This document shows, piece by piece, positions 1 through 64,000 of a stretch of 64,000 bases of DNA. A model generated the notes under the pieces. It was not told the DNA's origin. It made no database searches and saw only the letters and a list, made by a program, of their open reading frames with translations. The stretch lies in assembly GCA_963665665.1 (NCBI GenBank), contig OY762428.1:3013200-3077199 (forward strand), given 5' to 3'. The position numbers and the translations under genes are program-made. Each line of letters opens with the position of its first letter. Positions within the stretch are counted from its first letter, which is position 1. The stretch is from Candidatus Kapaibacterium sp. (lineage in GTDB: Bacteria; Bacteroidota; Ignavibacteria; Kapaibacteriales; UBA2268).

Positions 1-70
1 AAAGTTTTACAGAAATATTGACAACAATATTGAACAGATTAGTAATCCTAATTTAAAGCGATATTTTGAC

Positions 71-1465
71 TTGATAATTTCCACAGGTTTCGAATTTATT
101 ACACCTGATATTATTTTTGCTTTTGGTTTTGACAATTTAATTTTAAAATCATCCGATGGTGGTATAAATTGGAATGTGGTATCATATTATAAACCCGGAT
201 TAGATATTCATTGGGTTAATAATCAAACAGCATATAATTCTAATATTTCGGGAGTTGTTTACAAAACTACAAATGGAGGTATTACCTGGAAGTCACAAAA
301 AAAAATGGATTTTGATATTAAAAATTGGGCTTTTGATTATTGTTCATATTTTGATGATAGTGGTAAAGGTGTATTGTTTGGTTCCTTGACACAAAAAGGT
401 TATCCAAACGTGCTTTATACAAATGATAGCGGCAATACTTTCGATACTACATATATTGAAGAATTGGGGCACTATAGTTTCTCAAGTTATGAGGCGCCAT
501 TAATAAAACATGGTAGTGATTACAAATTATTCTATGCCGGAAATTACAATAATTGGAGTTATACTTTGCTGTTCACTATATCTGATGATTTCAAGTATGC
601 AAAAAAAGAAAGAATTGATTCTTTGCATTTTTGGGTTATAAAAAAATACAATAACCATTATTATGCTCTTGTACGAGATATGAGACACGATGACGGACAA
701 GAACCTGATACTTGCGTTTATCACATTCTAAAATCCATTGATCCTGGTATTAACTGGGATACTGTTGTAACAATGAGAACATTGGATACTATTATTCACT
801 ATATGGATGTAATTGATGGCTACGCATATCTTGGCGGTATATATTGGACAGGACGTGAGGACACATCAAGTTATCATGTGCTATATTTAGTTAATATTGA
901 TAATCGAAGTCATAAGTTATTGAAATTTGATAATATGGGAGCATATAATTCTTTTTTCAAATATAGAAATGATATTGTTACTGGTGCTAAAAATGGGATT
1001 ATGATCTGTTCAGATATTAAAAAGGATCCCTGGAATTGGGACTTAAAATCTATTCCGGGACAAACCATATGGTTTATTAAAGGTTTTTTTGACAATACAA
1101 TGTATGCTTATACCCTTGACAGACATTTCCTTAAATTCACATTCCACGAAGATACACCAGTAGAAGAATCAGGGGCAGAAGTAATAAAAATGTTCAACTA
1201 TCCTCCATATCCACAACCTGCAAACAACCATGTTAGTACGGAAATATACTGGGACAGCAGGTACGATATGCAAAACGCCACAATAACCGTGCACGACTAC
1301 ACGGGCAAAACAATCAGAAAACCCGGAGAGATAAGCGTAAATAAAATGAATGTATATCACGGCGAAATAATCTGGGATTGTTCCTCAGTCTCATCAGGAG
1401 TGTATTTTATTAATATCCGTCTTGGCGGCACAACAAGGACTGTGCCGGTGGTTGTAGGGCGGTGA
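71..1465 (+). CDS. BNR/Asp-box repeat protein with C-terminal T9SS-type sorting domain (possibly 5'-truncated at window edge)
   Basis: Repeated S-x-D-x-G-x-x-W/F Asp-box motifs (SSDGGINW, TTNGGITW, TNDSGNTF, SIDPGINW). Beta-rich C-terminal tail ending ...GVYFINIRLGGTTRTVPVVVGR, as in T9SS CTDs. The frame stays open from the TTG at 71 back to nt 2. Confidence 0.5.
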   Translation: MIISTGFEFITPDIIFAFGFDNLILKSSDGGINWNVVSYYKPGLDIHWVNNQTAYNSNISGVVYKTTNGGITWKSQKKMDFDIKNWAFDYCSYFDDSGKGVLFGSLTQKGYPNVLYTNDSGNTFDTTYIEELGHYSFSSYEAPLIKHGSDYKLFYAGNYNNWSYTLLFTISDDFKYAKKERIDSLHFWVIKKYNNHYYALVRDMRHDDGQEPDTCVYHILKSIDPGINWDTVVTMRTLDTIIHYMDVIDGYAYLGGIYWTGREDTSSYHVLYLVNIDNRSHKLLKFDNMGAYNSFFKYRNDIVTGAKNGIMICSDIKKDPWNWDLKSIPGQTIWFIKGFFDNTMYAYTLDRHFLKFTFHEDTPVEESGAEVIKMFNYPPYPQPANNHVSTEIYWDSRYDMQNATITVHDYTGKTIRKPGEISVNKMNVYHGEIIWDCSSVSSGVYFINIRLGGTTRTVPVVVGR

Positions 1466-1557
1466 TTATTTTCCGGGGATTGATAATTTTTTGGGGTAGT
1501 ATAGGTTTAAATTATTTGTTTGAGTAAGGAAGATAACTGAACCAAATAATTGGTTGC

Positions 1558-1720
1558 TACTCAGCTAAGATGATATTATTCTGTTTTGAAAAGAATAATT
1601 GAGAAATTGTAATTACCCGATTTGTCGGGGCAGGCTTTCAGAGCTTGCGATAGAAGAATACACTTGTATTTTGTATAAAAATATGAAGAACAGACTCTTC
1701 GTTGCTCTCAGAGTAACATT
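1558..1720. repeat. Dispersed palindromic element copy A (5' module tactcagctaagatgatatt... plus hairpin module)
   Basis: Shares tactcagctaagatgatattatWctgttttgaaaagaaYaattg and the gagcttgcgaNNgaagaat...atgaagaaNNgaNtcttcg...ctcagagtaacat palindrome with the copies at 21369, 13519 and 36724. Confidence 0.6.
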
Positions 1721-1795
1721 TCCTGGATTTTTAAACATCTGACATGTTTTCCTTTTATGCTGAGTTGTTACTCTTTTCATTACGAATAAAAACAA

Positions 1796-1830
1796 AAAAG
1801 CTCCGAAAATCGGAGCTTTTTAAAATATTT
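1796..1830. terminator. Bidirectional rho-independent terminator between convergent genes
   Basis: aaaaaagctccgaaaatcggagcttttt: GC stem gctccga/tcggagc flanked by A-tract and T-tract. Confidence 0.6.
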
Positions 1831-1847
1831 TATTCTAACCGGAATTC

Positions 1848-2252
1848 TTATTTATCAGAATCCTTCTTGTCCTTTGCCGGTGCTGGTTTGCTTTCCGGAG
1901 CAGCCTGTGGTACAGTCTGAAGCGGCATTTGCGGTGACTCTATAGGAGCTGCAACACCTTCAGTAACCGGTTTTTTAACTTCTGTTTCAGAACCAACAAA
2001 GAAGAGATTTGTGATCAGGGCAATTGCTGCGATAACGCCGGCAAGAACCATCGTGATTTTCTGAAGTGTATCCATCATCTGTTTAGCGCCAAAAACCGAA
2101 CTCATCTGGCCGGTAAGCCCGCTGAGGCCCGAAGCCATATCGCTCTTGCCCGGCTGTGCCAAAACAACAATTATCAGAAGTATAGATGCTATTATTGCCA
2201 AAATTGAAAAAACTACTATCATTTTTCTATATCCAAACTTTTCAATAATCAC
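1848..2252 (-). CDS. secG: Preprotein translocase subunit SecG (start more likely the internal ATG at 2222 than the GTG at 2252)
   Basis: Two TM helices separated by QPGKSDMASGLSGLTGQMSSVFG, matching the SecG pattern (QxGKGxDMGASFG). Low-complexity Pro/Ala/Lys tail. Confidence 0.7.
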   Translation of the reverse strand: MIIEKFGYRKMIVVFSILAIIASILLIIVVLAQPGKSDMASGLSGLTGQMSSVFGAKQMMDTLQKITMVLAGVIAAIALITNLFFVGSETEVKKPVTEGVAAPIESPQMPLQTVPQAAPESKPAPAKDKKDSDK

Positions 2253-2595
2253 TAAAAAACTGAATTACTAAAATATGGACAAAAGCTTAATTTTCAAAAC
2301 ATTTTTTTTTATTTTTCAATTTGTACTATATTTTTTCATTCTTTCCTATCCGAAAATTCAAGTCGATGAAGTGTTGAAATTATTTTATTTTCTGTTTGGG
2401 AATTGAATTTAATCAGCCTTGAACATTTATAATTGTTGCAATACCGGGTATCCGGGGGTGTAATGATGTTTTAAGATTTTTTTAGTAATTACTGCCAATG
2501 AGAAATTGCCAGTTTTGTTTCTTTTTTTGTAAATTTAAGAATAAATTGAAATTGACGAGAGAAATATTAATTTTAAATATATCGGGGCGCTCAAA

Positions 2596-5367
2596 ATGAA
2601 CAATAAAAGGAAACTTTTCCACACACTATTAGCATTTGCTATTATATTGAATATTATTCCGGGCTATGCCGCTGAAAAAAAGAAATTTAATTTTGAAGAT
2701 GTCCTGAAATTCAGGGCTATTGAAAATGCGAAACTATCGGAGGACGGCGACTGGCTGATATATAATACCGCTCCCGACATTGGGAATAAGGAAATGGTTG
2801 TTAAGAAAATAATGGATTCCACCATTGATTTTCATGTTGAAAGAGCATCCAATCCAATAATATCAACAAATAATAAGTGGGTTGCAGCAAAATATAATCC
2901 TGATTTTATCAAGCTTGCCAACTCTGCAAAGGGCAAGGCACCCAAAAGCGGAATGCTGCTGTTGAACACTTCCACCGGGGAACAAATTATTAAAAAAGAC
3001 ATAGCTTCATTTGAATTTTCCGGCAATTCTGAATGGCTTATCTACAGCCCCTATCCTGATAAAAACGACAAAGAGGAAGCCCCTGAAAAATATAAGATGA
3101 AGAAGATAGGATCTGAACTTGTTATGCATCACCTTGGAAGTGGTACGGAAATAATTATTCCAGGCGTAACAGAGTATTATGCAGACAGTTCATCAACTTT
3201 TATTTTCTATGCAAGATCAGAAAGAAATGCTGATTCCGATGGTATTTATTACCGTAGCCTGAAAGAAGGATATTGCCCCGAAAGGCCGATACAAAAAATG
3301 GAAAATCATCTTTTTTCCAATCTAACATGGAATAACGCCACGGGCAGGCTGGCATATCTTTCGGCAGGGCTTCAGGATGACGGCAAACCATATAAAGCCT
3401 CGCTCTGGTTCTGGGATTCAAATGAAAAATCAATTATATCTGCAATTACTATGAGCGGCGTAGGGGAGGGCAATTATATTCCTTCAAAAAATAAACTGGC
3501 ATGGTCCGAGGACGGCGGAATTATTTTTGTTGGTACGAAACCGGATGCAGAAAGATACCAGGATGATGAAACCAAAATTATATTCAATAAAGAAAATATT
3601 CTTAATCCTGACAGCATTACTGCTTCGGCTGACCTTGATATCTGGCACAATAACGACCCGTTGATAAAAACAAATGAAAAGAAAACCTGGCCCGGGAAAA
3701 GGGACAGGTTCTATTATGGTGTTTATCATGTTGGTGATTCCCGGTTCGTTCAGCTTGCAGCGCCTGATATGTCGGAAATAATCACAACGGATAATCATAA
3801 TTATACTATTGGTTTTGCAGATGCTCCATACCTGAAGGAGATACAGTGGGACGGTTGGTACAGGGATTTATACCTTGTAAACCTGAAAACAGGAAACAGA
3901 AAATTATTAGAGAAAAGAATATATGACCACGCTTCAATTTCGCCGCTTGGAAAATTCGTGGCTTATTATAATGATAAACAATGGTTCCTTTACGATGTTG
4001 CAAAGGATTCACTCTTGAATATTACAGAATCCATTGGCCTTCCGTTTCATGATGTTGACTGGGACATTCCGGCACCCGCGCCATCTTATGGTTTTCTTGG
4101 GTGGTTCGAAAACGATGATGCTTTTTGTGTTTACGACAAATTTGACCCCTGGATGTTTCTCACCGGAGACGGGTATAGTAAATTTTGTATGACTTTGGGC
4201 GAAGGAAGAGATATTGGGGCTAAGTTCCGCGTTATCAAAACCAGGAAAAACAGGAAGTTTATTTCTTCAAAGGACAGCCTCTATCTTGAAGCATTTAGTG
4301 AAAAAAATAAATGGCAGGGGATTTATATTCATGAAACATGGATTCAGGGAATCAAGGAATATATTCGCGATCCGAATTATCAGTTTAACCTGCTGGAAAA
4401 GGTGGAAAACAGGGACAGATTTTTATATACTCGTGAATCTTACGATGAATTCCCTGACCTGTGGATAGGCGACGGTGAATTCGACCGCCTGACACGAGTA
4501 AGCAATTTGGATAAACAACTTGAACCTTTTTCCTGGGGGAAGGCTGAACTTACTTCGTGGAAAAACGGAAGAGGCCAGGACTTGCAGGGAGTTATTATCA
4601 AGCCGGACAATTTCGAAGAGGGAAAAAAATACCCGGTATTGATTTACTTCTATGAAAGATTTTCCGACAGGCTGCATCAGTTTGTTATGCCGAGGATAAA
4701 CCACAGGCCATGCTACCCGTTATATGTCAGCGATGATTATATAATGCTGTTGCCGGATATTAAGTATGTTTCCGGAGATCCGGGAACCGACGCAACCGAT
4801 GCACTTGTCAGGGGAGCGCAGCATTTAATTGATATGGGAATCGCAGATCCGGACAAAATTGCCATACAGGGGCACTCATGGGGCGGATATGAATCTGCTT
4901 ACATTGTTACCAGAACCAATATGTTTGCGGCATGTTGCACGGGAGCTCCTGTTGGGAACATGACAAGCGCTTACAGCGGTATCAGGCTGGGGACAGGCTT
5001 GAGCAGGCAATTCCAGTACGAGAAATGGCAAAGCCGAATCGGGGGCAATCTCTGGGATTCACTTGATAATTATATTCGGAACTCACCTGTGTTCCAGGCC
5101 AGGACAATGAATACGCCAATGCTGATCATGTTTGGCGACAATGACGAAGCTGTGCCATGGGAACAGGGTATAGAACTTTATCTTGCTTTTCGCAGACTTG
5201 ATAAAAATGCCCTGATGCTGCAATATAGAAATGAGCCGCATCACCCGAAAAAGATGAGGAACAAACTTGATTATGCTATTAAAATGAAAGAATTTTTTGA
5301 TCATTACCTGAAAAATACAAAAATGCCTGAATGGATGGAAAAAGGGATTCCCTACAGGGGTGAATAA
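2596..5367 (+). CDS. S9 family serine peptidase (prolyl oligopeptidase/dipeptidyl-peptidase-like), secreted
   Basis: N-terminal signal peptide, long beta-propeller-like N-domain, C-terminal alpha/beta-hydrolase with nucleophile elbow GHSWGGY and downstream Asp/His. Confidence 0.75.
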   Translation: MNNKRKLFHTLLAFAIILNIIPGYAAEKKKFNFEDVLKFRAIENAKLSEDGDWLIYNTAPDIGNKEMVVKKIMDSTIDFHVERASNPIISTNNKWVAAKYNPDFIKLANSAKGKAPKSGMLLLNTSTGEQIIKKDIASFEFSGNSEWLIYSPYPDKNDKEEAPEKYKMKKIGSELVMHHLGSGTEIIIPGVTEYYADSSSTFIFYARSERNADSDGIYYRSLKEGYCPERPIQKMENHLFSNLTWNNATGRLAYLSAGLQDDGKPYKASLWFWDSNEKSIISAITMSGVGEGNYIPSKNKLAWSEDGGIIFVGTKPDAERYQDDETKIIFNKENILNPDSITASADLDIWHNNDPLIKTNEKKTWPGKRDRFYYGVYHVGDSRFVQLAAPDMSEIITTDNHNYTIGFADAPYLKEIQWDGWYRDLYLVNLKTGNRKLLEKRIYDHASISPLGKFVAYYNDKQWFLYDVAKDSLLNITESIGLPFHDVDWDIPAPAPSYGFLGWFENDDAFCVYDKFDPWMFLTGDGYSKFCMTLGEGRDIGAKFRVIKTRKNRKFISSKDSLYLEAFSEKNKWQGIYIHETWIQGIKEYIRDPNYQFNLLEKVENRDRFLYTRESYDEFPDLWIGDGEFDRLTRVSNLDKQLEPFSWGKAELTSWKNGRGQDLQGVIIKPDNFEEGKKYPVLIYFYERFSDRLHQFVMPRINHRPCYPLYVSDDYIMLLPDIKYVSGDPGTDATDALVRGAQHLIDMGIADPDKIAIQGHSWGGYESAYIVTRTNMFAACCTGAPVGNMTSAYSGIRLGTGLSRQFQYEKWQSRIGGNLWDSLDNYIRNSPVFQARTMNTPMLIMFGDNDEAVPWEQGIELYLAFRRLDKNALMLQYRNEPHHPKKMRNKLDYAIKMKEFFDHYLKNTKMPEWMEKGIPYRGE

Positions 5368-5469
5368 TTTCAGGTAACCGATATTTGTGCAAATTGCCAG
5401 GCAACATTAATTTTTTAAAAAAAGCAATGATAGCCGGATCTAAGAACAATTTGCCATGGGCATTTTTCA

Positions 5470-5512
5470 AAAAAAAACCTTCCGAAGTGTATAATTCTTC
5501 GGAAGGTTTTTA
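5470..5512. terminator. Bidirectional rho-independent terminator (S9 peptidase / ispD convergent pair)
   Basis: aaaaaaaaccttccgaagtgtataattcttcggaaggttttt: 10-bp perfect stem with flanking A/T runs. Confidence 0.7.
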
Positions 5513-5539
5513 AATCTTAATAACTATTTCAGGCAGAAA

Positions 5540-6268
5540 TTATATCGAAGTTTCGTAACCGGCATCTTTCATTTTCTGGTCACGCGCTTCTTTAATAAGA
5601 ACTTCTGCAATGTGCCTGTCCATGGGTGTTGTAATTTTCAGGTTATTATCATCGCCGTCAATTACCTGTACTTTATAGCTCATGAATTCTACAAGTGATG
5701 CACTGTCAGTACCGATAAATCCTGCTTTGGTTGCATTCACATAAGCATTGTAAATAAGTTCCTGCCAGAATCCCTGCGGAGTTTGTACCATTTTCAGGTA
5801 TTCGCGGCGCATTGTTTTTAGAACAGTACCCTGCTTTGTAACTTCCTTGATAGTTTCCTTTGGAGATAGTGCCGGAATAACGGCTCCGAATTCTTCTGTT
5901 TGTTCAATGATTTTCTTTACGAGTGCCGGAGTGGCAAGAGGCCTGACAGCATCGTGTATAAGAACGATATCGGATGATTCTGCCGAGGCTGTTTCCAGGC
6001 CGTTTAGTACTGAGTGCTGCCTTGTTTCGCCGCCTTCAATTATTTCCCTGACTTTTGTAAGCTTGTACTTAATTGCCATTTCCCGCATTTTATTAATGTA
6101 TTCCTCATGAACCGGCAAAACAACATGTTCCACTTCAGGGCACATTTCAAATATCCTGATAGTATGAACAATTACTGGAGCGCCGTCAATTTCGATGAAC
6201 TGTTTGGGAATGTCTGCCCCAAACCTGCTGCCGACGCCTGCTGCCGGTATTATCACACTTGTTTTCAT
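5540..6268 (-). CDS. ispD: 2-C-methyl-D-erythritol 4-phosphate cytidylyltransferase
   Basis: N-terminal IIPAAGVGSRFG...PKQF, central HDAVRP, C-terminal KITTPMD. These are typical IspD signature blocks at typical length. Confidence 0.9.
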   Translation of the reverse strand: MKTSVIIPAAGVGSRFGADIPKQFIEIDGAPVIVHTIRIFEMCPEVEHVVLPVHEEYINKMREMAIKYKLTKVREIIEGGETRQHSVLNGLETASAESSDIVLIHDAVRPLATPALVKKIIEQTEEFGAVIPALSPKETIKEVTKQGTVLKTMRREYLKMVQTPQGFWQELIYNAYVNATKAGFIGTDSASLVEFMSYKVQVIDGDDNNLKITTPMDRHIAEVLIKEARDQKMKDAGYETSI

Positions 6269-6284
6269 TTTTCTCCTTTACAAA

Positions 6285-7595
6285 TCATGGTTGATATTTA
6301 TATTTTTCCGTTACTGTCATTGGCCTTGCCAGCCTGAAATCCCCGAATCCGGTATTGTCCACGAAAATAAATTCCCTGTTTTGCTGGTAAATCCATTTTT
6401 CATAAGTTCTTCCGTCTCCGTATCCTGAATATCTCTCGCTTTGCAATGGTTTTCCGAATATTACAAAAACCATTCCCTTATCTGTCATCCATCCTTCCGT
6501 GTAAGCTTTAAAGCTGTTATTAGCATATTCAATCCTGGAATAAAACTGCTCGAAAGCTTCGTTCTTTTCCGTACCGGGGCTTGGATCAAGTTTTTTCCAA
6601 AAAGATTCGAACCTGGATTGCTTTTCATCTATGTCAGCGGCTTCTTCAATAAAGTCAATATCATCGCTGTATGCAACATAGCGCAATTGTTTAATAGCTT
6701 TTTCCAGGTCGTTCATAACCATTAAGCCAACTGTTCTTATAACTTTAATCGACCGTCTGGCAACTGCCGCCGCAATTAGGGAGTCAGGGTTTAAAGTATC
6801 GCTTCTGCGATAAGCAGTCAGCTGCAGGGTATAAGCTCCCATTTTTAATTTATTTGTATTTTCAATCCTGACAAATTCCCTGTTTACCCCTTTTTCCAGA
6901 TTGAAAGGCTTGCTTTCTCCTTCCTGAATTATCATATCATCGGTGTTTAGTATCTGGTATTTTATTTCAATATTTTCTGCCTGCATGCGGTTATACACTT
7001 CAAAGAAGGCAAAGAATCCGCTTTCCAGGTCTCCAATATTATCATTGGGATGTGGGGTGATTACATATCTGTCATTTTTCTTTTCGATGGAACTTACAAT
7101 CAGGATGCCGCTCATTGACAGATCATAAACATCAAAATCCAAAACAGAAATGGTGCGGGAACGGCTGTAGTCTTTTCCGGCACTAAGGTCGCTCATTTCA
7201 CATTTTATTTTGTAAGTACCAACAGGCAGCTCAAAAATTGTTTGTGAATAATCAAACTCGGCATTTCCACCCTGGCTTTTGTCATAACTGTCGAGTTTCA
7301 TTCCTCCCTTAATATGCTTTGAATCAACAATGGAACCGTCATCATTGAAAACAGCAATGTTCATATCATATCTTGCACCGTATATATTGCCAGATTTGAC
7401 AAAACGAAGTGATTTTGCGGGCACAATAGTATAAACGTCCACCCTGGCCTTGCCGGGTTCTTCCGAATCAAACACCACTGCATCGAAAAAAAATGCCCGG
7501 ACATCTTTTTGTTTAAGATTGTCCCGGGCAATTATATCGTTTGCCGTGGTAAAAAGTAATGCTATTATTAGTAATTTAACTTTCAGTTTATCCAT
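6285..7595 (-). CDS. GWxTD domain-containing secreted protein
   Basis: Signal peptide; C-terminal block YTEGWMTDKGMVFVIFGKP matches the GWxTD motif of Bacteroidota-type GWxTD proteins. Confidence 0.6.
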   Translation of the reverse strand: MDKLKVKLLIIALLFTTANDIIARDNLKQKDVRAFFFDAVVFDSEEPGKARVDVYTIVPAKSLRFVKSGNIYGARYDMNIAVFNDDGSIVDSKHIKGGMKLDSYDKSQGGNAEFDYSQTIFELPVGTYKIKCEMSDLSAGKDYSRSRTISVLDFDVYDLSMSGILIVSSIEKKNDRYVITPHPNDNIGDLESGFFAFFEVYNRMQAENIEIKYQILNTDDMIIQEGESKPFNLEKGVNREFVRIENTNKLKMGAYTLQLTAYRRSDTLNPDSLIAAAVARRSIKVIRTVGLMVMNDLEKAIKQLRYVAYSDDIDFIEEAADIDEKQSRFESFWKKLDPSPGTEKNEAFEQFYSRIEYANNSFKAYTEGWMTDKGMVFVIFGKPLQSERYSGYGDGRTYEKWIYQQNREFIFVDNTGFGDFRLARPMTVTEKYKYQP

Positions 7596-7690
7596 CTGTT
7601 TTCCGTTTTTGCATTTACGAAACCTGTAAAATTAACAATACTCTGTTAATTATCTGTTATTTTGACGCATTTTTTTTCAAATTGTTGAAA

Positions 7691-8449
7691 TTAATTTTTA
7701 AAAACAGAATAAATCACCAATCCGCTCATTAATTCTTTAATATCATCTCTAAGTTTTTTTATATCATTCTTTCTTGTGAAAACAGAAGCCTGAATTGTTC
7801 CGAAATATCCTGAAACATAATAATTGACATATACCATCGGCCCTGATTTTAAGGTGGCTTCCATTTCTACGGCAAGCATTTTTATTCCGTTTACCCATAT
7901 TTCTTCTTCTTTGGTAAATTTGGTATCCGGGGCTGCCATTTTGTAATTTTCCAGAGCCTGGTTCTTCAGGCTGTCCAGGGATATTCTGTTTTTATTAAAA
8001 ATTGTCAGGCCGAAAGCTGATTTGGCTTTATTTAAAAATTTCAGGTCAACCTCGGGATTAGGGCTTTGCCCGTCATTTACATCCCATTTGTCAAGGTTTA
8101 TCCATAATCCGTAGGGGCCTTTTTTACTTTCCAGCAGGAAATCAGAACTTGCCGGTTTGGAAACAATAGTAGCAGTGCTGTCTGTCGGGGTAAAATATCC
8201 CCATGTGCTATCCGGATACAGGATAAGCATTTCTCCGGACTTCAGAAGAACAGTGTCGGCTTCAGGAATTACCGACCATGTGTTGTCGGTTCTTAAAAGT
8301 GCTTTTTTGCCGTTTTTAAGTGGTATTATTCTTTCCTGCGATATTGTTCCCGAAGTGATTAAGAAAAGGCTGAAAATCAAAACCAAGATTGTTTTATTCA
8401 AATTTAAAGTTTGTATCATAATGATTTCATGATGGAAATTTAACAACAC
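7691..8449 (-). CDS. Hypothetical secreted/lipoprotein-like protein
   Basis: Complete ORF with N-terminal hydrophobic signal sequence; no recognisable catalytic motif. Confidence 0.4.
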   Translation of the reverse strand: MLLNFHHEIIMIQTLNLNKTILVLIFSLFLITSGTISQERIIPLKNGKKALLRTDNTWSVIPEADTVLLKSGEMLILYPDSTWGYFTPTDSTATIVSKPASSDFLLESKKGPYGLWINLDKWDVNDGQSPNPEVDLKFLNKAKSAFGLTIFNKNRISLDSLKNQALENYKMAAPDTKFTKEEEIWVNGIKMLAVEMEATLKSGPMVYVNYYVSGYFGTIQASVFTRKNDIKKLRDDIKELMSGLVIYSVFKN

Positions 8450-8634
8450 GAATTTTGCAATTTAATTTATTTTTTTGGTTTTTCCTTTTCTTCTCTATAT
8501 TTTATTGCATATTTGCATTTAAAGCCATATTTTTGGCTGGCAAAGTGAACAAACCGCTACGAACAAATATTATCGCTCGGCAATATAGATTTTAACTCTT
8601 TAACATATATTTTAATTATCCCCGAGGTGTAATT

Positions 8635-10902
8635 ATGATCTTTGATCTTGATATGATTAAAGCCCACTACGCGAATTTTGCCGACAAAGTGAATAAAGCA
8701 CGCGACGTGGTTGGCAGGCCGATGACGCTTGCCGAGAAAATTCTTTATGCTCATTTATTCGATCAGAATGAATTAAAAAGCTTCAAAAGAGGCGAAGACT
8801 ATGTTAACTTTCACCCGGACAGGGTAGCGATGCAGGATGCAACCGCGCAGATGGCGCTCCTGCAATTTATGCAGGCTGGCAGGCCCCGGGCTGCAGTACC
8901 TTCCACAGTGCATTGCGACCACCTGATACAGGCTAAGGTTGGAGCTGAAACCGACCTGGCAGTAGCAAAAGATACAAATAAGGAAGTATATGATTTCCTC
9001 TCATCAGTATCAAATAAATATGGTATCGGATTCTGGAAACCCGGCGCAGGTATTATCCACCAGGTAGTGCTCGAAAACTATGCTTTCCCCGGCGGAATGA
9101 TGATCGGCACAGATTCGCACACTGTTAATGCCGGCGGCCTGGGAATGGTGGCAATCGGCGTTGGCGGAGCAGATGCTGTTGACGTAATGGCAGGTATGCC
9201 CTGGGAATTGAAATTCCCCAAACTTATCGGCGTGAAACTTACCGGTAAGATGAGCGGCTGGACTTCTGCAAAGGACGTTATACTTAAAGTTGCAGGAATC
9301 CTAACCGTTAAAGGCGGTACCGGAGCAATTGTAGAATATTTCGGGCCGGGAGCTGAATCAATTTCCTGTACGGGCAAAGGTACAATATGCAATATGGGCG
9401 CCGAAATCGGAGCTACAACCTCTACATTTGGTTTTGATGACAAGATGTATGATTATCTTGCTGCAACAGGCCGAAAAGAAGTTGCCGATATGGCGAGGGA
9501 AATCGGCTCGTATCTTACAGGCGACGATGAAGTTTATGCTCATCCGGATGATTATTTCGATGAATTGATCGAGATAAACCTTTCTGAACTTGAGCCTCAT
9601 ATCAATGGGCCGTTTACACCCGACCTTGCTACTCCGATATCAAAATTTGCAGAAGCAGTAAAAGAAAATGACTGGCCGGAAAAACTTGAAGTAGGGCTAA
9701 TCGGTTCCTGTACTAACTCATCCTACGAGGATATTTCTCGTGCTGCCTCGCTTGCACAGCAGGCAGTAGATAAAAACCTGAAAGTAAAATCAGAATATAC
9801 TATCACTCCGGGTTCCGAACTGGTTCGCTACACAATCGAACGCGACGGATTTATAAATATATTTGAAAAAATTGGCGGAGTGGTTCTGGCAAATGCCTGC
9901 GGCCCCTGCATTGGACAATGGGCAAGGCATGGCGCCGATAAAAAAGAAAAAAATGCAATTATAACATCATTCAACAGGAACTTTGCCAAGAGAAATGACG
10001 GCAACCCGAATACACACGGATTCGTGGCTTCGCCCGAAATGGTTACTGCCATGGCAATAAGCGGTAGTATGCTGTTTAATCCCATGACTGATAAACTAAT
10101 GAATGAAAACGGCGAAGAAGTTATGCTGGACGAGCCGACAGGCGAAGAACTCCCCGCAAAGGGATTCGATGTTGAAGATCCGGGATACCAGGCTCCTGCA
10201 GATGACGGCAGTGGTATTGAAGTTGTTGTTAGTCCGGAATCCGAGCGTCTTCAGATTCTTACTCCGTTTGCCCCATGGGACGGAAAGGACTATACCGGCC
10301 TGAAACTATTGATTAAAGCTTTCGGAAAATGCACAACTGACCATATTTCAATGGCCGGCCCCTGGCTAAGGTTCCGCGGCCATCTGGATAATATTTCCAA
10401 TAATATGCTTACCGGTGCTGTTAATGCATTCAACAAGGAAACAAACAAGGTTAAAAACCAGCTTTCCGGCGGGTACGGTGGTGTTCCTGATGTACAGAGG
10501 GAATATAAAGCTGATGGTATTGCATCCATAGTTGTTGGCGATGAAAACTACGGCGAGGGTTCCTCACGTGAGCATGCCGCCATGGAACCAAGGCATCTTG
10601 GGGTGAAAGTTGTTCTGGTGAAATCATTTGCAAGAATTCACGAAACAAACCTTAAAAAACAGGGTATGCTTGGAATTACTTTCGAAAACAAGGACGATTA
10701 TGATAAAATCCTCGAAGACGATACTATTGATATTAAAGGCCTTGCAGAATTTGCTCCGGGTAAACAGTTAACTGTTGTGCTTCATCATAAGGATGGCAGC
10801 GTGGAGGAATTCCAGGTTAACCATACATATAACCAGTACCAGATAGAATGGTTTAAAGCAGGTTCGGCGCTGAATCTTATTCGTAAGCAATTCGGCGGCT
10901 GA
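8635..10902 (+). CDS. acn: Aconitate hydratase (about 750-aa mitochondrial-type family)
   Basis: Aconitase Fe-S ligand motifs GTDSHT and [11 protein letters not shown], and ...[10 protein letters not shown]; 755 aa. Confidence 0.9.
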
Positions 10903-10930
10903 TTCTCAAAACAGTTCTAATATATAATTA

Positions 10931-10970
10931 CATCGTCCGGTGATCTTATTTCGCCGGACGATTTTTGTTT
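10931..10970 (+). terminator. Rho-independent terminator after aconitase
   Basis: catcgtccggtgatcttatttcgccggacgatttttgttt: stem cgtccgg/ccggacg followed by a T-run. Confidence 0.6.
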
Positions 10971-11110
10971 GTTAATTTCTGTTGAAATTAAATGATGTTA
11001 CAGGAATAAGATATCATTACTCTGAAAAAACATTATGAGAATAATGGCGTAAATTAACATGTCGGATTTATTAATAATTGTTACTGTATCAATAAATCTG
11101 AACAATAAAA

Positions 11111-11190
11111 TATTATCATGCCTGACCTCCCCAAACCCCTCTCCTTCGGGGAAGTTGCCACACCTCGTGTGTTTGGGAGGTGTCAGAAGC
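11111..11190. repeat. Left boundary repeat of the repeat island (about 40 bp, near-identical copy at 14318-14390)
   Basis: ctctccttcggggaagttgccacacctcgtgtgtttgggaggtg recurs at 14340-14385 with 2-3 mismatches. It contains the hairpin cctccccaaac...gtttgggagg. Confidence 0.6.
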
Positions 11191-11199
11191 TAAGCACCA

Positions 11200-12615
11200 A
11201 TGTTCGAAGATATTTCCGCCCTGGTCGGAAGCAAAGAAAGAAAACCACCCCTGTATTCCCCTCCTCCGCGAGGAGGGGATAAGAAGTTAAATATCATAGA
11301 ATTAACTCCTCATCCTTCCGAAGGAGGTGGCCGGGGGGAGGTAGGAAGGTTCGGAAGCAAAGCACCAATGTTCGAACCTATTGCAGCCTTATTCTTCTTC
11401 AAAGCCCGCCCCTTCGGGGAGGGTTTGGGAGGGGTCAGGAATATTGCAGCAATGTTTTGCTTTATTGCTGCCTTGTTCGGAGTCATTGCCGCCCTGGTCG
11501 GAAGCAAAGCAAGAAAACCACCCCTATATTCCCCTCCTACTTTAGGAGGGGATAAGAAGTTAAATATCATAGAATTAACTCCTCATCCTTCCGAAGGAGG
11601 TGGCCGGGGGGAGGTAGGAAGGTTCGGAAGCAAAGCACCAATGTTCGAACCTATTGCAGCCTTATTCTTCTTCAAAGCCCGCCCCTTCGGGGAGGGTTTG
11701 GGAGGGGTCAGGAATATTGCAGCAATGTTTTGCTTTATTGCTGCCTTGGTCGGAGTCATTGCCGCCTTGTTCCGAAGCAAAGCAAGAAAACCACCCCTAT
11801 ATTCCCCTCCTACTTTAGGAGGGGATAAGAAGTTAAATATCATAGAATTAACTCCTCATCCTTCCGAAGGAGGTGGCCGGGGGGAGGTAGGAAGGTTCGG
11901 AAGCAAAGCACCAATGTTCGAACCTATTGCAGCCTTATTCTTCTTCAAAGCCCGCCCCTTCGGGGAGGGTTTGGGAGGGGTCAGGAATATTGCAGCAATG
12001 TTTTGCTTTATTGCTGCCTTGGTCGGAGTCATTTCCGCCTTGTTCCGAAGCAAAGCAAGAAAACCACCCCTGTATTCCCCTCCTCTGCGAGGAGGGGATA
12101 AGAAGTTAAATATCATAGAATTAACTCCCCCTTCTTCCGAAGGATGTGCCCGGGGGGAGGTAGGAAGGTTCGGAAGCAAAGCACCAAAGTTTGATGATAT
12201 TGCCGCCCTGGTCGGAAGCAAAGCAAGAAAACCACCCCTGTATTCCCCTCCTCCGCGAGGAGAGGATAAGAAGTTAAATATCATAGAATTAACTCCCCCT
12301 CCTTCCGAAGGAGGGGGGCGGGGGGAGGTAGGAAGAGTCTATGGTAATGCACCGATGTTCGAACCCATTGCCTCCTTATTTTCCATCAAAGCCCTCTCCT
12401 TCGGGGAGGGTTTGGGAGGGGTCAGAGTCATTGACGCCTTGGTCGGAGTCATTGCCGCCTTGTTCCGAAGCAAAGCAAGAAAACCACCCCTATATTCCCC
12501 TCCTACTTTAGGAGGGGATAAGAAGTTAAATATCATAGAATTAACTCCCCCTCCTTCCGAAGGATGTGCCCGGGGTGAAGTAGGAAGGGTCGAAAGCAAA
12601 GAACAAATGTTCTAA
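11200..12615. repeat. Tandem array of about five 273-bp units (one shortened to 180 bp), GC-rich, each unit carrying three UUCG/GCG-loop hairpins
   Basis: Units begin near 11241, 11514, 11787, 12060 (180-bp variant), 12240 and 12480 with over 90 percent identity. Per-unit hairpins are cccctcctc-cgc-gaggagggg, ccttc-cgaagg and cccc-ttcg-gggg. There are no stops in several frames on both strands, as expected for stop-free repeats. Confidence 0.8.
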
Positions 12616-12794
12616 GTCATTGCCGCCTTGTTTGAAGATAATGAACTCTTGGTCGACACTATTGCAGCAATGTTTTGCTTTATTGATGCCTTGTTCGAAG
12701 CTATTGCAGCAATGTTTTGCTTTATTGCTGCCTTGGTTGAAGATAATGAACTCTTGGTTGAAGCTATTGCAGCAATGTTTTGCTTTATTGCTGT

Positions 12795-12975
12795 CTTGGT
12801 CGGAGTCATTGACGCCTTGTTCGGAGTTATTGCTGCCTTGTTCAGAGTCATTGCTGCCTTGTTCAGAGTTATTGCTGCCTTGTTCGGAGTTATTGCTGCC
12901 TTGTTCAGAGTCATTGCTGCCTTGTTCAGAGTTATTGCTGCCTTGTTCGGAGTTATTGCTGCCTTGTTTGAAGAT
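12795..12975. repeat. 21-bp microsatellite array A (about 8-9 copies of attgctgccttgttcRgagtY)
   Basis: Direct visual periodicity. The motif derives from a segment of the 273-bp unit (gtcattgccgccttgttccgaagc). Confidence 0.75.
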
Positions 12976-12982
12976 AATGAGT

Positions 12983-13290
12983 AACCTCAATAAGGTCAAA
13001 CAAGTCCTCAATAAGGCTAAACAAGTCCTCAGTAAGGCTAAACAAGTCCTCAGTAAAGTCAAACAAGTCCTCAGTAAAGTCAAACAAGTCCTCAGTAAAG
13101 TCAAACAAGTCCTCAATAAAGTCAAACAAGACCTCAGTAAGGCCAAACAAGACCTCAGTAAGGCCAAACAAGACCTCAATAAGGTCAAACAAGACCTCAG
13201 TAAGGCCAAACAAGACCTCAATAAGGTCAAACAAGACCTCAGTAAGGCCAAACAAGACCTCAATAAGGCTAAACAAGTCCTCAATGAAGC
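12983..13290. repeat. 21-bp microsatellite array B (about 15 copies of aaacaagWcctcaRtaaggYc)
   Basis: Direct visual periodicity. One + frame reads a perfect heptad (KQVLSKA/KQDLSKA) up to a stop at 13321. Confidence 0.75.
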
Positions 13291-13518
13291 CAAATTTCAC
13301 TACATTAAGGCCAAACAGTAGTTCAATACCACCGGCCAGGGCAGTTTAAAGCTTTACCAATAAAGCAATTAGCCCAAACATTTGGATTCTGGTTCAAAAC
13401 AGCGTTGAAGTAAGGGAATTATCCGGTTCATTGAAACCACAGGATAGGGAATTAAGTCCGGCGGCCTGTTCATTTGGGTGGAAGAACGGGTAAACTGAGC
13501 AAAAGAATGAGGTGTTAT

Positions 13519-13653
13519 GTTGTCATTCCCCGACACGTCACCGAAAAATCGGTGCAGGCAGGGGCAGGCTTCCGGAGCTTGCGACTGAAGAATCCATCTT
13601 TCTTGCGGATAATTTATGAAGAATGGATCCTTCGCTTCGCTCAGGATGACATG
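13519..13653. repeat. Dispersed palindromic element copy B
   Basis: tgtcattcc...gagcttgcgactgaagaatccatc...ttatgaagaatggatccttcgcttcgctcaggatgacat: nested inverted repeats. Confidence 0.6.
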
Positions 13654-13952
13654 CAGTTTTACCATCGTCAAGTTCAATAGCCACGTGCTTTAGCTCGTGG
13701 ATAAAGATGCAAGGTGCGGAGGCAAAGAAAAAGAATCCACCCCGACTCGCTGCGCTTGCCACCCCTCAACTGGAGGGGAATTATTTAAGAATCCACCCCG
13801 CCCTTCGGGGAACAGTGAGCTAATGTCCCCCTCAACGAGGGGGTGGCCGTTAGGCCGGGGGAGGATTCTTCGATTTGTAATTATTAGTTTATCAATTAGG
13901 AAGTCCACCCCCGTCCTTCGGACACCCCCGCCAGCGGGGGACATTCCCATCC

Positions 13953-14030
13953 GTCATTCTGAATGAGCTTGCGACTGAAGAATCCATCTTCGTTTGCAGA
14001 TAGTGTGTGAAGAATCCACCCCTGCCTGTC
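13953..14030. repeat. Dispersed palindromic element, partial copy E
   Basis: gtcattctgaatgagcttgcgactgaagaatccatcttcg...gaagaatcca: left half only, then diverges. Confidence 0.45.
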
Positions 14031-14460
14031 CCGACGTGTCGGGAACTCGCTGCACTCGCCACCCCTCAACGAGGGGAATTTTAAGAATCCACCCCCGCCC
14101 TTCGGGCACTCGTCCTAAATTAGGAGGGGATAAGAAATTAAATATCATAGAATTAACTCCTCATCCTTCCAAAGGAGGTGGCCGGGGGGAGGTAGGAAGG
14201 GTCGGAAGCAAAGCACCGATGTTCTAAGTCATTGCCGACTTATTCTTCTTCAAAGCCATCCCCTTCGGGGAGGGTTTGGGAGGGGTCGAAAGCAATGCAC
14301 TGATGTTTTAAGCCATTGCCGCCTTATTCTTCTTCAAAGCCCTCTCCTTTGGGGAAGTTGCCACACCGCGTGTGTTTGGGAGGGGTCGTCAACTGAATTG
14401 TAATAATCAATAACTGCGACTTTACAAATTACGTGGATTCCGGTTTCAAAAATCATAAAA

Positions 14461-14497
14461 AAAGCCCCTTCAATATCAAATCAAAGGGGCTGGCTCG
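14461..14497 (-). terminator. Rho-independent terminator downstream of the cyclophilin gene (minus strand)
   Basis: aaaaaaagccccttcaatatcaaatcaaaggggctgg: stem gcccctt/aaggggc with a T-run on the minus strand. Confidence 0.55.
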
Positions 14498-14512
14498 TAA
14501 TTAAATTTCTAA

Positions 14513-15028
14513 TTAATCATTTAGCTTGACAACTTTCATTTCAATTTTATCAAGTGGTCCGTCCATGCGGTCGCGCGGGGAGTTTACGATTTTATCAGCA
14601 ACATCCATACCTTCGGTTACCTGGCCGAAAACTGTATATTGCCTGTCCAAGTGCGGAGAGTCCTGAACCATAATAAAGAACTGAGAAGTAGCGCTGTTAA
14701 TATCATTTCCTTTTCTTGCAGTTGAAAGGATGCCGCGTTTATGGGAAATGTCGCTGAATTCAGCAGGAACGGTTTTCTGGCCCGGGGCGCCCATGCCCCA
14801 TGTATTCCTGGGTTTATCTTTAGAATTCGGGTCGCCGCCCTGGATCATGAATCCGGGTATTACCCTGTGAAATGCTGTTCCGTCGTAGGAGCCTTCTTTA
14901 ACCAGGTTCTCAAAATTCGCGCAATGCTTAGGAGCAACATCCGGCCAGAGTTCCAAAATTATCTTACCCATTTCCTCACCATTCTGGCTTGCTGTCATTT
15001 CGTATTTCGGTTTATTTGTATTTTCCAT
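14513..15028 (-). CDS. ppiB: Peptidyl-prolyl cis-trans isomerase, cyclophilin type (cytoplasmic paralog)
   Basis: FHRVIPGFMIQGGDP plus downstream cyclophilin blocks (SMAN-like GKDINSATSQFFI); no signal peptide. Confidence 0.85.
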   Translation of the reverse strand: MENTNKPKYEMTASQNGEEMGKIILELWPDVAPKHCANFENLVKEGSYDGTAFHRVIPGFMIQGGDPNSKDKPRNTWGMGAPGQKTVPAEFSDISHKRGILSTARKGNDINSATSQFFIMVQDSPHLDRQYTVFGQVTEGMDVADKIVNSPRDRMDGPLDKIEMKVVKLND

Positions 15029-15038
15029 TTATCTTCCG

Positions 15039-15671
15039 TTAATCATTTAATTTAACAATTTTCATTTCAATTTTATCAAGAGGACCGTTTTTCTTATCAA
15101 CTCGTGAGTTAACTACTTTATCAGCAACGTCCATTCCACTCAGCACATGTCCGAAAACAGTATATTGTCTGTCTAAGTGCGGGGAATCTTCAACCATAAT
15201 AAAGAACTGCGAAGTTGCACTGTTTATGTCTCCGCCTTTCCTTGCAGTTGAAAGAATACCGCGTTTATGGGAAATATCGCTGAACTCAGCCGGTACTGTT
15301 TTCTGGCTCGGGTCACCCATTCCCCAGGTATTTCTTGGTTTATTTTTAGAGTTGGGGTCGCCTCCCTGAATCATAAACCCCGGTATTACCCTGTGGAATG
15401 CCGTACCATCGTAAAATCCAGTTTTAACAAGATTATCAAAGTTTGCGCAATGCTTTGGAGCTACATTCGGCCACAATTCCAGTACAATCTTTCCAAGTTC
15501 TTTTCCCTTTTGGGTAACAGTAATCTCATATTTCGGGTTTGTAGATTTTTCTATTGATTTTTCTGCTACTTTCTTTTCTTCCTTCTTTGTTGCTGTTTCT
15601 GTTGATGAGCAGGAAATCATTGTTATTGCCAGCAGCATTGCAAGCGCACTACCCATAAATTTCTTTAACAT
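15039..15671 (-). CDS. Peptidyl-prolyl cis-trans isomerase, cyclophilin type, lipoprotein paralog
   Basis: Same cyclophilin core (FHRVIPGFMIQGGDP). N-terminal signal with lipobox-like ...MISCSS. GGAGG Shine-Dalgarno 6 nt upstream of the ATG at 15671 (the ORF-track start at 15704 is less likely). Confidence 0.8.
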   Translation of the reverse strand: MLKKFMGSALAMLLAITMISCSSTETATKKEEKKVAEKSIEKSTNPKYEITVTQKGKELGKIVLELWPNVAPKHCANFDNLVKTGFYDGTAFHRVIPGFMIQGGDPNSKNKPRNTWGMGDPSQKTVPAEFSDISHKRGILSTARKGGDINSATSQFFIMVEDSPHLDRQYTVFGHVLSGMDVADKVVNSRVDKKNGPLDKIEMKIVKLND

Positions 15672-15693
15672 ATTTGCCTCCAATTCTAATAAA

Positions 15694-16398
15694 TTATTTA
15701 ACAAGTTCTTTCACTTCCACAGAAAATATTTTTATCGGTTCTTTCGGACAACCGTCGTCATCGCCTCGATCTGACGGTTCTACGTCAACGGCTCCGATAG
15801 CCTCGACAACATCCATCCCGGATATAACGTTTCCGAATATCGTATATTTTGGTTTAAGCCTTTTGGCTTCTTTCATGCAGATAAAAAACTGGCTTGTATT
15901 GGTATTCGGCCCTGCATTTGCCATCCCCACAATACCCTCGCGATAGCCGTAACGGTAAATTACATTCGTAGAATCAATTTCATCCTCGAATTCACCGTCG
16001 TAAATACTTTCGCCGCCTTCGCCCCATTCTGATTTCATACTTTTAAACCGGGTGTTACCGTCGCCTGACTGAATTACAAAACCATGCGCCACACGATGAA
16101 AAAGAATACCGTTGAAATACATTCTTTTCGAAAGTTGCACAAAATTTTCAACAGTTCGGGGAGCCTGGTTTCCGAATAACCCAATAACAATTGTTCCCAT
16201 GCTTGTCTTAATTTCTGCCTTGTGGGTATATTCCGGCAAATCATTTTTCGAAATACTATCAGATTTAACTTCCTGAGCTAAATTATTGATGGCAGAAATA
16301 TTATCGGCTTCTTTTTTACCTTCGGCCTTTGAGCCTTCAAGGCATGAACTAAGCATGATAAAACTTAAAACGAATAAAATTGTAAGTAAAGATTTCAT
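15694..16398 (-). CDS. Peptidyl-prolyl cis-trans isomerase, cyclophilin type, secreted paralog (divergent)
   Basis: FHRVAHGFVIQSGDGN core; signal peptide with LSSC lipobox; longer N-terminal extension. Confidence 0.75.
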   Translation of the reverse strand: MKSLLTILFVLSFIMLSSCLEGSKAEGKKEADNISAINNLAQEVKSDSISKNDLPEYTHKAEIKTSMGTIVIGLFGNQAPRTVENFVQLSKRMYFNGILFHRVAHGFVIQSGDGNTRFKSMKSEWGEGGESIYDGEFEDEIDSTNVIYRYGYREGIVGMANAGPNTNTSQFFICMKEAKRLKPKYTIFGNVISGMDVVEAIGAVDVEPSDRGDDDGCPKEPIKIFSVEVKELVK

Positions 16399-16517
16399 TC
16401 AAATCCAAAATTGATTAATTTTACAATTCAGACAAATTAAAAGAATATAGTTAAAATATCAATTTTCATTTTAAATTTTTAAGAAATTAAATTAAATATT
16501 CAGCATAAGGAGATAAA

Positions 16518-17294
16518 ATGAGAAAATTATTATTGCTTTTACTATTCGTTCTGTTCAATACTCCCAATCTTTCATGCGGAGAAATTCACTGCAAGCATTT
16601 TTTCATGGGAATGCCGGCAGGAGCCCCGGAGGAAAATGACCTGATTATTCGCGACACATACGCGATGAGCAACAGCCCGGAAACAAAATTTGCAGACTGG
16701 GTGGCATATCGAATTGATTCTCTATCCATAACAGGTCCGAAAAGAAAACGAAACTGGAAAGCAGACCCATTTCTTGATGATTCGGAAACACTCGAACCAA
16801 AAGATTATAAGGGGGCTGCTGCTGCATTGGGTACTGACCGGGGGCACCAGGCTCCATTAGCGTCTTTCAAAGGTTCCGATGAATGGTACACTACTAACTA
16901 TCTTTCCAATATTACCCCTCAGAAAGCTGAACTGAACCAGGGCCCCTGGAAAAGGATAGAAGATAAAGTCAGGCGTTATGTTGATACTTTTGAGTTTGTA
17001 TATGTAATTACCGGGCCTCTTTACGAACGAGTCATGCCCTTGCTGCCCCAGGCTGACGAATCACATACTATTCCAAGCGGGTATTGGAAAATCGTTATTA
17101 TTCCGGAGGACAGGAAAAAATTCCGAACCGAAGCATATATTTTCGACCAGGAAACTCCAAGGAAAGACAATCCGAATGACCATATTGTCAGTATTGATGA
17201 AATTGAAAAAAGAAGCGGGCTGGACTTCATGAGCAAATTACCCGATGATATTGAAGCAAAGGTAGAATATAGAAGATTAGGAAGAAATTATTAG
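16518..17294 (+). CDS. DNA/RNA non-specific endonuclease (Serratia NucA family), secreted
   Basis: Signal peptide; catalytic DRGH motif in GTDRGHQAPLASF and downstream N..PQ block typical of Endonuclease_NS. Confidence 0.8.
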   Translation: MRKLLLLLLFVLFNTPNLSCGEIHCKHFFMGMPAGAPEENDLIIRDTYAMSNSPETKFADWVAYRIDSLSITGPKRKRNWKADPFLDDSETLEPKDYKGAAAALGTDRGHQAPLASFKGSDEWYTTNYLSNITPQKAELNQGPWKRIEDKVRRYVDTFEFVYVITGPLYERVMPLLPQADESHTIPSGYWKIVIIPEDRKKFRTEAYIFDQETPRKDNPNDHIVSIDEIEKRSGLDFMSKLPDDIEAKVEYRRLGRNY

Positions 17295-17415
17295 CTGGTT
17301 GATTTGTGACTTATCTGATAATGTCTATCCCATAATTTCAGATATTTTATTCCACAAATAATTATTATCCGGAAGGGGATGATTTGGGTAGAACCGGATA
17401 ATTATCAGGAAGGCA

Positions 17416-19116
17416 TCAAATCCTGAAATTCCTGTGTTCCTCAAAATTCCTGTCTCTGTTTGTGATCAATTCGATAATGCAGGAACGCCCACTGCGGCCA
17501 GACCTTGTATATTGCTCACGGAATTCAGCCCGGTTTGCAGGTTTATAATAATCCAGGCCGAACATGGCCGCTGCATTTTCAAAGCCGAGATTATGGGGGG
17601 TGGAGAAATATTCGCGAAAATGTTCCTCGCCGGAAACAGGAAGGAAATTGAATATACCGCCGCCATGATTATTGATAATTATTATTGTCAGCTTTTCCCT
17701 GATTTTCGATGCAAGCTCCAGGCCGTTCAGGTCGTGCAGTGCCGACAGGTCTCCGCAAACGAGAGTGCAGTCGGCTCCGTTCCCTGCGGCAAAACCACAT
17801 GCCGAGGAAATAACACCATCTATGCCGCTGGCGCCCCTGTTCGCGGCAACTTTCGTGTTTGCATCATTCCTAAGCGGGAACATGTCAAAGTCCCTTATGG
17901 GCATACTGCTTGCAAGAAATAATAACTCGTCACTGCTGATAATGTCAAGCAAATCCGCCGGCAGAGCAATCTCACTTAAATCATCGCCTGCCTGCAAGTG
18001 TGTATTCAAAGCTGATTGAGCCGCAATATTCAGTTCAGCCCAGGATTCGAGGTATTCACCACTTCCTGTTTTTAAATCAATTGAATCGCAGAAATACTCA
18101 ATATCTGCTACAATCCTGTTTTTGACAATATTTCCCTGATCAATCCTGACAGGATCGTTATTGACAAGGAAGTAATTTGGCGGATTGGTTCTTTCAAGAT
18201 ATTGCTGCAATGCCTTGGATATAACAGGCCCCCCAAAATGAAGTATAAAATCAGGATTTTGCGGCTGAATTCCCTGGTTAATTATCCTGTCGTAATAATT
18301 AATAACTTTATCTGATGAAGAAAATTTCAGTCTGCTGAGGATATCGGGAAACAATGGCAGGTTCAGGCTTTCGCTCAATTTCAGAACAGCTTCACTGTCG
18401 GCGGACTTTCTCATTCTTCCGGCAATTATAATTATATTATTGAAATTTTTGAGTTTAGCGGATATATTTTCAATTGTTTTCTCATCCGGAATGTTATTTC
18501 CGGCTGAATACTGAGTGAAAGCAATGCCGGATTTTTCCCATTTATTAATATTATCGCTAATATCATTAACTTCATCGTCGGATATAAGGGGCTCCCTGAA
18601 ACTGAAATTCAGGTGAACGGGCCCTGCCGGAGAATTTTTGGCCGTGAATACAGCGTAATCCACAGATGAAAGTAATGATTCGCGGGGATATCCGCTTTCG
18701 GCAGCAGGGAAATTAAAATTCCGACGCGTGTATTTTTCAAATATATTTACCTGGTCGATAGTCTGGTTGGCGCTGCATTCCCAGAGTTCCGGAGGCCTGT
18801 CGGCTGTAAGAATAATCAGGGGGAGGCGGTCGTAGGAAGCTTCGACGACTGCGGGAAGGTAGTTTGCCACTGCCGTACCTGAAGTGCAAATCAGCGCAGC
18901 CGGTTTCCCGGTACGGGCGTAACCAACAGCGGCATAAGCGGCTCCGCGTTCGTCGTAACAAATTGTTTTTATTGCATTGGGATTTTCAGCGGCGGCCAAA
19001 GTTAGCGGTGTTGAGCGCGAGCCTGGCGAAATATAAAATTGAACAACGCCGTTTCTGACCAGTTCCTCTATTACAAGCGAAGCGTTAAAGCTGTTGTCGC
19101 ATCTTCTATTTATCAT
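17416..19116 (-). CDS. menD: 2-succinyl-5-enolpyruvyl-6-hydroxy-3-cyclohexene-1-carboxylate synthase (ThDP-dependent)
   Basis: Blocks PGSRSTPLTLAAAEN, TSGTAVANYLPAVVEA, ILTADRPPEL, NRGASGIDG and GDLSALHDLN match MenD across the full length. Confidence 0.9.
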   Translation of the reverse strand: MINRRCDNSFNASLVIEELVRNGVVQFYISPGSRSTPLTLAAAENPNAIKTICYDERGAAYAAVGYARTGKPAALICTSGTAVANYLPAVVEASYDRLPLIILTADRPPELWECSANQTIDQVNIFEKYTRRNFNFPAAESGYPRESLLSSVDYAVFTAKNSPAGPVHLNFSFREPLISDDEVNDISDNINKWEKSGIAFTQYSAGNNIPDEKTIENISAKLKNFNNIIIIAGRMRKSADSEAVLKLSESLNLPLFPDILSRLKFSSSDKVINYYDRIINQGIQPQNPDFILHFGGPVISKALQQYLERTNPPNYFLVNNDPVRIDQGNIVKNRIVADIEYFCDSIDLKTGSGEYLESWAELNIAAQSALNTHLQAGDDLSEIALPADLLDIISSDELLFLASSMPIRDFDMFPLRNDANTKVAANRGASGIDGVISSACGFAAGNGADCTLVCGDLSALHDLNGLELASKIREKLTIIIINNHGGGIFNFLPVSGEEHFREYFSTPHNLGFENAAAMFGLDYYKPANRAEFREQYTRSGRSGRSCIIELITNRDRNFEEHRNFRI

Positions 19117-20476
19117 TTTTGAATATCCCGATAAAATTCTTCATCTTGTTGTCAATTTCCGACCATTCCATATCAGCGTCGGAATCAGGTACAATTCCAG
19201 CGCCGGTATATAAAATCAATTCCCCGTTATAATATAGCCCTGATCTGATAGCCACGCAATAGTCCGCTTCGCCTTTTTTCTCCCAGCCGATGGGAGCCGC
19301 GTACAGCCCGCGGCAGAATCCTTCGATTTCACGTATTTTTTCAAGGGAAAGTTTCTGTGGAATACCACCGACAGCCGGGGTAGGGTGAAGTATATCAATA
19401 ATATTTTCATTACTGATATTCTGCTTCAGGATTCCCCGGAATTTTGTAAACAGGTGCTGAACAGTTGGAAGTTTCATAAGGGATTTGCTTTCCGGAAATG
19501 AAAATTCCGAGCAGGTTTCTTTATAGGATTCTTTCAGGAAAGAAATTACAATATCATGTTCGTAATTATCTTTCCCGCTTTCGAGCAGTTCCTTCCCAAG
19601 TAGTTCGTCTTCTTCGGCTGCCGCGCCGCGCCTTGTTGTTCCTGCAAGGGCGTCGGATTCAATATCCTGGCCATTTCTTTTAAACAATCGTTCAGGAGTT
19701 GCTCCCATAAAAGCCATTCCATTTTTTGTGCCAATAAAAAACCGGGTTGAGAACGGCCTTTTTTCCAACAACTTTATGAAAATATCTTCAGGGCTGATTT
19801 GGTTTTCGAATTTTATCCGGTTTTTCCTGCAAAGAACAATTTTTTCCATTCTTTCACTGCTGAATAGTTTGCCAGCATCGGACATCATCCTTTTCCAATC
19901 ATCCTTTCCAGTTATATTTTCTATCTCGCTGATAACCGGGCTTGTACTTATTTCAGTATTTTTACCATTTTCTGAAGTAAATATATTATCAATTATGGAA
20001 ATGAATTTTTCTGAGGATTCAACTGGTATATTGAAGTAAAGATATTCTTTGTCGTTATTTCTTTCGTAACCGAACAGGGGCAGGAAAGAATTTATTTTGT
20101 TGAATCTATCCCAGTAGCTATTTTGTAGTGAGTCTTTCTGTAAAGCGCTGAACATTCTCCATTTGAAAATTCTTACTTCATCAGATAAACCTGTTATATC
20201 AACATTGGGAATTTGCAGGCTGTTGAGTTCCTCTTTATTCAATAGATTAATATAACCAGCAATTTCCAGTTTGTCTTCCCTGTCTAACCAATATATTTTG
20301 TTTACGGAATCTAAATTTTTAAAAAAGGAATATTTATTGAAAGAGCTGATATTATTAATAATAATTCTGCAAACCCATATATTGCCTTTGGATAATATTG
20401 GGTTTATATCAGCAAAATAGTTCGTGAGATAAGCTTTAAGGTTGTTGATATTAAATGTTTCTTTCATCAAATACAA
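19106..20476 (-). CDS. menF: Isochorismate synthase (menaquinone-specific)
   Basis: Chorismate-binding C-terminal domain (GGIPQK...AAPIGW...VAIRSGL...GAGIV). Overlaps menD by 11 nt, so an operon. Confidence 0.75.
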   Translation of the reverse strand: MYLMKETFNINNLKAYLTNYFADINPILSKGNIWVCRIIINNISSFNKYSFFKNLDSVNKIYWLDREDKLEIAGYINLLNKEELNSLQIPNVDITGLSDEVRIFKWRMFSALQKDSLQNSYWDRFNKINSFLPLFGYERNNDKEYLYFNIPVESSEKFISIIDNIFTSENGKNTEISTSPVISEIENITGKDDWKRMMSDAGKLFSSERMEKIVLCRKNRIKFENQISPEDIFIKLLEKRPFSTRFFIGTKNGMAFMGATPERLFKRNGQDIESDALAGTTRRGAAAEEDELLGKELLESGKDNYEHDIVISFLKESYKETCSEFSFPESKSLMKLPTVQHLFTKFRGILKQNISNENIIDILHPTPAVGGIPQKLSLEKIREIEGFCRGLYAAPIGWEKKGEADYCVAIRSGLYYNGELILYTGAGIVPDSDADMEWSEIDNKMKNFIGIFKNDK

Positions 20477-20599
20477 TAAAATTAGTGATAACAGGTTTAA
20501 TAATCACAGAATTCATTCAAAATAATAATTTTATTCTGTATAAAAAATTGATTATTTTGCAATATTGAAGTTTAAAGTAAAGCAGAACGGCAACTACAC

Positions 20600-21379
20600 T
20601 TGGAAAAAAGAAATCAGAGAATGGATTTTGGAATAGAAAAGCCCGGCAAACCGATAATTATCGCGGGGCCTTGTTCCGTAGAATCAGAAGATCAAATCTC
20701 CTCTGTCAGCAAGGTAATATCTTCCAAGGGAATACGATACCTTCGTGGCGGCGCTTTCAAGCCCCGCACTTCCCCGAACAGTTTCCAGGGACTCGGGGCT
20801 AAGGGTATTGAATACATAAGGAAAGCTGCTGATAATAATAATATGCTGGTTGTTTCCGAAGTTCTTGACGGTGATCAACTTGATGATCATTACGATGATA
20901 TTGATATTATTCAAGTTGGCAGCCGTAATATGTCTTCATCTGCTTTGCTGAAAAGAATAGGAAAAAAAACCTCTATTGATAAAAAGCCTGTATTGCTGAA
21001 ACGCGGATTTTCAGCTACAATCAGCGAATTCCTCTACGCGGCTGATTATATCAGGAATGAAGGGAACCCCAATGTATGGCTTTGCCTCAGGGGTATCAGG
21101 ACATTTGAACAGATAGATTCTATTTTCCGGTTTACGCCCGACCTTGGTTCAATCCTTGAATTGAAGCATAGAACGGATCTGCCTGTTATTTATGATCCCA
21201 GCCATGCAGCCGGCGATTCAGATTATGTTGTAAAAATAGCAAAAGCAGCACTGATGCTCGGCGCGGACGGACTCCTGATAGAAACACACCTTTCACCGGA
21301 AAATGCACTCACCGACGGCAAGCAAAGTATTCATCCCGATATGCTGGATGAAATTCTGAATTCATTACTACTCAGCTAA
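20600..21379 (+). CDS. 3-deoxy-7-phosphoheptulonate (DAHP) synthase, class I-beta
   Basis: IIAGPCSVES...RGGAFKPRTSP.SFQGLG...IIQVGSRNM...LLKRG.SAT near-colinear with Thermotoga/Bacillus-type DAHP synthase; 259 aa. Confidence 0.8.
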   Translation: MEKRNQRMDFGIEKPGKPIIIAGPCSVESEDQISSVSKVISSKGIRYLRGGAFKPRTSPNSFQGLGAKGIEYIRKAADNNNMLVVSEVLDGDQLDDHYDDIDIIQVGSRNMSSSALLKRIGKKTSIDKKPVLLKRGFSATISEFLYAADYIRNEGNPNVWLCLRGIRTFEQIDSIFRFTPDLGSILELKHRTDLPVIYDPSHAAGDSDYVVKIAKAALMLGADGLLIETHLSPENALTDGKQSIHPDMLDEILNSLLLS

Positions 21380-21512
21380 GATGATATTATACTGTTTTGA
21401 AAAGAACAATTGTAAAATTGTCATTCTGATGGAGCGAAGCGACTGAAGAATCCACTTGTTTTAGGATAAAATTATGAAAAATGGACTCTTCGCTATTGTT
21501 CAGAGTGACATT
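21369..21512. repeat. Dispersed palindromic element copy C (overlaps last codons and stop of the DAHP synthase gene)
   Basis: tactcagctaagatgatattatactgttttgaaaagaacaattgtaaaattgtcattctgatggagcgaagcgactgaagaatcca...atggactcttcgct...cagagtgacat. Confidence 0.65.
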
Positions 21513-21572
21513 TTCTGATATTATTAAAAAATATCTAACATATTTTACTTTATACAGAGTAGTATCCTGAAT

Positions 21573-22457
21573 TCAATCAAGTAAATTTCTCAACGCTTCT
21601 TTCAGGCCGGGATATTCAAATTCAAAGCCGTATTGATTCAGTTTTTCCGGTATGGCTTTTTGTCCTTCAATTACTATTGTAGCAGACTCCCCGAGTAATA
21701 ATTTTAAGACAAATTCCGGAACAGGGAAGAGGTTGGGCCTTCCTAAAACTTCAGCCAGCGTCCGGGAGAATATTTTCATATTTTCAGGGTTAGGGGAGCA
21801 GGCATTGTAAACACCTCTGAAATCCGAATTTTCAATTGCAAAGATCATACTTTTTATCAAATCGCTGATATGAATCCAGGAAATGAATTGCCTTCCGCTT
21901 CCAAGTGGCCCGCCTATAAAGAATTTATATGGCAAAAGCATTTTTTCCAAAGCGCCGCCTGTTTGGGAAAGAACCATTCCTATACGGGGCAGTATTACCC
22001 TGGTTGATTCTCTTGCCAGCAGTGCTGCTTTTTCCCATTCGGCAGTCAGTTCGGCAAGGAATCCACGGCCCGGAGCTGAAGATTCGTCTTTATTTTCAGT
22101 TGAATTTCCGTAATATCCCACAGCCGAGGCATTCAGAAAAAATTCAGGTTTGTTTTCGCATCTATTAATCGCTTCTGAAATTTCACCGGTGAAATCCACC
22201 CTGCTTGAAGTCAGAATTTTCTTATAACTATCAGTCCATTTGCTTCCTGCTATCGAGGCTCCGGCAAGATTAGCAATTCCGTGAACACCGGAATGAATTA
22301 ATTCCAGGGCAGCAGGTTTATCAATTGTTTCAGCACAGTTTTCTAATTTTTTTCCGGGGTTTCTACTTACCCCAATAATATCGTAGTTTTTATTCAACTC
22401 ATTTGTTAAGGCTGAACCTATCATCCCGCCGGCGCCAAATACTACAATTTTTTTCAT
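21573..22457 (-). CDS. TIGR01777-type (YfcH-like) NAD-dependent epimerase/dehydratase family protein with C-terminal DUF1731
   Basis: N-terminal Rossmann VFGAGGMIGSAL; about 295 aa; C-terminal region typical of the YfcH family. Confidence 0.65.
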   Translation of the reverse strand: MKKIVVFGAGGMIGSALTNELNKNYDIIGVSRNPGKKLENCAETIDKPAALELIHSGVHGIANLAGASIAGSKWTDSYKKILTSSRVDFTGEISEAINRCENKPEFFLNASAVGYYGNSTENKDESSAPGRGFLAELTAEWEKAALLARESTRVILPRIGMVLSQTGGALEKMLLPYKFFIGGPLGSGRQFISWIHISDLIKSMIFAIENSDFRGVYNACSPNPENMKIFSRTLAEVLGRPNLFPVPEFVLKLLLGESATIVIEGQKAIPEKLNQYGFEFEYPGLKEALRNLLD

Positions 22458-25400
22458 AAATCAAGAACCCTTTTGATTTCCTTTATAAACTGCTTCATGT
22501 TAAATGGTTTTTCAAGTCTTCCTTTGAATCCGAATTTTTTATAATTGGCTACTACCGGCTTGGTGGAATGACCACTGAATACAAGGGCTTTTACATCAGG
22601 ATCGTAGCTTCTTAATTCATTTAGTACGTCAAGTCCGTCTTTATCATAACCTTTCAGGGTCATATCAAGAATTACAAGTTCATAAGATTCACTGTTTAAT
22701 GCATTTATATAATTGAACATAACTTTATCAGGGTTCGACAGGCAAGTCATATTAAGTTCCAGGTCCTCTGCAATTTCTTTCATATTTTCAATAATACTTT
22801 CATCATCGTCAAGAAGTAGTATTTTTACCGGGCGGTCGAAACTCTCGAATTCAGCAGCCTTTTTAGTATCCGATTCCCCGGATACTACCATTGGAAGTAA
22901 TATCGTAAATTTAGTTCCTTCGTCAATTTTCGATTCTACACTTATCCTTCCTCTATGTTTGCTGATAATATAAAATACTGATGCAAGCCCTAACCCGTGG
23001 CCTTTTTCCTTTGTTGTGAAAAACGGTGTGAATATTTCCTTTAGGTGTGATTTCGGAATTCCCATTCCCTCGTCGGATATTTCAATCCTGATATATTTTC
23101 CTTCTTTAAGCTTCGGGATTTCCGATTTGCCGAGTTGTATCATTGAAGTCCTGACAGACACTTTTCCGCCTCTTGGCATAGCCTGGTCGGCATTAATCAG
23201 CAGGTTTGTAAATACCTCGTTCAGTTGTTTTTCGTCCGCAAGAACAGGAGGTATCGAAATATCCAGATCATATTGTATATCAGACCTGGAACCGGACAAA
23301 GCCATTTCAGCGCTGTCTTTTATTGTTAAATTGATATTTGTTGTTGACAGTATAGGTTCGTCAGATTTAGAAAAGGTCTGGAACTTTGTTGCCAGGGCTG
23401 TAGCCTGTTCTATTGATTTTGCAATTTTATCTAAGTGTTTAATTACTCTTTCAGGTTTCATTTTCGCAAGTTCTACACTCATGGACATAGCCGTAAGCAT
23501 ATTTTTAAAATTATGAGCAATTCCACCGGCCAGAATACCAAGGGATTCGAGCCGTGAAATTTTCTGAAGTTCAGCTTCGGATTTTTTCCTGTCGGTTACA
23601 TCAACAAACATAACGGCAACGTAATTTTGAGCTGTCTGGAAAGCATAAACTTCATAAAAACCTTTGATAATTTTATCATCATATTTAACATCTTCATAGT
23701 ACCATGGCTCGCCGGTTCTTGCCACATTTTTATAATGATCGGGCATATCTGTTTCAGCCAATGGCGGGAAGGCTTCGCCAATAGTTTTACCAATGAATTG
23801 TTTGCAATCAACCCCAAGTATTTTATTAGCAGTAGGGTTGTAATCAATAAAGTTCAGGCTGTCGTCCTGTTTTAACTCGTAGAGGAAAATACCCATTGGG
23901 GTATTATTTATTATGTTTTTAAGTTTCTGTTCACTTTCCCGCAATGCTTCCGCAGCATTCTTTTGGTCGGTAATATCTCTGAATTCAACTGCACGGGCTT
24001 TTATTCCTTTATATGGGATATTCCTGGCTTCAAGCCTGAGGGGATAAATTTCCCCGTCTTTTCTTATGCCTTCAACTTCATAAGGTTTCTCGTAACCGGA
24101 AAGAATTTTTTCCATAACATGATCACGCCAGTCGGGTGCTATCAGCAGCAGGCCATCCATTCCTGTCAGTTCATCAACAGAAAAGCCGCTCATTTCACTC
24201 ATTCCCATATTGCAGTCAAGAATTACACCTTTATCATGAATTGCAATTCCGCCGAAAGAAGCATTGTGCAGGGCTTTGAATCGGGTTTCGCTTTCCTCGG
24301 CTTTCTCTCGGGCATTTACAATTTCAGTTATATCTTCAAATGTTACGACTACTTCGTCAAGAGTCTTACCATCAGATGAGAATTTTGGCATTGAATTGAT
24401 ATTAATCCACCGTATGGCATCCTGTTCCGGCAAATGTATCCCCATTTTCGAATCCCGGACAGCTTCAATTGTTTTCAAGGTTATCATTGCCGGATGAGTT
24501 TCGCCGGGATAAGGAGAACCATCTTCGTGGATTGAACGCCAACGGGGATCCATCGATGTTTTTCCGAAAAGCTGATCTTTTGTTAACCCCAGGATTTTGG
24601 AAGCAGAATTGTTGGCATAAATTATTTTTCCGGAAATGTCGTGATAAACAACTCCCTGTGTCATATTTTCGAACAGGAAGCGGTGTTTTTCTTCGCTTTG
24701 TATCAGGGCTTCTTCGAATTGCTTTCTTTCCGACATATCAACATCAATACAAAATAATTCTTTGCCCTTACCCGGGATTTCCACAATAGCATGGCTTGAA
24801 TATACATCAACATACGAGCCGTCTTTTCGTTTCAATGTCATTTCCGATGATGGAATGGGTTTTCCTGTTTCGTTCATTCCTTTAATAGCTGCTATGACTT
24901 CTTCCTGCATTTCTTCAGGAATAATCAGATCGAGCAGGTTTTTACCAATGGCTTCTTCCGGAGTATAGCCATATAATATTTCAGACGCCTTATTCCAGTA
25001 CATGGTAGTTCCGTCAATCAGATAGCCCTGTACTGAAACATGATGTACATCCTGCAACAGGTTCCGGAAACGCATTTCACTTTGTTTTAATAATTCTTCT
25101 GCTTTTTTCCTTTCTGTTAAATCAATTCCAAGGCATGTAACATCAACAATTTCACCTTTGTTATCTTTTGTCAGAACATTTGCCCAAGAGATCATCCTTA
25201 ATTCACCGGATCTGGTAACTATCTCATTTTCGAAAGTTGAAAGTGCTGTAGTATCTTTCTGCTTTATAACAGTAAGAAAAACATCTTTAACCTTTTGAGA
25301 TATTTCTTCCGGAATGAACATGTCAAACCAGTCACTGCCAATCACATCTTTTTCTTCCCACCCGGTAAGTTTCAGGAAGTGCCTGTTAGCAAAAGTAATT

Positions 25401-28400
25401 TTTGCCTGGCTGCTAAGGGCAATACCTATCTGAGGTGTATCCATAAGAATGTTACGCCATTTTCTTTCACTTTCCTGTAGTGCCTTTTCAGCTTTCTTTC
25501 TTTGCGAAATATCCCGGATAACTACCATTGTTCCTTTCGAGTCAGCAGATTCAAAAAGTGATCCGTTCAGCTCGCCGGCAAAAATTTCTCCGTTCTTCCT
25601 TTTCATATTTAATTCAATATTTCCGGTATTATTTCCGGATTCAAGGGATTTCCTGAAAGCTGAAACGGCATACTGAACAGAGGATTCTTCCAGAAATTCT
25701 GTGAAATGCCTGCCTATCATTTCATTCGGAGGACATTGAAACAGTTTAATCGAAGAGGGTGAGGCATAAGTTATTATTCCCTGGTTGTTGGTTAATGAGA
25801 TTAAATCTGAAGACTGTTCGGTGATAGACCGGAATTTTTTCTCGCTTTCAATTAGCGCATCTTCAGTTCTTCTTCGTTCGATAATTTCCCAGGCAAAATC
25901 AGCTAACTTCTGAATAGTATTAACGTCCCTGTTTGTATAATCTGAAATTTTATTGCCAACTCCGAGAATAGCTTTAACCTTGTTCTTCCTGATCACAGGA
26001 ACCAACAGTTCTCTTATAATATCCACATGCCCTTCCGGCATTCCTTTTTTATATTTCAGTGATTGATAATCATTGTGAACAACCGGCTTTTTTACTTTTA
26101 TGCAGTCCACCCAAACCCCGGCTTCGGATATGGGATAGTGTACCTTGTAATCAGAAATTTTGCAGTGATATTGTAATGTATTCCCTGACCAGGCCTGAAT
26201 GGAAAGTGTTTCCTGATCGTCTTCCAAGAAATGATAGAATCCGATACTGCTGCCGGTAAGTTTTTCGGATTCTTCAAGAAATTTTTGCAGAAGTTCCTTT
26301 GTGGAATGGCCTGTTGCGTATTCTATCAGATTTAATTGTGCCAGCCTGATTCTCCTGTCATGCTTTTGCTCGCTGATATCAACAAATGACGCCATAATAG
26401 AAACAGGTTTGCCATCTTCATCATATATCATATTTGTGGATAGCTGGATGTCGAAAGTACTTCCATTCTGGTGTTTTGCAACCATTTCACCTGCCCATGA
26501 ACCACCCCTGAATAATTCCCTGACAATTTCTTCAGCTTTTTCCTGCTGCTCCCAGAACGACACTGAAGGTTTCCCGATAACCTCCTCCGATTCAGAATAC
26601 CCCCACATTTTCAGGAAAGCTTCGTTAACATACACCAGGTTGGCGTTCAGGTCGCCAAACGCAATAGCATTATTCGAAGACGCAATAGCATTTTTATTTA
26701 TCTTCAAATCCCGTTCTGTCTGTTTTTGTTTTGTAATATCCTCACCGGAACTTAGGGTGCCAATAATAGTCCCGTTCCGGTCTTTTATTATTGTATTATG
26801 CCAGGCAATAAGTTTTATTTCGCCGTTTTTATCGAGGATTTCATTTTCACCATATTCAATATTTTTCTCTTTGCCGGTCAGAATATCTGAATATAAACTT
26901 TTTCTTATTGGCTTTATATCCGAGGGAATAAAATTATCGAACCAGTTTTTTCCAATTATTTCAATTTTTTCATATCCGAGTACCTCGCAGCCTTTTTTGT
27001 TTATCATAGTAACAGTGCCGCTGGTATTCAATGTCAGAATAATTACACCGGCAATATCAAGATAATTTTGCGCTCTGTCTCTTTCTTCAAGAATAGCATT
27101 TTGGGCGAGTTTTTCTTTTGTTATATCTCTGAGGAATGAGCTGAAAAATCCACCATTAATATCGTGATATTGAGTACTTACATAAATATTAATTGTTTTA
27201 CCGTCTTTTCGGCGGTGTAAGGTTTCAAATTTAGTTATTCCTGAATTTTTTAATTCCTCTATATGTTTTTTTGTTTCTTCGGGATTTTCTTTGGCCTCTA
27301 TTTCTGATAAATTCAATCCTGTCATTTCTTTAACAGAGTATCCGTATAAGCTTTCGCAGGATTTATTTGCTTCCTGGATTTTCATGTCATTACTAATAAT
27401 AATAAAGCCGTCAGAAGACGTTTCAATAATGGAACGATATTTCTCCTCGCTTTTTCTTAGTTCAAATTCTGCTTTTTTACTTTCGGTAATATCTGTCAGT
27501 GCCACAGCAAATTGCCCCTTTTTCGGACAATAAGCTTTTACCTCCCACCATTTATCTAAGTATTCGGAGTGATTTACAACAGATACGGATTCCCCGGTTA
27601 GTGCAACTTTGCCATATATGTTAAGCCAATAGTCTTCGAGGTTTGGGATAATATCGAGGCCTCTTTTGCCAAGGATATCTTCTTTTCTCAGCAGGGTGAA
27701 TTTTTCGTAAGCGGTATTAGCATCCAGCCATACAAAATCAACAACCTTGCCTTTATCGTCCAGAATTATCTTATGAAGAGCTACTCCAACGTTTATATTC
27801 TCGAAAAGGCTTCTGAATTTTTTTTCGCTTTCTTTCAGGCTGTGTTCATATTCTTTTTGTTTTGTAATATCTGTTGAAATTCCAACAAGAAGCGAAGGAG
27901 TTTCATCAGGACTTTTAACAAGTTTGGTTCTTGCGTAGAGTATAGATTCCGAGCCATCCGGCATAAGGTTAACTACTTCCCCTGCCCACTCACCGTTTTT
28001 CATGGTACTGTCAACTATCTCTTTTTGGGTGGCTCCTTTTTCCGGATTTTCTCCAAAAGTTTGAACATTTTTACCAATTAAATCTGCACGTTTTTTACCC
28101 ATTGTTTTTTCAACGGACTTGTTAACATAAATTACGTTTCCATTCAGGTCAGTAGCTGTTATCCTGTCTTCAATCTGGTCAAGAAGATTGAAATAGAATT
28201 CTGATGAGTCATGGCCGGTATCCGGGCTTTTTATTGTAGTCAGTGACTCGAAAATCAGAACATAGTACTTAATTGCATTATTTCCATCAAAATTAGGCAG
28301 TACATTTAATCTATAATAGATGTCTTTGTTTTTCAGAAAAGGAGCAAGTATTTTGTTTTCCCGTTCGGTTGAATTTTGTTCTGTAGCGGGTAAAAAAATA

Positions 28401-28594
28401 TTGTCAAAATTATTTTTGCCGATTAATTCACTGAGATAATTACTATCTTTTTTGCTTTCAGGCAGAAGAGACCTGAGTATTTCATTGAAATATTGAATCT
28501 TATAGTCCATATCAACAATCAAAGCCGGAAAAGGATAATAATCCAGCATTTCTCTTAGAAATCTCATTTCAAATATCGGTATCTTGTTTGTCAT
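22454..28594 (-). CDS. Hybrid sensor histidine kinase/response regulator with a very large array of tandem PAS/PAC and GAF sensor domains (2046 aa)
   Basis: Repeated PAS signatures throughout. C-terminal HisKA (HNFKNMLTAM), HATPase_c (GHGLGLA) and receiver domain (KILLLDDDE...D...K). Confidence 0.85.
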   Translation of the reverse strand: MTNKIPIFEMRFLREMLDYYPFPALIVDMDYKIQYFNEILRSLLPESKKDSNYLSELIGKNNFDNIFLPATEQNSTERENKILAPFLKNKDIYYRLNVLPNFDGNNAIKYYVLIFESLTTIKSPDTGHDSSEFYFNLLDQIEDRITATDLNGNVIYVNKSVEKTMGKKRADLIGKNVQTFGENPEKGATQKEIVDSTMKNGEWAGEVVNLMPDGSESILYARTKLVKSPDETPSLLVGISTDITKQKEYEHSLKESEKKFRSLFENINVGVALHKIILDDKGKVVDFVWLDANTAYEKFTLLRKEDILGKRGLDIIPNLEDYWLNIYGKVALTGESVSVVNHSEYLDKWWEVKAYCPKKGQFAVALTDITESKKAEFELRKSEEKYRSIIETSSDGFIIISNDMKIQEANKSCESLYGYSVKEMTGLNLSEIEAKENPEETKKHIEELKNSGITKFETLHRRKDGKTINIYVSTQYHDINGGFFSSFLRDITKEKLAQNAILEERDRAQNYLDIAGVIILTLNTSGTVTMINKKGCEVLGYEKIEIIGKNWFDNFIPSDIKPIRKSLYSDILTGKEKNIEYGENEILDKNGEIKLIAWHNTIIKDRNGTIIGTLSSGEDITKQKQTERDLKINKNAIASSNNAIAFGDLNANLVYVNEAFLKMWGYSESEEVIGKPSVSFWEQQEKAEEIVRELFRGGSWAGEMVAKHQNGSTFDIQLSTNMIYDEDGKPVSIMASFVDISEQKHDRRIRLAQLNLIEYATGHSTKELLQKFLEESEKLTGSSIGFYHFLEDDQETLSIQAWSGNTLQYHCKISDYKVHYPISEAGVWVDCIKVKKPVVHNDYQSLKYKKGMPEGHVDIIRELLVPVIRKNKVKAILGVGNKISDYTNRDVNTIQKLADFAWEIIERRRTEDALIESEKKFRSITEQSSDLISLTNNQGIITYASPSSIKLFQCPPNEMIGRHFTEFLEESSVQYAVSAFRKSLESGNNTGNIELNMKRKNGEIFAGELNGSLFESADSKGTMVVIRDISQRKKAEKALQESERKWRNILMDTPQIGIALSSQAKITFANRHFLKLTGWEEKDVIGSDWFDMFIPEEISQKVKDVFLTVIKQKDTTALSTFENEIVTRSGELRMISWANVLTKDNKGEIVDVTCLGIDLTERKKAEELLKQSEMRFRNLLQDVHHVSVQGYLIDGTTMYWNKASEILYGYTPEEAIGKNLLDLIIPEEMQEEVIAAIKGMNETGKPIPSSEMTLKRKDGSYVDVYSSHAIVEIPGKGKELFCIDVDMSERKQFEEALIQSEEKHRFLFENMTQGVVYHDISGKIIYANNSASKILGLTKDQLFGKTSMDPRWRSIHEDGSPYPGETHPAMITLKTIEAVRDSKMGIHLPEQDAIRWININSMPKFSSDGKTLDEVVVTFEDITEIVNAREKAEESETRFKALHNASFGGIAIHDKGVILDCNMGMSEMSGFSVDELTGMDGLLLIAPDWRDHVMEKILSGYEKPYEVEGIRKDGEIYPLRLEARNIPYKGIKARAVEFRDITDQKNAAEALRESEQKLKNIINNTPMGIFLYELKQDDSLNFIDYNPTANKILGVDCKQFIGKTIGEAFPPLAETDMPDHYKNVARTGEPWYYEDVKYDDKIIKGFYEVYAFQTAQNYVAVMFVDVTDRKKSEAELQKISRLESLGILAGGIAHNFKNMLTAMSMSVELAKMKPERVIKHLDKIAKSIEQATALATKFQTFSKSDEPILSTTNINLTIKDSAEMALSGSRSDIQYDLDISIPPVLADEKQLNEVFTNLLINADQAMPRGGKVSVRTSMIQLGKSEIPKLKEGKYIRIEISDEGMGIPKSHLKEIFTPFFTTKEKGHGLGLASVFYIISKHRGRISVESKIDEGTKFTILLPMVVSGESDTKKAAEFESFDRPVKILLLDDDESIIENMKEIAEDLELNMTCLSNPDKVMFNYINALNSESYELVILDMTLKGYDKDGLDVLNELRSYDPDVKALVFSGHSTKPVVANYKKFGFKGRLEKPFNMKQFIKEIKRVLDL

Positions 28595-28961
28595 AACGGC
28601 ATCCTGTGATGGAAATACTTCTGACTAATGCAATCAAATTAATTGCTCTTTTATTCTCAGCAGGGTATATCAATAGCATTTAATGCTAAAATTTTATAAC
28701 CTTTTTTGATGTAATACTCCGAGACTTGCAGCGGAGTAGTTTGTCTCCGAAAGAAGTTAATAAAATAACGGATATATTGCAAGTAATAATAATACTTAGT
28801 CTGAAATACTTAACAATTTTTTTCATGTCAAATTGATTTTTCGATTATTTTTGATTTCAGAAAAATAATGGCTGCTTGAATTAATGCAAAGCCAATGCAG
28901 AATATCAGGTTATATTAGGAATTATGCTCCGGTGATAATTTTGGGATTTTCCCGGCAGAAA

Positions 28962-28990
28962 TTAAAAAGGCTTCCGTACTGGAAGCCTTA
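28962..28990 (-). terminator. Rho-independent terminator downstream of tRNA-His
   Basis: aaaaaggcttccgtactggaagcctt: 8-bp stem, with a T-run on the minus strand. Confidence 0.55.
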
Positions 28991-28996
28991 ATGCTT

Positions 28997-29073
28997 TGGG
29001 GCGAGCGACGCGATTTGAACGCGCGACCACCAGAGCCACAATCTGGTGCTCTACCGACTGAGCTACGCCCGCC
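28997..29073 (-). tRNA. tRNA-His (anticodon GTG) with genome-encoded G-1 and CCA
   Basis: Reverse complement GGCGGGCGTAGCTCAGTCGGTAGAGCACCAGATTGTGGCTCTGGTGGTCGCGCGTTCAAATCGCGTCGCTCGCCCCA. Cloverleaf with D-arm GCTC/GAGC, anticodon stem CCAGA/TCTGG around loop TTGTGGC, T-arm GCGCG/CGCGT. The extra 5' G pairs with the discriminator C. Confidence 0.9.
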
Positions 29074-29145
29074 ATAATAGAGACTACAAAATTATGTAAT
29101 GTTTTTATAATTTGCAAGAAATATTTTGCACAAAACCTATTGAAA

Positions 29146-30009
29146 TTATCCTAACTCAAAACTTGTTACGCCAAAAACCTCGTTTATTCGAATATCAGGC
29201 TCGAAATGTGAATACATACGTGCGGTGCCAAATACTTTCTTCATATTATATTTTTTGGCCAAAGATACAGCCTGGTGATTTTTATCAGGTACATCTAAGA
29301 AAACCGGAGTATTAGCAGCATGAGTACACAAAGCCCTGAAAATTGTTTCCGCAGTTGTAGCATCATTGGCAAATAATGGCCCTATCTTGTTGCCGATACC
29401 GCAAGTTCTTATTGCCCCGTATCCCATGATATATCCATTGTCGATCATAGCATAGCCTCTAAGGTTGGGCATATTCAACCATTCCTGCAGAAAAGTCTCC
29501 CTTCTTGTGGGAAAATGTAAGGTATCATATTCAAGTATTTTGTAAAAATCAACTCTTTTCAGGTTTGTCAGATTTTCATTAACCTCAAAAGCATCAGAAT
29601 TTGGAGTAAACTCATATCTGAGATTACTGTAAGCATATTTAAAACCCAGACGGGCATAGTTATCCTGTCTGTCGAAAACGCCATCCAGTCCGGTGTTTAT
29701 CCCTTCAAGATATTTTAATGAAGCCATAGATACCATAACGCCGGCAGCGCTGCCCCTGTAGTCAGGCCTGACGATCAGAAATCCTGTAAATCCAAATTCC
29801 TCGTTATATTTAATCGCAGAAATACAAGCAACAAGTATTTCGTCGTGTTCAACTGCAAAATAACCATCCGGATCTGTTATCCAGAAAGGAGCTTCGTCGA
29901 AAAGTCCGGGATTCCAGCCTTCTTTTGCTGCCCATTCAATTGCTTGTGGAAACTCATCCCTTCTCATTTTTCTTACTTTGAAACCGTGTGTATTATCAAT
30001 TTCCGGCAT
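29146..30009 (-). CDS. GNAT-family N-acetyltransferase (two-domain)
   Basis: N-terminal acetyltransferase-like fold (motif A-like FGFTGFLIVRPDYRG); 287 aa; no other catalytic signature. Confidence 0.5.
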   Translation of the reverse strand: MPEIDNTHGFKVRKMRRDEFPQAIEWAAKEGWNPGLFDEAPFWITDPDGYFAVEHDEILVACISAIKYNEEFGFTGFLIVRPDYRGSAAGVMVSMASLKYLEGINTGLDGVFDRQDNYARLGFKYAYSNLRYEFTPNSDAFEVNENLTNLKRVDFYKILEYDTLHFPTRRETFLQEWLNMPNLRGYAMIDNGYIMGYGAIRTCGIGNKIGPLFANDATTAETIFRALCTHAANTPVFLDVPDKNHQAVSLAKKYNMKKVFGTARMYSHFEPDIRINEVFGVTSFELG

Positions 30010-30039
30010 AAAAACTCCAATAATTTGAATTCAGATATA

Positions 30040-30297
30040 TTAAGTTGCCCCGTTTCCTAAAGAACAAGGAGTGTTAACTGATACTCCTGCAGAACATGCG
30101 GCAATAGTTGTATATTTTGCGTTTCCGTCATTAAAGATTTGATCAACATTTGTAACTCAGGAACCGAAGTTGCAATAAGCAGATGCATTATTTCCACCTG
30201 CACATTTGTTTCCGATTTATGCTGCTTCGGACCCATTAACACATAATTGCCCGGAATTTTCATTAAGTACTCTGATCATTAATTTTCTGTACTTCAT
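30040..30297 (-). pseudogene. Frameshifted orphan paralog of the RiPP precursor peptide family (MKYRKLMIRVLNENSGQLCVNGSEAA / ..CAGGNNASAYCNFGS / ..CSAGVSVNTPCSLGNGAT)
   Basis: Strong SD (aaaggagataga) before the ATG at 30297. The leader resembles the precursors at 42839, 44828 and 49557. C-x-x-G motifs continue in two other frames, so at least two frameshifts. Confidence 0.55.
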
Positions 30298-30963
30298 ATC
30301 TATCTCCTTTCCGAGTAATAATATAATGAAAATTATTTTAATTTAATATGATATAATTGCTCTTTCAAATAATATTTTTCTGAAAAAAATGAATAATATT
30401 TGGTAACATAATCATGTGTATTTTGTTAGCTTACTTGTAATTATTACAACTACACCCTGTGTATTGATTCCGTGATAATATTTTCATGCTTTGTACTATT
30501 TTCTTTATGAATTAAAATCCGTTTTTTTGCAATGTAGTTTGTAGGGATTTAATTGGAAATAAGATGATGGCTTTTGTCGGAAGTCAGGTTTAATTGTACA
30601 GTTTTTACAACTTTCCATCTAAGCCTGAAATACTCCGATTAAGTTAAAAGCGAACACCAGCCGGCAAAGGTCGTCTGAATATTTCGAAGCCCGAAAGATT
30701 GTAAAATTTTTTGGGCTTTTTTAATTTCTTTATTCGTATTGGATTATACCGATCCTTCCATTCTATTGTAAAAAAAATTTTCTGCTAATTGTAACATTTG
30801 CAAATTCCTGTTGTTATTATAGCAGTCGCTTGGACAAAAAGCGTCAATCCCTATCAAACTCAAGATTGACAATTTTGGCGTAAATAATTATTTATATTTA
30901 TGAACATTTATTAATGTTAATATTATATACATTATTTTTTTTTACTTTATTGGGGTAAAATTA

Positions 30964-33900
30964 ATGGTTTCTACAAAATTTCTCAGAAGTTTAATGGCGA
31001 TAGCAATTTTTGCAGTTATTGCCATTAGCGGCGCAAAAGCACAGCTTTTAACCGATTATACGGTTAGTGAGTATGACGGTGTTTACACACCGATTTCCGG
31101 TATCGGTGCCGGAAATGGTGATGACCGTTCTTATCGTATTGATCTACCATTTATTTTTAATTTTGATGAACAGGAAATAACCTGGGTACAGGTTGGTACT
31201 AACGGGTGGATGTCCCTGAACAAAAGTTACGGTACATGGTATCCTGCTTCCCCTACAACATCAACCAATACAATTGGTTTCTATTCAGCTGACCTTTACA
31301 CAGTTGGCATGATAGAATATGAGGTACAGGGCTCAGCTCCGAATCGCGTAATGGTTATCCAGTGGAGAAATCAAAACAACTACTCTCCAAGGGTTCATTT
31401 GTGTGATTGGCAGATAAAACTCTACGAAACAACAGGCAGATTTGATATTATTTGGGGTAGTCCTTCAGCTGCTATGGGCGACAGGACTGGTGGCTTCTTT
31501 GTTACCGGCGGTTCAACAACGCGCTATATTAACATTCAGCCGGGAAATCCTTCAACATTCTATTATAGTAATGTTAATCCTAATACCACACAATGGATGA
31601 GGAATCCTTACGCTGATAATATCCATGTAGGTAAGACATATTCATTTACAACATATCCTGCACTGATGGGTGCTTTTCCTGCACAGGATGCTATCCTTCG
31701 CAGGGGAACAATCGTAAATGATGAAAACAAACCCGGCGTTGTTATGGAAAACAACGAGATGGACGGGGTTTATATCAATTATTCAATTGAAGGCCCTTTG
31801 CCTGCAAGCAACCCGCAGTACAGAACAGTTTATACAGCAACAGTTGAAGGCGATGATACTGACTTTGACGTACCTGTTTATAATAATGGCAGAACTAATT
31901 TCACGCATGCCACAGGTTTTGTAGCAAGAACAACACCTGACAATAACGGTGATCTTGATCTTCTGACAAATGAACTGAATATTCCAGGTGGTACTTATAA
32001 AGTAAGAGCACAGATGAGCATTCCTGAAGTTGGCTTTACACAGGAACTTGCAGACCAGACATTTATTATTGCTCTTGAAAATGACCTTGCAATCAACAGG
32101 ATAATTTCTCCAAAACCTAAAGACGAAAAGAAATATCCACTTTCAACAGGACGCATCCGCGTGCAGTGCAGAGTTCAGAATTACGGTATCAATGATGTTA
32201 CTGCATTCGGCGCTGTAGCAAGAATTTATAAAGATGACGAACAGGTTTATGAACAGGAAGTAGAATGGACATCAACAGACCCTATGAGCACAGGTGAATA
32301 TGTTGATGTAAACTTTCCCGATTACCGTCCGTTCGAAACAGGCGATTTCGATATAGTTTTTGAAGTAACAATGGTAGGCGTATTAGACAGAGAGCTTTCT
32401 AATAACCGCTGGCCTAAAACAGGCGACCATTACTGGTTCGAAGTTGCTCACGAAATAGAAGCAGAAGCATTGGATATTATTGAACCTGCTGGTGAAGTAT
32501 TCGTTGGCCGACCGGTTAAACCTCTGGCAAAATTCCAGAACAACGGTGTATCTGATATTTCTGACATCGACGCTGAAATGGTTATTACTAATTCAGACGG
32601 CGATGTTGTTTACAGAAGCCCGATTATCATTCAGGATATCCCCCAGGGAAGGTCAAACAAAGTAATAGCTGACTTTGATGATTTCGTTCCCCCGGCAGCA
32701 GGCGAATATACAGCATGTATTACAATTACATCTGACGACGACCCTGTAACAGACAACAATTCGATATGCGAAGATTTCTCGGTTGTTGAAGCCCTCAGCG
32801 GAATTTATACAATTGGTACTCTCAATGAAGGTAATGTCAGGAACTTCCTTACATTTGAAAGAGCACTTGATCAGCTCTATCGTCGCGGTATGACTGGCCC
32901 TGTAACATTCGAGCTTACAGATGCCGTTTATAATATCGGTTCACTTGATTATACTAATCAGCCCGCAATCGACATGAGCTCTACAATTGTCGGCCTCAGT
33001 GAAGACCAGCCGATCATGTTTAAACCTTCAAGGCAGCGTGCCGTTTACCGTGCAGGTGTTAAAATCAACATGGTATCCGCAAACGGTATTGGTATTTACA
33101 TGGGACAGAACATGGAACCCAGTAATCCAAACGCACCTGTGCATATAGTTAGATCAAGTAATAAGAAAAACTATTCCAACTTCCCGGGATTTGTAACATT
33201 TGACGGCGGTGCTAACAAAGCATTCCAGTTCTCTATCGACAGTGATGAAGATTTCAGGACTGTATTCTACCTGGCACAGGGTGCTTCAAACGTTACTATC
33301 AAGAACTGTATCATCAGGGGTGATTATAACACTACACCTTCATTTAATGCAGACCTTCCGAAGATGGTATTCAACTCTGCACAGAGCCAGTTCCTTTATG
33401 AAGATGATATTCGCTCTGCCGAAACATACAGTGCAGGTATCCTGCTCAGGAGTACTCCTCCGACAACAAAAGAAACAGCCAACCTGAACGCACTTGATTC
33501 ACTGTTCAACCAGAACAACGTAATCGAGAACAACGAGATCACAGGCTTTGGTTATGGTATAGCATCAATGGGTATGGGCGTACTGTTCAAACAGGAAGCC
33601 AACAACTTCGTAAAATACTACAACATGAATAACGAGTATAAAGACAATGTTATCCATAATGTAAGCCGCGCAGCTATTTTCCTTGGTTCCGAGCAGAACT
33701 CAACGATCAAAAACAACAGGATATATGAAATCAACGGCGTAAGCGGCATGGACGCAGCCGGCATTATCCTTGGCGGCGACGCAGAACGCGACTGGTTCGG
33801 TTACAACGTAATCGACATCACAGTTGACGGCAACGAAATAAGCGAAATCGACGGCGACTACGAGATCCGCGGAATCAAAGTATCCCAGGATCCTATCGTA

Positions 33901-36501
33901 ATGCAGGCACCGGGCGGCGGACTTTCCTTCTATCCTGACAGGGCAGAAACAGTTGTAATCAAGAACAACGTTATCCGCAACTTAAATCCTGAAAATGCAG
34001 ACGTGAAACGCTGCGGTATCCAGCTTTCAACACAGCGTGCAGGCATTGCAGACGAATACATGAATATACTTACACCTGCAAGGAAAGATTATCTTTCACG
34101 CAACGACATAATAGCAAACAATACTATCATCATCACAGATGACGCTGTTGACAACGTAGGCGCAACAGCAGGTATCATGCTTCAGCAGGTAGACGGCGCA
34201 GTTCTCAAGAACAATGCAATCGCCTTTGAAGACGAAGAATTTGCAGACAATGCATACACAACAACAGCAATCCTGCTCCAGAGCGAATGGCCTGAATGGG
34301 GTGCAGTAACATCCGACAGGAACGCCTTCGACATGGGCAATGCCAATGCAGACCTGATCCGCTTCATCCACATGGACGAAGACCAGAACGTAATAGAATA
34401 CGGCCAGACAGGTGAATTTGCAAACATAGCACAGTGGCAGGTATGGACAAAACAGGATGAGAACTCCGTAGTAGGCGAGTTCATAGGCGACCTTGACTAT
34501 ACAGGCAACTATCCCTACCAGCTTCGCGTTGTATCGGATCCTTATCCTCTTGGATGTATCCTTAACAACCGCGGCGGCGAAGTAACAGAAGTAGAATATG
34601 ACATCGACGGCAACCTTCGCGGAGCAGCAGGCCAGCGTTACGACATCGGCGCCTTTGAATTCTCAGGCCGCATGTATGTAAGTGACGTTGAAATGCTTAA
34701 CGTACCGACACCGGGCGCATACAGGGCCGGCATGGGTACATTCAGCGATGCAGAATACATAATGACAGAAGCCCCGACAAACATCGTGGCAAGCCTGAGG
34801 AATAACGGAACACTTCAGCAGTCAAACATCAATGTATATGCAAAGATCTATCGCGAACAGCCTGACGGATCATTCTCTGATACAGTAGAAATAGAAACAA
34901 CAGTAAAAACAAGCATTCCAACAACAGAATCAGTTAACGTTGACTTCCTTCTTGATGACCAGGACGGCGTAGACTTCTATCCTCAGTCATATTCAGAACT
35001 TGGCTTCTACAATGTACCTGATCATTTTGCAGGTATGGAATCCAATGTAACACCACGCTACAGGATAGTAATCTCTGTAGAATCAGACCAGTATAACTCT
35101 AATAATGTTATCGACAAAGTTGTACGTTTCTATGTTAAACGTTCATCACTCGGCCTTCTGGCATCAGCCAGGGATATTGCCACAGAAATCTACTGGGGCG
35201 AACCGACAACAGACGAGATAGCCGGTAAGCTGAACCTTGACAGCCTTCGTGAAGGCCTCCGCAAAGTCGGCTGGGTATCAGACCTTGGCGAAGGACAGTA
35301 TGATATAGACCTGTTCAACAGGCTCGGCTGGGAACCCAGGTCAGTAAACTACACAATGTACAAAACACTTCTCTGGTCAGACGGTGATGAAAACACAATG
35401 AGCAGATACGAGAAGATGGACATTGAAAGCTTCCTTGAAGGCGGCATGCAGAATGATAAGAAAAACCTTGTAATCGGTTCACAGGAACTTGTACGCCAGC
35501 TTGGAGGCAACGCATCCTCACTTGATTATGATCCTGACTTCCTTGATGAAGTATTCAGGGCCGAATACGTAACACCGGGCAACCCGATGGGCGCCGGCGT
35601 TAGCAACAGCGGCAATACTGCAATCGGTATCTCGGTAGGAACAAACCTTGAAAATGCTATCGTGGCTACAAGCTATGAATTTGCAGAAGATGAAGATCCT
35701 TACTGCTCACTGATGAAAGTAACACAAAACGGTGAAGGCCTTGCAAGGCCGGCATATTACTATACAACACATACAGCCACACCTTCGGACAGCACACTCG
35801 GCGTGGCAGTAACATCCCTAAGCAAGAACATCGTGACACTTGGCGTTGACTGGCGTCACTGGGCAGACATGGAAGACGTTCTTCGCCAGGTACTTGACTT
35901 CCTGGATCAGAACGGCGGCTCGGTAGTACCGGTAGAACTTACAAGCTTCGATGCCATAGCAGCAGGCCAGAGGGTTGACCTAAGCTGGGAAACAGCAAGT
36001 GAATACAAATCCTCACACTTCGAGATAGAAAAAGCAGAAGTAAGCCAGGCAGGCATGGGTTCATTCATGCAGATCGGACGTATGAAAGCAGCCGGAACAA
36101 GCAGCTATGCCACACAGTACGGCCCTGTAGTTGACTATGATGTAAACTATGGCAATACTTACGCATACCGCCTGAAAATGGTTGACATTGACGGAAGCTA
36201 CGACTACAGCGATGAAGAAGTAGTAACAATCGGTGGAAATGAAATGATCTCTCTCGGCCAGGCATATCCGAACCCGAGTAAAGAATCAGCTAAGTTCGAA
36301 CTTACAACCGGCAACGATGTAAATGTAAGCATCGATCTTTATGACATGAGCGGCAAGCTTGTACGCAACGTACTCAGCGAAACAACAAGCGGCACAGTAA
36401 CAGTTGAAGTGGATACCCGCGACCTTACAAGCGGCAGCTACACACTTGTTCTTCGCAGCGGCTCAACAATCATCAACAGGACAGTACGCGTTGTTAAGTA
36501 A
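30964..36501 (+). CDS. Giant (1845 aa) secreted right-handed beta-helix protein with C-terminal T9SS sorting domain
   Basis: Signal peptide. Iterated NN.I.NN.I.G beta-helix repeats (NNVIENNEITG, KNNRIYEING, KNNVIRN, ANNTIIITDD). C-terminal approx 80-aa Por_Secre_tail-like domain (YPNPS...VLRSGSTIINRTVRVVK). Confidence 0.6.
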   Translation: MVSTKFLRSLMAIAIFAVIAISGAKAQLLTDYTVSEYDGVYTPISGIGAGNGDDRSYRIDLPFIFNFDEQEITWVQVGTNGWMSLNKSYGTWYPASPTTSTNTIGFYSADLYTVGMIEYEVQGSAPNRVMVIQWRNQNNYSPRVHLCDWQIKLYETTGRFDIIWGSPSAAMGDRTGGFFVTGGSTTRYINIQPGNPSTFYYSNVNPNTTQWMRNPYADNIHVGKTYSFTTYPALMGAFPAQDAILRRGTIVNDENKPGVVMENNEMDGVYINYSIEGPLPASNPQYRTVYTATVEGDDTDFDVPVYNNGRTNFTHATGFVARTTPDNNGDLDLLTNELNIPGGTYKVRAQMSIPEVGFTQELADQTFIIALENDLAINRIISPKPKDEKKYPLSTGRIRVQCRVQNYGINDVTAFGAVARIYKDDEQVYEQEVEWTSTDPMSTGEYVDVNFPDYRPFETGDFDIVFEVTMVGVLDRELSNNRWPKTGDHYWFEVAHEIEAEALDIIEPAGEVFVGRPVKPLAKFQNNGVSDISDIDAEMVITNSDGDVVYRSPIIIQDIPQGRSNKVIADFDDFVPPAAGEYTACITITSDDDPVTDNNSICEDFSVVEALSGIYTIGTLNEGNVRNFLTFERALDQLYRRGMTGPVTFELTDAVYNIGSLDYTNQPAIDMSSTIVGLSEDQPIMFKPSRQRAVYRAGVKINMVSANGIGIYMGQNMEPSNPNAPVHIVRSSNKKNYSNFPGFVTFDGGANKAFQFSIDSDEDFRTVFYLAQGASNVTIKNCIIRGDYNTTPSFNADLPKMVFNSAQSQFLYEDDIRSAETYSAGILLRSTPPTTKETANLNALDSLFNQNNVIENNEITGFGYGIASMGMGVLFKQEANNFVKYYNMNNEYKDNVIHNVSRAAIFLGSEQNSTIKNNRIYEINGVSGMDAAGIILGGDAERDWFGYNVIDITVDGNEISEIDGDYEIRGIKVSQDPIVMQAPGGGLSFYPDRAETVVIKNNVIRNLNPENADVKRCGIQLSTQRAGIADEYMNILTPARKDYLSRNDIIANNTIIITDDAVDNVGATAGIMLQQVDGAVLKNNAIAFEDEEFADNAYTTTAILLQSEWPEWGAVTSDRNAFDMGNANADLIRFIHMDEDQNVIEYGQTGEFANIAQWQVWTKQDENSVVGEFIGDLDYTGNYPYQLRVVSDPYPLGCILNNRGGEVTEVEYDIDGNLRGAAGQRYDIGAFEFSGRMYVSDVEMLNVPTPGAYRAGMGTFSDAEYIMTEAPTNIVASLRNNGTLQQSNINVYAKIYREQPDGSFSDTVEIETTVKTSIPTTESVNVDFLLDDQDGVDFYPQSYSELGFYNVPDHFAGMESNVTPRYRIVISVESDQYNSNNVIDKVVRFYVKRSSLGLLASARDIATEIYWGEPTTDEIAGKLNLDSLREGLRKVGWVSDLGEGQYDIDLFNRLGWEPRSVNYTMYKTLLWSDGDENTMSRYEKMDIESFLEGGMQNDKKNLVIGSQELVRQLGGNASSLDYDPDFLDEVFRAEYVTPGNPMGAGVSNSGNTAIGISVGTNLENAIVATSYEFAEDEDPYCSLMKVTQNGEGLARPAYYYTTHTATPSDSTLGVAVTSLSKNIVTLGVDWRHWADMEDVLRQVLDFLDQNGGSVVPVELTSFDAIAAGQRVDLSWETASEYKSSHFEIEKAEVSQAGMGSFMQIGRMKAAGTSSYATQYGPVVDYDVNYGNTYAYRLKMVDIDGSYDYSDEEVVTIGGNEMISLGQAYPNPSKESAKFELTTGNDVNVSIDLYDMSGKLVRNVLSETTSGTVTVEVDTRDLTSGSYTLVLRSGSTIINRTVRVVK

Positions 36502-36537
36502 TCAACCTTAACAGCTGAATATAATTCTTATAATTAA

Positions 36538-36575
36538 GAAAAGAACCCCGGGGCAAAGCCCCGGGGTTTTTTAAT
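36538..36575 (+). terminator. Rho-independent terminator after the giant T9SS gene
   Basis: gaaaagaaccccggggcaaagccccggggtttttta: 8-bp GC stem plus T-tract. Confidence 0.75.
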
Positions 36576-36723
36576 TTGAATAAGGATAAATATTTATGAA
36601 TATGCATTCTGATCTGTACACATCAACTTATATTGTGCAATATGCTGTATTCATTATCATCTTTAATTTTTATTACTGTTCAGCAAATATAATATTATTC
36701 TGTTTTTTTATAAATAAGGTTTC

Positions 36724-36866
36724 TACTCAGGTTGGTAAAATATATTGCTGTTATTGAAGAAAAATACAGAGAAATGTCATTCTGACCGAGCTAGCGAGGG
36801 AAGAATCCATCTTTTTCTTAAAGAATTATTGAAGAATGGATTCTTCGCTGGCGCTCAGAATGACCG
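36724..36866. repeat. Dispersed palindromic element copy D
   Basis: tactcag...gaaatgtcattctgaccgagctagcgagggaagaatccatc...ttgaagaatggattcttcgctggcgctcagaatgac. Confidence 0.6.
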
Positions 36867-36991
36867 CTTTATACAATTTTTCCAGATTTTCAAAGTTCAG
36901 CTGAATAGTAACAAAAAAGAATATGATTGCTGTGAAAGACTTAACTGTCTCTGGCTGTAAAAATAATTATTTTTGCAGGAAGGCGAATTTT

Positions 36992-37540
36992 CTATACTAT
37001 CTGAATTTTATCCGAAAAAGGAAAATAATCGGAGACGGGCGGAGTGAAAGCATATAAACTCAGGCTGGTTATATCGAAATTCTGTGTTATAAAATCCAAT
37101 ATGAAGTCTACTGTTTTATCCGGAGAAAATGAAGTGAAAATTTCTGAAACCTGTATAAGTATACAATTGTTTTTTTGGATAACTTCAAGTTTAGCGCCAA
37201 TCCTTTGAATCATATCAATTACATCTGCCGGACACAATGATGCACATAATCCGCAGCCTTCGCATGAGTATTCATCAACACAATAGCATAGGCCACGATT
37301 GTCGATTGCTGAATAATGACATTTTTCATAACATATATTGCAATGAAGGCATTCATCTCCGTTGATCATGGCAATTTCTTTACCCGGAATTTCATTGCTG
37401 CATTTTTTACCTGAAAATTGGACGGGATTATAAAAATCCAGGTTGACAATTATACCCCCACCTGATAAACATTCGGCTTTTATGAAATTATCGACATTTT
37501 CAGATGCGATATGTTGGAATCTCATCATTGACTTATGCAT
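36992..37540 (-). CDS. 4Fe-4S dicluster (ferredoxin-type) domain protein
   Basis: CLHCNICYEKC...CEGCGLCASLCP: two CxxCxxCxxxCP motifs. Confidence 0.5.
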   Translation of the reverse strand: MHKSMMRFQHIASENVDNFIKAECLSGGGIIVNLDFYNPVQFSGKKCSNEIPGKEIAMINGDECLHCNICYEKCHYSAIDNRGLCYCVDEYSCEGCGLCASLCPADVIDMIQRIGAKLEVIQKNNCILIQVSEIFTSFSPDKTVDFILDFITQNFDITSLSLYAFTPPVSDYFPFSDKIQIV

Positions 37541-38310
37541 CCCGGGCCGGTAAAAATTTCAAAAATATTTTTTGCCAAAGTATCGGAAGGTTCATTTGCA
37601 CTTAGTAATTTTGAAAACGAATCGATATTGATGTCCCGGCTGTGTTCATTCGTGGAAGATATCAATATCGATAATTTCTCGAAGCTTCTGTTAATCCTGT
37701 TCAACTCTTTAAGTATTGGTGGTATAAGCTTGTTAATCAGAAAAATACTGCCAATTGTTTTTGATGAAAGAAGAGCATATAATTCAGGGTGGTAATTAAA
37801 AACTATTATTGCATTTCCTTCAATGTTGTTTAAAATATTCCGGAGTTTATCTGACAATATTTTATAATTACTAATATTCTCGATTGTTTCGAATTCAAAT
37901 ACATTCAATTTATTTGTATTACAATATTTCTTTATTATTGCTTTTTTTCTGAAATCAGAATGTAGTGCTCCTTCAGGACATTTCTCGATGCACAATCCAC
38001 ATGATGTACATTTGTTGTAATCAATTGAATGAATGTTTTTATCTTTATCTGTCTTAATGGCTCCATATATGCAATCCTGCGAGCAGTTCCCGCACATAAT
38101 ACAAAGGTCGTGGTACAATTCAGGAGTGGGATATCGAATTGGGATAAGCTCATCGTCAAATAAAACATCTTTGTCCGGATAAATTATATCCGTACCAATA
38201 TAAATAATTGAGGAAATATCAGCTATACCATGCAGGGATTTAATCAATTCTCTTGCAGGCCTGACGGCATCTCTGGTATAGTTCAACGAAAAAATCATAT
38301 TATGTAGCAA
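37525..38310 (-). CDS. 4Fe-4S dicluster domain protein (possibly the upstream half of a gene split or fused with 36992..37540)
   Basis: CIMCGNCSQDC...CTSCGLCIEKCP; overlaps the downstream ORF by 16 nt. Confidence 0.5.
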   Translation of the reverse strand: MLHNMIFSLNYTRDAVRPARELIKSLHGIADISSIIYIGTDIIYPDKDVLFDDELIPIRYPTPELYHDLCIMCGNCSQDCIYGAIKTDKDKNIHSIDYNKCTSCGLCIEKCPEGALHSDFRKKAIIKKYCNTNKLNVFEFETIENISNYKILSDKLRNILNNIEGNAIIVFNYHPELYALLSSKTIGSIFLINKLIPPILKELNRINRSFEKLSILISSTNEHSRDINIDSFSKLLSANEPSDTLAKNIFEIFTGPGCISQ

Positions 38311-38330
38311 CTATTTAATAAAATATAGGA

Positions 38331-38543
38331 TTATTGATACTTTAAAGAAGTATTATGAAGGTCAATATCCATTACTGATTTTTTAAGTATTGTGCAAATA
38401 TACTTGCAATCACAATCTTTTGCCCGGTTATCCCGGCAAACACTTACTAAGGCATTCAGCACTTCCAATATTTTATCTTCAGTGATACCATCAAGCATCC
38501 TTTCGATATCAGAAAATTCCATTTCATTAATATTTGCTTTCAT
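38331..38543 (-). CDS. Small hypothetical protein (70 aa, Cys-containing)
   Basis: Complete ORF immediately upstream of the ferredoxin-domain pair; no recognisable motif. Confidence 0.3.
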   Translation of the reverse strand: MKANINEMEFSDIERMLDGITEDKILEVLNALVSVCRDNRAKDCDCKYICTILKKSVMDIDLHNTSLKYQ

Positions 38544-38650
38544 CGGACACCTCGAATATAGATTATAAAATCATCAATATATTGCAAAAGCAATGGTATT
38601 AATATATAATAAAAAAAATGAAAATTATTACAAATTCTATTGCACTTTTA

Positions 38651-38690
38651 AAAAAAGCCTCCTTGTAACCGGAGGCTTTTAAAAATAATA
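38651..38690 (-). terminator. Rho-independent terminator after LRR protein gene
   Basis: aaaaaaagcctccttgtaaccggaggctttt: stem gcctcc/ggaggc. Confidence 0.55.
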
Positions 38691-38699
38691 TGTTTAAGA

Positions 38700-40136
38700 T
38701 CAAAATGACAATTTAATGTTTGGCATTTTCTTGTGCAGCTTTTCCTTTTCTTCATCTGAAAAATCATTTTTCCTGAGTTTAAGAACTTTCAGTTGCGGCA
38801 ATGAAGTAATACCATCCGGAATTGTTTTCAACCTGTTGTTATCAAGATAAATAACAGATAAATTAGGAAGTTTACTTATTTCAGGGGCAACAGTTTCAAT
38901 AATATTTTGAGTCATTTTTAATGTTTTCAAATTTGGAAGGGTAGAAATAGCTGATGGCAGTTCTTTCAACTTGTTACCCGAAAGGTCCAGCATTTCCAAA
39001 TTTTTCAGGGAGGAAATTTTTGGGTTTATCTGTGAAATTTCATTAGTCCTGGCATTAAGCATATTAAGATTTTTTAGCAGAAATATTTCATCCGGGAGAT
39101 TACTTAAATTATTTTTTGATATGTTTATTCGTATCAGCGAACTTATTTTGGAAATTCCCTTTGGTATAATGCCGTCTTTCATATCAGCTACATCCATGTC
39201 TCTTAATGATTTGAGATTTCCAATGTTTTCAGGCAGGGTTTTAATCGATGTCTGGGAAATATTCAAGTTTTTCAGAGTTGAAATATTTCCGAATTCTTTC
39301 GGAAGTGTTTCAATAGGGTTCGAACTGATATCTATAATAGAAAGATTCTTGCATTTGGCAATATTACCGGAAATACTTTCGATTTCATTTTTGCTCAGAT
39401 TCAGGTTTGCCAATCCCTGAATATCAGATATTTGATCAGGAACTTCATGGACATTATTTTTTTCCATGTCGAGTGTTCGCAGGCTGCTCATCTTGTAGCA
39501 TGCACCGGGAATACTGTCGAAATTGTTATTTTCAATTTTCAATGATGACAGATTCTGTAAAGATGCCATAGATTGGGGGATATCCGACAATTCATTTTTT
39601 GCAAGTTTAAGCTCTTTCAATGCAGTGATTTTTGAAATATCGGGATTAATATCTTTAATCGCATTTTTTTCAAAATCAATTTTTTCAAGCCACGGCATTT
39701 TGGTTAAAACTTCAGGAAATTCAGAAAAATTATTTGAAGAAAGATCCAATATTTTTAAATTTTTCATACTGGCAAAATTTGCAGGGATCTTTGAAATATT
39801 ATTTTTTCCAAGGTCAAGTCTTTCAAGCTTAACAAATTTATCAATGAAATCAGGTATAGCTTCAATTTTTTTTCCTTTTAATTTAAGCCTTGTCAGGGTG
39901 GCTGCATCCTTAAGAGCATCTTCAAAACTATTATAATTTTTGCGAGCCATAGGGCCGTCTTTGCGCTTACTCCTGATAAGCTTACGTTGTTTTTTTCTTT
40001 CTTCCCTGTTTTGTTTTACTTTTTCTTTATAGTTTTTCAAAGAAGTAGCTTTTTGTTCCTGTCCGGCAAAAACATTATTAGTAAAAGTTCCTGCAAGAAG
40101 GGATAAAGCTGTCAACAATAATATAAGGGATTTCAT
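38700..40136 (-). CDS. Leucine-rich repeat (LRR) protein, secreted
   Basis: About 16 tandem 23-24-aa LxxLxLxxNxLxxLP units. Signal peptide begins at MKSLILLL (ATG 40136, with a GAGGA SD); the ORF-track start at 40223 is less likely. Confidence 0.75.
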   Translation of the reverse strand: MKSLILLLTALSLLAGTFTNNVFAGQEQKATSLKNYKEKVKQNREERKKQRKLIRSKRKDGPMARKNYNSFEDALKDAATLTRLKLKGKKIEAIPDFIDKFVKLERLDLGKNNISKIPANFASMKNLKILDLSSNNFSEFPEVLTKMPWLEKIDFEKNAIKDINPDISKITALKELKLAKNELSDIPQSMASLQNLSSLKIENNNFDSIPGACYKMSSLRTLDMEKNNVHEVPDQISDIQGLANLNLSKNEIESISGNIAKCKNLSIIDISSNPIETLPKEFGNISTLKNLNISQTSIKTLPENIGNLKSLRDMDVADMKDGIIPKGISKISSLIRINISKNNLSNLPDEIFLLKNLNMLNARTNEISQINPKISSLKNLEMLDLSGNKLKELPSAISTLPNLKTLKMTQNIIETVAPEISKLPNLSVIYLDNNRLKTIPDGITSLPQLKVLKLRKNDFSDEEKEKLHKKMPNIKLSF

Positions 40137-40197
40137 TTTAGTCCTCATCAAAATTAAAAGTAAGTTAAATAGATAACACATATTATACAATAATAAT

Positions 40198-41697
40198 TTA
40201 ATTTTTTCTTTTATCAATGGCAAAAACTTTTTCCGTAATTCTTGATAATCTTACGAAAGGCAGGCCAATTAATAAATACACCGCAGCTATCATTATTCCG
40301 ATACCGAAGTAATCGTAGTATGTGGCAGCAAGCCTGCTGTATAGTTTTGTCAATTCAACTAAAGTTATGACGGACACAAGGGAAGAATCTTTCAACAAAG
40401 AAATAAAATCATTTGTAATTGGTGGTATAACCAGCCTGACAGCCTGCGGAAGGATAATGTGCCTGAGGGATTGATATTTTGTCATTCCAAGGGAAATAGC
40501 CGCTTCGGTTTGCCCTCTTGGTACAGAATTCAGCCCTGCACGATAATTCTCAGCCTCGTAGGCTGCATAGTTCAGCCCAAGCCCGATAACTGCCGCCATA
40601 AATGGAGATAATTTGATTCCTATTGTAGGGAGTGCGTAAAATATAAATATCAATTGAATCAGAAGCGGGGTTCCCCTGATAATTTCGATATAGCTAACAG
40701 CAAGCCAGGAGAAAGGAGCCGGGGCATATACACGGGTTAATGCAAGGAACAGTCCGAATAGTATAGCAAGGATCATGGCAAAAATCGAAATCCCGAGTGT
40801 CATCAATGCAGCTTCCCCGATCAAAGGAAGAAAGCCAATGTATTGATGCAATTTTACACTGAAATTTACTTCGTTTCCCTGTGATGCAACAAACCTGTCA
40901 AATTCTGTAGGTGAAATATCAACTTCATCATGATCGTTGAAAAATAATTTCATCTTATAATTCCACAGGTTCCATTTGCCGTAGATTTCCCTTAGCTGTC
41001 CGCTGGCTGCAAGTTCATATATGGCTTTGTTTACTTTGTTAAGTAGAACTGTGTCTTCCTTTCGAAGTGCAATCCCATATTCTACATCACCAACGGGCGG
41101 CCCTACAAGTTCAAATTCAGGATTCCAGGAGCAATAATAAAGTGCTATGGGAGCATCAACAAGAGCTATGTTTATTCTGCCGTTAATCATATCGGTGAAG
41201 GCATTCACTTCGCCTTCATAGGTAAGAACATCAATATCACCTTCATCAAGAAGTATTCTTTCGGCAAGTGAATTTTTTAGGCATCCCACGGTTTGGCCAT
41301 TAAGGTCATCGAGGGAATTTATTCCCTGTGTCCCCCTGACAACAACGATTTGCTCGTATGTTTTGTAGTAGGGTATCGAAAAACTTACTACTTTTTCTCT
41401 GTCGCCCGTTATTTCCAATCCGTTCATGGCAGCATCGTAATTCCCGCTTTGCAATCCCGGAATTAGTCCGTCCCACTGATTTTGGATAAATACAGCTTTC
41501 ATACCCATTTGCGCGGCAATAGCATTAGCAATGTCAACTTCAAAACCAATATTCTTAGATAATATCGAAGGGTCCTGAAAAATATAAGGTGCGTTCCCTT
41601 CTGCGTCGGCAGCCCAGCGGAACTCAGGCAACTCTTGTGATTTTAATGAAGAAATTGCAAAAAGTGTCAGGAATAATATTTTCAGGATTGAATTCAT
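40198..41697 (-). CDS. Amino-acid ABC transporter: fused periplasmic substrate-binding domain plus permease
   Basis: N-terminal SBP_bac_3-like domain with signal peptide. C-terminal polar amino-acid permease domain containing the EAA-like block ...GMTKYQSLRHIILPQA. Confidence 0.75.
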   Translation of the reverse strand: MNSILKILFLTLFAISSLKSQELPEFRWAADAEGNAPYIFQDPSILSKNIGFEVDIANAIAAQMGMKAVFIQNQWDGLIPGLQSGNYDAAMNGLEITGDREKVVSFSIPYYKTYEQIVVVRGTQGINSLDDLNGQTVGCLKNSLAERILLDEGDIDVLTYEGEVNAFTDMINGRINIALVDAPIALYYCSWNPEFELVGPPVGDVEYGIALRKEDTVLLNKVNKAIYELAASGQLREIYGKWNLWNYKMKLFFNDHDEVDISPTEFDRFVASQGNEVNFSVKLHQYIGFLPLIGEAALMTLGISIFAMILAILFGLFLALTRVYAPAPFSWLAVSYIEIIRGTPLLIQLIFIFYALPTIGIKLSPFMAAVIGLGLNYAAYEAENYRAGLNSVPRGQTEAAISLGMTKYQSLRHIILPQAVRLVIPPITNDFISLLKDSSLVSVITLVELTKLYSRLAATYYDYFGIGIMIAAVYLLIGLPFVRLSRITEKVFAIDKRKN

Positions 41698-41698
41698 A

Positions 41699-42556
41699 TT
41701 AAATGTCCACTCGTATGTTCAGATAATCCCTTGTTCTTTTGTCACGAGGATTCGAGAAAATGGTTTCGGCGCTTCCTGTTTCAATAATCTGTCCGCTTTC
41801 CATATATGCTACTCTGTCCGATATGTTTTTTGCAAAATCAATAGCATGAGTTACGATCACTTGTGTCATTCCTTCTTCATGAAGGTTTTTCATTACTTCT
41901 GTAAGCTCTCCTATCAGTTCGGGGTCAAGGGCTGATGTTGGCTCATCGTAAAGCATTACCATGGGGTTCATTGCAAGTGCCCTTGCAATAGCAACTCTTT
42001 GTGCCTGTCCGCCTGATATCTCTGTGGGGTAACGGTCGGCAAAGCGTTCCATACCAACTTTTCTTAAAAGGTCGAAAGCATTATCGCTGGCATCCTTTTT
42101 ATTTTCTCCCTTCACAATAAGCGGCGCTACCCGTACATTTTCAAGAACTGACAAATGAGGAAAAAGATTTAATCCCTGGAACAGCATTCCCACCCGCGAC
42201 CTAACCAAACATGCTTTCTCGTCGAGTTCAGAATGCCTTCTGCTGCTCAGCTTTTTGTCAGGAATAACATAAGCTATTTTATTCATTATTTCCCTGATCA
42301 TGTTATCCTGTTTCTTTTTTTCATCACATTTATCCCTGTCCAGTGTGATGCCGTCAATCTCTATACTTCCTTTGTCAGGTATTTCCAGGCAGTTCATGCA
42401 CCTGAGCAAAGTGGTTTTGCCGCAGCCGCTTCTTCCTATAATTGATAATAATTCGCCTTTTTTTATTTCCAGTTCAAGGCCTTTTAAAATATGATTATCA
42501 TTAAAATATTTATGAAGGCTGGTGATTTTTATTAAATTTTCTGAAATAAAAGCCAT
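41699..42556 (-). CDS. Amino-acid ABC transporter ATP-binding protein (GlnQ/ArtP-like)
   Basis: Walker A GRSGCGKTT, LFPHLSVLENV, signature ISGGQAQRVAIARAL, Walker B LYDEPTSALD. Confidence 0.85.
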   Translation of the reverse strand: MAFISENLIKITSLHKYFNDNHILKGLELEIKKGELLSIIGRSGCGKTTLLRCMNCLEIPDKGSIEIDGITLDRDKCDEKKKQDNMIREIMNKIAYVIPDKKLSSRRHSELDEKACLVRSRVGMLFQGLNLFPHLSVLENVRVAPLIVKGENKKDASDNAFDLLRKVGMERFADRYPTEISGGQAQRVAIARALAMNPMVMLYDEPTSALDPELIGELTEVMKNLHEEGMTQVIVTHAIDFAKNISDRVAYMESGQIIETGSAETIFSNPRDKRTRDYLNIRVDI

Positions 42557-42838
42557 TTTTTTTACAGATTAAGATTTTATTAATATCGTATAGTTAAGTA
42601 TCAAATAATTCCCGTGATTTTTCCATACGGAATATATTAAATTTCTCCGTATAATTATAAAAAAAATATTTTGAAGTATAATTTTTGTAACAATATTGCG
42701 CAAAACAGTAGTATTCCTTTGGAAATTAAAATGGATAATACTAAATTATTTTTAGGGATAATAAGTATTTTTTGAAATATTACCAAATCTTCATATTTTT
42801 ATCAACATAATTGAATTGTTTTTCAAAAAGGGATTACA

Positions 42839-43072
42839 ATGAGTTTTAAATACAAAAAACCAGAATTGAAAGTATTAAATGATGATTCGATGTTATTTTG
42901 TAATAACGGAACATCGGCTCAAGCTGTCGGGCCGTCATATCAATGTATATCAGGAACTTCAGTCAATCCGGTACTTTGCACCGACGGTAGCACAAATGAC
43001 GGGGTTTTTGTTCAGTGCGACAGCGGTGGATCTGCATTTGGTTTTGCCTGCGCAGTCGGCGGAACAGATTAA
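42839..43072 (+). CDS. RiPP precursor peptide 1 (77 aa; Cys/Gly/Ser/Thr-rich core with five C-x-x-G motifs)
   Basis: MSFKYKKPELKVLNDDSMLFCNNGTSAQA leader-like N-terminus, then a core of CNNGT/CISGT/CTDGS/CDSGG/CAVGG. Followed by a hairpin terminator, and lies next to a PqqD-like gene and two rSAM-SPASM genes. Confidence 0.65.
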   Translation: MSFKYKKPELKVLNDDSMLFCNNGTSAQAVGPSYQCISGTSVNPVLCTDGSTNDGVFVQCDSGGSAFGFACAVGGTD

Positions 43073-43167
43073 TCAGCTTTGATCATTGTAATAAATATTG
43101 ACCAATGTTATAAAATATTTTGTGTATAGATAATAAAACAGCGTGAAAAAAGTTTGAAATTAAGAAT

Positions 43168-43206
43168 AAAGCCGTATTTGAATGTTACGGCTATTTTTTT
43201 TTTTAT
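43168..43206 (+). terminator. Rho-independent terminator/attenuator immediately after precursor peptide 1
   Basis: aaagccgtatttgaatgttacggctattttttttttt: stem agccgta/tacggct plus an 11-nt T-tract. Confidence 0.7.
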
Positions 43207-43260
43207 TAAATTATATGTTTAAAAAGTAGTAATGTATTTACAACAATAAATGAGGCAGAA

Positions 43261-43545
43261 ATGGCAAACAACCCTATTGCAAACCCGATGATAGTTCACA
43301 GGGTGGAGGATGATGACTGGGCGGTTCTATTTGATCCCGACGCTAACGAAACTTACGCTCTCGATCCTGTTAGTTCTTTTGTGTGGCAATTATTGGACGG
43401 TAAGCACAGCAAGGAAGAAATTCTGGCAAAACTGGAAAAAGAATGTGAGGATGGAATTCCCGAAGAAGCTGCAACAGACCTGGATGAGTTTCTTACAGAA
43501 CTGGAAGCAAAAGCTCTTGTTGGATACGAGCAGGCAATTGGTTAA
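43261..43545 (+). CDS. PqqD-family peptide chaperone (RiPP recognition element, stand-alone)
   Basis: 94 aa; block ETYALDPVSSFVWQLLDGKHSKEEILAKL...ATDLDEFLTELEAKAL matches the PqqD pattern (..ylLN.tg..iW.lldG..t..ei...l.....v.......dv..fl..L...gl). Confidence 0.75.
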   Translation: MANNPIANPMIVHRVEDDDWAVLFDPDANETYALDPVSSFVWQLLDGKHSKEEILAKLEKECEDGIPEEAATDLDEFLTELEAKALVGYEQAIG

Positions 43546-43547
43546 TT

Positions 43548-44681
43548 ATGAAAATTGAACGCACTCCTAAAAGCCTTGACCTTGAAATTACAAGCAAGTG
43601 CAACCTAAGGTGTTCTTATTGCTCTCACTTCAATAGCGAAGGTGATACCGATACCGATTTAAGCACTGATGAATGGCTGCAATTCTTCGAAGAGCTGAAA
43701 GAATGCAACGTTATGGATGTTACTCTTTCTGGTGGCGAACCATTCATGAGAAAAGATATCCGTATCCTGCTTGACGGGATAATAAAAAATAGAATGAGGT
43801 TCGGATTTCTTACGAATGGTATTCTTTTTAATGATGACCTGGCTGAATATATTAAAACAACAGGCCGATGCAACAGTATCCAGGTTTCAATCGACGGCCC
43901 CGGCCCTGAAATTCATGATGCTTCGCGTGGTAAGGGAAGCTTTGAAAAAGCAATCGCCGGGCTTAAAACGATAATGAGACACGGCCTTCCTGCCACGGTA
44001 CGTGTTACGATAAACAAGCACAACTATAAAAAACTTCCTGAAATAGCTGAAATGTTGCTTGAAGAAGTAGGGCTTCATTCATTTTCAACAAACGCAGCTT
44101 CTCATCTCGGGCTTTGCCGTACTAATAAAGACGATGTTCAGCTTGGTGTGGAAGAATATACTGAATCAATGCAGACGATATTTACACTTGTTGAAAAGTA
44201 TGGCAACAGGATAAATGCCCAGGCAGGCCCTCTTGCATCAGGCAAGCAATGGATGGAAATGGAAAAAGCCCGGCAGAATAATTTAGATAATCTTCCCGGA
44301 TGCGGATATCTTACAAGTTGTGGCGGGATTTTCGCAAAAATGGCAATTCAGGCTGACGGATCAATGGTACCGTGTTCGCAGTTGCCGCACATGAAACTTG
44401 GTAAGGTCAACGTGGACAGCCTTGCAGATGTATGGCTGAATCATCCTGAGCTTAAACGCCTGCGTGAAAGAAGAGATATTCCGCTTGGTACATTTGACTC
44501 ATGCAAGGGCTGTTCGTATATACCTTATTGCAGGGGCGGATGCCCGGCACTGGCATATACCCTGAACGGAGATGAGAATGTTCCTTCTCCGGAATCATGC
44601 TACAGGAATTTTCTTGCTGCGGGTGGAAGATTGCCGGTTTTAGATGATAACGAGCCATTTTTTAGTCCGGGATGTTGCTGA
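43548..44681 (+). CDS. Radical SAM / SPASM-domain peptide-modifying enzyme 1
   Basis: CNLRCSYC (CxxxCxxC) near N-terminus. C-terminal auxiliary-cluster Cys array CGYLTSCGG...C...CKGCSYIPYCRGGCPA typical of SPASM. 3 nt after the PqqD-like gene. Confidence 0.85.
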   Translation: MKIERTPKSLDLEITSKCNLRCSYCSHFNSEGDTDTDLSTDEWLQFFEELKECNVMDVTLSGGEPFMRKDIRILLDGIIKNRMRFGFLTNGILFNDDLAEYIKTTGRCNSIQVSIDGPGPEIHDASRGKGSFEKAIAGLKTIMRHGLPATVRVTINKHNYKKLPEIAEMLLEEVGLHSFSTNAASHLGLCRTNKDDVQLGVEEYTESMQTIFTLVEKYGNRINAQAGPLASGKQWMEMEKARQNNLDNLPGCGYLTSCGGIFAKMAIQADGSMVPCSQLPHMKLGKVNVDSLADVWLNHPELKRLRERRDIPLGTFDSCKGCSYIPYCRGGCPALAYTLNGDENVPSPESCYRNFLAAGGRLPVLDDNEPFFSPGCC

Positions 44682-44827
44682 TGAAAATAAAATTTAGCAT
44701 CACTATCTTAAATATATACCAAACATAAAATACGTTTCCTGGATAGTTTGGTTTAACAGTGGATTAAATATAAATATTGTTTTTTGAATTTGTTCATTAC
44801 AGTAAAAATTTTGAAAATTGGATTATT

Positions 44828-45103
44828 ATGAAAAAGAAATTTAGCTATACCAGACCATCGCTATCATCATTGTCAGATGAAATATCTCAATTCTGTAATG
44901 TAGGAACAGGAGCAACTTTAGCTGATACTCCTGCTATTCAGTGTACTGTTGGTGGGGATGCACAGCTGATTTGTGTTGCCGGTACCGGTTTTTCCAGTAC
45001 GTATCCACATTGCGCTAATGGCCCTGCTGATTCAAAACTTGCATGTTCAACAGGATCAGGGGACACTAATCCCAGCTGTAATGTTGGCAATTCACCAGTT
45101 TAA
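44828..45103 (+). CDS. RiPP precursor peptide 2 (91 aa; six C-x-x-G motifs)
   Basis: MKKKFSYTRPSLSSLSDEISQF leader, then CNVGTG/CTVGGD/CVAGTG/CANGPA/CSTGSG/CNVGNS. Sits between the two rSAM genes. Confidence 0.65.
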   Translation: MKKKFSYTRPSLSSLSDEISQFCNVGTGATLADTPAIQCTVGGDAQLICVAGTGFSSTYPHCANGPADSKLACSTGSGDTNPSCNVGNSPV

Positions 45104-45130
45104 TATATTAACAATAAATACTTAATAATT

Positions 45131-46261
45131 ATGAGCGAAGAAAAAAATACAGAATTTAAAGTACCGGAATGCGGTTATCCGCTGAGCCAGATATATTTTT
45201 ACATGACTGAAGGATGCAACCTGAAATGCCGTCACTGCTGGATAGAACCGAAATTCCAGGCTTCCGGCAATAGTAAATGGCCCTCTATTGAGTTTGACCT
45301 TTTCAAGGATATATGCTATCAGGGCAGGGAACTTGGAATGAACTCAGTTAAACTAACCGGCGGGGAGCCACTGATAAATCCTGATATTGACAAAATACTT
45401 GATTTCATTTATGAGGAGAAGTTCAGGCTGACAATTGAAACTAACGGCATCGAACTGACACCTGAAATTTGTGAAAAGATTGCCCGGTGTGAAGGCACTT
45501 TTGTTTCAATCAGCCTTGATGGCTCAACAGCAGAAGAACACGAATGGGTTCGCGGTGTTCCGGGTTGTTTCGAAGCAGCATTGCAAGGCGCACGGAATCT
45601 TGTAGCCGTGGGAATAAGGCCGCAGTTTATAATGTCGATAATGAAAAGGAATGCACACCAGATAGAAGATATTATTGAACTTGCCCGGAAAGAAAACGCC
45701 GAGTCGGTTAAATACAACCTGGTAACACCTACTGCACGTGGGGAGCAAATGCACGAGGCTGGCGAAACTCTGTCGATTGAAGAATTGATCCGTATTGGTA
45801 AATGGGTGGAAGATGAATTGCAGCCAAAGTACAAAGATGTCAGGCTTCACTATTCTCATCCGGTTGCTTTCAAGCCTTTTGGCAAAATGTTTGAAAGACC
45901 ATTGGGACGTTGCGGTATATTCGGTATTATCGGAGTGCTCGGAAATGGTAAATATGCTCTTTGCGGTATCGGTGAAACTGTCCCTGAACTTGTTTTCGGC
46001 GACGCGAGAAAAGATAAACTCGCAGATGTTTGGAATAATAACCAGGTACTTAATGATATTCGTAAAGGCTTACCAAAAGATTTGAATGGTATTTGCGGGG
46101 ATTGTCTCGTTAAAAACAAATGCCTTGGTTCCTGTGTAGCCATGAATTATTATCGTCATCACGATCTGTTTGCTCCTTTCTGGTATTGCGAGGAAGCACT
46201 TAAAGCCGGACTTTTCCCCAAAACCAGGATCAAGCCGGGATCGCCATTTGAAAAGGTATAA
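45131..46261 (+). CDS. Radical SAM / SPASM-domain peptide-modifying enzyme 2
   Basis: CNLKCRHC motif. C-terminal CGIFG...C....CGDCLVKNKCLGSCVA SPASM-like cysteine array. Confidence 0.85.
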   Translation: MSEEKNTEFKVPECGYPLSQIYFYMTEGCNLKCRHCWIEPKFQASGNSKWPSIEFDLFKDICYQGRELGMNSVKLTGGEPLINPDIDKILDFIYEEKFRLTIETNGIELTPEICEKIARCEGTFVSISLDGSTAEEHEWVRGVPGCFEAALQGARNLVAVGIRPQFIMSIMKRNAHQIEDIIELARKENAESVKYNLVTPTARGEQMHEAGETLSIEELIRIGKWVEDELQPKYKDVRLHYSHPVAFKPFGKMFERPLGRCGIFGIIGVLGNGKYALCGIGETVPELVFGDARKDKLADVWNNNQVLNDIRKGLPKDLNGICGDCLVKNKCLGSCVAMNYYRHHDLFAPFWYCEEALKAGLFPKTRIKPGSPFEKV

Positions 46262-46273
46262 AACAAATACTAA

Positions 46274-48082
46274 ATGCGTTTATGGTATAAATATCTGAAG
46301 CAGGGGCTTTCCCGTAAGCTGCCTGTCGATAAGTTCAATGAAGAATCGAACTACGGCAGGCTCAGGGATAATATTAAACTATTATTTCCTCCGATAAAAA
46401 AACACTGGAAGGCCGGGCTGATATCAATGTTTGTTCTGGTTCTGTCATCAGTCCTGACTTATCCCCTGCCAATGATAAACAAATATTTTATCGATGACGT
46501 TTTGCTGAAAAAGAGGATTGACCTTGTTGTTCCGGTAGTATTACTATTAACGGGAATTGGCCTTGCTTCGTATCTGACGGGCGTGTTGAAAGGCTTTTAT
46601 AATCAGCGATTCACACAGGAAGTGATACTCGATCTGCAAAAGACAATGATCGATAAGGTTTTGTCACTCCCAAAATTCTTCTTTGATAAAAATCGATCCG
46701 GCTATCTTATGTCAAGGATATCCGGAGATGTTCACGGTGTAAACTGGTTTCTTTCCGGCCCTATGGTTCAAATGTTTCTCCAGGCTATGAAATTCATTGG
46801 TGGTGTTTATTTCCTGATATTCCTGGAATGGCGTCTGGCAATTCCGGTTATTCTTACCTTGCCGATACCATTTTTCGCAATGCGTTATTTTGCTAAGCGG
46901 TCTTATATTATGAGCCATTATACCAGCGAAATGAATGCAAAAACAAACGCCAGCCTGCATGAAACTGTTAATACTGTTTCTCTTATTAAATCTTTTGCCA
47001 ACGAGAAAAAAGCATCAAAGTCCCTATTCAGGATGTTGAGAAAAAAAGTTAACATCGGGTATGAACAAAACAGTATGAATTCTCTTAGCAGTTTGATCAA
47101 CCAGCTAATGCCACAGGTTGCCAAATTTGCTGTTATGCTTTTTGGCGCTTACTGGGTAATCAGCGGCGAGTGGCAATTGGGATCTCTTATCGCTTTCCAA
47201 TCATACTTATCCTACGTGTACGGGCCGGTAAATCAGCTTTCTTCCAGTATGAACCAATTGCAGACAGCCCGGGCAACAATGGACAGGGTTGCTACTATTC
47301 TCGGAATGGATTCCGAAGAGAATACTGACAGCGGAGATGAAATTACGAAACTGACCGGAAGCATAGAATTTGATAATGTAAGCTTCGGGTATGATAAGAA
47401 AAAACCTGTTTTATCTAATCTTTCCTTTAATATAAAAGCAGGGGAACAATGGGCTGTGATCGGCCCAAGCGGTATTGGTAAAACGACGCTTATCAGCCTG
47501 CTTTTAAAATTTTATTCCACTGATTCCGGAGATATTCTATTTGATGATAAGTCCTGTAAAGATATCAATGTGCGTTCTTTAAGAAGAAGGCTTGGCTATG
47601 TGGCACAATCAACGAGCCTGCAAACAGGAACAATTCTGAAAAATCTGAAATACGGAAATCCCGGAGCAAGTGTAGAAGATATAGTTAAAGCAGCAAAGAT
47701 TGCCGGAATTCATGAATTTATTGAAGAACTGCCCGAAAAATATAATACCCATATAGAAGAAGGCGGCGCTAACCTTTCCGAAGGCCAGAAACAAAGGCTT
47801 TCTATTGCAAGAGCTCTTGTTCTGAATCCTGATATTTATATACTGGATGAACCAACTGCTTCAGTAGATAACCTGACTGAACAGTCAATTTACAAAGCTC
47901 TTCCTGAAACAATAAAAAATAAGACAACAATCACTATAGCACACAGGTTAAATACTATTAAATCAGCAGAAAAAATATTATTTTTGAGAAAGAATAAAAT
48001 TCCTCTTATCGGTTCACATAATGAATTGAAAGGCGATGATGATTACATGGAATTTTTCGAAACTATAAATAATTGTAACTGA
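46274..48082 (+). CDS. ABC exporter, fused permease-ATPase (no C39 peptidase domain)
   Basis: Six predicted TM helices, then Walker A GPSGIGKTT, signature LSEGQKQRLSIARAL, Walker B ILDEPTASVD. Confidence 0.85.
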   Translation: MRLWYKYLKQGLSRKLPVDKFNEESNYGRLRDNIKLLFPPIKKHWKAGLISMFVLVLSSVLTYPLPMINKYFIDDVLLKKRIDLVVPVVLLLTGIGLASYLTGVLKGFYNQRFTQEVILDLQKTMIDKVLSLPKFFFDKNRSGYLMSRISGDVHGVNWFLSGPMVQMFLQAMKFIGGVYFLIFLEWRLAIPVILTLPIPFFAMRYFAKRSYIMSHYTSEMNAKTNASLHETVNTVSLIKSFANEKKASKSLFRMLRKKVNIGYEQNSMNSLSSLINQLMPQVAKFAVMLFGAYWVISGEWQLGSLIAFQSYLSYVYGPVNQLSSSMNQLQTARATMDRVATILGMDSEENTDSGDEITKLTGSIEFDNVSFGYDKKKPVLSNLSFNIKAGEQWAVIGPSGIGKTTLISLLLKFYSTDSGDILFDDKSCKDINVRSLRRRLGYVAQSTSLQTGTILKNLKYGNPGASVEDIVKAAKIAGIHEFIEELPEKYNTHIEEGGANLSEGQKQRLSIARALVLNPDIYILDEPTASVDNLTEQSIYKALPETIKNKTTITIAHRLNTIKSAEKILFLRKNKIPLIGSHNELKGDDDYMEFFETINNCN

Positions 48083-48085
48083 CAG

Positions 48086-48961
48086 ATGCAGCAGGCAAAA
48101 CAAATAGAACAATTTTATCTGAAACTTTCGGATGGCAGCAAATGGGGATTCAATTCAGCTCCTGAATTGAAAGAATGGTTTAGCATATTTGCCAGAATAA
48201 TGTCTTTGAAAAAAGATAACTCTGATGTGGATTATTTGTTTAATATCCGGCCCAAAAACGGAAGGGAAATTCCTGCCGGAGTTGATGAAAGCTGGGATTC
48301 TTTCAGGCAAAGCGGGGCATATACTATATGGAGCAAAAAAGGGGAAAAACAGTTTTTAATTGAAATAAACAAAGAGTTTATCGACCACCCCGAGATTAGA
48401 GTGATAAATATGTGGTCAACATTGAAGGCTCTATATAAATTTTATGCTGAGAACGGTGGAGGCCCGGTTCATAGCGGAATGGCAGCCCTGAATGGCAAAG
48501 CTATACTGATAGCTGCCCCGGGGGGTACCGGGAAATCAACATCCATACGCAGGCTGCCGGATTATTGGAAAAAAATGTGCGATGACACAACCCTGATAGT
48601 AAAAAAAGATGATAATTTCTTTGTTCATCCCATGCCTACATGGAGTGACCATCTATGGGAGCATAATTTTACTACTTTCGATACTTCAAGGGGATTCCCA
48701 TTAGCAGCTGTTTTCTTTCTGAAGCAGTCCGGCACTGACAAAGTTACCCCGATTTCCAGGCCTGAAGGCATTCAGTTGCTTTTAAGTTCAGTTAAACAGG
48801 TTTTTCAAACTTATGTTGATAAGTTGAAGGATAATGAAAAGTCTGAAATGGCTATGAAACTGTTTGATAACACCTGTAATATTGTTGGAAAAACACCATG
48901 CTACAGGCTTGAAGCTACATTGAACGGGGATTTCTGGGAAGAAATTGAAAAGGTATTATAG
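48086..48961 (+). CDS. HPr-kinase/phosphorylase C-terminal-domain-like P-loop protein
   Basis: HSGMAALNGKAILIAAPGGTGKSTSIRRL....DDTTLIV parallels the HprK P-loop region (H...G.GVLI.G.SG.GKSE.AL.L...G..LV.DD). Confidence 0.55.
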   Translation: MQQAKQIEQFYLKLSDGSKWGFNSAPELKEWFSIFARIMSLKKDNSDVDYLFNIRPKNGREIPAGVDESWDSFRQSGAYTIWSKKGEKQFLIEINKEFIDHPEIRVINMWSTLKALYKFYAENGGGPVHSGMAALNGKAILIAAPGGTGKSTSIRRLPDYWKKMCDDTTLIVKKDDNFFVHPMPTWSDHLWEHNFTTFDTSRGFPLAAVFFLKQSGTDKVTPISRPEGIQLLLSSVKQVFQTYVDKLKDNEKSEMAMKLFDNTCNIVGKTPCYRLEATLNGDFWEEIEKVL

Positions 48962-49560
48962 TGGAAAAGCACAAGCCGCAATATAATACAAGTGTCGGGC
49001 CAAGCATGTACCCGACAATGAAAAGCGGCGATGCATATATCCTTAAAGAAATATCTTCTATTGATGAAATATGCCGGGGAGATGTAATTGTTTTTCCCCA
49101 CCCTGACGAACCAATTAATGTTGTTCACAGAATTATTAGGATTTATCCCGAAGGTTTTCAAACCAGGGGAGATAATAATAACCGTAAAGATCCCTATATT
49201 GTGAAAAAGGATGATATTATCGGTGTGGTGGGCAAGGTTATCAGGAAAAATAAAAGATATACTATTCATGGCGGAAATGCGGGATTATTCATCCACAGGA
49301 TGGCTTGGGCCAGGAAATATTCCCGGCCCTATATTGTAAAGCCACTGAAGTTTTTATTGAATTTGCTGATCAGATCAAAAATATTCTTCATTTTCGGAAA
49401 TTTCTTTTCAACTTCAATCACAAAAATTAACCGAATGGGTTCCGAGCAATTTATCTTAAGTGTAAATAAAAAACCGGTTGGAAAAAAAGAATCAAAGGAA
49501 TCTGCGTGGATAATTAGTTTCCCTTATAGTTTGTTTATTAATCCGAAGAAATTACCATGA
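48961..49560 (+). CDS. S26 signal-peptidase-like serine peptidase (SipW/ER-type Ser-His), candidate leader peptidase
   Basis: GPSMYPTMKSGD (SM.PT catalytic Ser box), GDVIVF, and VVHRIIRI (His box of SipW/archaeal-type S26). Stop overlaps start of precursor 3 (ATGA). Confidence 0.6.
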   Translation: MEKHKPQYNTSVGPSMYPTMKSGDAYILKEISSIDEICRGDVIVFPHPDEPINVVHRIIRIYPEGFQTRGDNNNRKDPYIVKKDDIIGVVGKVIRKNKRYTIHGGNAGLFIHRMAWARKYSRPYIVKPLKFLLNLLIRSKIFFIFGNFFSTSITKINRMGSEQFILSVNKKPVGKKESKESAWIISFPYSLFINPKKLP

Positions 49561-49781
49561 AATACCGAAAACCAAAAATATACAGACTTTTCCCATCGAA
49601 AATAGACATAAGCGCCTGTATGGACGGTGAGCAGGCTTCGAGCATGGCCTGCGTATCCGGCCCGGAGGCATCCAGCGGGTGTAAAACCGGGGCTGCTGCC
49701 GGTACGGCATGTAAGGATGGTTCCGCTGCCGGATTCAGTTGCAACAGCGGTGCAGGATTCGAGGAATGGGAAAGGAAGTAA
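49557..49781 (+). CDS. RiPP precursor peptide 3 (74 aa; five C-x-x-G motifs)
   Basis: MKYRKPKIYRLFPSKIDISA leader, then CMDGE/CVSGP/CKTGA/CKDGS/CNSGA at about 10-residue spacing. Start codon overlaps the S26 stop, indicating translational coupling. Confidence 0.65.
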   Translation: MKYRKPKIYRLFPSKIDISACMDGEQASSMACVSGPEASSGCKTGAAAGTACKDGSAAGFSCNSGAGFEEWERK

Positions 49782-49835
49782 ATTGTTTTATAATAATAAC
49801 ATAGTGTATTATTAATCATATAAGGCATTAATAAA

Positions 49836-50615
49836 ATGAAAATATCAATATTAACCGAAAATACAGCAGCGCCTTATTTCCTTGCGGAATTTGGTTTTTC
49901 ATGCTTTATAGAAACAAACGGGAATAATTTTCTTTTTGATTTAGGCGCCACGGACATTTATCTGAAAAATGCCGAAAAACTTGGCATTGATATAGATAAT
50001 TGCAATAATGTTATTCTCAGCCATGGCCACTGGGATCATGGAAACGGCCTTAAATACATTAAGGGAAAAAATCTATTATGTCATCCGGGGGCTTTTCGTA
50101 AAAGATACCACAAAGGTGATGATAATAATATCGGCCTTGAAATGACTAAAGAAGAAATTGAGACAAATTTCTGCCTGACAAGCTCGGCGAAACCATATTA
50201 TATTGATGAAAATATAATTTTCCTTGGAGAAATTCCCAGGCTGAATGATTTTGAATCAAAGGAATCAGATTTTATACTCTCCGACGGAAGCGAGGATTTT
50301 GTAAGTGATGATACCGCCATGGCCATTGTTGAAGACGGCAGGCTAATCATCATTTCCGGGTGCGCCCATTCCGGAATTTGTAATATTATAGAATATGCGC
50401 GTAATATTTCCGGCATTTCGGACGTGAAAGCTGTGCTGGGCGGCTTCCATTTAAAAAATGAAAACCGTCAGTTGGATGAAACAATTAAATATTTTAAAAA
50501 ATTAAATGCAAAGCAGCTTTATCCCTGCCACTGTACTCAATTGCCTGCTATGGCAGCTTTTTATAACAATTTTAAAATTAACAGGATAATGGCAGGAAAC
50601 ACATTGGAAATTTAG
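49836..50615 (+). CDS. MBL-fold metallo-hydrolase
   Basis: LSHGHWDHGNGL (HxHxDH) plus downstream His/Asp; 259 aa. Confidence 0.75.
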   Translation: MKISILTENTAAPYFLAEFGFSCFIETNGNNFLFDLGATDIYLKNAEKLGIDIDNCNNVILSHGHWDHGNGLKYIKGKNLLCHPGAFRKRYHKGDDNNIGLEMTKEEIETNFCLTSSAKPYYIDENIIFLGEIPRLNDFESKESDFILSDGSEDFVSDDTAMAIVEDGRLIIISGCAHSGICNIIEYARNISGISDVKAVLGGFHLKNENRQLDETIKYFKKLNAKQLYPCHCTQLPAMAAFYNNFKINRIMAGNTLEI

Positions 50616-50624
50616 GAAAATAAA

Positions 50625-51482
50625 ATGAAAACATATATTGATTGTATTCCATGCTTTATGAACCAGGCGCTAAGGGCCGGAAGAATATCCACAAGCGATG
50701 ATATAATACTTAAAAAAATAATGGATAACGTAGGCGGGAAGCTGAAAGATGTATCCCTTACCGAAGTACCGCCCCGTTCGGCAATGATCATATACGATGA
50801 AATATTTCGCCAGACGGGAATAGAAGACCCTTACAAAAAAATCAAAAAGGAAAGTATAGACCTTGCTAAAAGTATTCTGGGGCAAATCAGAAATATGGTG
50901 GAATCTGCCCCCGACCCGTTACTTGCTGCCGTAAAAGCAGCAATTGCAGGTAATATTATTGATTTTGGTGCCTGCGAGGATTTTGATATTAAAAAGGATG
51001 TAAAGGCATCTATGGATATGGACTTATCTATAAACGATTATGAGGTTTTCAAAGAAAAAATAAATTATGCACGTACAGTCCTTTACCTTGGGGATAATGC
51101 CGGGGAAACTGTTTTTGACAGGTTGCTAATCGAGAATATTGACGCAAGGGTGGTTTATGCTGTCAGGGAGAAACCTATTATCAATGATGCAGTGATAGAA
51201 GATGCAGTTGATTCCGGCCTGGCCGATATATGCGAGATAATTTCTTCAGGCAGTACTGCTCCTGCAACTATTCTTGAAGAATGTAATGAACGGTTTTTAG
51301 GTCTTTATCACGGCGGAGCTGATATTATCATCAGCAAAGGGCAGGGAAATTACGAGAGTTTATCTGATAGTAACGAAAATATTTTCTTCCTTCTTAAAAC
51401 TAAATGCAGCGTTATTGCCCGCGACCTTGATACCGAAACAGGTGCACTTGTATTGAAAGCCGGTAAAAATTATGATTTGTAA
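50625..51482 (+). CDS. DUF89 (ARMT1-like/damage-control phosphatase family) protein
   Basis: N-terminal YIDCIPCF..QAL and overall length/pattern resemble PF01937 members; weakly supported. Confidence 0.45.
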   Translation: MKTYIDCIPCFMNQALRAGRISTSDDIILKKIMDNVGGKLKDVSLTEVPPRSAMIIYDEIFRQTGIEDPYKKIKKESIDLAKSILGQIRNMVESAPDPLLAAVKAAIAGNIIDFGACEDFDIKKDVKASMDMDLSINDYEVFKEKINYARTVLYLGDNAGETVFDRLLIENIDARVVYAVREKPIINDAVIEDAVDSGLADICEIISSGSTAPATILEECNERFLGLYHGGADIIISKGQGNYESLSDSNENIFFLLKTKCSVIARDLDTETGALVLKAGKNYDL

Positions 51483-51688
51483 ATATATTTTTCGGGTTCT
51501 GTTAAACAACCAATATTCAATGATATAGAGTTAATTGTTGTTATTATCGGCGAATATAGTAGTTCCCCGGAATATTATTTATGTCGGAAAGTTGAGCCTG
51601 TGATATGTAATATTTGAATTTACCCGGGCGATTTTGAACCTTGTGATTAATAATTGCTTTCAGTAAATTTGCCAGGAAATTTTATTTA

Positions 51689-53140
51689 ATGGGATACTCA
51701 ATGACAGGGAATAAGCCAGATAGAAATACTGCTGACAGTATAAAGGCAATGCTAAAAGGCGGGGCAATTTATTCATTTGGAAATATGCTGCAGCAATTCC
51801 TTAATTTTATTCTCATTCCGGTTTACACGGCATTTCTAACAACCGGGGACTATGGAATTATTGGTTTAATGACTATAACTGCCGGTTTGATACTGCCATT
51901 TACTAAAACACCTGCGGCCAACGGATTTGTCCGCTTTTATTATTCTCCCGGATACGAAAATAAAAGAAAGACACTTTTTTTCAATTCAGTAATATTTTGC
52001 CTTGCACAGTCCTTTATAATCGGATTGATATTTTACCTGTTTTCTTCATTTTGGGCCGGACTGATACTATCGGATATTTCACTCGATAATATCGTAAAAA
52101 TATATGCAATAATTATTTTCTTGCAGCCAATTGAAGACCTGTCCCAGGATTTGGTAAAAATTCAGAAAAAAGCCGGGCTTTTTGTTGTCATGCAATTATT
52201 ACGCCTGCTACTTGGTGCCGCACTTATACTTTATTTATTATTAATCGCTAATTCTGGCGTGATGGCTTTGGTTTGGGGGGCATTGTTCTCCTCCGCATGG
52301 CCTGTTCTATTCTTTATGCCATTGATAGCCAAAAATATTGAAATTAAATTTGACCTTAATTCGCTACGGCCCTTACTCAAATTTGGTTATCCCCTGATTC
52401 TGACAACGCTTTCTTTGTATCTTGCCGAATATGCAGATCAATATATTATTAAGTTTATGGCAGGAATATCCGATGCAGGGCTGTATTCTTTTGCCTACAA
52501 ATTCGGGGCATTAACCGGATTTATACTGGTGCTGCCTCTGCATAGCATAATCGACCCCCTTGTATACGAACTTGAAAGCAGAAAAGCGGAGTTAATTACT
52601 TTTATGAAAAGGGCTACAACATTATTTTATGCTGCGGTACTATATTTTTCCGTTATATTATCCCTTTTGTCCAAAGAAGTAATTCATATATTTGCAAGCA
52701 AACCTGAATTTTACCCTGCCTGGGAGATAGTACCATTAATATCCTTTGCTTATTGCCATTATGGTTTGATGTACTTGTTTGGACGTGGATTAATTATGGC
52801 AAAAAAGAGCAAACTGACCGGGCTAATATATTTAATATCGGCAGTAATAAATATTTTTATGAATATAATTCTAATTCCTGTATGGGGCCTTACCGGTGCT
52901 GCCGTTTCCACAATCATTTCCTTTATTCTTATGGGATTGCTTTCAGCATTTTACTCGGCGAAATATTATAATTTCAAATATGATAGCAAAAAACTGATAA
53001 TATTGACATTAGTATATTTTGCAGCAGTAACTCCTGCATACTTCAGTATTGCTGATATGATAACTGGCCTGTTGATTAAATCAGTAATAATAATTGTATT
53101 TACGGTAGCAGCATATTATGTTATCAAAAAGGACTTGTAG
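51689..53140 (+). CDS. MOP-superfamily polysaccharide flippase (Wzx-like) membrane protein
   Basis: About 12-14 predicted TM helices across 483 aa; topology and length typical of Wzx/polysaccharide biosynthesis proteins. Confidence 0.55.
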   Translation: MGYSMTGNKPDRNTADSIKAMLKGGAIYSFGNMLQQFLNFILIPVYTAFLTTGDYGIIGLMTITAGLILPFTKTPAANGFVRFYYSPGYENKRKTLFFNSVIFCLAQSFIIGLIFYLFSSFWAGLILSDISLDNIVKIYAIIIFLQPIEDLSQDLVKIQKKAGLFVVMQLLRLLLGAALILYLLLIANSGVMALVWGALFSSAWPVLFFMPLIAKNIEIKFDLNSLRPLLKFGYPLILTTLSLYLAEYADQYIIKFMAGISDAGLYSFAYKFGALTGFILVLPLHSIIDPLVYELESRKAELITFMKRATTLFYAAVLYFSVILSLLSKEVIHIFASKPEFYPAWEIVPLISFAYCHYGLMYLFGRGLIMAKKSKLTGLIYLISAVINIFMNIILIPVWGLTGAAVSTIISFILMGLLSAFYSAKYYNFKYDSKKLIILTLVYFAAVTPAYFSIADMITGLLIKSVIIIVFTVAAYYVIKKDL

Positions 53141-53141
53141 T

Positions 53142-56100
53142 TTAAATTTTTGGCAGAGTGAATGAGAACTCCGATCCTTTTCCGGGCTTGCTTTTTACAG
53201 ATATTGTTCCGCCGTTTTTCTCCACAAACTCTTTGCAAAGTATTAAACCTAAACCCGTTCCTTTTTCATTATTTGTTCCCGGAGTAGAGGAGTTTTTATC
53301 AATCCTGAACAGATCATCGATTCTCTCTTCTTCAATACCAATTCCACTGTCGCAGATGATTATTTCAATGAATTTATCATTTTCTTTGTTAGCAATTTCA
53401 ATTGTACCGCCTTCGGGGGTAAATTTTATTGCATTTGACAGCAGGTTGCGGAAAACAGTATTGATCATTGCTTTATCGAAATAAGCAAAAAGATTCTTGT
53501 CTGATTTATCAATTATTTCAATTTTTTTATTATCAATATTGACTTGTAATAATTTACGAACATTTTCAATTGAAAATCTCATATCTGCTATCAGTGGATG
53601 GAATTCAAGCCTGCCGGTCTGGGAGCGGGACCATTGAAGTAAATTTTCCAAAAGGTTCAGCGTCTGCTTTGAAGAATCATACAGGATATTGATGAAATTT
53701 TTCCTTGCGTCACTTGTAATATCTTCATAATTCTGTAATAGTATCTCGGAAATATTCATAAGCCCGCCAAGGGGATTTTTCAGGTCATGAGCGATAATTG
53801 AAAAGAATTTGTCCTTCATTGCATTTGATTCCTGAAGGCCTGCTTCGGAATCGCTTATTATCCTGTTCAGTTCAGCAAGCCTTATTGCTTCTTCTTCAAT
53901 TGTCTGGCGTGATATAAACAGTTCTTCGTTTAGTTTTTCCAACTCGTCCTGGGTACGTTTTCTTTCTTCATTTTCAAACCGCAGCTCTTCCATTGCATCC
54001 TGTAGCTGTGCAGTACGGTCCCTGACTTTTATTTCCAGGTCTTTATTCAATTCGTGCAGCTTATTCTCAATTTTTTTCTTATCGGAAATGTCAACAAATG
54101 AAGCAAGAAGTTTTATCGGTTTCCCTTTGCTGTCCCGCACAAAGTTAACTGAAACCATTACGTCAAAAGTGCTTCCGTCTTTCCGTATTGCCACGGATTC
54201 TACTGTTCCGCCTCCCTGGTTCAAATGCCCAAGAACCCTGTCGGTTTCTCCTAATTGGCCAAAATATTTAATATTTTTGCCGATGATCTCCGCAATATCA
54301 TCATAACCCCAAAGATTGAGATATGCCTGGTTTACATATTCTATAGTGCCGTCCAGGCTGGCAATACCGAGGCCGAAAACGGCAGATTCGATAGCAGAGT
54401 TCTTTATATGCAATGATTCTTCTGCTTTTTTTAGTGGTGTAATATCCATTGTTACGCCTATAATGGATAATACTTTGCCATCTTTATTTTTTAATGGATA
54501 AGCCGATGTAACAGTATGAATTTTCTGGCCGTTTGAGTTCATCATGGTTACTTCAAAGGATTGGCCTGCTTTTGTCTGCAAAATTCTTGCAATGAAGTTT
54601 TCTACTTTGTTGTAATTCCCCCTGTGAAATTCTGATAATTTTTTATTAATAACGGCATTCTTCTTAAGCCCGAATATGTTTTCTGCCCCGGGCGAGAATT
54701 CACTAATAACGGGGCCTCCATCTTTAAAATCAGCAATCAGGAATCCTACAGTATTAGCAGCTTCAAAAATTGAACGCAGTTTGGCTTCGTTGGCTTCCAG
54801 TGCATCGCGGGCAATTTTGGTTTCTGTAATGTCGTCTAGAATGGTTGCAAGCAGGTTATTGTGGAATTTGAAAATAGAAATTTTGAAGTATTTTACCGGG
54901 TTTTTCAAAGGAAATCCCATTACCAGTTTTATTCCGCCATCAGAACTATTTAATTTATTAACAATATCTGCAAATGGAAAAGTGCTTTTAGGATTTAATT
55001 CTGAAACTTTTCGCCCAACAAAATCTGTTCTTTTTATTCCATAAATAGATCTGAAACTTTCAATAAATAGTTTATTTGCATTACGGATAATTGTATCCAC
55101 AACTTCATCGTCTTCATTTTTAACAATTTCATGAATAGCACAGGCAGAATTCATATTATCAAAAAGCTGGATAAATCGCTCGTTACTTTTTTGCAGTTCC
55201 TTTTCAGATTCTATACGGGCTGTAATGTCTCTTGATGTTATTATGATACCATTTATCGGATCAACATCCAGCAGGTTGTTTGCAACAGCTTCATGCCAGG
55301 TATAGGTGCCGTCCTTATGCATTAGCCTGAAAACAGTAGGAACCAGTTTATTTGTTCCGCTAAGAACTTCGTTAAATTCCCGGATAGAATGCTCTTTATC
55401 GTCAGGATGAACCAAATCCCACATATTGACTTCATTAAGTTCATTTTCTGAATAACCAAGAATCTGGCATGACGAAGGAGTTTCGAATTTTATATTTACA
55501 TTTTCATCAACAATCCATACAATATCGGACATATTCGCAAGGATAGACCTGAACTTTAACTCATTTTGCTCAAGAGCTTTCTCAACTTTTTTTACATCAG
55601 AAATATCGAATATAACTCCTCTGAATCCTACGGGTTTTGAATCCTTGATAATAACATCTGAATGAATTGCAACAGGAAAAGTCGATCCGTCCTTTCTTAG
55701 GGCAATGTATTCAGATGCCTTAGACCTTTGGCCCATAGCAATTTTCCGCATATTTTGAACCGCGCGTTCCCTGTGCTCGGGTATTATCATATCAATAGCG
55801 TTGATCGAATCTATATCAACTTCATCAGGCTTGTAGCCGAATTTATCACGGGCAGCTTTATTGCCGTAAGATAAATTTCCTTTCAAATCCGATTCATATA
55901 TTATCTGTGGCAGCAGGTCGGAAAGCTGGCGGAATCGTTCTTCGCTTTCTTTCAGTTTGTTTTTGGATTTTATTCTGGATATTGCAATTGCCAGCATATA
56001 AGCTATTGATTCCAGAAATTTCATTTTTTTATCAGTCAATGTGTCAGCATCGTTAGCGGCAACATTTAACGAACCATATATTTTGCCCGGACTTAGTTTT

Positions 56101-57197
56101 ATCGGGATTGTTCCAACAAAGTTTAACCCGTTTTCTGAAAATAATTCAGGTAACTCAACTTTGCTTTCAGAAATACTTCCGAATACTGATTTCCCCGACT
56201 TTACTAATTTAAAATTCAAAGATTCGGAATCGTAACTTTTTAATTTCTCAACAATTTCATCATCCAGGCCGGAGTAATGAACCAGCTCAAGATACTTTGA
56301 ATCGTTATCAAAAAGATATATGCCAGCGTTATTTATTCCTAATATCTTTTTGGTGTAGTTTACCGATAAGCTTGATATTTCTTTAATAGAGTCAGCTTTA
56401 CTGAGCTTTTGGGACAGCTCGTTTTGAAGAACTAAAAGTTTTTCATTCTCTTTTTTCACGGAGATATCTTTGATAGTACCAACAACAGCAATTTTTTCGT
56501 GGTTTTTGATAATACCGATATTTAAAATAATGTGAATATAGCCGGGTTTGTGTTTATGCTTTATATTGAATTCATACTCATTTGGTACAGGTTCGCCAGC
56601 CAGCCTTTTTGCATAATTTTCCGATACCATATCAACATCTTCCGGAGCAATTATCTCCCTGAAATCAATACCAATAATTTCATTTGCCGAAAAACCGGTG
56701 ATTTTTTCAAAGGAGCTGTTTACATAAAGGAATTTGGAATCCTGAAGAAAGAATGCTCCGTCGCCAATATTTTCCAGCAGCCTGATATAATCTTCGTTAT
56801 CAAGAAATCCTCCCTGAACTTCAGTTTTATCAATATCTTTTATTAAAATACCGATATAATCCCTGTTTTCCTCCGAACTTGCCTGAATGATAAGCGAACA
56901 TTTAATTTTTTTGCCGTCTTTACGTCGGCATTCAGCATATAAAATATTTTTACCGGTCAGCCTGTCATCAGGAATAACTTCGGGAATTTCAAATCCGGGG
57001 AAGTAGTTCTCAAAAGGTTTGTTTTTAACATTTTTTACTTCCTCACCAATAAGATACAGGGCTGAACTATTCAAATTCAGAATTTTGTCGGTGTGACGCT
57101 CTACAATGAACAGGGGGTCAGATATATGGTGAAATAAGGGGAAATATTTAATATAATCCCGGGATAATTTATCAGTTGTTTGTTCAATGTTGTCCAT
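53142..57197 (-). CDS. Multi-sensor (PAS/GAF) histidine kinase, 1351 aa
   Basis: Multiple PAS/PAC blocks and a GAF-like segment. C-terminal coiled coil, HisKA (HDLKNPLGG) and HATPase_c (GTGLGLILCKEF...GGTISVKS). Confidence 0.85.
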   Translation of the reverse strand: MDNIEQTTDKLSRDYIKYFPLFHHISDPLFIVERHTDKILNLNSSALYLIGEEVKNVKNKPFENYFPGFEIPEVIPDDRLTGKNILYAECRRKDGKKIKCSLIIQASSEENRDYIGILIKDIDKTEVQGGFLDNEDYIRLLENIGDGAFFLQDSKFLYVNSSFEKITGFSANEIIGIDFREIIAPEDVDMVSENYAKRLAGEPVPNEYEFNIKHKHKPGYIHIILNIGIIKNHEKIAVVGTIKDISVKKENEKLLVLQNELSQKLSKADSIKEISSLSVNYTKKILGINNAGIYLFDNDSKYLELVHYSGLDDEIVEKLKSYDSESLNFKLVKSGKSVFGSISESKVELPELFSENGLNFVGTIPIKLSPGKIYGSLNVAANDADTLTDKKMKFLESIAYMLAIAISRIKSKNKLKESEERFRQLSDLLPQIIYESDLKGNLSYGNKAARDKFGYKPDEVDIDSINAIDMIIPEHRERAVQNMRKIAMGQRSKASEYIALRKDGSTFPVAIHSDVIIKDSKPVGFRGVIFDISDVKKVEKALEQNELKFRSILANMSDIVWIVDENVNIKFETPSSCQILGYSENELNEVNMWDLVHPDDKEHSIREFNEVLSGTNKLVPTVFRLMHKDGTYTWHEAVANNLLDVDPINGIIITSRDITARIESEKELQKSNERFIQLFDNMNSACAIHEIVKNEDDEVVDTIIRNANKLFIESFRSIYGIKRTDFVGRKVSELNPKSTFPFADIVNKLNSSDGGIKLVMGFPLKNPVKYFKISIFKFHNNLLATILDDITETKIARDALEANEAKLRSIFEAANTVGFLIADFKDGGPVISEFSPGAENIFGLKKNAVINKKLSEFHRGNYNKVENFIARILQTKAGQSFEVTMMNSNGQKIHTVTSAYPLKNKDGKVLSIIGVTMDITPLKKAEESLHIKNSAIESAVFGLGIASLDGTIEYVNQAYLNLWGYDDIAEIIGKNIKYFGQLGETDRVLGHLNQGGGTVESVAIRKDGSTFDVMVSVNFVRDSKGKPIKLLASFVDISDKKKIENKLHELNKDLEIKVRDRTAQLQDAMEELRFENEERKRTQDELEKLNEELFISRQTIEEEAIRLAELNRIISDSEAGLQESNAMKDKFFSIIAHDLKNPLGGLMNISEILLQNYEDITSDARKNFINILYDSSKQTLNLLENLLQWSRSQTGRLEFHPLIADMRFSIENVRKLLQVNIDNKKIEIIDKSDKNLFAYFDKAMINTVFRNLLSNAIKFTPEGGTIEIANKENDKFIEIIICDSGIGIEEERIDDLFRIDKNSSTPGTNNEKGTGLGLILCKEFVEKNGGTISVKSKPGKGSEFSFTLPKI

Positions 57198-57320
57198 AAA
57201 TTCTTAGCCTAAAAAATCACTTGCCAAAATTTCCAGTACTCTGTATCCCTTATTCTTAAATAATCATTTTTTCTTATATATCAAAGGAAAAAAAATAAAT
57301 GTTAAGAAAATAACGGATTA

Positions 57321-58172
57321 TCATATCATTAGCTCGACAGATTTAACATATTGTTCAACAGCTTCGGGTATCAGGTCCATATACAGGTCGGGTTCTATCA
57401 TTTCAACTTCCATCAGCTTAAATTTTCCTGAAGATAAAACGCCGTCAATCCTGGCATAAAGGCAGTTATTTATAAATTTTCCGGCAATTTCCCCGGACTT
57501 TGTTAAAACTTCCGGGGGAGGGTCTGCTAATTCGTATTTCCCGCCGTAATCCCGTTGTATCCGATAATCGCCGGAAGCCGGAATTTTATTGACTGTATAG
57601 TGAAACCCGTTATGGAAATATATTGTTGAAAATTCCCCGGATTTCATTATTTCCGGTTCGAAAGCCTGAACTAAAAGATCATGCCTGCCTGACAGATCAT
57701 CAAGTAATAACTGAGTATCAGCGCTGACTGCGGAAATTTTGTAAGTATTATGCGATGCAGCAGATACAGCAGGTTTCAATATTAATTCTTTAGTTCCCAG
57801 TTTTTCTGATATTTTATTCAAATCCTGTTTGGAATTTTTTTCAAGGAAATAAGTCGGGATAATATCAATTCCCCGGGTCATCAAATCGCGCAGGTAAAAT
57901 TTATGAATATTATTTTCGATAATGTTAGCAGGATTTAACACTCTTTTCTGACTCAATTTCAAATTTCGAATAAATTTACGAAATTCCTTTTCCTTGAAAT
58001 GGTATCCCCATGTTGTCCGGAACAAATAAAAGTCAAAGTCATCAATATTCTGAACATGATCCCATATAACAGGAAGTGCATTAAAGCCTCGGCTGTTGAG
58101 TCTGTTCATTACCTGTTGGTCATATTCAAGCAGATTAGGTATGTTTTCGCATGTAAGAATCGCTGTTTTCAT
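57321..58172 (-). CDS. ATP-grasp-fold protein (RimK/glutathione-synthetase-like), low confidence
   Basis: Domain order and sparse motifs (LILKPAVSAASHNTYKI...; C-terminal ...MEVEMIEP) are reminiscent of ATP-grasp ligases. The likely start is MKTAIL (ATG 58172), not 58286. Confidence 0.4.
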   Translation of the reverse strand: MKTAILTCENIPNLLEYDQQVMNRLNSRGFNALPVIWDHVQNIDDFDFYLFRTTWGYHFKEKEFRKFIRNLKLSQKRVLNPANIIENNIHKFYLRDLMTRGIDIIPTYFLEKNSKQDLNKISEKLGTKELILKPAVSAASHNTYKISAVSADTQLLLDDLSGRHDLLVQAFEPEIMKSGEFSTIYFHNGFHYTVNKIPASGDYRIQRDYGGKYELADPPPEVLTKSGEIAGKFINNCLYARIDGVLSSGKFKLMEVEMIEPDLYMDLIPEAVEQYVKSVELMI

Positions 58173-58457
58173 ATTGATAAAAATGAAATTTACAAAGATA
58201 AGGATTATTATGATAATTTTATCATTATGCTTATAGTTAATAAATAAAAATGAGGTATTCATGAATAAACAATTTGCATTTTGCACATAAGTTCACTATA
58301 TTGCTATCCGGAAATTTGAAATATGAACTAATTCGAATAGTAATTAATTGATATTATTATTGTTCGGGTATTGAAGCGGATATATTACTTAAAATAAAAT
58401 GATCAGGTATTATAATATTTTGATCATAGGATATTTCAAAAACTAACGAATGGCTTT

Positions 58458-59816
58458 ATGAAAACAGATGTTTTAGTGATTGGCAGCAGTGCCGCAGGAC
58501 TGGTTGCAGCAACAACAGGAAAAAGGGTTAACCCGGACAAGAAATTCACAGTAATAACAAAAAACGAAAAAACCTTGATACCATGCGGTATCCCCTACAT
58601 TTTTGGTTCGGTTGGTACAAGCGATAAGGATATTCTGCCGGCCGAAATGATGTTCGACAAAATGGGTGTTGAAGCCATCCACGATGAAGTTACCGAAATT
58701 ATTATCGCTGATAAAAAAGTAAAAACCCAAAACAACGGCGATATAGAATATGACAAACTTGTTATAGCCACCGGTTCCAAACCGCTAATCCCAAGCTGGC
58801 TGAAGGGTGCCGGCCTGGATAATGTTTTTACAGTACCTAAAGACAAAAACTATCTTGACCTGATGCAGGAAAAACTCCGGGATTCGAAAAAAGTAATTAC
58901 TATTGGTGCAGGATTCATAGGTGTTGAAATTTCCGATGAACTGAAAAAAGCAGGGAAAGAAGTTACCCTGATAGAAAAATTGCCGAATATTCTCGGCCTT
59001 GCTTTCGATGAAGATATTTCATGCCGTGTTAAAGATATTCTTACAGACAGGAGAGTAAATATTATTACAGGAACCGGAGTAAAAGAAATTGCCGGCGACG
59101 GAAAAGTTGAAGCTGTTATTCTTGAAAACGGCGATAAAATTGAAGCTGATGCTGTTATACTTTCTCTTGGCTACAAGCCAAATGTTGAACTGGCTGAAAA
59201 AGCCGGCGTAAGAATCAGCAGGCACGGAGCAATTAAGGTTGATGAATACATGAGAACTTACCAGCCTTATATCTTTGCTGTTGGTGATTGTGCTGAAAAG
59301 AGAGATTTTGTTACCAGGAAATTCTCGAACGTTATGCTTGCAAGTACAGCCTGCGCAGAAGCAAGGATTGCAGGTATGAATTTCTTCAAACTTTCTGCAA
59401 TTAAAACATTCAGCGGGACTATATCAATATTCTCGACAGCTATCGGAGATAACGGATTTGGTGTGGCAGGAATTACTGAAAAGAAAGCTGAAGAAGAAGG
59501 CTTCGATTTTGTAACTGGTGTTTTTGAAGGAATTGACAGGCATCCGGGGTCTCTGGCTGATACTCACAAGCAGTTTATTAAGCTGATAGTAGCCAGAGAA
59601 TCAGGTGTTATTCTGGGCGGTGAAGTGGCCGGCGGACTTTCGGCAGGCGAACTGACAAATATAATTGGTATTGCAATTCAGAACAGAATGGCAATCAATT
59701 CGTTGCTAACTGCACAGATAGGAACTCATCCACTGCTTACAGCTTCTCCGGCTGGATATCCGCTGATTAAAGCTGCTGAAAATGCTGCTGATAAAATTAT
59801 GGCTTCTTTCAAATAG
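58458..59816 (+). CDS. FAD-dependent pyridine nucleotide-disulfide oxidoreductase (NADH oxidase / CoA-disulfide reductase family)
   Basis: N-terminal VLVIGSSAAG FAD site, redox-active single Cys in TLIPCGIPY (cf. SFANCALPY of CoADR), second Rossmann ITIGAGFIGVE, and GDCA near C-terminus. Confidence 0.75.
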   Translation: MKTDVLVIGSSAAGLVAATTGKRVNPDKKFTVITKNEKTLIPCGIPYIFGSVGTSDKDILPAEMMFDKMGVEAIHDEVTEIIIADKKVKTQNNGDIEYDKLVIATGSKPLIPSWLKGAGLDNVFTVPKDKNYLDLMQEKLRDSKKVITIGAGFIGVEISDELKKAGKEVTLIEKLPNILGLAFDEDISCRVKDILTDRRVNIITGTGVKEIAGDGKVEAVILENGDKIEADAVILSLGYKPNVELAEKAGVRISRHGAIKVDEYMRTYQPYIFAVGDCAEKRDFVTRKFSNVMLASTACAEARIAGMNFFKLSAIKTFSGTISIFSTAIGDNGFGVAGITEKKAEEEGFDFVTGVFEGIDRHPGSLADTHKQFIKLIVARESGVILGGEVAGGLSAGELTNIIGIAIQNRMAINSLLTAQIGTHPLLTASPAGYPLIKAAENAADKIMASFK

Positions 59817-59829
59817 AAAGGATATTATA

Positions 59830-60768
59830 ATGACTAAACATTTGTTCGGACCTGTTCCTTCCAGAAGACTGGGGGTATCCCTGGGAATTGACCTTGTTCC
59901 CTTGAAATTATGTACTCTTGACTGTATTTACTGCGAGTGCGGGCCTACTGATAAGCTGGCAGTTGCAAGAAGAGAATATGTTTCATACTCGGAAGTGACC
60001 GCCGAACTTGACGAATATATGAATAACAATCCCGAACCTGATTATATTACATTTTCAGGTTCGGGAGAACCTACCCTGAACAGCAGGATAGGCGATATAC
60101 TGAATTATATAAAAACAAACTATCCTTCGATACCTGTTGCTGTACTTACAAACGGAACTCTTTTCAACGATCCACAGGTAAGAAGGGAAATTCTGAAAGC
60201 CGATCTTGTATTGCCCTCGCTTGATGCAGCATCTGAAGAATGTTTCAGATTGATAAACCGGCCACATAAATCTCTTTCGGCAGCAAGGCATATTGAAGGG
60301 CTGAAAAATTTCAGGCAGGAATATGAAGGAAAGATATGGCTGGAAGTTTTTATTGCACCGGGGATTAATGACAATAGCGAAGAGATTAATCTGCTGAAAA
60401 ATGCAATTTCAGATATAAAACCCGATTCAGTACAACTAAACACCCTGGACAGGCCCGGAGCTATTGAAGGATTGATGCCATGTTCGGCCAAATGTCTTCA
60501 GAATATTGCTGATACAATTGACTTTCCGGGAACTGAAATAATTGCAGCCCCGGATAGCAGGAAGAAAACCACATCATACAGCGGCAACAAGGAAGAAATA
60601 ATTCTTGAAACCATTGAAAGACGTCCGTGCAGCTTAGAAGATATTTCTTTCCTTACAGGCTTGCATATAAATGATATTAATAAATATCTTGCCGTACTTG
60701 AAAATGCGGAAAAAGTTGAAACTGTAAGGGAAGGAAGAGGAATTTTTTACCGGATTAAAAGAAAATAA
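59830..60768 (+). CDS. Radical SAM protein with C-terminal winged-helix domain
   Basis: GPVPSRRLGVSLGIDL then CTLDCIYCEC (CxxxCxxC). C-terminal helix-turn-helix-like segment. AAAGGA SD before the ATG at 59830. Confidence 0.7.
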   Translation: MTKHLFGPVPSRRLGVSLGIDLVPLKLCTLDCIYCECGPTDKLAVARREYVSYSEVTAELDEYMNNNPEPDYITFSGSGEPTLNSRIGDILNYIKTNYPSIPVAVLTNGTLFNDPQVRREILKADLVLPSLDAASEECFRLINRPHKSLSAARHIEGLKNFRQEYEGKIWLEVFIAPGINDNSEEINLLKNAISDIKPDSVQLNTLDRPGAIEGLMPCSAKCLQNIADTIDFPGTEIIAAPDSRKKTTSYSGNKEEIILETIERRPCSLEDISFLTGLHINDINKYLAVLENAEKVETVREGRGIFYRIKRK

Positions 60769-60917
60769 TTATATAATGATTTATATAAGCAATTTTTCAT
60801 GATGCGATTTAATTCTTTATTTGCAATAATATTAGGCAGGAAAACTGTGGGACTGCCTTTCAATTAGAATAATTGCTTCATGAATTGAATTTCCAAAAAT
60901 GTTCATTTCCGGGAGGG

Positions 60918-61904
60918 TTATTTTTCATTCCTGAAATCATAATGGAATGTTGACCTTAGTATACCCCTGGAATCAAACCTTTCCTTAAAATATATCAAAT
61001 TCATCGAGGGTGTCATAGGGTCTTCAGCAGCTGTATCCTGAGAAACTCCAATATCAACCCAGCCATAGCCGTTCTCGGCTGCCCAGCGGATGGTTTCGTA
61101 CATTATCAGGTAAACAGGTTTTAGGTGTTCGTATTCATAAAGCAGCATGTTGTAGAAACAAAGAACAACCTTGCTGTTGGTAAGGAAAAGCCAGGAACCG
61201 GCAATAGGCTTGCCCTCGTAATATACAAGCAGGAGCCTTACATTATCAGGCATCAGGTCGCGGAGCTTAAGCATATCTTCGAGCGAATGAGTAGGCTTAA
61301 CATTATGTTTCTGCTTGTTTTTTATTAATATTTCATTGAAAGTCTCGTAATCTTCACTTACTTCAATAGTTATCTTACCCTCCCTGAGTATCTTGCGAAC
61401 AGTTTTCCGGGCTGTCTTGTCGAAATGATCAATAAAATTTTCGCCGTGTTTCAGTTCAATTGAATGTGAAATGTAATGTAACTCAAAACCAAAACGACGG
61501 TATAGCATCGCGTATTCAATATTCTGTGAATAATTGTGGCTGTAAATAATCGGTTGGGGAATCAGGAACATTTCATCCCATCCCTCGGTTCTACCAAACT
61601 CAATCAATGTATCAACAATATCCTGTGCTGTTCTGTAAGGAATATCTCCGGTAACGATCGATCCGTAACTCGCACCAATAGGCGACCAGAATGATTTACC
61701 GTCATTTTTCATTCCGCCGGGAAGAACTGCGATAAGCTTGCCATTTTTTCGGAACATCAGGTGATTGAAGTCCCAACGTCCGGGTGTGTGATAATCAAGA
61801 AATGCCTGCTTATGGAACATTGTGCCATTATTAGAAGCGTCAACAAAATCTTCCCATTCCTGCCTGTTTTCGGGTTTATATTTTTCAATAATAATATTAT
61901 TCAT
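60918..61904 (-). CDS. FemAB-like / Acetyltransf_6 (GNAT-fold) family protein
   Basis: 328 aa; duplicated GNAT-like halves; pattern resembles peptidoglycan-bridge FemAB/BioF2-like acetyltransferase domain proteins. Weak. Confidence 0.4.
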   Translation of the reverse strand: MNNIIIEKYKPENRQEWEDFVDASNNGTMFHKQAFLDYHTPGRWDFNHLMFRKNGKLIAVLPGGMKNDGKSFWSPIGASYGSIVTGDIPYRTAQDIVDTLIEFGRTEGWDEMFLIPQPIIYSHNYSQNIEYAMLYRRFGFELHYISHSIELKHGENFIDHFDKTARKTVRKILREGKITIEVSEDYETFNEILIKNKQKHNVKPTHSLEDMLKLRDLMPDNVRLLLVYYEGKPIAGSWLFLTNSKVVLCFYNMLLYEYEHLKPVYLIMYETIRWAAENGYGWVDIGVSQDTAAEDPMTPSMNLIYFKERFDSRGILRSTFHYDFRNEK

Positions 61905-62123
61905 AACTATACCGGTATTACTACTTCTTTTCTATTAGCAAAATTAACCAATTTAATTGATAATAACGAACAGGGACGCAAAAAAGCTTTGGATCAGATT
62001 TGTTATACCTTCGAATCATTTCAAAATTTCATTATATCCTGAGATAAGATAAAGCAAAACGAAAACTATAACATTGTTTCAATTTTCTTTCCAAACACAG
62101 ATATTATCAAATTTATTAACAAT

Positions 62124-62939
62124 CTATATTGATAAACTCTGAATTATCTTCTCACAACCACCTGATTTAATATATTCACTATGTTCCTGAACCGACTTGA
62201 ATTTCTTATTACAAATATTGCTGCACATCATTTCGAAATCCGAAGCCTTATAAAAAGCTTCAATAGTTTTTGATGCAGCAGGGTTGGGATATGTTTTCTC
62301 GTCAGGATTATCTTCAAGGAATTTTTTTGTATTATACCAAATTGCAGCGCTAAGTGCGCCACAGGCATTACCGCTCAGGCCAAGGCCACCTGCAAAACCG
62401 GCAACAGTCATTTGTTCCTCTTTACTTGCTCCCATTTTTTTTAATACCTCGGAAGCACAACTCAGCGATTCAGAATTGCTATAAGTTTTGTTATTGCAAA
62501 GGCTTTCTTTGGCTGTATTGATAGCTTCCCCGGCCCATTTACCGGCATGGCTGAAACAAGACCTGGCTTTGAAAATTATAAATTTAACAAATTGGAATTT
62601 ACTGCTGAAATCAGTCTGGGTAATATCCGAGCAGTCAACTGTTCCGTGTTTTTTGTGGAAAGAAGACAATAATTCTTTAGCAGCTCCAACAGATAATTCA
62701 ATTGCTTTTGATCTATCATTCTCTATTTTAAATGCCTGCCGTCCGGCTGCCATGGATGCCCCCCATATCATACCACATTGGTAGCCCTGCTGCATAATAC
62801 CGCCGGCAAGAGGGTCTGCTGCTTTTTCCCAATCTTCTTTGGTATTACCGAACTCTTTATCGAGGATATGAAAATAAGTAGCGGAACAGGCTCCGAATTT
62901 TCTGAATGTTTTTTTTGTTTCTTTTTCAATCGATTTCAA
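62124..62939 (-). CDS. C_GCAxxG_C_C family protein (putative redox-active)
   Basis: FGACSATYFHIL near N-terminus and SGNACGALSAAIW match the C-GCAxxG-C-C signature. Confidence 0.7.
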   Translation of the reverse strand: MKSIEKETKKTFRKFGACSATYFHILDKEFGNTKEDWEKAADPLAGGIMQQGYQCGMIWGASMAAGRQAFKIENDRSKAIELSVGAAKELLSSFHKKHGTVDCSDITQTDFSSKFQFVKFIIFKARSCFSHAGKWAGEAINTAKESLCNNKTYSNSESLSCASEVLKKMGASKEEQMTVAGFAGGLGLSGNACGALSAAIWYNTKKFLEDNPDEKTYPNPAASKTIEAFYKASDFEMMCSNICNKKFKSVQEHSEYIKSGGCEKIIQSLSI

Positions 62940-63332
62940 ACGATTACTCCTGTTTGATCAAATAAATTAAAGTGTCAGATGATATACGATATTAATAATT
63001 TCCGGTTTCAAATGAAAAAATTTTGAAAAGATATTTGTGTTTATAGTATTGAATTCCGGAAATTAAGATAACTATTGATGGATTATAAAACCTGTATTAT
63101 TAAACCTTTAAGATTTATAATTTGAATAAACTGAAAATCACCTCCTCGTCAATATTTATCCATGATTTACGTTAGGTTATCCTGTAGCAAAATATTATTA
63201 TATAAAGGCCATATTATTGTCTAATAATGCAAACAAGATTCTGAAATCTGGAAAAATTTGCTTAATTTTGTAATATATGAATAATATTACTGTTTTTAAT
63301 TTTATTCGAAACCTGTTTTTGTTCATAGATTA

Positions 63333-64000
63333 ATGGCTGGAATTATGAATGATAAAAAGATAATCGGCAAAGGTATTACCTATGATGACGTTCTCCTGGT
63401 ACCGAATTTCTCGGAAATTCTGCCCAGGGAAACCGATGTTTCGACAAGGCTTACGAAAAAAATAAGGCTGAACATTCCTTTGCTCAGCGCTGCAATGGAT
63501 ACCGTAACTGAAGCGAGAATGGCTATTGCTATTGCCCGGGAAGGCGGAATTGGTGTAGTGCATAAGAACTTGAACATAAAAGCGCAGGCTGCTGTTGTTG
63601 ACAGGGTAAAAAGGTCGGAAAGCGGAATGATAACAAAACCCATTACTCTTACTTGCGACAAACTTGTTAAGGATGCAATGGCCCTTATGGAACAATTCCA
63701 TATATCAGGAATTCCGATTGTTGACGACAACAGGAAACTTATTGGTATTATTACGAACAGGGACCTCAGATTTAGTCCTGATCCTAACCAGTTAATCAAA
63801 GAAGCAATGACTTCCGGGAATCTTCATACAGCTCCCGTGGGTACAACTCTTGAAGAAGCCGAGAAAATACTTCAGCAGCACAGGATAGAAAAACTTCCTG
63901 TTGTTGATGAAAATTTTATACTGAAAGGCTTAATAACTGTAAAGGACGTTCAGAAGAAAAAGAAACACCCGAATGCCTGCAAAGACGAGCAGGGACGATT
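63333..64000 (+). CDS. guaB: Inosine-5'-monophosphate dehydrogenase, 5' part (runs off window end; absent from ORF track)
   Basis: Translation from the ATG at 63333/63345 gives [36 protein letters not shown]...[32 protein letters not shown], the canonical IMPDH N-terminus. Tandem CBS domains follow ([30 protein letters not shown]...), with no stop before nt 64000. Confidence 0.85.

Follow-up and report, generated by a model that had tools for sequence, protein, structure and literature searches.

The locus considered here poses the question of whether a GC-rich tandem array, lying between genes and open in one frame for 471 codons, is a satellite, an array of structured non-coding RNAs or the gene of an unusual repeat protein, the three candidates put forward in the initial annotation. 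Our analysis favoured the satellite, since the copy number differs between strains and the array shares a 21-bp lattice with the 21-bp arrays adjacent to it. We consider it probable that the 273-bp array arose when one module of a lineage-specific, non-coding mosaic repeat element of 2–3 kb was amplified in the manner of a minisatellite (VNTR). The window (the whole 64,000-nt stretch of DNA that was analysed) almost certainly belongs to a 5.46-Mb genome with four other ORFs of the same family.

The array lies in a gap of 3.6 kb (10903-14512; previously given as 3.5 kb and described as gene-free) between the aconitase gene (plus strand) on the left and the first of three cyclophilin genes (minus strand) on the right. 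The gap extends from terminator to terminator:

10932-10962, plus strand: intrinsic terminator of aconitase, left boundary of the gap, a 12-bp stem followed by a T run
14463-14491, minus strand: intrinsic terminator belonging to the cyclophilin operon, which bounds the gap on the right

The ten neighbouring genes that were scanned were housekeeping genes, and ARAGORN detected no tRNA-like gene in the gap. A blastn search of 11100-13330 against plasmids and phages gave no match, and thus no indication that the DNA derives from a plasmid or phage.

TRF detected a tandem array with a period of 273 bp (3.6 copies, 96% identity, 11212-12191) followed by shorter units, and the whole could be divided into six units in a common register:

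11212-12618, plus strand: the array proper (part B), six in-register units with a total of 1407 bp (67 × 21)
11212-11484, plus strand: unit 1, 273 bp
11485-11757, plus strand: unit 2, 273 bp
11758-12030, plus strand: unit 3, 273 bp
12031-12198, plus strand: unit 4, 168 bp
12199-12450, plus strand: unit 5, 252 bp
12451-12618, plus strand: unit 6, 168 bp

The tandem 273-bp array had thus been recognized correctly, together with its GC content (0.49–0.53 in the array vs 0.39 in the whole window) and with unit lengths that are all multiples of three. Beyond this, each length is a multiple of 21, and a unit of exactly 180 bp, as had been reported, was not found. The ATTGC-type 21-mers between 11464 and 12955 all start (20/20) at a coordinate equal to 19 modulo 21. 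The array does not end at 12615 as had been proposed; its 21-bp register continues unbroken into further 21-bp arrays as far as 13294, and a diverged partial unit follows beyond these at 14113-14334. The core 33-mer of the units occurred seven times in the window, with none expected.

Each of the longer units carries two kinds of GC-rich module, which are located in the first unit as follows:

11232-11352, plus strand: composite double-palindrome module, the best-conserved part of the family
11400-11436, plus strand: half module, in which hairpin 3 (GCCCGCCCC-ttcg-GGGGAGGG) overlaps the G-quadruplex motif GGGGAGGGTTTGGGAGGGG at 11416-11434

In the composite module, a C-rich tail (CCACCCC) precedes hairpin 1 (11258-11278); the AT-rich middle that comes next measures 33 nt (GGATAAGAAGTTAAATATCATAGAATTAACTCC) and is followed by hairpin 2 and, finally, by a G-rich tail (GGGGGGAGG). 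Further copies were located at 11505-11625, 11778-11898, 12051-12171, 12219-12339, 12471-12591 and 14083-14203, and the G-quadruplex motif recurs at 11689, 11962, 12403 and 14267. The footprint of the composite module is exactly 126 bp (6 × 21) and that of the half module is 42 bp; such exact multiples of 21 bp are unexpected under random insertion, which counts against our preferred reading. Across 12 copies of the double-palindrome module the mean column identity was 88%, far above that of the rest of the element, with an invariant AT-rich middle. This conservation suggests a function, which also counts against a purely satellite-like origin, with gene conversion as an alternative cause.

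The individual hairpins were less uniform than first described. The hairpin cccctcctc-cgc-gaggagggg, assigned to every unit, was present in unit 1 and, with one mismatch, in unit 5; unit 4 has the loop tgc, and units 2, 3 and 6 have the form cccctcctA-ctt-Taggagggg, which was also found in all five sister-strain copies. A perfect ccttc-cgaagg hairpin had likewise been reported, and unit 5 does contain a perfect 10-bp stem, but it is alone in this, as units 1–3 have a stem of 4–5 bp with a 3-nt loop. Hairpin 2 (helix 4) is disrupted at two positions in most copies and is broken in 6–7 of 11 distinct copies. The cccc-ttcg-gggg hairpin is a feature of the longer units and is absent from both 168-bp units. 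With regard to the GNRA/UUCG-type tetraloops, one loop (UUCG) is classical and there is no GNRA loop. The motif aggaggtg, described as common to all units, was confirmed for units 1–3 and the tail copy, with aggatgtg in units 4 and 6 and aggagggg in unit 5.

Its matches elsewhere show the half module to be a palindromic element of wide distribution, demonstrably present in other bacteria as single copies. Its 22-nt core identified an identical module on 31 metagenome contigs, one copy each, with an inverted partner on about a dozen of them. In other bacteria the half module (CCTTCGGGGAGGGTTTGGGAGG) is translated in frame (..FGEGLGGV..) within LeuRS genes; such palindromes can therefore pass through open reading frames. 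Nothing relevant emerged when the full-text literature was searched for the module sequences and for DUF559 together with LeuRS insertions. The membership of one of the array hairpins in a widespread module had escaped the first reading of the sequence, as had the membership of the array in a larger, multi-copy element.

On the evidence of the sequence, the array is one module of a composite element that spans 11132-14387 and is present in multiple copies; it does not stand alone. The element is ordered as B units, 21-bp array C, inverted 21-bp array D, unique segment E, palindromic element F and a GC-hairpin cluster, and its parts besides the array proper are as follows:

11132-11184, plus strand: left boundary module with a CTCC-ttcg-GGGG hairpin, a CACAC-ctc-GTGTG hairpin and the tail TTTGGGAGGTGTC
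12619-12975, plus strand: part C, 17 units of 21 bp that continue the 21-bp register of B (consensus ATTGCTGCCTTGTTCGGAGTT)
12984-13294, plus strand: part D, 14.8 units of 21 bp, ACCTCAGTAAGGCCAAACAAG
13301-13490, unstranded: part E, unique segment (~190 nt), 77–90% conserved in all five sister-strain copies
13521-13651, unstranded: part F, palindromic dispersed element (TGTCATTC...GAAGAATCCA / TGGATYCTTC...CAGGATGACA)
13705-14112, unstranded: part A, short GC-hairpin cluster (gaatCCACCCC..., CCCCTCaacGAGGGG...) with a second F-like fragment at 13952-14045
14113-14387, plus strand: part B', diverged partial unit, 69% identical to unit 1, which includes an 84-bp sub-repeat as well as the right boundary module

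A copy of the boundary module with 92% identity closes the element at 14335-14387. The D units are inverted homologues of the C units, with a reverse complement (ACTGAGGACTTGTTTGGCCTT) that is about 60% identical to the C consensus. Part F is followed by a conserved segment (F', 13662-13704) and has other copies in the window at 21419-21510 and 36775-36866. Part B' contains stops in all six frames. The 21-bp lattice is kept through B, C, D and every family copy, with periods of 21, 42, 63, 84, 105, 126, 189 and 273 bp.

The same architecture was found at four other intergenic loci of the sister strain (L112 to L115), with different flanking genes at each, in addition to the orthologous locus of that strain (L116). 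The element is thus multi-copy and always intergenic, with about five loci detected per genome, and the order and relative orientation of its parts are conserved at six loci. L113, like the window, is situated between convergent genes and contains no half module. Clusters homologous to part A flank the element in L112, L113, L115 and L116. F-type palindromes, which were considered as candidate terminal inverted repeats of a MITE, were observed on both sides of the B-C-D-E core in L115 and partly in L113 and L114, but not in the window or L112. Among the copies, no consistent ends or target-site duplications could be defined. An insertion sequence in L114 was considered as the mobilizer of the F elements and was rejected, its terminal repeats (TAATGGCACGAAG...) being unrelated. 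Downstream of aconitase, the element was not found in a relative with an 85% identical aconitase or in two relatives with 79–81% identity, and a 29-mer from the AT-rich core had no match in species-representative genomes or JGI metagenomes.

The flanks of L116 are 98.8% identical to the window over 10,150 nt, and the arrays differ in copy number: B comprises 1407 bp in the window vs about 498 bp in L116 (about 5 units vs 1.8), C comprises 17 units vs 14.3, and D comprises 14.8 units vs 12.8. The gains and losses between the strains are always multiples of 21 bp. The similarity stops at the right edge of the element, where synteny breaks, and B' is missing from the orthologous locus at this point. 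Head-to-tail repeats whose number differs at the same locus between close strains are characteristic of VNTRs and minisatellites.

The proposed origin of the array can be outlined as follows. The B units are built of 21-bp repeats and carry the 126-bp double palindrome and the 42-bp hairpin/G-tract half module. The mosaic would combine REP/BIME-like palindromes, one of them widespread, with 21-bp satellites. Units would be gained and lost on the 21-bp lattice, through unequal recombination in register or through slippage during replication, and the stable GC hairpins, which we take to be REP/REPIN/BIME-like palindromic modules, together with the G-quadruplex motif probably aid this change by stalling replication forks. 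Long open frames would arise as a by-product, because the repeat unit is poor in stops and its length is a multiple of three. No dedicated protein would be made, and the function, if any, would lie at the DNA level, where the element could act as a substrate for recombination, form a barrier to forks or supercoiling, or possibly offer a binding site for a protein in the gap between the two terminators.

A broader proposal is that B-C-D-E represents a previously undescribed class of chromosomal element, multi-kilobase, multi-copy and non-coding, whose fixed architecture is kept for a nucleoprotein structure or a long repeat RNA, the 21-bp lattice then being functionally constrained instead of resulting from recombination. 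That architecture comprises a double palindrome that hardly varies and has an AT-rich core, a pair of opposed 21-bp arrays with a conserved heptamer, and a conserved unique segment. We regard this proposal as unlikely, and its two possible products are weighed separately below.

Under the RNA alternative, the element would be transcribed, most plausibly on the minus strand from the E/F side, into a long non-coding repeat RNA whose GC hairpins and 21-nt units (core CUUGUUY) would either present a series of binding sites or form one long hairpin, similar to protein-sponge RNAs. In support of this, C and D pair in register to give a single long hairpin, for which the minus strand has the better z-score, both in the window (−5.1 to −6.0 vs −2.7 to −3.0 on the plus strand) and in L113 (−6.9 vs −5.0). 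This pairing, with minus-strand z-scores of −5 to −7, therefore leaves a structured minus-strand transcript some probability. The composite module forms an outer stem with three hairpins, and 93.6% of the cells were paired over 12 copies vs 45–63% in slid controls. Segment E is conserved and has no coding potential, and the constant order and orientation of the parts at six loci would also fit a transcript. However, the C/D hairpin is missing in L115 (z −0.6 and −2.3), and C and D show no co-variation by locus, so it was rejected as a conserved feature. A single B unit folded with z-scores of −2.4 and −2.6 on the two strands, and such modest, equal values are expected because DNA palindromes fold in this way. 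Across the highly similar copies, a compensatory double change was seen in only 1 of 33 base pairs, and the broken copies of hairpin 2 also weigh against a maintained structure. Segment E was rejected both as an RNA and as a coding N-terminus: its consensus fold is weak (2–3 covarying pairs and about −23 kcal/mol over the 190 nt), its stops are conserved, no frame is open across all copies, and its variation by codon phase (17:16:12) has no three-base periodicity. At the gathering score, Rfam yielded no match in the window or in the element copies of L112 to L115, where the cobalamin riboswitch of L115 served as a positive control; at E ≤ 1 there was only miRNA-type noise far below the threshold. 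The gap is flanked by terminators and contains only weak sigma-70-like promoter matches, and the TAnnTTTG motif, found 68 times across the window, is absent from it, although the promoter types of this lineage may differ. The structured-RNA candidate of the initial annotation accordingly found no positive support in the array, and we consider the longer transcript quite improbable.

Alternatively, the element could be a protein-binding DNA array in which a heptamer (CTTGTTY in C, RAACAAG in D) recurs every 21 bp, or two helical turns, in two opposed blocks and, together with the double palindrome, assembles a centromere-like or nucleoid-organizing nucleoprotein structure or a polar barrier. 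The strict lattice over B, C, D and all family copies would agree with this, as would the heptamer being the least variable part of the 21-bp units and the opposed orientation of C and D being conserved at all six loci. The AT-rich middle also contains TATCATAGAATTA, a predicted site that by eye is one mismatch away from WATCAANNNNTTR, which we take to be the IHF consensus, such sites presumably being comparable to those of the BIME-1/RIP elements of E. coli. In-register recombination alone would nevertheless suffice for a 21-bp lattice, the number of units varies freely between strains, and L113 manages without the half module. The housekeeping genes nearby include no candidate binding protein, and neither a skew switch nor a cluster of DnaA boxes was found. 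We therefore view a binding array as very doubtful.

The remaining alternative is a protein gene, represented by the following frame:

11200-12615, plus strand: open frame of 471 codons, judged not to be a gene

On this account the frame, continuing to 12984, would encode a hydrophobic heptad-repeat protein (IAALFxV) with palindromic modules inserted in frame, and D would be a paralogous, convergent gene on the minus strand. The frame is indeed open for 471 codons as claimed, unit lengths are multiples of three, and the half module is read in the same frame within real LeuRS genes. Gene callers called the frame in all assemblies, giving hypothetical proteins of 471 aa in the window and 233 aa in the sister strain, which counts against a non-coding reading. 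The claim that opposite-strand frames are equally open did not hold, the ORFs there being 86–142 aa and none as long as the array; the plus frame (+f1) and the minus frame with a common third position (−f2) are both nearly open in the array, a pattern also seen over real genes, and this too counts against a non-coding reading. Over D, the minus frame resembles genes in its codon usage (0.30) and is open at the five loci examined, but its putative N-terminus contains in-frame stops at four of five loci.

The pattern of variation pointed the other way. The variable columns among B units were distributed over the codon positions as 22:15:24, and synonymous and non-synonymous differences among units stood at 15:36 in the open frame and 11:37 in the opposite frame. 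The mean entropy per codon phase was 0.88/0.92/0.90 for 60 distinct C units (p = 0.49) and 0.73/0.76/0.84 for 52 distinct D units, so that none of the three arrays exhibited three-base periodicity. Units are distinguished by radical changes, one of them to a stop. One or more stops interrupt the frame both in the window and in all sister-strain copies examined, with two in the tail copy of the window and, in the worst case, one in each of about a dozen 42-bp repeats of L113; a stop-bearing 21-mer (ATGTTCTAAG) recurs in the window and at least in L113, L114 and L115, and hairpin 1 of L115 has a 1-nt deletion. The codon-usage score of the frame was 0.006, below that of every one of the 36 real genes in the window (0.26 ± 0.09, minimum 0.074; wrong frames −0.40 ± 0.17). 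Searches of six ORFs in the gap against Pfam and NCBIfam gave no match above the cut-off and only low-complexity coiled-coil noise below it, and when the 471-aa ORF or the minus-strand ORF of L113 served as query, word-indexed protein searches retrieved no relatives. An exhaustive HMMER scan of 1.84 billion representative proteins identified seven short ORFs as relatives, all from the same lineage. Given the closed frames, the outlying codon usage and the lack of periodicity and of family matches, the repeat-protein candidate is disfavoured and a gene here is highly improbable; both hypothetical-protein calls are probably spurious. Under a protein reading, the frames of the locus would yield the peptides KPPLYSPPTLGGDKK, FGEGLGGV/FGEGLGGVR and IEDLFSLIEVLFGL.

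A replication origin or terminus was rejected, as no global GC-skew switch was found and the gap has no DnaA-box cluster, and so was an integron attC array or a CRISPR, as the units are direct repeats without unique spacers or neighbouring integrase or cas genes.

The satellite reading can be compared with several known systems. The NIMEs of Neisseria and the pneumococcal BOX elements are modular intergenic arrays in which variable internal repeats are enclosed by conserved end modules, and which vary between strains and act as recombination sites. Variable repeat number within conserved ends, strain-dependent copy number and recombination sites are common ground with the present element, whereas the sequences are unrelated and NIME and BOX units are much smaller (20–150 bp, with a total of about 100–300 bp for BOX) and lack a 21-bp lattice. 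The MIRU-type VNTRs of mycobacteria, with units of 40–100 bp within operons, are likewise intergenic tandem repeats of strain-variable number, whose unit lengths keep short ORFs open although these are not conventional genes, but they have no palindromic modules or higher-order structure. Rickettsia palindromic elements are inserted in frame in genes, as the half module is in LeuRS genes; that case, however, concerns single modules in other organisms, and the modules of the window sit in a non-coding array.

Closer parallels are found among the REP families. The enterobacterial interspersed mosaic elements (BIMEs), which include the IHF-site-bearing BIME-1/RIP type (PMC2817692, PMC3333891), are also mosaics of GC-rich imperfect palindromes with defined linkers. 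Like BIMEs, the element is extragenic, lies past terminators at the 3′ ends of transcription units and between convergent genes, and has two palindromes with oppositely oriented tails around an AT-rich linker in a mosaic unit that is tandemly amplified. BIMEs space their REPs regularly, in strict alternation of orientation and with few kinds of linker, the long linker of BIME-1 bearing an IHF site; each unit here contains one inverted pair and one solo half module, and the units are direct repeats. The differences from BIMEs are a unit of 168–273 bp on a 21-bp satellite lattice, a total length of 2–3 kb that takes in a conserved unique segment as well as a pair of opposed 21-bp arrays, about five copies found per genome as against hundreds, and no GTAG/CGTC tag beside the palindromes. 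REPINs are mobilized by RAYT transposases (PMC3116915, PMC3337134), and the composite module is shaped like a REP doublet: its related, inverted palindromes (CCCCTCCT...AGGAGGGG, hairpins 1 and 2) stand about 33 nt apart around the AT-rich spacer, can pair with each other and are enclosed by an outer C-rich/G-rich stem. Unlike REPINs, no RAYT gene is known here, with none but housekeeping genes among the ten neighbours scanned, and the composite module occurs within a larger element with no dispersed singlets, all copies in the 64-kb window being confined to one gap. REPs are GC-rich imperfect palindromes of 20–40 bp that are dispersed in high copy number through extragenic space. A tetranucleotide, GTAG or CGTC, is conserved immediately at their 5′ end (PMC3733652). 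Neither was found at this position, where the arms begin with CCCCTCC, CCCCCTCC or GCCCTC, and the sole GTAG (GGAGGTAGGAAG) is situated 3′ of hairpin 2, at a distance of about 12 nt.

Bacterial genomes seldom tolerate kilobases of non-coding repeats, and here an element of 2–3 kb is kept in a fixed order at several loci. Its arrays change in length at 98.8% flank identity, and a break in gene order falls at the element. The locus therefore offers a case for studying how REP-like modules and simple satellites join into higher-order repeats, as well as repeat-driven rearrangement and persistence on a lattice of two helical turns, in a poorly known and apparently uncultured lineage related to Ignavibacteria and Calditrichia. 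The arrays could potentially also serve as a sensitive marker for strain typing.

The 273-bp period was recovered with Tandem Repeats Finder at 11212-12191 (3.6 copies, 96% matches) and was followed by shorter related units, in agreement with the tandem array of the initial annotation. In-register repeat finding placed the unit starts of this array (B, with units u1 to u6) at 11201/11212, 11474/11485, 11747/11758, 12020/12031, 12188/12199, and 12440/12451, spaced by 273, 273, 273, 168, and 252, and the six units were aligned with a diverged copy at 14063-14334. No unit had the reported length of exactly 180 bp; the lengths were multiples of three as described, and each was even a multiple of 21. 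The GC-rich character also held (49-53% in the array vs. 39% in the window), as did the position in a gene-free gap, the largest of the window (10903-14512), with aconitase on one side, three tandem cyclophilin genes on the other, a strong aconitase terminator at its start, and the cyclophilin-operon terminator at its end. The original observation is real, partly mis-described. The three cyclophilin-type peptidyl-prolyl isomerase genes occupy 14513-16398 on the minus strand, and two of them have N-terminal extensions resembling signal or lipoprotein sequences.

All 20 starts of the ATTGC-type 21-mers at 11464-12955 fell at a coordinate equal to 19 modulo 21; since all B unit lengths are likewise multiples of 21, B runs in register into array C. 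Together they belong to a composite element (11132-14387) with the following parts.

11132-11184 and again 14335-14387: boundary module of 53 nt, bracketing the whole region
11212-12618: array B
12619-12975: C, plain 21-bp array, in register with B
12984-13294: D, second 21-bp array, abutting C
Beyond D: E, unique stretch
Beyond D, with E and A: F, palindromic element, with copies also at 21419-21510 and 36775-36866
Beyond D, with E and F: A, cluster of short GC hairpins
14113-14334: B', diverged partial B unit after E, F, and A
11416, 11689, 11962, 12403, and 14267, plus strand: G-quadruplex sequence motif GGGGAGGGTTTGGGAGGGG

The D units are inverted homologues of the C units, with a consensus identity of ~60% inverted vs. 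38% direct. F belongs to a dispersed family of intergenic palindromic elements of ~95 nt (TGTCATTCTGA..GAGC..GCGA..GAAGAATCCA / TGGATTCTTCGC..GCTCAGAATGACA), with members at 13521-13651 and 13952-14045 as well as at the two distant sites, and in the sister strain this family flanks the repeat element and hosts nested insertions.

On the 21-bp grid, the 273-bp unit comprises five 21-mers (ATTGC or AAAGC type), a 126-bp block, and a 42-bp block. The 126-bp block, a double palindrome referred to as the composite module, contains a CCACCCC tail, hairpin 1, a 33-nt AT-rich middle, hairpin 2, and a GGGGGGAGG tail, in that order, with a predicted fold of an outer stem around three hairpins. The 42-bp half module consists of hairpin 3 and the tail GGTTTGGGAGGGGTC, and includes the 19-mer GGGGAGGGTTTGGGAGGGG, to which each of the five canonical G-quadruplex motifs in the 64-kb window corresponds, every one on the plus strand and in this gap. 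In the window's boundary modules and at one sister-strain locus (L114), the central loop of this motif contains an inserted CACAC-cgc-GTGTG hairpin. The three hairpins described for each unit are present, but not uniformly: hairpin 1 occurs in three versions with the cgc-loop form in the minority, hairpin 2 has a perfect 10-bp stem only in u5, and the UUCG hairpin is missing from both 168-bp units.

The 22-mer CCTTCGGGGAGGGTTTGGGAGG of the 42-bp block was found on 31 JGI metagenome contigs (31-66% GC) in one copy per contig, with the extended form AAGCCCTCYCCTTCGGGGAGGGTTTGGGAGGGG on about two dozen, a C-rich partner in inverted orientation some tens of nucleotides upstream on about a dozen, and in-frame translation within LeuRS genes in five cases. 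Given this distribution, hairpin 3 at least belongs to a palindromic module that is widespread and was not designed for array B. Its canonical form, with a fully paired stem, is the u5 version, and the G.A stem mismatch in u1-u3 suggests decay rather than maintenance. LeuRS genes on the metagenome contigs (L110, 37-2526; also L086, L096, L105, and L111) contain a DUF559-like endonuclease domain in frame (..RFSNDEVIKNKEGVLEKI..), with GC-hairpin modules translated on either side of it (HPSPALPEGEGE, ALSFGEGLGGV, SSPSGRLGGV), immediately ahead of the conserved VFTTRPDTIFG motif; a second module insertion lies further downstream. A full-text literature search returned nothing on these insertions.

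A word-indexed protein search with the repeat ORFs gave no match, being too insensitive for low-complexity repeat translations; when 1.84 billion representative proteins were scanned exhaustively with HMMER, seven short predicted proteins emerged, 66-81% identical to the 471-aa ORF, encoded in a single 5.46-Mb genome and on contigs of ENA assembly ERZ21869602. The window aconitase matches one on the 5.46-Mb contig at 100% identity and is almost identical to one on a contig of ERZ21869602, which very probably places the window in the 5.46-Mb genome and makes the ENA contigs those of a sister strain. Among relatives with a name, the nearest are MAGs that carry the labels Ignavibacteria, Kapabacteria, Calditrichaceae, or "FCB group". 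Paralogous elements were located at four sister-strain loci.

L112: after a glyoxalase gene
L113: between Lon and a convergent gene
L114: after SMC
L115: after TrkH

Despite differing neighbours, the order and relative orientation of composite-module units, C-type 21-mers, D-type 21-mers, E, and then F and A-type modules were kept, with repeat periods of 21, 42, 63, 84, 105, 126, and 189, all multiples of 21. The element is thus an intergenic mosaic present in multiple copies, and it is lineage-specific. No trace of it was found within 22 kb in a more distant relative (aconitase 85% identical), nor downstream of aconitase in two relatives at 79-81% aconitase identity. The D-unit variant was locus-specific with a conserved core (RAACAAG...CA.T.A.G), and E was 77-90% identical among loci. 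The composite module was the best-conserved part, its AT-rich middle being nearly invariant in 12 copies. The window has a tandem series of six composite modules and a further one in the tail copy, vs. one or two at the other loci, so that the long 273-bp array is a local amplification.

Several features were peculiar to individual loci. Between C and D, L112 (10800-11300) and L114 (10500-11000) share a conserved, extremely AT-rich spacer of ~500 bp that is missing from the window, L113, L115, and the orthologous locus L116. A small repeat, "G" (..CTCCTTCCCAAGTTGTACYTGGGAA..GCATTACGAAGTACAACTTCGTAAT..), lies within or beside F elements (L113 11510-11640; L115 11110-11230; L114 11455-11478 and 12991-13060), and at L114 an IS with a DDE_Tnp_1 transposase and terminal repeats TAATGGCACGAAGATAATGA is inserted into it. 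The elements at L112 and L115 lie upstream of Por_Secre_tail genes, and at L115 a cobalamin riboswitch (11308-11506; Rfam RF00174, 97 bits) precedes a Por_Secre_tail gene and a TonB-dependent receptor gene.

At the sister strain's aconitase locus (L116), window positions 1622-11769 aligned at 98.8% identity over 10,150 nt, and the arrays compared as follows.

B: window 1407 bp (about 5 unit equivalents); L116 1.8 units (about 498 bp)
C: window 17 units; L116 14.3 units
D: window 14.8 units; L116 12.8 units

The arrays change in 21-bp steps between near-identical strains, and this copy-number difference supports the satellite, one of the three candidates initially put forward. It also answers the check on copy-number variation between strains that the initial annotation had proposed. 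Similarity extended through E, F, and A and then ended; past the break, the window continues with B', the right boundary module, and the cyclophilins, and L116 with a Por_Secre_tail gene cluster. The element marks a synteny break and sits at a rearrangement boundary. The gene-order change falls at window 14390 / L116 14370, exactly at the element's right end, between strains with 98.8% identical flanks; five Por_Secre_tail/Sortilin-type genes lie beyond it in L116.

Gain and loss of units would proceed through unequal homologous recombination, or through replication slippage, acting on repeats aligned in the 21-bp register. Such a mechanism would account for periods that are always multiples of 21, and so of 3, and for the persistence of long open frames. 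The stable GC hairpins and the strong one-strand G-quadruplex motif are plausible fork-stalling sites favouring such gain and loss. The GC palindromes are similar in shape and position to REP/REPIN/BIME modules (PMC3116915, PMC2817692, PMC3333891), but they lack the GTAG/CGTC tag (PMC3733652) and, as far as visible, high copy number, and were therefore not filed as REPs.

Two further readings are kept alive by the exact 126- and 42-bp sizes of the composite and half modules and by the composite module being much better conserved than its surroundings: the 21-bp lattice (two helical turns) and double palindrome may serve protein binding, or the element may be transcribed. In the gap, no sigma-70-like site better than 9-10/12 was found in a sensible place, and TAnnTTTG, the Bacteroidota-type -7 motif whose use in this lineage is assumed, was absent from both strands of the 3.6-kb gap, with 68 occurrences in the window.

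Under the structured-RNA candidate, the structure proposed for the composite module was 93.6% paired in 12 copies vs. 45-63% with partners slid; both sides had changed in only 1/33 pairs, and Rfam gave no match at the gathering score or at E<=1 (positive control, the L115 riboswitch). The double change, A-U to C-G at the pair closing the loop of hairpin 1, came with two changes in the loop itself and so looks like a patch rather than independent mutations. In hairpin 2, two positions were unpaired in 6-7 of 11 distinct copies. A single B unit folded with z = -2.4 (plus) and -2.6 (minus), the near-equality expected of DNA palindromes. Paired in register, C and D can form one long hairpin of ~200 nt per arm centred on their junction at about 12980 (window 12780-13180; L113 10780-11180), with the more favourable score on the minus strand (z about -5 to -6 in the window, -6.9 in L113) and absent in L115 (z -0.6 and -2.3); no co-variation of C and D by locus was found.

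The plus frame was confirmed to be open for 471 codons (f1, 11200-12615), and it stands in the classic "shadow ORF" relation to the other nearly open frame, -f2, with a common third codon position. This relation counts in favour of coding, but is outweighed by several independent tests that speak against a repeat protein. Variable columns among the six B units were distributed 22:15:24 over f1 codon positions 1:2:3, without third-position bias. Synonymous:non-synonymous differences numbered 15:36 for f1 and 11:37 for the opposite frame, itself nearly open; among them were changes of G to Y, P to D, and E to stop. Frame-independent positional entropy per phase was 0.876, 0.922, and 0.902 for the C-type 21-mers (60 distinct, five loci; p=0.49) and 0.726, 0.755, and 0.842 for the D units (52 distinct; p=0.35), and E varied 17:16:12. 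In codon-usage log-odds trained on the window's 36 long ORFs, the ORF scored 0.006, below the real-gene minimum of 0.074 (real genes 0.26 +/- 0.09; wrong frames -0.40 +/- 0.17). At L113, ATGTTCTAAG places an f1 stop in each of about a dozen 42-bp repeats; this stop-bearing 21-mer subtype also occurs in the window (12606, 14222), L114, and L115, L112 and L116 have other in-frame f1 stops, and the window's tail copy has stops in all six frames. Across B, C, and D, no frame was open at every locus; over each simple array, four of six were open simply because the 21-mers contain no stop. A family search with the gap ORFs gave no match. The array is very probably not coding. A short minus-strand frame, M(F/L)GLIA(L/W)(L/I/F)..(L/F), lies at 13340-13380 and at the same place in L112, L114, and L115; its terminal TAA is conserved in 4/5 loci (TAT in L113) and followed by ATG, TTG, or CTG by locus. 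The segment showed no coding periodicity.

Taken together, the element is best classed as an intergenic mosaic of palindromic repeats / VNTR, and its size, fixed architecture, and 21-bp lattice are unusual.

Follow-up and report, generated by a model that had tools for sequence, protein, structure and literature searches.

The closest described counterpart of the repeat presented here is the system of Chenal et al. (Nat Commun 2025; PMC11893778), which defines the Neisseria NTS (CGTCATTCCCGCGMAVGCGGGAATCYRG), written CGTC-ATTCCCGCG-MAV-GCGGGAAT-C-YRG, and a wider class of Ssn-related motifs (SRM) that includes the Neisseria NTS/dRS3 repeat. The SRM pattern, HGTCWYN(0-2)YYVSBRHN(0-5)WNVSBRGN(0-2)RNCYNB, was built from 29 genomes of four phyla, and 71% of ssnA homologues have such motifs nearby (PMC11893778). 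SsnA binds the motif as single-stranded DNA only and on one strand only, does not bind RNA, and cuts a few nucleotides upstream; cleavage needs the three nucleotides that precede the palindrome, and binding needs the C that follows it (PMC11893778). A second system with a related layout is that of the REPINs, REP doublets maintained by the Y1 HUH transposase RAYT, which two preprints describe as mostly vertically inherited and lineage-bound (bioRxiv 10.1101/2022.05.22.493013, 10.1101/2021.07.10.451892).

The repeat studied here was found in a 64-kb stretch of DNA, referred to as the window, in which an earlier sequence-only reading had noted a dispersed palindromic element in at least four full copies and one partial copy. 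These copies are indeed present (c1, c2, c3, and c4, and the half copy c2b; Table 1), all five in the same orientation, and each is placed either in a repeat mosaic or in a gap where genes converge. At each of the four full copies, the two neighbors converge: c1 lies between genes for a T9SS-tail protein and SecG, c2 between the repeat mosaic and a cyclophilin gene, c3 between DAHP synthase and an epimerase, and c4 between a 1845-aa T9SS-tail protein and a ferredoxin-like protein. The 11-mer TGTCATTCTGA, with at most one mismatch, occurs seven times in the window against 1.5 occurrences expected, a number reached in none of 100 shuffles, and an independent repeat search places the copies in families D7, D8, D10, and D11. 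The element has two layers, an inner pair of inverted arms and an outer wrapper, the latter in c1, c3, and c4 only. The extent given earlier was too short for these three copies, which add a 3' module and terminal inverted repeats. Since the 5' module is absent from c2 and c2b, it constitutes a separate layer and not a part of the hairpin.

Table 1. Coordinates of the repeat copies in the window and of their parts
Feature	Position	Strand	Description
c1 composite	1554–1771	+	218 bp; wrapper and decayed arm pair
c1 left arm	1609–1661		GTAAT head; inserted CCCGA..TCGGGG hairpin
c1 right arm	1693–1717
c2 arm pair	13522–13650	+	No wrapper
c2 left arm	13522–13595		Carries a ~45-nt GC-rich insert
c2 right arm	13625–13650	-	Canonical compact arm GTCATCCTGAGCGAAGCGAAGGATCC
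c2b half copy	13953–14017	+	Family D8; intact expanded left arm (13953–13985) and spacer
c3 left 9-bp target-site duplication	21356–21364		CTGAATTCA
c3 composite	21365–21566	+	202 bp; 5' module, left arm, spacer, right arm, 3' module
c3 wrapper 5' module	21365–21419	+	Terminal inverted repeat TTACTACTCAGC
c3 left arm	21420–21453	+	Expanded SRM-like hairpin GTCATTCTGA-TG-GAGC-GAA-GCGA-CT-GAAGAATCC
c3 spacer	21454–21482	+	29 nt, last letters ATGAAAAAT; homologous to the spacers of other window copies
c3 right arm	21483–21509	-	Compact SRM-like hairpin GTCACTCTGAACAATAGCGAAGAGTCC; partly decayed
c3 wrapper 3' module	21510–21566	+	Terminates in inverted repeat CAGAGTAGTATC
c3 right 9-bp target-site duplication	21567–21575		CTGAATTCA; overlaps the stop codon of the epimerase ORF
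Epimerase ORF	21573–22457	-
c4 composite	36673–36912	+	240 bp; terminal inverted repeats TTACTGTTCAGC / GCTGAATAGTAA; 5' module partly duplicated
c4 left arm	36776–36808		Followed by the spacer
c4 right arm	36838–36864		Follows the spacer

The inner layer consists of two inverted arms of the type 5'-GTC-ATTCT-GA-GC-GNA-GC-GA-AGAAT-CC, separated by about 29 nt (29–31 nt in the window). The pair is asymmetric, with the left arm in an expanded form and the right arm in a compact form. On its GTCAT strand, the compact arm reads GTCATYCTGAGCG-N(2-3)-GCGAAGRATCC, for which the scan pattern GTCATYCTGAGCGN(2-3)GCGAAGRATCC was used; the expanded arm, on the left in the window copies, reads GTCATYCTGA-NN-GAGC-N(2-3)-GCGA-NN-GAAGRATCC. 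The fold of the arm comprises a 5-bp ATYCT/AGRAT stem, a tandem G.A, a GC clamp, and a GNA tip, with a GTC head in front and a C after the stem, and the expanded arm has one more 2-bp step and another G.A pair. Among the matches listed, the Y..R pair of the stem covaries (T/A in 107, C/G in 63, T/G in 2, and C/A in none), the two NN pairs of the expanded arms are paired in 91% and 90% of cases, as G-C, A-T, or C-G, and the tip is mostly GNA. It is this covariation that points to a self-folding hairpin in each arm, as nearest-neighbor folding of the intra-arm DNA hairpin gave about -2 kcal/mol, which is not significant and no better than shuffled sequences. At one locus of another organism (L311), the two stems differ (ATGCT/AGCAT on the left versus ATTCC/GGAAT on the right), and thus the arms there fold on themselves and not on each other. 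The complementary strand of an arm would carry T.C mismatches and TNC tips, so that the hairpin would be favored on one strand per arm only; as the arms are inverted, each DNA strand would have one correctly oriented hairpin at its 5' side. A hammerhead-like reading of the GUC...CUGAnGA elements was rejected by inspection, as the core does not fit.

The best-preserved arm pair of the window is that of c4. In c2, with an nhmmer E-value of 3.5e-10, and in c1, the left arm is interrupted by an additional GC-rich hairpin. In c2b, a AAGAATCCACCCC-type unit belonging to the mosaic around it takes the place of the right arm. A small CCCGA...TCGGG(G) hairpin replaces or interrupts the arm tip or 5' half repeatedly and in unrelated organisms (in the window at 1609–1661 and 13522–13595, at L217 1130–1180, and at L265) and appears to be a second, nested mini-module.

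Several features of the arms are those of the SRM. GTC stands directly 5' of the stem in both arms of c2, c2b, c3, and c4, with a decayed GTA in c1; the stems, ATTCT/AGAAT or ATCCT/AGGAT, have the SRM-like ends ATTC...GAAT; and a C follows the stem directly in all intact arms (AGAAT-CC or AGGAT-CC). As in the SRM/NTS system, the hairpin is oriented, the copies are many, dispersed, and intergenic, the repeats cluster into mosaics, and, in other organisms, inverted copies of this arm type flank a single-domain GIY-YIG gene of about 95 aa. However, the published SRM pattern has no match in the window; it fits neither the window arms nor the canonical compact arm, and the NTS and one arm from another locus (L286) pass. 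With GTC, stem ends, and C kept and the pattern unmatched, the arms form a divergent subclass that the pattern misses. Unlike the SRM/NTS, with their continuous GC-rich stem of 8–9 bp, the window arms have a short, A/T-rich stem interrupted by tandem G.A and a GCGNAGC tip. They also differ in the expanded left versus compact right arm and in forming closely spaced pairs that enclose no gene and lie within an additional mobile wrapper. The work of Chenal et al. was reached by a literature search with GC-rich arm strings; the same search with AGAAT-type strings returned primers only. Analogous to the subterminal hairpins of IS200/IS605 elements, SRM-type hairpins are strand-specific, read as single-stranded DNA by a small nuclease, and cut outside the hairpin; however, both hairpins of IS200/IS605 lie on the same strand, whereas the arms here lie on opposite strands, and the enzyme differs.

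The arms are not confined to the window. An exact-pattern scan of species-representative genomes, one genome per species, found at least 119 loci with the compact arm, in Acidobacteriota, Chloroflexota, Verrucomicrobiota, Patescibacteria, Bacillota, Proteobacteria, Nitrospirota, Ignavibacteria, and Bacteroidota, and it is also present in 38 viral-contig stretches. The expanded arm occurs at at least 120 loci in metagenome contigs; among the matches listed, an inverted arm, mostly a compact one, accompanies 63 of 107 expanded arms at no more than 200 nt, and the median spacer is 32 nt. A perfect-palindrome pattern searched in viral contigs retrieved unrelated palindromes only, and an 18-base expanded-arm pattern gave only chance matches within coding sequence. 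In other organisms, 10 of 38 pairs lie inside longer inverted flanks of several unrelated sequences, so capture in larger palindromic units seems to recur; this suggests either repeated capture of the pairs in such units or palindromic target sites. Examples of these flanks are GGCTCATGTTCAGAATYTGTGC, AAGTCGKACAATTKG, and the palindrome AAAAGTACTTTT, 25–40 nt outside the arms; the loci concerned are L253, L285, and L274; L169, L181, L183, L192, and L216; and L177, L180, L205, and L206.

The protein partner is indicated by genes that the arms enclose elsewhere. When every ORF in 1.97 Mb of loci with arms was compared with a profile of small GIY-YIG proteins, five GIY-YIG ORFs were found, and all five are directly flanked by arms (L104, L008, L067, L110, and L217), as are the GIY-YIG genes of L310 and L311. 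The flanked genes match the Pfam family PF01541 (GIY-YIG). In L217 and L067, the gene has an expanded arm 7–18 nt ahead of its start codon and a compact arm at its end, which is the polarity of the window pairs. The ssn genes of L311 (2250–3200) and L310 (2380–2978) lie within tandem arrays of miniature pairs with 4–7-nt spacers. Furthermore, arm-encoded peptide tails (DPSLRSG, DSSLRSE, SEAKK) start or end 28 of the best 120 homologues of one GIY-YIG protein. Three tail-less homologues (P0082, P0095, and P0106) have GTC-headed inverted hairpins on both sides that are GC-rich, e.g., GTCATCCCGGCGAAAGCCGGGACCC, and the arm of P0082, at L286, matches the published SRM pattern. By homology and context, these GIY-YIG proteins are assigned to the Ssn family; searches of NCBIfam and PDB with them returned nothing informative. 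Gene-less arm pairs far outnumber gene-flanking pairs in other genomes, and the window itself contains neither a GIY-YIG gene nor a transposase or HUH gene. The last letters of the window spacers are ATGAAGAA; ssn genes begin with ATGAAGAAG (L067), ATGAAAAAG (L217), and ATGAAGACT (L311), a likeness of only 8 nt, which suggests that the spacer may be a remnant of an ssn 5' leader and start codon.

The outer layer, the wrapper, is about 200 bp long in c1, c3, and c4 and has terminal inverted repeats of its own, 11–12 nt with one or two mismatches, formed by TTACTACTCAGC and its imperfect complement. Composites with the wrapper measure about 200–240 bp, and those of c1, c3, and c4 fold as one long hairpin (z -3.8 to -4.4). 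The c3 5' module is 88–93% identical to that of c1 (families D10/D11). The wrapper was found in none of the other retrieved loci and is known from this window alone. On either side of c3 stands the same 9-bp sequence, CTGAATTCA, as a perfect direct repeat; around c1, c4, and c2, no direct repeat of at least 8 nt was found. The earlier description of all copies as intergenic holds for the hairpin cores but not for the c3 wrapper, which provides the final four codons of the DAHP synthase ORF together with its stop (21365–21379). Removal in silico of c3 together with one repeat copy changes the end of this protein, whose nearest homologue is 71% identical, from ...DEILNSLLLS* to ...DEILNSIK*, which resembles the orthologue C-termini ...DEILSKIK and ...DEILEVIR. 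Given the 9-bp duplication and the restored, orthologue-like end, c3 is a genuine insertion with a target-site duplication.

On these grounds we consider it likely that the copies are inverted SRM pairs that have here been captured by a wrapper, the composite having been copied to at least three sites, with a 9-bp duplication at one or more of them. In mechanistic terms, each arm would act as a single-stranded DNA hairpin that is bound by an Ssn-family GIY-YIG nuclease of about 95 aa and cut a few nucleotides upstream, and the inner pair would represent a gene-less version of an SRM-ssn-SRM cassette. The pair would thus become a substrate of an Ssn-type nuclease whenever the region is single-stranded, for instance in the course of replication, repair, or DNA uptake. 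The ~200-bp wrapper would have captured the pair in this genome, and a cut-or-copy insertion producing 9-bp duplications would have spread the composite. Observed directly are the copies, the structure of the arms and how it covaries, the association of this arm type with GIY-YIG genes, and the footprint of the insertion; we infer that an Ssn enzyme of the source organism acts on the window arms, and the choice of an enzyme that would move the wrapper is inferential as well.

The sequence-only reading is thus partly supported. Its suggestion of a non-autonomous mobile element of the MITE or REP type gains from the 9-bp direct repeat at c3 and the orthologue-like protein end restored by excision, and further from the occurrence of the same arms around a nuclease gene in other genomes, where gene-less pairs are far commoner. 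It did not see Ssn-related motifs in the nested inverted repeats; the partner known for such motifs is a GIY-YIG single-strand nuclease and not a transposase.

A further-reaching reading would make the SRM-ssn-SRM cassettes and the gene-less pairs a transposon family that moves as single-stranded DNA, with the GIY-YIG nuclease as its transposase; we consider this possible but rather unlikely. To our knowledge, GIY-YIG enzymes are not an enzyme class known to drive bacterial DNA transposition. If it were true, the near-identical 26-nt arms across phyla would reflect frequent horizontal spread, and the window copies would be miniature derivatives whose spacers retain the 5' leader of ssn with its start codon (ATGAAGAA).

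The outer layer could also be explained by an ordinary MITE, in which a DDE-type transposase recognizes the outer TTACTACTCAGC ends and the inner hairpin merely travels along, having at present no protein partner in this organism. The composites resemble bacterial MITEs in being non-coding and about 200–240 bp long, in their terminal inverted repeats, in occurring in several copies, and in the 9-bp target duplication at c3; the identity of 88–93% between the wrappers of c1 and c3 and the 10 of 38 pairs elsewhere within longer inverted flanks would also fit. However, c2 and c2b have the pair without any wrapper, the arms are more conserved than the wrapper and keep the nuclease-critical GTC and C, the window lacks a transposase, and the wrapper is absent from the retrieved loci. 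Unlike that of MITEs, the core is a nuclease recognition pair and not a deleted transposase gene, and the duplication is kept in only one of the three wrapped copies. We know of no autonomous element with the outer ends of the wrapper. As an account of the whole repeat, the MITE is rather unlikely; it covers the outer layer only and, to that extent, is compatible with the main explanation of the inner layer.

The location of all four full copies at convergent gene ends could instead reflect selection for a role in transcripts, either as a bidirectional terminator or as an mRNA-stabilizing hairpin, an alternative that had been raised in the sequence-only reading. The RNA folds of the cores are stable (-28.8 kcal/mol for c3, -40.6 for c4, -33.7 for c1, and -47.5 for c2; z from -2.6 to -6.1, with -6.06 for c4), and, in c3 and c4, a run of 3–4 T comes after the hairpin on either strand. 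However, a consensus scan found no terminator-like site at c3 or c4, and an Rfam search of the whole window at the gathering threshold returned a tRNA-His only, with a best E-value of 0.18 in E-value scans of c3, c4, and c2, so that the element matches no Rfam family. Across phyla, it is the arm sequence itself, and not the structure alone, that is the same, and it is linked to a nuclease gene; in L311, left and right arm cannot pair together; and the characterized protein partner, SsnA, has no RNA binding (PMC11893778). Gaps between convergent genes are, in any case, the safest landing sites for insertions. A transcript-level role as the reason for the repeat is therefore improbable, although the copies may have a side effect on the transcripts of the convergent genes.

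A REPIN maintained by a RAYT is very improbable: the layout of two short inverted imperfect palindromes with a short spacer between them, which together can fold into a single long hairpin, is shared with REPIN-RAYT systems and BIMEs, as are a single flanked enzyme gene (PMC3116915 describes a gene-bearing form in which the repeats flank the enzyme gene) and presumed recognition as single-stranded DNA, but the arm-flanked gene is a GIY-YIG gene in five of five cases and not a Y1 HUH transposase, which already contradicts this reading, the arms are headed by GTC-AT and not GTAG, and their sequence is common to many phyla.

The SRM/Ssn system has been known since 2025, and the window repeat is a new member of it. 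New are the distinct arm architecture, which the published pattern does not see, its very wide distribution, and its nesting in a mobile wrapper. A very common motif of 26–34 nt is now assigned to the Ssn/SRM system, a motif which also creates spurious peptide tails (...DPSLRSG, ...DSSLRSE) on predicted proteins. Since the published pattern misses a large, phylum-spanning subclass, surveys that rely on it count too few repeats and too few genomes with them. The asymmetric arms, the covarying G.A-interrupted stem, and the gene-less pairs offer substrates on which new Ssn specificities can be tested, and such specificities are of interest as tools for single-stranded DNA; the c3 footprint indicates that such pairs can travel within another mobile unit.

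Some other features of the window were also recorded. The repeat mosaic that holds c2 and c2b spans 3.3 kb (11130–14390) between the aconitase and cyclophilin genes and resembles a NIME/BIME-type mosaic. It comprises a 273-nt unit repeated 3.6 times (96% identity), 168- and 84-nt units, a 21-nt unit repeated 15 times, many small GC-rich hairpins, and five AAGAATCCACCCC units, and it is bracketed by a 53-nt direct repeat (11132–11184 and 14335–14387, 92%). The only Pfam match of its long ORFs above the curated cutoff is a marginal DUF745 (35.3 versus 33.3 bits), next to many coiled-coil-type matches; with Pfam support nearly lacking, their coding status is doubtful. At 43261–49560, two radical SAM/SPASM enzymes, an ABC exporter, and an S26-type peptidase are grouped with small ORFs that have no Pfam matches (43261–43545 and 44777–45103), in what looks like a peptide-modification (RiPP-like) gene cluster. 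Two PAS/GAF-rich sensor histidine kinases of 2046 and 1351 aa (22454–28594 and 53142–57197) share short internal repeats (families D6 and D9). Finally, three tandem cyclophilin-type isomerase genes lie on the minus strand at 14513–16398, the first two of which contain DNA segments that are 81–88% identical at a spacing of 526 nt.

Follow-up and report, generated by a model that had tools for sequence, protein, structure and literature searches.

A SynChlorMet-type RiPP cassette with three ScmA-like precursor peptides in a 64-kb genomic window

Layout, identity and distribution of the locus

Positions 42839-51482 of the stretch of DNA analysed here (64 kb, referred to as the window) had been interpreted, from the letters alone, as a RiPP cluster of an undescribed kind. 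Which system does this locus encode, and does it belong to a kind already on record? An ORF check found eleven ORFs at these coordinates, all on the + strand, and all eleven, the three small ORFs among them, were also predicted by an independent gene caller run on the contig of origin (ENA ERZ21869602 ctg93839l). ORF and domain searches together bear out the eleven co-directional genes and the domains ascribed to them. The genes had been described as separated by 0-55 nt, which holds for most junctions. Specifically, the spacers measure 2 nt from ScmD to ScmE, 27 nt from preB to ScmF, 12 nt from ScmF to the ABC exporter gene, 3 nt from there to ScmC, 54 nt from preC to the MBL gene and 9 nt from the MBL to the DUF89 gene; the ScmC and S26 genes share 1 nt, and the S26/preC junction is an ATGA overlap. 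Two spacers are larger than described, with 146 nt between ScmE and preB (measured to the ATG at 44828) and 188 nt between preA and ScmD. The latter contains a hairpin followed by a T11 run (43170..43204, + strand), with a 7-bp inner stem, a folding energy of -13.9 kcal/mol and a z of -3.65, a stability equalled in 0 of 200 shuffles. From its sequence and fold energy, this element, which separates the precursor gene preA from the enzyme genes, is a putative attenuator or intrinsic terminator.

The proteins were compared with the SynChlorMet (Scm) models of TIGRFAMs/NCBIfam, namely ScmA (TIGR04252), ScmC (TIGR04249), ScmD (TIGR04248), ScmE (TIGR04250) and ScmF (TIGR04251), and with the Pfam model for ScmC (PF27840). 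ScmC, ScmE and ScmF all exceed the curated NCBIfam cut-offs. Judged by these profile matches, the locus is a RiPP cassette of the SynChlorMet type with three paralogous ScmA-like precursors. The Scm family is already catalogued, and this locus adds a member to it and not another kind of system; the claim of novelty does not stand. No experimental study of the SynChlorMet family was found in the literature. SynChlorMet cassettes are known from about a thousand lineages of anaerobes.

A relative of ScmC is encoded in 151 genomes, from which 80 loci were fetched. Syntenic Scm loci with conserved precursors were found among them, and their recurrent gene order is D-E-F-a-C-P(-T), where a is a precursor, P the S26 peptidase and T the ABC transporter. 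The window reads a-D-E-a-F-T-C-P-a as against the common D-E-F-a-C-P, and it shares its order with a Victivallales-like arrangement, D-E-F-T-C-P-a. Gene order and profile matches across these loci show a conserved core of ScmD-ScmE-ScmF-ScmA-ScmC-S26 peptidase, often joined by an ABC exporter. The HprK-like protein (ScmC) and the S26 peptidase, which the sequence-only reading had considered unusual companions, are both members of this core. ScmE and ScmF are missing nearby in 11 of the 31 loci that extend at least 8 kb to either side of ScmC, and most of these 11 still have ScmA, S26 or ScmD; the radical SAM step may therefore not be part of a universal core.

The last two genes encode an MBL-fold hydrolase (49836-50615, + strand; PF00753) and a DUF89/ARMT1-like phosphatase (50625-51482, + strand; PF01937, 1e-62). 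These had also been singled out as unusual companions. The genes are present, but no homologues lie beside the cassette in the 80 genome loci, except for one unlinked, opposite-strand MBL match in locus L035, and none were found in the two nearest metagenomic relatives. Because they are not conserved with the cassette in related loci, both are probably co-directional neighbours rather than cassette members. A search of the preC-MBL spacer found no terminator, so co-transcription is possible.

The three precursor peptides

The small ORFs are preA (42839..43072; 77 aa, five C-x-x-G units), preB (44828..45103; 91 aa, six units) and preC (49557..49781; 74 aa, five units), all on the + strand. A precursor HMM was trained on 71 peptides linked to cassettes in other genomes, with the window peptides left out. 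When run against 627 six-frame segments of the 64-kb window, it matches preC (1.3e-18), preB (7.7e-12) and preA (5.9e-11) and nothing else. A broader profile from the A3 alignment gives 89 matches at E <= 1e-3, spread over 59 of the 80 ScmC loci, and 0 matches on reversed decoys at E <= 0.01. None of the three peptides has a match in Pfam or NCBIfam, and none matches TIGR04252 (cut-off 35 bits) even at E <= 10. This ScmA model is narrow, as two tested precursors at the F-a-C position score only 15 and 27 bits. By the profile evidence, all three small ORFs encode real precursors of the ScmA type. The sequence-only reading had itself raised the possibility that they lack conservation, and homologues were found in syntenic loci. 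Specifically, relatives of preC (best 62% identical, A3) lie directly 3' of S26 in five loci (L001-L003, L005, L007), small ORFs that were not compared in sequence occupy the preC position in L082 and L083, and peptides similar in appearance to preB are present in L010 and L012.

Precursor logos reveal a leader motif, K-Y-E-K-P-x-L, with the fuller form K-Y-x-K-P-x-L-x-x-L; the corresponding window segments are FKYKKPELKVL in preA, FSYTRPSLSSL in preB and MKYRKPKIYRL in preC. About 10 more residues follow the motif and end in a small-x-small junction, after which come 3-19 repeats (5-6 in the window) of about 10 residues in the form C-x-x-G-x-x-A-x-x-x. The modal Cys-Cys spacing is 10, and the tail beyond the last Cys is 6-8 residues long in 64 of 71 peptides. 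Counted from the first Cys, the junction has a small residue at -4 in 66% of cases and at -2 in 86%, a pattern consistent with a -3/-1 rule; the junction is weak in the window's three peptides and absent from preA (…SMLFC) and preB (…ISQFC), which leaves the cleavage site of these two poorly marked.

The iterated C-x-x-G motif noticed at the outset is real, with Gly at +3 for 16 of 16 core Cys of the three window peptides. Since Gly makes up only about 21% of the cores, this is far beyond chance. Of 478 Cys counted across the precursor set, 79.5% have Gly at +3, a figure that the seeding of the sets with a C..G regex inflates somewhat outside the window. Across the family there are 1-6 precursor copies per locus with 3-19 Cys, and the cores are hypervariable in sequence.

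Maturation enzymes and the likely product

ScmD (43261..43545, + strand) is a stand-alone PqqD-family protein of 94 aa with a PF05402 match of 58 bits. Its top NCBIfam match is TIGR04248 at 85.8 bits, below the cut-off of 100, and its gene is placed and spaced like its counterparts in other loci of the family. Two radical SAM/SPASM enzymes accompany it on the same strand, ScmE (43548..44681, 377 aa; TIGR04250, matched over its full length, 1-358 of 358, at 546.8 bits with a cut-off of 400) and ScmF (45131..46261, 376 aa; TIGR04251, 519.5 bits against 400, also full-length). In both, the CX3CX2C site is intact and the SPASM domain is complete with 7 Cys, whereas an integral RRE domain is absent. 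The cluster-binding Cys motif and the seven SPASM Cys are conserved in 38 homologues of ScmE (C18/C22/C25) and 44 of ScmF (C29/C33/C36). The nearest solved relatives of these enzymes are the peptide cross-linkers SkfB, PqqE, CteB and SuiB, with the sactisynthase SkfB nearest to ScmE.

Both radical SAM proteins miss the models of characterised sactisynthases (SkfB, 96.9 of 300 bits; StsB, 104.5 of 625; AlbA, 72.5 of 850), and no SCIFF- or PapA-type precursor model matches in the cluster. The concern that they might be sulfatase or cofactor maturases is not borne out; they match ScmE and ScmF and do not reach the cofactor models PqqE (111.7 of 381) or MftC (114 of 265), and the 64-kb window encodes neither a cognate PQQ or mycofactocin precursor nor the partner genes.

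ScmC (48086..48961, + strand, 291 aa) is a P-loop protein and putative peptide kinase with a PEPCK/HprK fold and conserved His, P-loop and DD. It scores 227 bits against TIGR04249 (cut-off 125), and a PF27840 match is precomputed for the identical protein. It reaches only E 0.002 with HprK-related kinase A and falls outside both that family (TIGR04352, cut-off 200) and bona fide HprK/P. The neighbouring S26 Ser/His peptidase (48961..49560, + strand, 199 aa), a putative leader peptidase, matches TIGR02228 at 70.7 bits, has invariant S15, H56, D71 and D77, and finds its best PDB relatives in SEC11A/C. Its gene lies 3' of ScmC in most loci. A hydrophobic segment before the catalytic Ser was seen in 0 of 47 homologues, and the peptidase is predicted from its sequence to be soluble and cytoplasmic; about 50 residues at its C-terminus form a conserved module with no detected relatives. 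The exporter (46274..48082, + strand, 602 aa) is MsbA-like and consists of ABC_membrane and ABC_tran only, with no C39 peptidase domain. Domain and synteny searches together support the original picture of a RiPP cluster whose precursors are repeat-structured and rich in Cys and which also encodes a stand-alone PqqD, two complete radical SAM/SPASM enzymes, an exporter and a leader-type peptidase, and the profile searches that had been proposed (PF05402, SPASM, S26, PF01937) confirm the PqqD, both Radical_SAM+SPASM proteins, the S26 peptidase and DUF89.

In the explanation we favour, ScmD would bind the leader and pass the peptide on to ScmE, in the manner of PqqD and PqqE. ScmE and ScmF would then join each Cys sulfur to a carbon inside the same repeat, one thioether per repeat. 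The most likely acceptor would be the C-alpha of Gly(+3), a nearly invariant residue, and the outcome would be a string of 5-6 four-residue sactionine rings, as in type-2 sactipeptides. Formation of Cys-Gly sactionines by StsB has been reported (PMC10288494). ScmC would spend a nucleotide to phosphorylate the peptide, which in other genomes a PF14907 nucleotidyltransferase may decorate further; the S26 peptidase would act in the cytoplasm to remove the leader, probably by a cut one residue ahead of the first Cys, and the MsbA-like ABC pump would send the product out. We infer the thioether chemistry and its acceptor atom, how ScmE and ScmF share the work, and what ScmC acts on. The sactionine reading is weakened because ScmE and ScmF score far below every characterised sactisynthase or ranthisynthase cut-off. 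Taken as a whole, from the Scm cassette through Cys-Gly(+3) thioethers, ScmC kinase activity and S26 leader removal to ABC export, this explanation appears to us evenly balanced between right and wrong.

The same cassette could instead make non-alpha, ranthipeptide-like thioethers, with Cys joined to the beta or gamma carbon of a Ser, Thr, Asn or Asp at +4 or +5, as by PapB or CteB. Such beta- and gamma-thioether radical SAM chemistry is established (PMC9389541), S, T and N (20, 18 and 11%) are enriched at +4, as are S and T at +5, and CteB is among the PDB relatives. However, ScmE matches PapB only weakly (101.5 bits against a cut-off of 340), about 27% of units have Gly or Ala at +4, and in the window S/T/N/D/E occupy +4 in only 9 of 16 Cys units compared with Gly(+3) in all 16, leaving this reading possible and rather doubtful.

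It is improbable, in our view, that ScmC is the class-defining enzyme, acting directly on ScmA, for instance through nucleotide-dependent activation or phosphorylation, with PF14907-dependent decoration as a possible next step and the radical SAM enzymes as accessory tailoring in part of the family. ScmA lies immediately 5' of ScmC in 38 of 71 tallied + strand precursor contexts, 6 of the 11 complete loci that lack ScmE/ScmF retain an ScmA-type peptide, L006 consists of just ScmC and a peptide, and PF14907 is present in 33 of 80 Scm loci, with a precedent for kinase plus nucleotidyltransferase in lasso peptides. Yet the two radical SAM genes of the window are intact and interleaved with the precursors, those apparently missing from other genomes may sit elsewhere in them, and no core residues other than Cys and Gly, neither of them a kinase target, are invariant.

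The product might also stay inside the cell as a Cys-rich cofactor, a metal-binding peptide or a redox peptide, along the lines of PQQ or mycofactocin, with its Cys thiols free or serving as ligands, rather than being a secreted bioactive peptide. The PqqD/PqqE-like pair, the distribution of the family across anaerobes, the predicted cytoplasmic peptidase and the limited occurrence of an ABC exporter, which just 14 of 31 complete loci carry in the cassette or next to it, are consistent with this. We consider it quite unlikely, given that the window operon contains a dedicated exporter and that the hypervariable cores contrast with the invariant cores of cofactor precursors. Finally, that the small ORFs arose by chance in a fortuitous juxtaposition of unrelated genes, as their lack of any Pfam or NCBIfam match (TIGR04252 included) might suggest, is refuted by an independent profile that picks exactly these three ORFs in 64 kb, by homologous peptides flanking ScmC in loci of many phyla without a decoy match, and by the conserved gene order.

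Comparison with known systems

Within the SynChlorMet family, the window resembles other loci in that a Cys-rich precursor adjoins ScmC and S26 follows ScmC. It differs in its three precursors from divergent subfamilies, none of them matched by TIGR04252, and in having no PF14907 nucleotidyltransferase. Freyrasin (PapA/PapB), whose precursor repeat is CX3D, and other ranthipeptides (CteA/CteB) share with the cassette an iterated short Cys motif and a local cross-link per unit formed by one radical SAM/SPASM enzyme, whereas the conserved partner in Scm is Gly(+3) and not Asp(+4). Beta- or gamma-thioethers are reported for these systems (PMC9389541).

Type-2 sactipeptides (streptosactin/GggB; QmpB) likewise involve a radical SAM/SPASM enzyme acting on a Cys core, and the ring size of streptosactin, which has sequential, unnested 4-residue sactionine rings (PMC9389541), equals C-x-x-G. 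This likeness is one of ring size and enzyme type. Streptosactin is a 14-mer with two rings and one radical SAM enzyme, whereas Scm has 5-6 (up to 19) repeats and combines two radical SAM enzymes with a PqqD on its own, a protein of kinase fold and an S26 peptidase. ScmE (104 bits) and ScmF (87 bits) match StsB weakly, far from its cut-off of 625, and the StsA core, CxCxCx4GxGxG with hairpin connectivity, differs from the decapeptide repeats of Scm.

An HPr-kinase-fold enzyme within a RiPP cluster is also known from lasso peptides (paeninodin kinase, pseudomycoidin nucleotidyltransferase), whose precursors are phosphorylated by HPr-kinase homologues before a nucleotidyltransferase adds a sugar (PMC8498205). 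A nucleotidyltransferase is similarly paired with ScmC in the PF14907-bearing Scm loci, and none is present in the window. The Scm cluster has neither a lasso cyclase nor a lasso protease, and the conserved C-terminal Ser of lasso-peptide kinase substrates is not conserved in ScmA, where it occurs in only 8 of 71 peptides.

As in PQQ biosynthesis, a small stand-alone PqqD gene lies directly 5' of a radical SAM/SPASM enzyme without its own RRE. In contrast to PQQ, no PqqA, PqqB or PqqC is encoded in the window, and the Scm precursors carry Cys/Gly repeats in place of an invariant Glu...Tyr pair. The Scm S26 peptidase, which weakly matches a NiSOD maturation protease model, shares the Ser/His pair and the GDN...D box with SEC11 and other ER, archaeal and SipW-type S26 signal peptidases; it differs from SEC11-type enzymes in having no membrane anchor before the catalytic Ser and in carrying its additional C-terminal module.

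An Scm cassette among the genes at 42839-51482

We examined the plus-strand genes at 42839-51482 using Pfam and NCBIfam models, gene-caller output and structure prediction. The eleven ORFs have exactly the coordinates listed in the sequence-only reading, and all of them, the three small ones included, are also called by the gene caller of the source contig (ENA ERZ21869602 ctg93839l, 164.5 kb). The domains proposed in that reading are borne out, namely one PqqD protein, two with Radical_SAM+SPASM, an ABC exporter that lacks a peptidase domain, and S26 peptidase, MBL-fold and DUF89/ARMT1-like proteins. The spacing of 0-55 nt reported earlier holds at most junctions, which range from overlap to 54 nt and include an ATGA formed by the S26 stop and the start of preC, one of three ScmA-type precursors (preA, preB and preC). 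Two spacers, however, are longer, with 188 nt downstream of preA and 146 nt upstream of preB. The 188-nt spacer carries a 7-bp hairpin and, after it, T11 (43170-43204; dG -13.9 kcal/mol, z -3.65), found manually and the single exception to a promoter and terminator scan whose counts were at or near chance and were set aside.

The two rSAM proteins match ScmE (TIGR04250, 546.8 bits, cut-off 400) and ScmF (TIGR04251, 519.5 bits, cut-off 400), the HprK-like protein matches ScmC (TIGR04249, 227 bits, cut-off 125), and ScmD (TIGR04248) is the best match for the PqqD-like protein, at 85.8 bits against a cut-off of 100. Four of the five models that define the Scm ("SynChlorMet") cassette catalogued in NCBIfam are reached or nearly reached, and on these scores we assign the locus to that cassette; the fifth model, for the precursor, is missed because TIGR04252 is narrow. 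Against characterised rSAM families, including PqqE, MftC, AhbD/NirJ, SkfB, AlbA, StsB, PapB and WgkB, ScmE and ScmF score 70-135 bits, every one far under its own cut-off. Thus, a role as sulfatase or cofactor maturases, which the sequence-only reading had named as the outcome that would count against it, falls away, and by NCBIfam cut-offs both proteins likewise lie outside the known sactisynthase and ranthisynthase families. Their nearest solved relatives are the peptide cross-linkers SkfB, PqqE, CteB and SuiB. The CX3CX2C motif and seven SPASM cysteines are intact in both, and are kept across 38 ScmE and 44 ScmF homologues.

ScmC yields a high-confidence AF2 model (pLDDT 94.5, pTM 0.91). 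When its family profile is aligned to HprK/P (E 0.0066), the invariant His129, the GxGKS/T loop (G149, K150, T152) and D166/D167 fall on the His, P-loop and DD of that enzyme, which we take to be its catalytic elements. Together, the model and the alignment show that ScmC is a phosphotransferase-fold (PEPCK/HprK) protein.

Distribution, synteny and surroundings

A word-indexed search with ScmC returned 94 clusters at 90% identity, all with Pfam PF27840 and several named ScmC at source, and an exhaustive search returned 933 clusters at 50% identity (E <= 1e-30). Members of the Scm family occur in many phyla of anaerobes and in a single archaeal genus. Scanning GTDB representative genomes gave 151 ScmC relatives, of which 80 loci were fetched. 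The closest relatives belong to Victivallales/Lentisphaerota (44-45% identity), and the other fetched loci come from Desulfobacterota, Nitrospirota, Omnitrophota, Saganbacteria, Aminicenantes, Chlorobium, Methanocella and others.

Mapping the window proteins onto the 80 loci, we found that the genes usually run ScmD-ScmE-ScmF-[small ORF]-ScmC-S26 peptidase, in many cases with the ABC exporter next. Since this order recurs, the HprK-like protein and the S26 peptidase, previously regarded as odd companions, are conserved core parts of the cassette. The Victivallales-type order is ScmD-ScmE-ScmF-exporter-ScmC-S26-precursor, and the window reads precursor-ScmD-ScmE-precursor-ScmF-exporter-ScmC-S26-precursor; L010 and L012 likewise encode more than one precursor. 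With nine genes, three of them for precursors, in a compact operon, the locus is suited to heterologous expression.

The MBL and DUF89 genes have no counterparts beside the cassette in the 80 loci; the sole exception is an MBL match in L035, which is unlinked and on the opposite strand. They are also absent from L082 and L083, the two nearest metagenomic relatives, where unrelated genes follow the cassette. We therefore reject them as cassette members and treat them as neighbours; because no terminator was seen downstream of preC in the window scan, they may be co-transcribed with the cassette in this organism. The DUF89 protein (50625-51482) is damage-control-phosphatase-like (NF040824, 198.7 bits, below the cut-off of 440). 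Its position next to a kinase-fold protein is suggestive, with the pairing not conserved in the other loci.

Elsewhere, the window encodes two proteins that carry T9SS C-terminal sorting domains, of which one has 1845 aa, together with a GWxTD protein (71-1465, 30964-36501 and 6285-7595, the last on the minus strand), which suggest an FCB-group host, whereas the nearest ScmC relatives have Victivallales affinity. On the minus strand are a PAS-rich hybrid sensor kinase of 2046 aa with at least eight PAS domains plus GAF and receiver domains (22454-28594), a single tRNA-His (GTG; 28997-29072), a fused solute-binding-protein/permease ABC component upstream of the cluster (40198-41697) and, directly downstream of the cluster region, a PAS-rich sensor kinase of 1351 aa (53142-57197). 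The L083 cassette is likewise adjoined by a PAS/HD protein.

Precursor peptides and the S26 peptidase

An alignment of preA, preB and preC shows five Cys/Gly pairs and, in the leader, invariant Tyr, Pro and Leu. Searching first with a simple regex and later with a profile, we found peptides of this type in 55-59 of the 80 loci; the precursor profile gives 89 matches at E <= 1e-3 and none among reversed decoys at E <= 0.01. A profile built from 71 peptides of other genomes matches three of 627 six-frame window segments, which are exactly preC (E 1.3e-18), preB (7.7e-12) and preA (5.9e-11). By position, 24 precursors lie in the ScmF-ScmC gap and 38 directly upstream of ScmC. The leader consensus is K-Y-E-K-P-x-L-[IV]-x-L (P 100%, Y/W/F 98%, L 77%), and the distance from the Tyr to the first Cys is 16-20 residues in 75 of 81 peptides. 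Counting back from the first Cys, the junction is marked by small residues at -4 (A/G/S, 66%) and -2 (G/A/S/T, 86%). The core consists of roughly decapeptide units, C-x-x-G-x-x-A-x-x-x, with Cys-Cys spacings of 10 (149 cases), 11 (70) and 9 (47), and the tail beyond the last Cys is 6-8 residues long in 64 of 71 peptides.

The sequence-only reading held that the precursor motif matches no described family. Because Scm has a ScmA model, TIGR04252 (49 positions, cut-off 35 bits), which misses the window peptides, the claim is true as a database match but not for the system: preA, preB and preC show no match at all to TIGR04252. The model matches 11 of 40 aligned members of the precursor family and gives only 15-27 bits to two precursors encoded between ScmF and ScmC (L037:9648-9884 and L044:9657-9848), so many ScmA peptides may be left unnamed in public annotation. 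Some loci are more elaborate. L054 encodes four precursors of 137-142 aa (starts trimmed) with 19-21 Cys, CC pairs included (10888-12487 and 18493-18921), in L026 three ScmC paralogues are joined by at least six precursors, and L066 combines about eight precursors with additional rSAM genes. Identical preC, preA and S26 proteins, with close preB and ScmC variants from the same 90%-identity clusters, occur on a 5,458,198-bp NCBI contig; thus, a near-complete genome with this cluster exists.

The S26 peptidase (48961-49560) is closest to Ser/His SEC11 catalytic subunits (E 5e-13), and its family keeps G-x-S-M-x-P, H-R and G-D-N...D (S15, H56, D71, D77). The median position of the catalytic Ser is 21, and because a hydrophobic segment precedes it in none of 47 homologues, the enzyme is predicted from sequence to be soluble. 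The small-x-small junction would fit the -3/-1 rule for peptidases of this class if the cut left one residue ahead of the first Cys; this cleavage inference is weak for the junctions of preA (…MLFC) and preB (…SQFC). Alignment of the cassette S26 proteins also reveals a conserved C-terminal module of ~50 residues (window protein residues ~150-199; …SFxRxxGxExQLxxGxxxIGR…WxIRRPFRLFIDE…LP) with no detectable relatives; an RRE/PqqD-like identity was rejected (hhalign probability < 1%). The homologue search for a structure-prediction alignment returned the query alone, and the single-sequence AF2 model (pLDDT 43) was set aside. In L012 (9299-9847) and L013 (10897-11445), the S26 ORF carries on into a preC-type peptide in the same frame and without a Met (…PPPKYEKPGLIP…ACMNGNEASGNACVSGPEASGGC…), which means either a fusion of peptidase and substrate or an internal start that went unrecognised.

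Candidate chemistry and relation to known systems

Beyond the established gene identities, conserved neighbourhood, precursor architecture, intact rSAM cofactor sites and ScmC fold, we envisage a pathway in which ScmD would present the leader to ScmE, ScmE and ScmF would cross-link each Cys inside its own repeat, ScmC would phosphorylate the peptide, the S26 peptidase would cut the leader off in the cytoplasm, and the ABC pump would export the product. For the cross-links, we favour bonds from the Cys sulfur to the alpha-carbon of Gly(+3), since this Gly, present after 79.5-81% of about 475 family Cys and all 16 core Cys of the window peptides, is the sole near-universal partner, unlike position +4. 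Analogy points the same way, because streptosactin contains four-residue sactionine rings (PMC9389541) and StsB makes Cys-Gly sactionines (PMC10288494).

One main rival to this assignment is a set of non-alpha thioethers with the residue at +4 or +5 as acceptor; against it, S/T/N/D/E occupies +4 in only 59% of family units and 9/16 of those in the window. A second main rival places ScmC at the centre of the pathway with the rSAM enzymes as accessories, and is suggested by 11 of the 31 loci whose sequence reaches 8 kb or more beyond ScmC in both directions, since these 11 have no ScmE or ScmF nearby (L006, L013, L017, L021, L028, L029, L032, L045, L055, L061 and L076). Most of these retain a ScmA peptide, the S26 and/or the PqqD protein: L021 reads PqqD-precursor-ScmC-S26 adjoining carB, and L006 has ScmC and a peptide only. 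That the product is instead an intracellular cofactor or metal-binding peptide, the third main rival, is opposed by the hypervariable cores and by the exporter inside the operon. A lanthionine-like route (kinase plus Ser/Thr elimination) was rejected, with Ser/Thr at +4/+5 in only 63% of units and 10/16 in the window.

Taken as a whole, our preferred reading of Cys-to-Gly(+3) links extends to a speculative and, on balance, doubtful model: an undescribed RiPP class with a "beads-on-a-string" ring in each 10-residue repeat, made by two cooperating rSAMs and followed by phosphorylation by ScmC and, in many genomes, extra decoration, in which the ScmC-ScmA pair rather than the rSAMs would be the universal core and a single enzyme set would turn the three divergent precursors of the window into three different products. 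Despite the size of the Scm family and its wide spread across anaerobes, we found no experimental paper on it in the literature searched, whose coverage was incomplete. Beyond the database models, the analysis adds a broad precursor definition (K-Y-E-K-P-x-L leader, small-x-small junction, decapeptide C-x-x-G repeats), covering precursors most of which the narrow TIGR04252 misses, the recognition that the S26 peptidase belongs to the cassette core, the assignment of a PEPCK/HprK fold to ScmC and a concrete, testable chemical hypothesis. Being compact, the window locus itself is a moderately interesting candidate for working out the chemistry of this family.

Compared with the common Scm layout, the window locus has a different gene order and three divergent precursors and is without a nucleotidyltransferase, a search of the window for PF14907 having found none. 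This "uncharacterised nucleotidyltransferase" of ~410 aa is present in 33 of the 80 Scm loci (for example, L003:4162-5400 and L036:13443-14696). In lasso-peptide clusters, HPr-kinase homologues phosphorylate the precursor and an adjoining nucleotidyltransferase then adds a hexose (PMC8498205). A C-terminal Ser occurs in only 8 of 71 ScmA peptides and is not conserved, so the ScmC target residue, if any, would be unlike that of the lasso case. Scm loci with PF14907 share the pairing of kinase and nucleotidyltransferase with the phosphoglycosylated lasso peptides.

Follow-up and report, generated by a model that had tools for sequence, protein, structure and literature searches.

For more than a decade the SynChlorMet (SCM) cassette has been catalogued in TIGRFAMs and NCBIfam, and its precursor peptides are modelled, narrowly, by TIGR04252 ("SCM_precur_ScmA"); the searchable literature holds no product of any SCM cassette. 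Comparable components are described for LPP clusters, in which the SipW-like LppS has a demonstrated function as a RiPP leader peptidase, an enzyme type that, according to a report of 2026, had not been described in RiPP pathways before, and the motif [Y/W]xxPx[L/V/I/F/A] is bound by the discrete RiPP recognition elements (RREs) of both lasso and LPP systems (PMC13381572). For iterative action of one radical SAM enzyme the precedent is PapB, which alone forms six thioethers in six CX3D motifs (PMC9413430). A preliminary description of the locus analysed here had implied a novel precursor family, a view which is not tenable, since the family is already defined as ScmA.

Within the window (the whole stretch of 64,000 nucleotides that was analysed) three peptides, P1, P2 and P3, can be regarded with good confidence as the ribosomally made ScmA-type precursor peptides of an SCM RiPP cassette; this confidence applies to the best explanation as a whole, that is the identity of the precursors together with the five-step pathway proposed below. 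The locus represents three divergent members of ScmA and not a novel type of system; they had been correctly recognised beforehand as RiPP precursors with a common leader and an iterated module beside radical SAM/SPASM genes. P1 to P3 are small ORFs inside the cassette, as expected for ScmA, and are flanked by all of the markers ScmC, ScmD, ScmE and ScmF in the gene order P1-scmD-scmE-P2-scmF-ABC-scmC-S26-P3 (Table 1). ScmE, ScmF and ScmC exceed the curated cutoffs of their families and ScmD is present, though below its cutoff of 100 bits, which identifies the locus as an SCM cassette.

Table 1. Features of the SCM cassette and of the related pseudogene in the window.
Feature	Position	Strand	Characteristics
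Orphan ScmA-like pseudogene	30040..30297	-	in-frame TAA 30219-30217 and TGA 30159-30157; leader Pro lost
P1, ScmA-like precursor	42839..43072	+	77 aa; leader of ~20 aa with YKKPEL; 5 C-x-x-G modules
Hairpin (7 bp, 9-nt loop) and T-run 3' of P1	43170..43204	+	read from sequence; terminator- or attenuator-like
ScmD, discrete PqqD-family RiPP recognition element	43261..43545	+	TIGR04248, 85.8 bits
ScmE, radical SAM/SPASM enzyme	43548..44681	+	TIGR04250, 546.8 bits (cutoff 400)
P2, ScmA-like precursor	44828..45103	+	91 aa; leader YTRPSL; 6 C-x-x-G modules
ScmF, second radical SAM/SPASM enzyme	45131..46261	+	TIGR04251, 519.5 bits (cutoff 400)
MsbA-like ABC exporter, fused permease and ATPase	46274..48082	+	Pfam ABC_membrane and ABC_tran only; no C39 peptidase domain
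ScmC, HprK/PEPCK-like P-loop protein (putative peptide kinase)	48086..48961	+	TIGR04249, 227 bits (cutoff 125)
SipW/archaeal-type S26 signal-peptidase homologue, putative leader peptidase	48961..49560	+	TIGR02228, 70.7 bits (cutoff 51.85)
P3, ScmA-like precursor, conserved 'GPEA' subtype	49557..49781	+	74 aa; leader YRKPKI; 5 C-x-x-G modules

For ScmD, TIGR04248 was the best match, accompanied by Pfam PqqD (E = 1e-15) and by weaker matches to the PqqD chaperones of lasso peptides. ScmE and ScmF contain the Pfam domains Radical_SAM and SPASM and possess the motifs characteristic of sacti- and ranthipeptide maturases: the CX3CX2C motif is located at residue 18 in ScmE and at residue 29 in ScmF, the SPASM Cys signature is complete in both, and the CX3CX2C and seven-Cys SPASM motifs are kept in at least 42 of 43 ScmE homologues and in 46 of 46 ScmF homologues. 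The closest solved relative of ScmE is the sactionine synthase SkfB (E = 3.3e-22), the thioether synthase CteB is among the top three of ScmF, and PqqE, SuiB, anSME and BlsE are further PDB relatives of these SPASM enzymes. The preliminary description had assumed a single radical SAM enzyme, which proved incorrect, as both SPASM enzymes, ScmE and ScmF, are found even in canonical cassettes with a single peptide; these cassettes also carry the HprK-like P-loop protein and the putative S26 leader peptidase. The best NCBIfam match of the ABC exporter was TIGR00958 (369.6 bits), followed by TIGR02203 MsbA (360.6 bits), all of its matches being below the cutoffs. In ScmC, H129, GK(S)T at 149-152 and DD at 166-167 are invariant. 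Its profile matched HPr kinase/phosphorylase from the PDB weakly (E = 0.0083) with aligned His, P-loop and DD motifs, TIGR04352 was matched with E = 0.0022, and Hpr_kinase_C faintly by one homologue, so that the relationship to HprK appears weak at the sequence level. The AF2 model (pLDDT 94) resembled PEP carboxykinases most closely in Foldseek (E = 5e-8, TM ~0.45-0.5). The S26 protein is devoid of an N-terminal membrane anchor, and its residues Ser15 (in GxSMxP), His56, G70-D71 and D77 are invariant in all 61 of 61 homologues.

All three precursor ORFs are intact and occupy the positions reported for them earlier, and their leaders share the motif Y-x-x-P-x-[LI], which agrees with the common leader noted earlier and fits the family pattern [YWF]xxPx[LIVMF]. 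The reported five to six Cys per core were found as well, with Gly at +3 in 16 of 16 modules. Regular Cys spacing was also seen, but the range of about 10-13 residues given previously has to be widened to 10-16 (15/11/13/11 in P1, 16/10/13/11/11 in P2 and 11/10/10/10 in P3, where the Cys occupy residues 21, 32, 42, 52 and 62). The proposed residue class [TSPA] at +4 applies to 11 of 16 modules; the others have Gly (three), Asn (one) or Glu (one). When each core was shuffled 200,000 times with its composition preserved, Gly at +3 of every Cys was reached 8 (P1), 0 (P2) and 6 (P3) times, and a spacing as regular occurred 162, 103 and 16 times, respectively. P1 is preceded by the ribosome binding site aaaggga, and the hairpin on its 3' side folds as RNA with -10.5 kcal/mol (z = -2.85), one of 200 shuffled sequences folding as well; a consensus scan missed it because its loop exceeds 8 nt. 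Compared with the peptide of locus L001, P2 shows 11 synonymous and nine non-synonymous codon changes (dN/dS 0.26) with every Cys and every +3 Gly kept, which points to purifying selection. The start codon of P3 overlaps the stop codon of the S26 gene (ATGA), a layout that suggests translational coupling, and direct homologues of P3 with 46-62% identity are located 3' of the S26 gene in ten other loci (L002-L008, L011, L013, L014).

The suspected further copy at 30040-30297 is real, its strand, however, turned out to be minus. Its ATG at 30297-30295 follows the Shine-Dalgarno sequence aggag, and the first stretch, terminated by the TAA listed in Table 1, encodes MKYRKLMIRVLNENSGQLCVNGSEAA; it is followed by IGNKCAGGNNASAYCNFGS up to the TGA, and the copy ends with ...CSAGVSVNTPCSLGNGAT in front of a TAA at 30042-30040. 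Read through, it matches the leave-out profile described below with E = 1.2e-7, but the elsewhere invariant leader Pro is missing. Downstream, the gene at 29146-30009 on the minus strand codes for a GNAT acetyltransferase and not for an Scm protein.

When 81 SCM loci from many phyla were searched with an iterated profile, 61 loci yielded about 97 homologous peptides; 84 of these peptides are encoded on the same strand as ScmC. The usual order ScmD-ScmE-ScmF-peptide-ScmC-S26-(ABC), with the peptide gene between scmF and scmC, is syntenic across many phyla, and the presence of several paralogues in one operon, pointed out earlier for this window, is common among other SCM loci as well, with one to eight copies each. 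The leader motif [YWF]xxPx[LIVMF] occurs in 90 of 94 family members, its aromatic residue being separated from the first Cys by 17-20 residues. Distances between Cys peak at 10 residues (163 cases), followed by 11 (88) and 9 (47), and 77% of the modules possess Gly at +3. The motif regularity was retained upon alignment: the consensus of 58 members, KYEKPxLxxL..GxCxxGSxxxxxCxxGxxAxxxCxxGxxAxxxCxxG, comprises an invariant Pro, three invariant Cys and two invariant Gly. The peptides are composed of a leader of about 20 residues with YxxPx[LI], modules of about ten residues of the type A-x-x-x-C-x-x-G-[STG]-x (five to six in P1 to P3), and a short tail. In 72 of 81 peptides this tail extends 6-8 residues past the last Cys, whose Gly at +3 is still there in 89%; such a length would fit a requirement of every Cys for some residues downstream of it. 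Ahead of the first Cys, Gly or Ala is found at -2 in 81% and Ala, Gly or Ser at -4 in 70% of the peptides, and P1 and P2 lack these small residues. A conserved Asp, Glu, Asn or Thr acceptor was not found in the family module, in which conservation is confined to Gly(+3) and Ala(-4).

P1, P2 and P3 had no match in Pfam or NCBIfam, and TIGR04252, with its curated cutoff of 35 bits, did not detect them even at E <= 10. This model comprises 49 positions only; 19 of 58 family members matched it at E <= 1, and among the tested relatives the L049 peptide alone cleared the cutoff (39.1 bits). A profile was built from 72 peptides with the direct relatives of P1 to P3 excluded, and when the window was translated in six frames, giving 1,827 segments, it matched only P3 (1e-13), P1 (6.9e-10) and P2 (1.4e-9), which establishes their homology to other SCM precursors; with a leader-only profile the same three peptides likewise ranked at the top. 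The connection to TIGR04252 is given because 19 of the 58 members of the same alignment match the model and the leave-out profile joins P1 to P3 to them. Natural fusions of the precursor with the PqqD protein ScmD (P0181, L022) and with S26 (L013, L014) were also detected. An exhaustive database-wide search yielded 1,376 cluster representatives; in a sample of 61 of these the leader was present in 60, Gly followed at +3 of 96% of the Cys, and the modal spacing was 10. Most of the cluster representatives are annotated as "hypothetical" or are not called at all.

For the maturation of the peptides five steps are proposed. ScmD would bind the YxxPxL leader and present the core, as suggested by the motif and the natural ScmD-precursor fusions; three family members also gave weak matches to the lasso leader model lasso_leader_L3. 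ScmE and ScmF would then modify every module, most likely by forming one Cys-derived thioether ring in each, which would lead to a string of small rings. This second step is the weakest of the pathway; by analogy to PapB and freyrasin (PMC9413430) an iterative crosslinking seems reasonable, and the only conserved candidates for the thioether acceptor are Gly(+3) and Ala(-4). In the third step ScmC probably phosphorylates Ser or Thr of the peptide, as fold, motifs and the LPP/paeninodin precedent suggest. The anchor-less S26 peptidase would subsequently cut off the leader, its probable target being a small-x-small site immediately ahead of the first Cys; this role is indicated by LppS as a precedent, by the invariance of the catalytic residues and by the natural S26-precursor fusions. 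Finally, the MsbA-like ABC transporter would export the product.

The peptides could also be genuine SCM precursors whose periodic Cys are not thioether donors of radical SAM enzymes, which we consider rather unlikely; the Cys/Gly modules could then serve, for example, a ScmC-type modification, disulfide ladders or metal binding, and ScmE and ScmF could install a different modification, for example a C-C crosslink, an epimerised residue or an oxidised Cys, or be active in a subset of the systems only. ScmE and ScmF are absent from 10 of 31 well-flanked ScmC loci, five of which still encode ScmA-like peptides; the tightest genomic partners of the peptides are therefore ScmC, ScmD and S26 rather than the radical SAM enzymes, and radical SAM chemistry may consequently not be what defines the Cys modules. 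L014 and L083, for instance, represent a compact cluster without radical SAM genes between housekeeping genes (ScmC-S26~peptide-PqqD-ScmC-ABC in L014). The peptide gene usually adjoins scmC, the module has no conserved side-chain acceptor, and the reactions of SPASM enzymes such as the PDB relatives PqqE, SuiB, anSME and BlsE are of many types. On the other hand, both radical SAM genes are situated directly upstream of the peptide gene in two thirds of the well-flanked loci, and the enzymes could act in trans, as one Victivallales genome contains a full cassette (L031) next to a locus with peptide and ScmC only (L056). Moreover, Cys is the most conserved feature of the cores, and SkfB and CteB, found among the nearest solved relatives of ScmE and ScmF, are thioether synthases.

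Class III/IV lanthipeptide synthetases follow a kinase-then-elimination logic. A similar, lanthionine-like route, in which ScmC phosphorylates Ser or Thr of the module, the phosphate is eliminated and Cys adds to the dehydro-amino acid, with the radical SAM enzymes as accessory, would account for the tight linkage of the kinase-like ScmC to the peptide, and Ser and Thr make up 21% of the cores and are frequent at +4/+5 of the Cys. It is highly improbable nevertheless: no lyase or cyclase domain as in class III/IV lanthipeptide systems was detected among the cassette proteins, Ser or Thr occupies +4 in less than half of the modules, with Gly, Asn or Ala often found instead, and the characterised HprK-like RiPP kinases retain the phosphate and do not eliminate it. 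That P1 to P3 are non-functional ORFs or an unrelated secreted Cys-rich repeat family with a pattern due to compositional chance would fit the missing Pfam and NCBIfam matches and a few large period-10 Cys-repeat proteins scoring against the core profile, but is effectively refuted, with next to no probability left, by the synteny across many phyla, the leave-out and leader-only profiles that pick exactly these three peptides in 64 kb, the dN/dS of P2 and a regex control, which found only four extra ORFs among ~13,700, two of them true family members; the large matches (P0107-P0109) are perfect tandem repeats that lack a leader and are not related.

With P1 to P3 taken as SCM precursors, the products of SCM cassettes might constitute a chemically new hybrid RiPP class, a proposal which we put forward tentatively and not without doubt: a chassis of the LPP/paeninodin type, often with a nucleotidyltransferase, would be combined with two SPASM radical SAM enzymes, and each ten-residue A-x-x-x-C-x-x-G module would be converted into a small ring with an unprecedented type of acceptor (Gly/Ala C-alpha or a backbone position), resulting in a phosphorylated 'string of rings'. 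If so, the organism of this window would make three versions, of which the P3 type is found across phyla and is sometimes fused to its own peptidase. The precursor family, which amounts to 1,376 cluster representatives, greatly exceeds in size and diversity what is covered by the curated ScmA model, and our results suggest that the model should be widened. Natural fusions connect the peptide with both the RRE and the S26 peptidase, and the SCM cassette offers a concrete route, open to testing, towards a peptide scaffold of anaerobes and uncultured phyla which is probably novel.

The chassis of SCM resembles that of the LPP clusters and the lasso clusters of the paeninodin type (PMC13381572; PMC8498205), with a PqqD-type RRE as a discrete protein, a leader peptidase of the SipW/archaeal signal peptidase I type, an MsbA-like exporter and the leader motif [Y/W]xxPx[L/V/I]; to the HprK-like kinase of these clusters ScmC may correspond. 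According to the LPP definition of PMC13381572, a SipW-like signal peptidase I, a discrete RRE and an MsbA-like exporter are indeed united in the cluster of this window, but the combination of an NTP transferase, the extended leader and no other core-modifying enzymes is not found there. The accessory nucleotidyltransferase NTP_transf_5 occurs in 32 SCM loci, whereas the window has no homologue; the extended leader YxxPxVLxHQxIxFETxxS is absent in SCM, so that YxxPx[LI] alone is common to both. The two radical SAM/SPASM enzymes and the Cys-periodic core are additions of SCM, ScmC is only distantly HprK-like, and SCM cassettes are mostly located outside Bacillota.

Cys-rich cores together with SPASM radical SAM enzymes connect SCM to freyrasin/PapA-PapB, SCIFF/CteB, SkfA/SkfB and subtilosin/AlbA, and PapA, with six thioethers in iterated CX3D motifs formed by one enzyme, would be the closest precedent for a module-by-module crosslinking. 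In contrast to these ranthi- and sactipeptides, SCM modules are without a conserved Asp/Glu/Asn/Thr acceptor, two radical SAM enzymes are present instead of one, and the RRE is discrete and not fused. The SCM enzymes also fall outside the characterised synthase families, with model scores far below the cutoffs for ScmE against PapB (101.5 vs. 340), StsB (104.5 vs. 625) and SkfB (96.9 vs. 300) and for ScmF against AlbA (72.5 vs. 850). Lasso peptides have the YxxPxL leader and the discrete PqqD-type RRE in common with SCM, but neither a B2 leader protease nor a C macrolactam synthetase domain was found in any cassette protein, and the core architecture is unrelated. Compared with the described ScmA/SCM systems, the window deviates in its non-canonical gene order (usually scmDEF-peptide-scmC-S26) and in carrying three divergent paralogues and a pseudogene, whereas the enzyme set (ScmC TIGR04249, ScmD TIGR04248, ScmE TIGR04250, ScmF TIGR04251) is the same and agreement extends to the C-x-x-G modules and to the leader (K-Y-E-K-P-x-L).

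The three small ORFs P1, P2 and P3 (77, 91 and 74 amino acids) agree exactly with their preliminary description and are interspersed with the genes of a complete SynChlorMet (SCM) cassette. P1 has a ribosome binding site of its own, and the ATG of P3 overlaps the stop codon of the gene encoding the S26 peptidase, the SipW/archaeal-type signal peptidase homologue of the cassette. Upstream of P1, a 282-bp AT-rich spacer, which presumably holds the cassette promoter, follows a divergent gene pair for an amino-acid ABC transporter. The genes directly 3' of P3 encode an MBL-fold hydrolase and, after it, an ARMT1-like damage-control phosphatase; they adjoin a cluster that has a putative kinase. Both genes were weighed as cassette members; the MBL-fold gene turns up in one other SCM locus only (L036).

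Features of the precursor cassette, the pseudo-copy and their surroundings
Feature	Position	Strand	Assignment
Sensor histidine kinase	22454-28594	-	2,046 aa, about ten PAS domains
GNAT acetyltransferase	29146-30009	-	downstream of the pseudo-copy
Pseudo-copy	30040-30297	-	five C-x-x-G modules sharing a frame, which is broken by TAA 30219-30217 and TGA 30159-30157
T9SS-sorted protein	30964-36501	+	1,845 aa, T9SS C-terminal sorting domain
Amino-acid ABC gene pair	40198-42556	-	fused substrate-binding/permease gene and its ATPase
P1	42839-43072	+	precursor peptide
Hairpin with 11-T run	43170-43204		3' of P1; 7 bp, fold -10.5 kcal/mol, z=-2.85
P2	44828-45103	+	precursor peptide
P3	49557-49781	+	precursor peptide
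MBL-fold hydrolase	49836-50615
ARMT1-like phosphatase	50625-51482
ScmD			PqqD family; best match TIGR04248, 85.8 bits (below cutoff 100)
ScmE			TIGR04250, 547 bits
ScmF			TIGR04251, 519 bits
ScmC			TIGR04249, 227 bits
S26 peptidase			archaeal/SipW-type; TIGR02228, 70.7 bits
ABC exporter			MsbA-like, without C39 peptidase domain

Each peptide starts with a short basic stretch followed by Y-x-x-P-x-[LI] (YKKPEL in P1, YTRPSL in P2, YRKPKI in P3), and the first Cys is reached 20-22 residues after the start. The cores are rich in Gly, Ala, Ser and Thr and contain five Cys in P1, six in P2 and five, not six, in P3. Each of the 16 Cys has a Gly at +3, a result that composition-preserving core shuffles reached at every Cys in only 8, 0 and 6 (P1, P2, P3) of 200,000 cases. 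The modules are regularly spaced, above all in P3 with its near-perfect periodicity of 11/10/10/10; the true range within P1-P3 is 10-16 residues and thus wider than the 10-13 given before. Likewise, the proposed [TSPA] residue after C-x-x-G is present in 11 of the 16 modules and missing from the other five.

A scan of Pfam and NCBIfam gave no match for P1, P2 or P3, and a single-sequence ScmC scan of genome contigs detected no loci. With a ScmC alignment as query instead, 80 further SCM loci were detected in Lentisphaerota, Thermodesulfobacteriota, Planctomycetota, Aminicenantes, Nitrospirae, Omnitrophota, Saganbacteria, Chlorobi, Fibrobacterota, Calditrichaeota, Methanocella and others. When all six-frame ORFs of the SCM loci were searched with an iterated profile, about 97 peptides were recovered from 61 loci, and 84 of these peptides lie on the same strand as ScmC. 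The genes canonically follow the order scmD-scmE-scmF-peptide-scmC-S26-(ABC), and a locus holds one to eight precursor copies. The family shares the leader K-[YWF]-E-K-P-x-L-[VI]-x-L, a distance of 17-20 residues from the aromatic leader residue to the first Cys, and a junction with G/A at -2 (81%) and A/G/S at -4 of this Cys. Cys spacing has its mode at 10, Gly(+3) occurs in 77-89% of the modules, Ala is conserved at -4 of each Cys, and 72 of 81 peptides end 6-8 residues past the last Cys. Among these peptides, P3 is a member of a subtype conserved across phyla, and P1 and P2 form a divergent pair whose one clear relative is located in locus L011.

Since the first family profile included P1-P3, it was rebuilt from 72 peptides with the direct relatives left out. 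When the 1,827 six-frame segments from the window were searched, the leave-out profile matched P3 (1e-13), P1 (7e-10) and P2 (1e-9) and no others, and a leader-only profile ranked the same three at the top. Together with synteny and the cassette context, this bears out the interpretation of P1-P3 as a RiPP precursor family. A regular-expression control over about 13,700 ORFs retrieved four further ones, two of which are true family members. Word-indexed searches were of limited sensitivity for such short, low-complexity peptides: P2 alone recovered only its orthologue in L001, a close relative of the window, and a 58-member profile only 10 matches. When 1.84 billion representatives were searched exhaustively with hmmsearch, 1,376 matched; in a sample of 61 the leader was present in 60, Gly(+3) followed 96% of the Cys and the modal spacing was 10. 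The few large matches are perfect tandem repeats lacking the leader; on these grounds the large Cys-repeat proteins P0107-P0109 were dismissed as a known Cys-rich repeat family to which the peptides might belong. A ScmA-like subfamily with a 'PYEPPRIIDL' leader (P0121, P0144; L084:2269-2577, L085:124-444 and 449-769, once as a tandem pair) adjoins recR-ybaB(-dnaX) on short contigs without scm genes, and may represent orphan precursors or a separate system.

The precursor family is already known as a bioinformatic family, ScmA. By scanning 58 family members we found the NCBIfam model TIGR04252 'SCM_precur_ScmA' (49 positions, 35-bit cutoff), which matches 19 of the 58 at E<=1 and whose cutoff was cleared by only one of 20 individually scanned peptides. 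P1-P3 gave no match to TIGR04252 even at E<=10; their context and a transitive homology make them ScmA-type precursors, but they fail the curated score test. All named database members are called 'hypothetical', and our literature search found no paper on the SCM cassette or its product. The window adds three divergent ScmA members missed by the curated model, plus one pseudogene copy.

L001 is 99.1% identical to the window, and 58 of the 185 differences accumulate in a hot-spot at 44682-45500, which begins at the scmE stop codon and covers P2 as well as the first third of scmF; P1, scmD, scmE and P3 are identical. In P2, 11 codons differ synonymously and 9 non-synonymously, with all Cys and all +3 Gly kept. 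Diversifying selection was ruled out as the cause, because dS is elevated as well (0.22), dN/dS amounts to 0.26 and the tract reaches beyond P2. The hot-spot rather looks like a recombined tract; it is under purifying selection, so P2 is a genuine coding gene.

The suspected pseudo-copy proved to be real and is located on the minus strand; the plus strand reading holds stops only and no motif. It retains a Shine-Dalgarno sequence and an MKYRK... leader that has lost the Pro found invariantly elsewhere, and its read-through matches the family profile with E=1.2e-7. It is an orphan relic and the fourth copy of the precursor in the window. The neighboring acetyltransferase ORF was ruled out as a divergent ScmC (hhalign probability 0.3). 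The pseudo-copy is flanked by the genes for the sensor histidine kinase and the T9SS-sorted protein. T9SS sorting domains together with a GC content of 39% point to a bacterium of the FCB group.

The motif [Y/W]xxPx[L/V/I/F/A] is bound by discrete PqqD-type RiPP recognition elements (RREs) of lasso and linear polyphosphorylated peptide (LPP) pathways (PMC13381572), and the PqqD-type ScmD would recognize the leaders of P1-P3 via YxxPx[LI]. The lasso-leader model weakly matched three family members, and ScmD weakly matched lasso PqqD chaperones. In ScmE and ScmF the radical-SAM domain starts at the very N-terminus and leaves no room for a fused RRE. Natural fusions of a PqqD/ScmD recognition domain with a ScmA-like precursor occur as P0181 (224 aa) and at L022:7857-8480.

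Leader removal is attributed, as a candidate step, to S26, with a cut one residue before the first Cys, where small residues at -4/-2 would fit the -3/-1 rule; P1 and P2 deviate from this family consensus. The S26 protein of the window is devoid of an N-terminal anchor, and its Ser15/His56 dyad and GD/D motifs recur without exception in all 61 homologues. In two unrelated MAGs, 'Eubacteriales' (L013:9299-9847) and Aminicenantes (L014:10897-11445, identical to L083:10918-11466), S26 and a P3-type precursor share one 182-aa ORF, a protease joined to its presumed substrate. Experiments have established LppS, the SipW-like peptidase of LPPs, as a leader peptidase of a RiPP.

In ScmC, the His, GxxGxGK[ST] and DD motifs are invariant and align with those of HPr kinase/phosphorylase (profile E=0.0083). 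Its predicted structure (pLDDT 94) matches PEP carboxykinases, which share a common P-loop fold with HprK. Precedents for Ser phosphorylation by HprK-like kinases come from paeninodin and LPP precursors, and ScmC is a putative kinase of this kind acting on the peptide.

ScmE and ScmF both possess CX3CX2C and the full seven-Cys SPASM signature. The nearest solved relative of ScmE is the sactionine synthase SkfB, and CteB, PqqE and SuiB also figure among the solved relatives. PapB, which introduces six thioethers into six CX3D motifs of one peptide (PMC9413430), is the closest precedent for module-by-module action. Because of the SPASM motifs, the relatives SkfB and CteB and the PapB precedent, one Cys-derived ring per module is favoured by analogy as the candidate modification, and the conserved tail past the last Cys would fit a need of every Cys for some residues C-terminal to it. 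The family module, however, conserves just Gly(+3) and Ala(-4), and no Asp, Glu, Asn or Thr acceptor. The earlier proposal of iterative crosslinking by a single radical SAM enzyme appears plausible, but incomplete.

In 31 loci scmC has 6 kb or more of sequence on either side; ScmE/F are absent from 10 of them, and five of these 10 still contain ScmA-like peptides. One such locus is L014, whose compact ScmC-S26~peptide-PqqD-ScmC-ABC cluster, with two ScmC paralogues and no radical SAM genes, lies between mreBCD and def/fmt. One Victivallales genome harbors a full cassette (L031) and a peptide-ScmC-only locus (L056). Radical SAM genes may act in trans on loci devoid of them. The gene for NTP_transf_5, the accessory nucleotidyltransferase of LPP/paeninodin clusters, comes after S26 in 32 SCM loci, e.g., in L088:4914-6152, is fused to it in L017:10837-12828 and is absent from the window. 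Since the tightest partners of the peptide are ScmC, ScmD and S26, the most fitting description of the SCM cassette is an LPP-like chassis to which, as a rule, two SPASM enzymes have been added.
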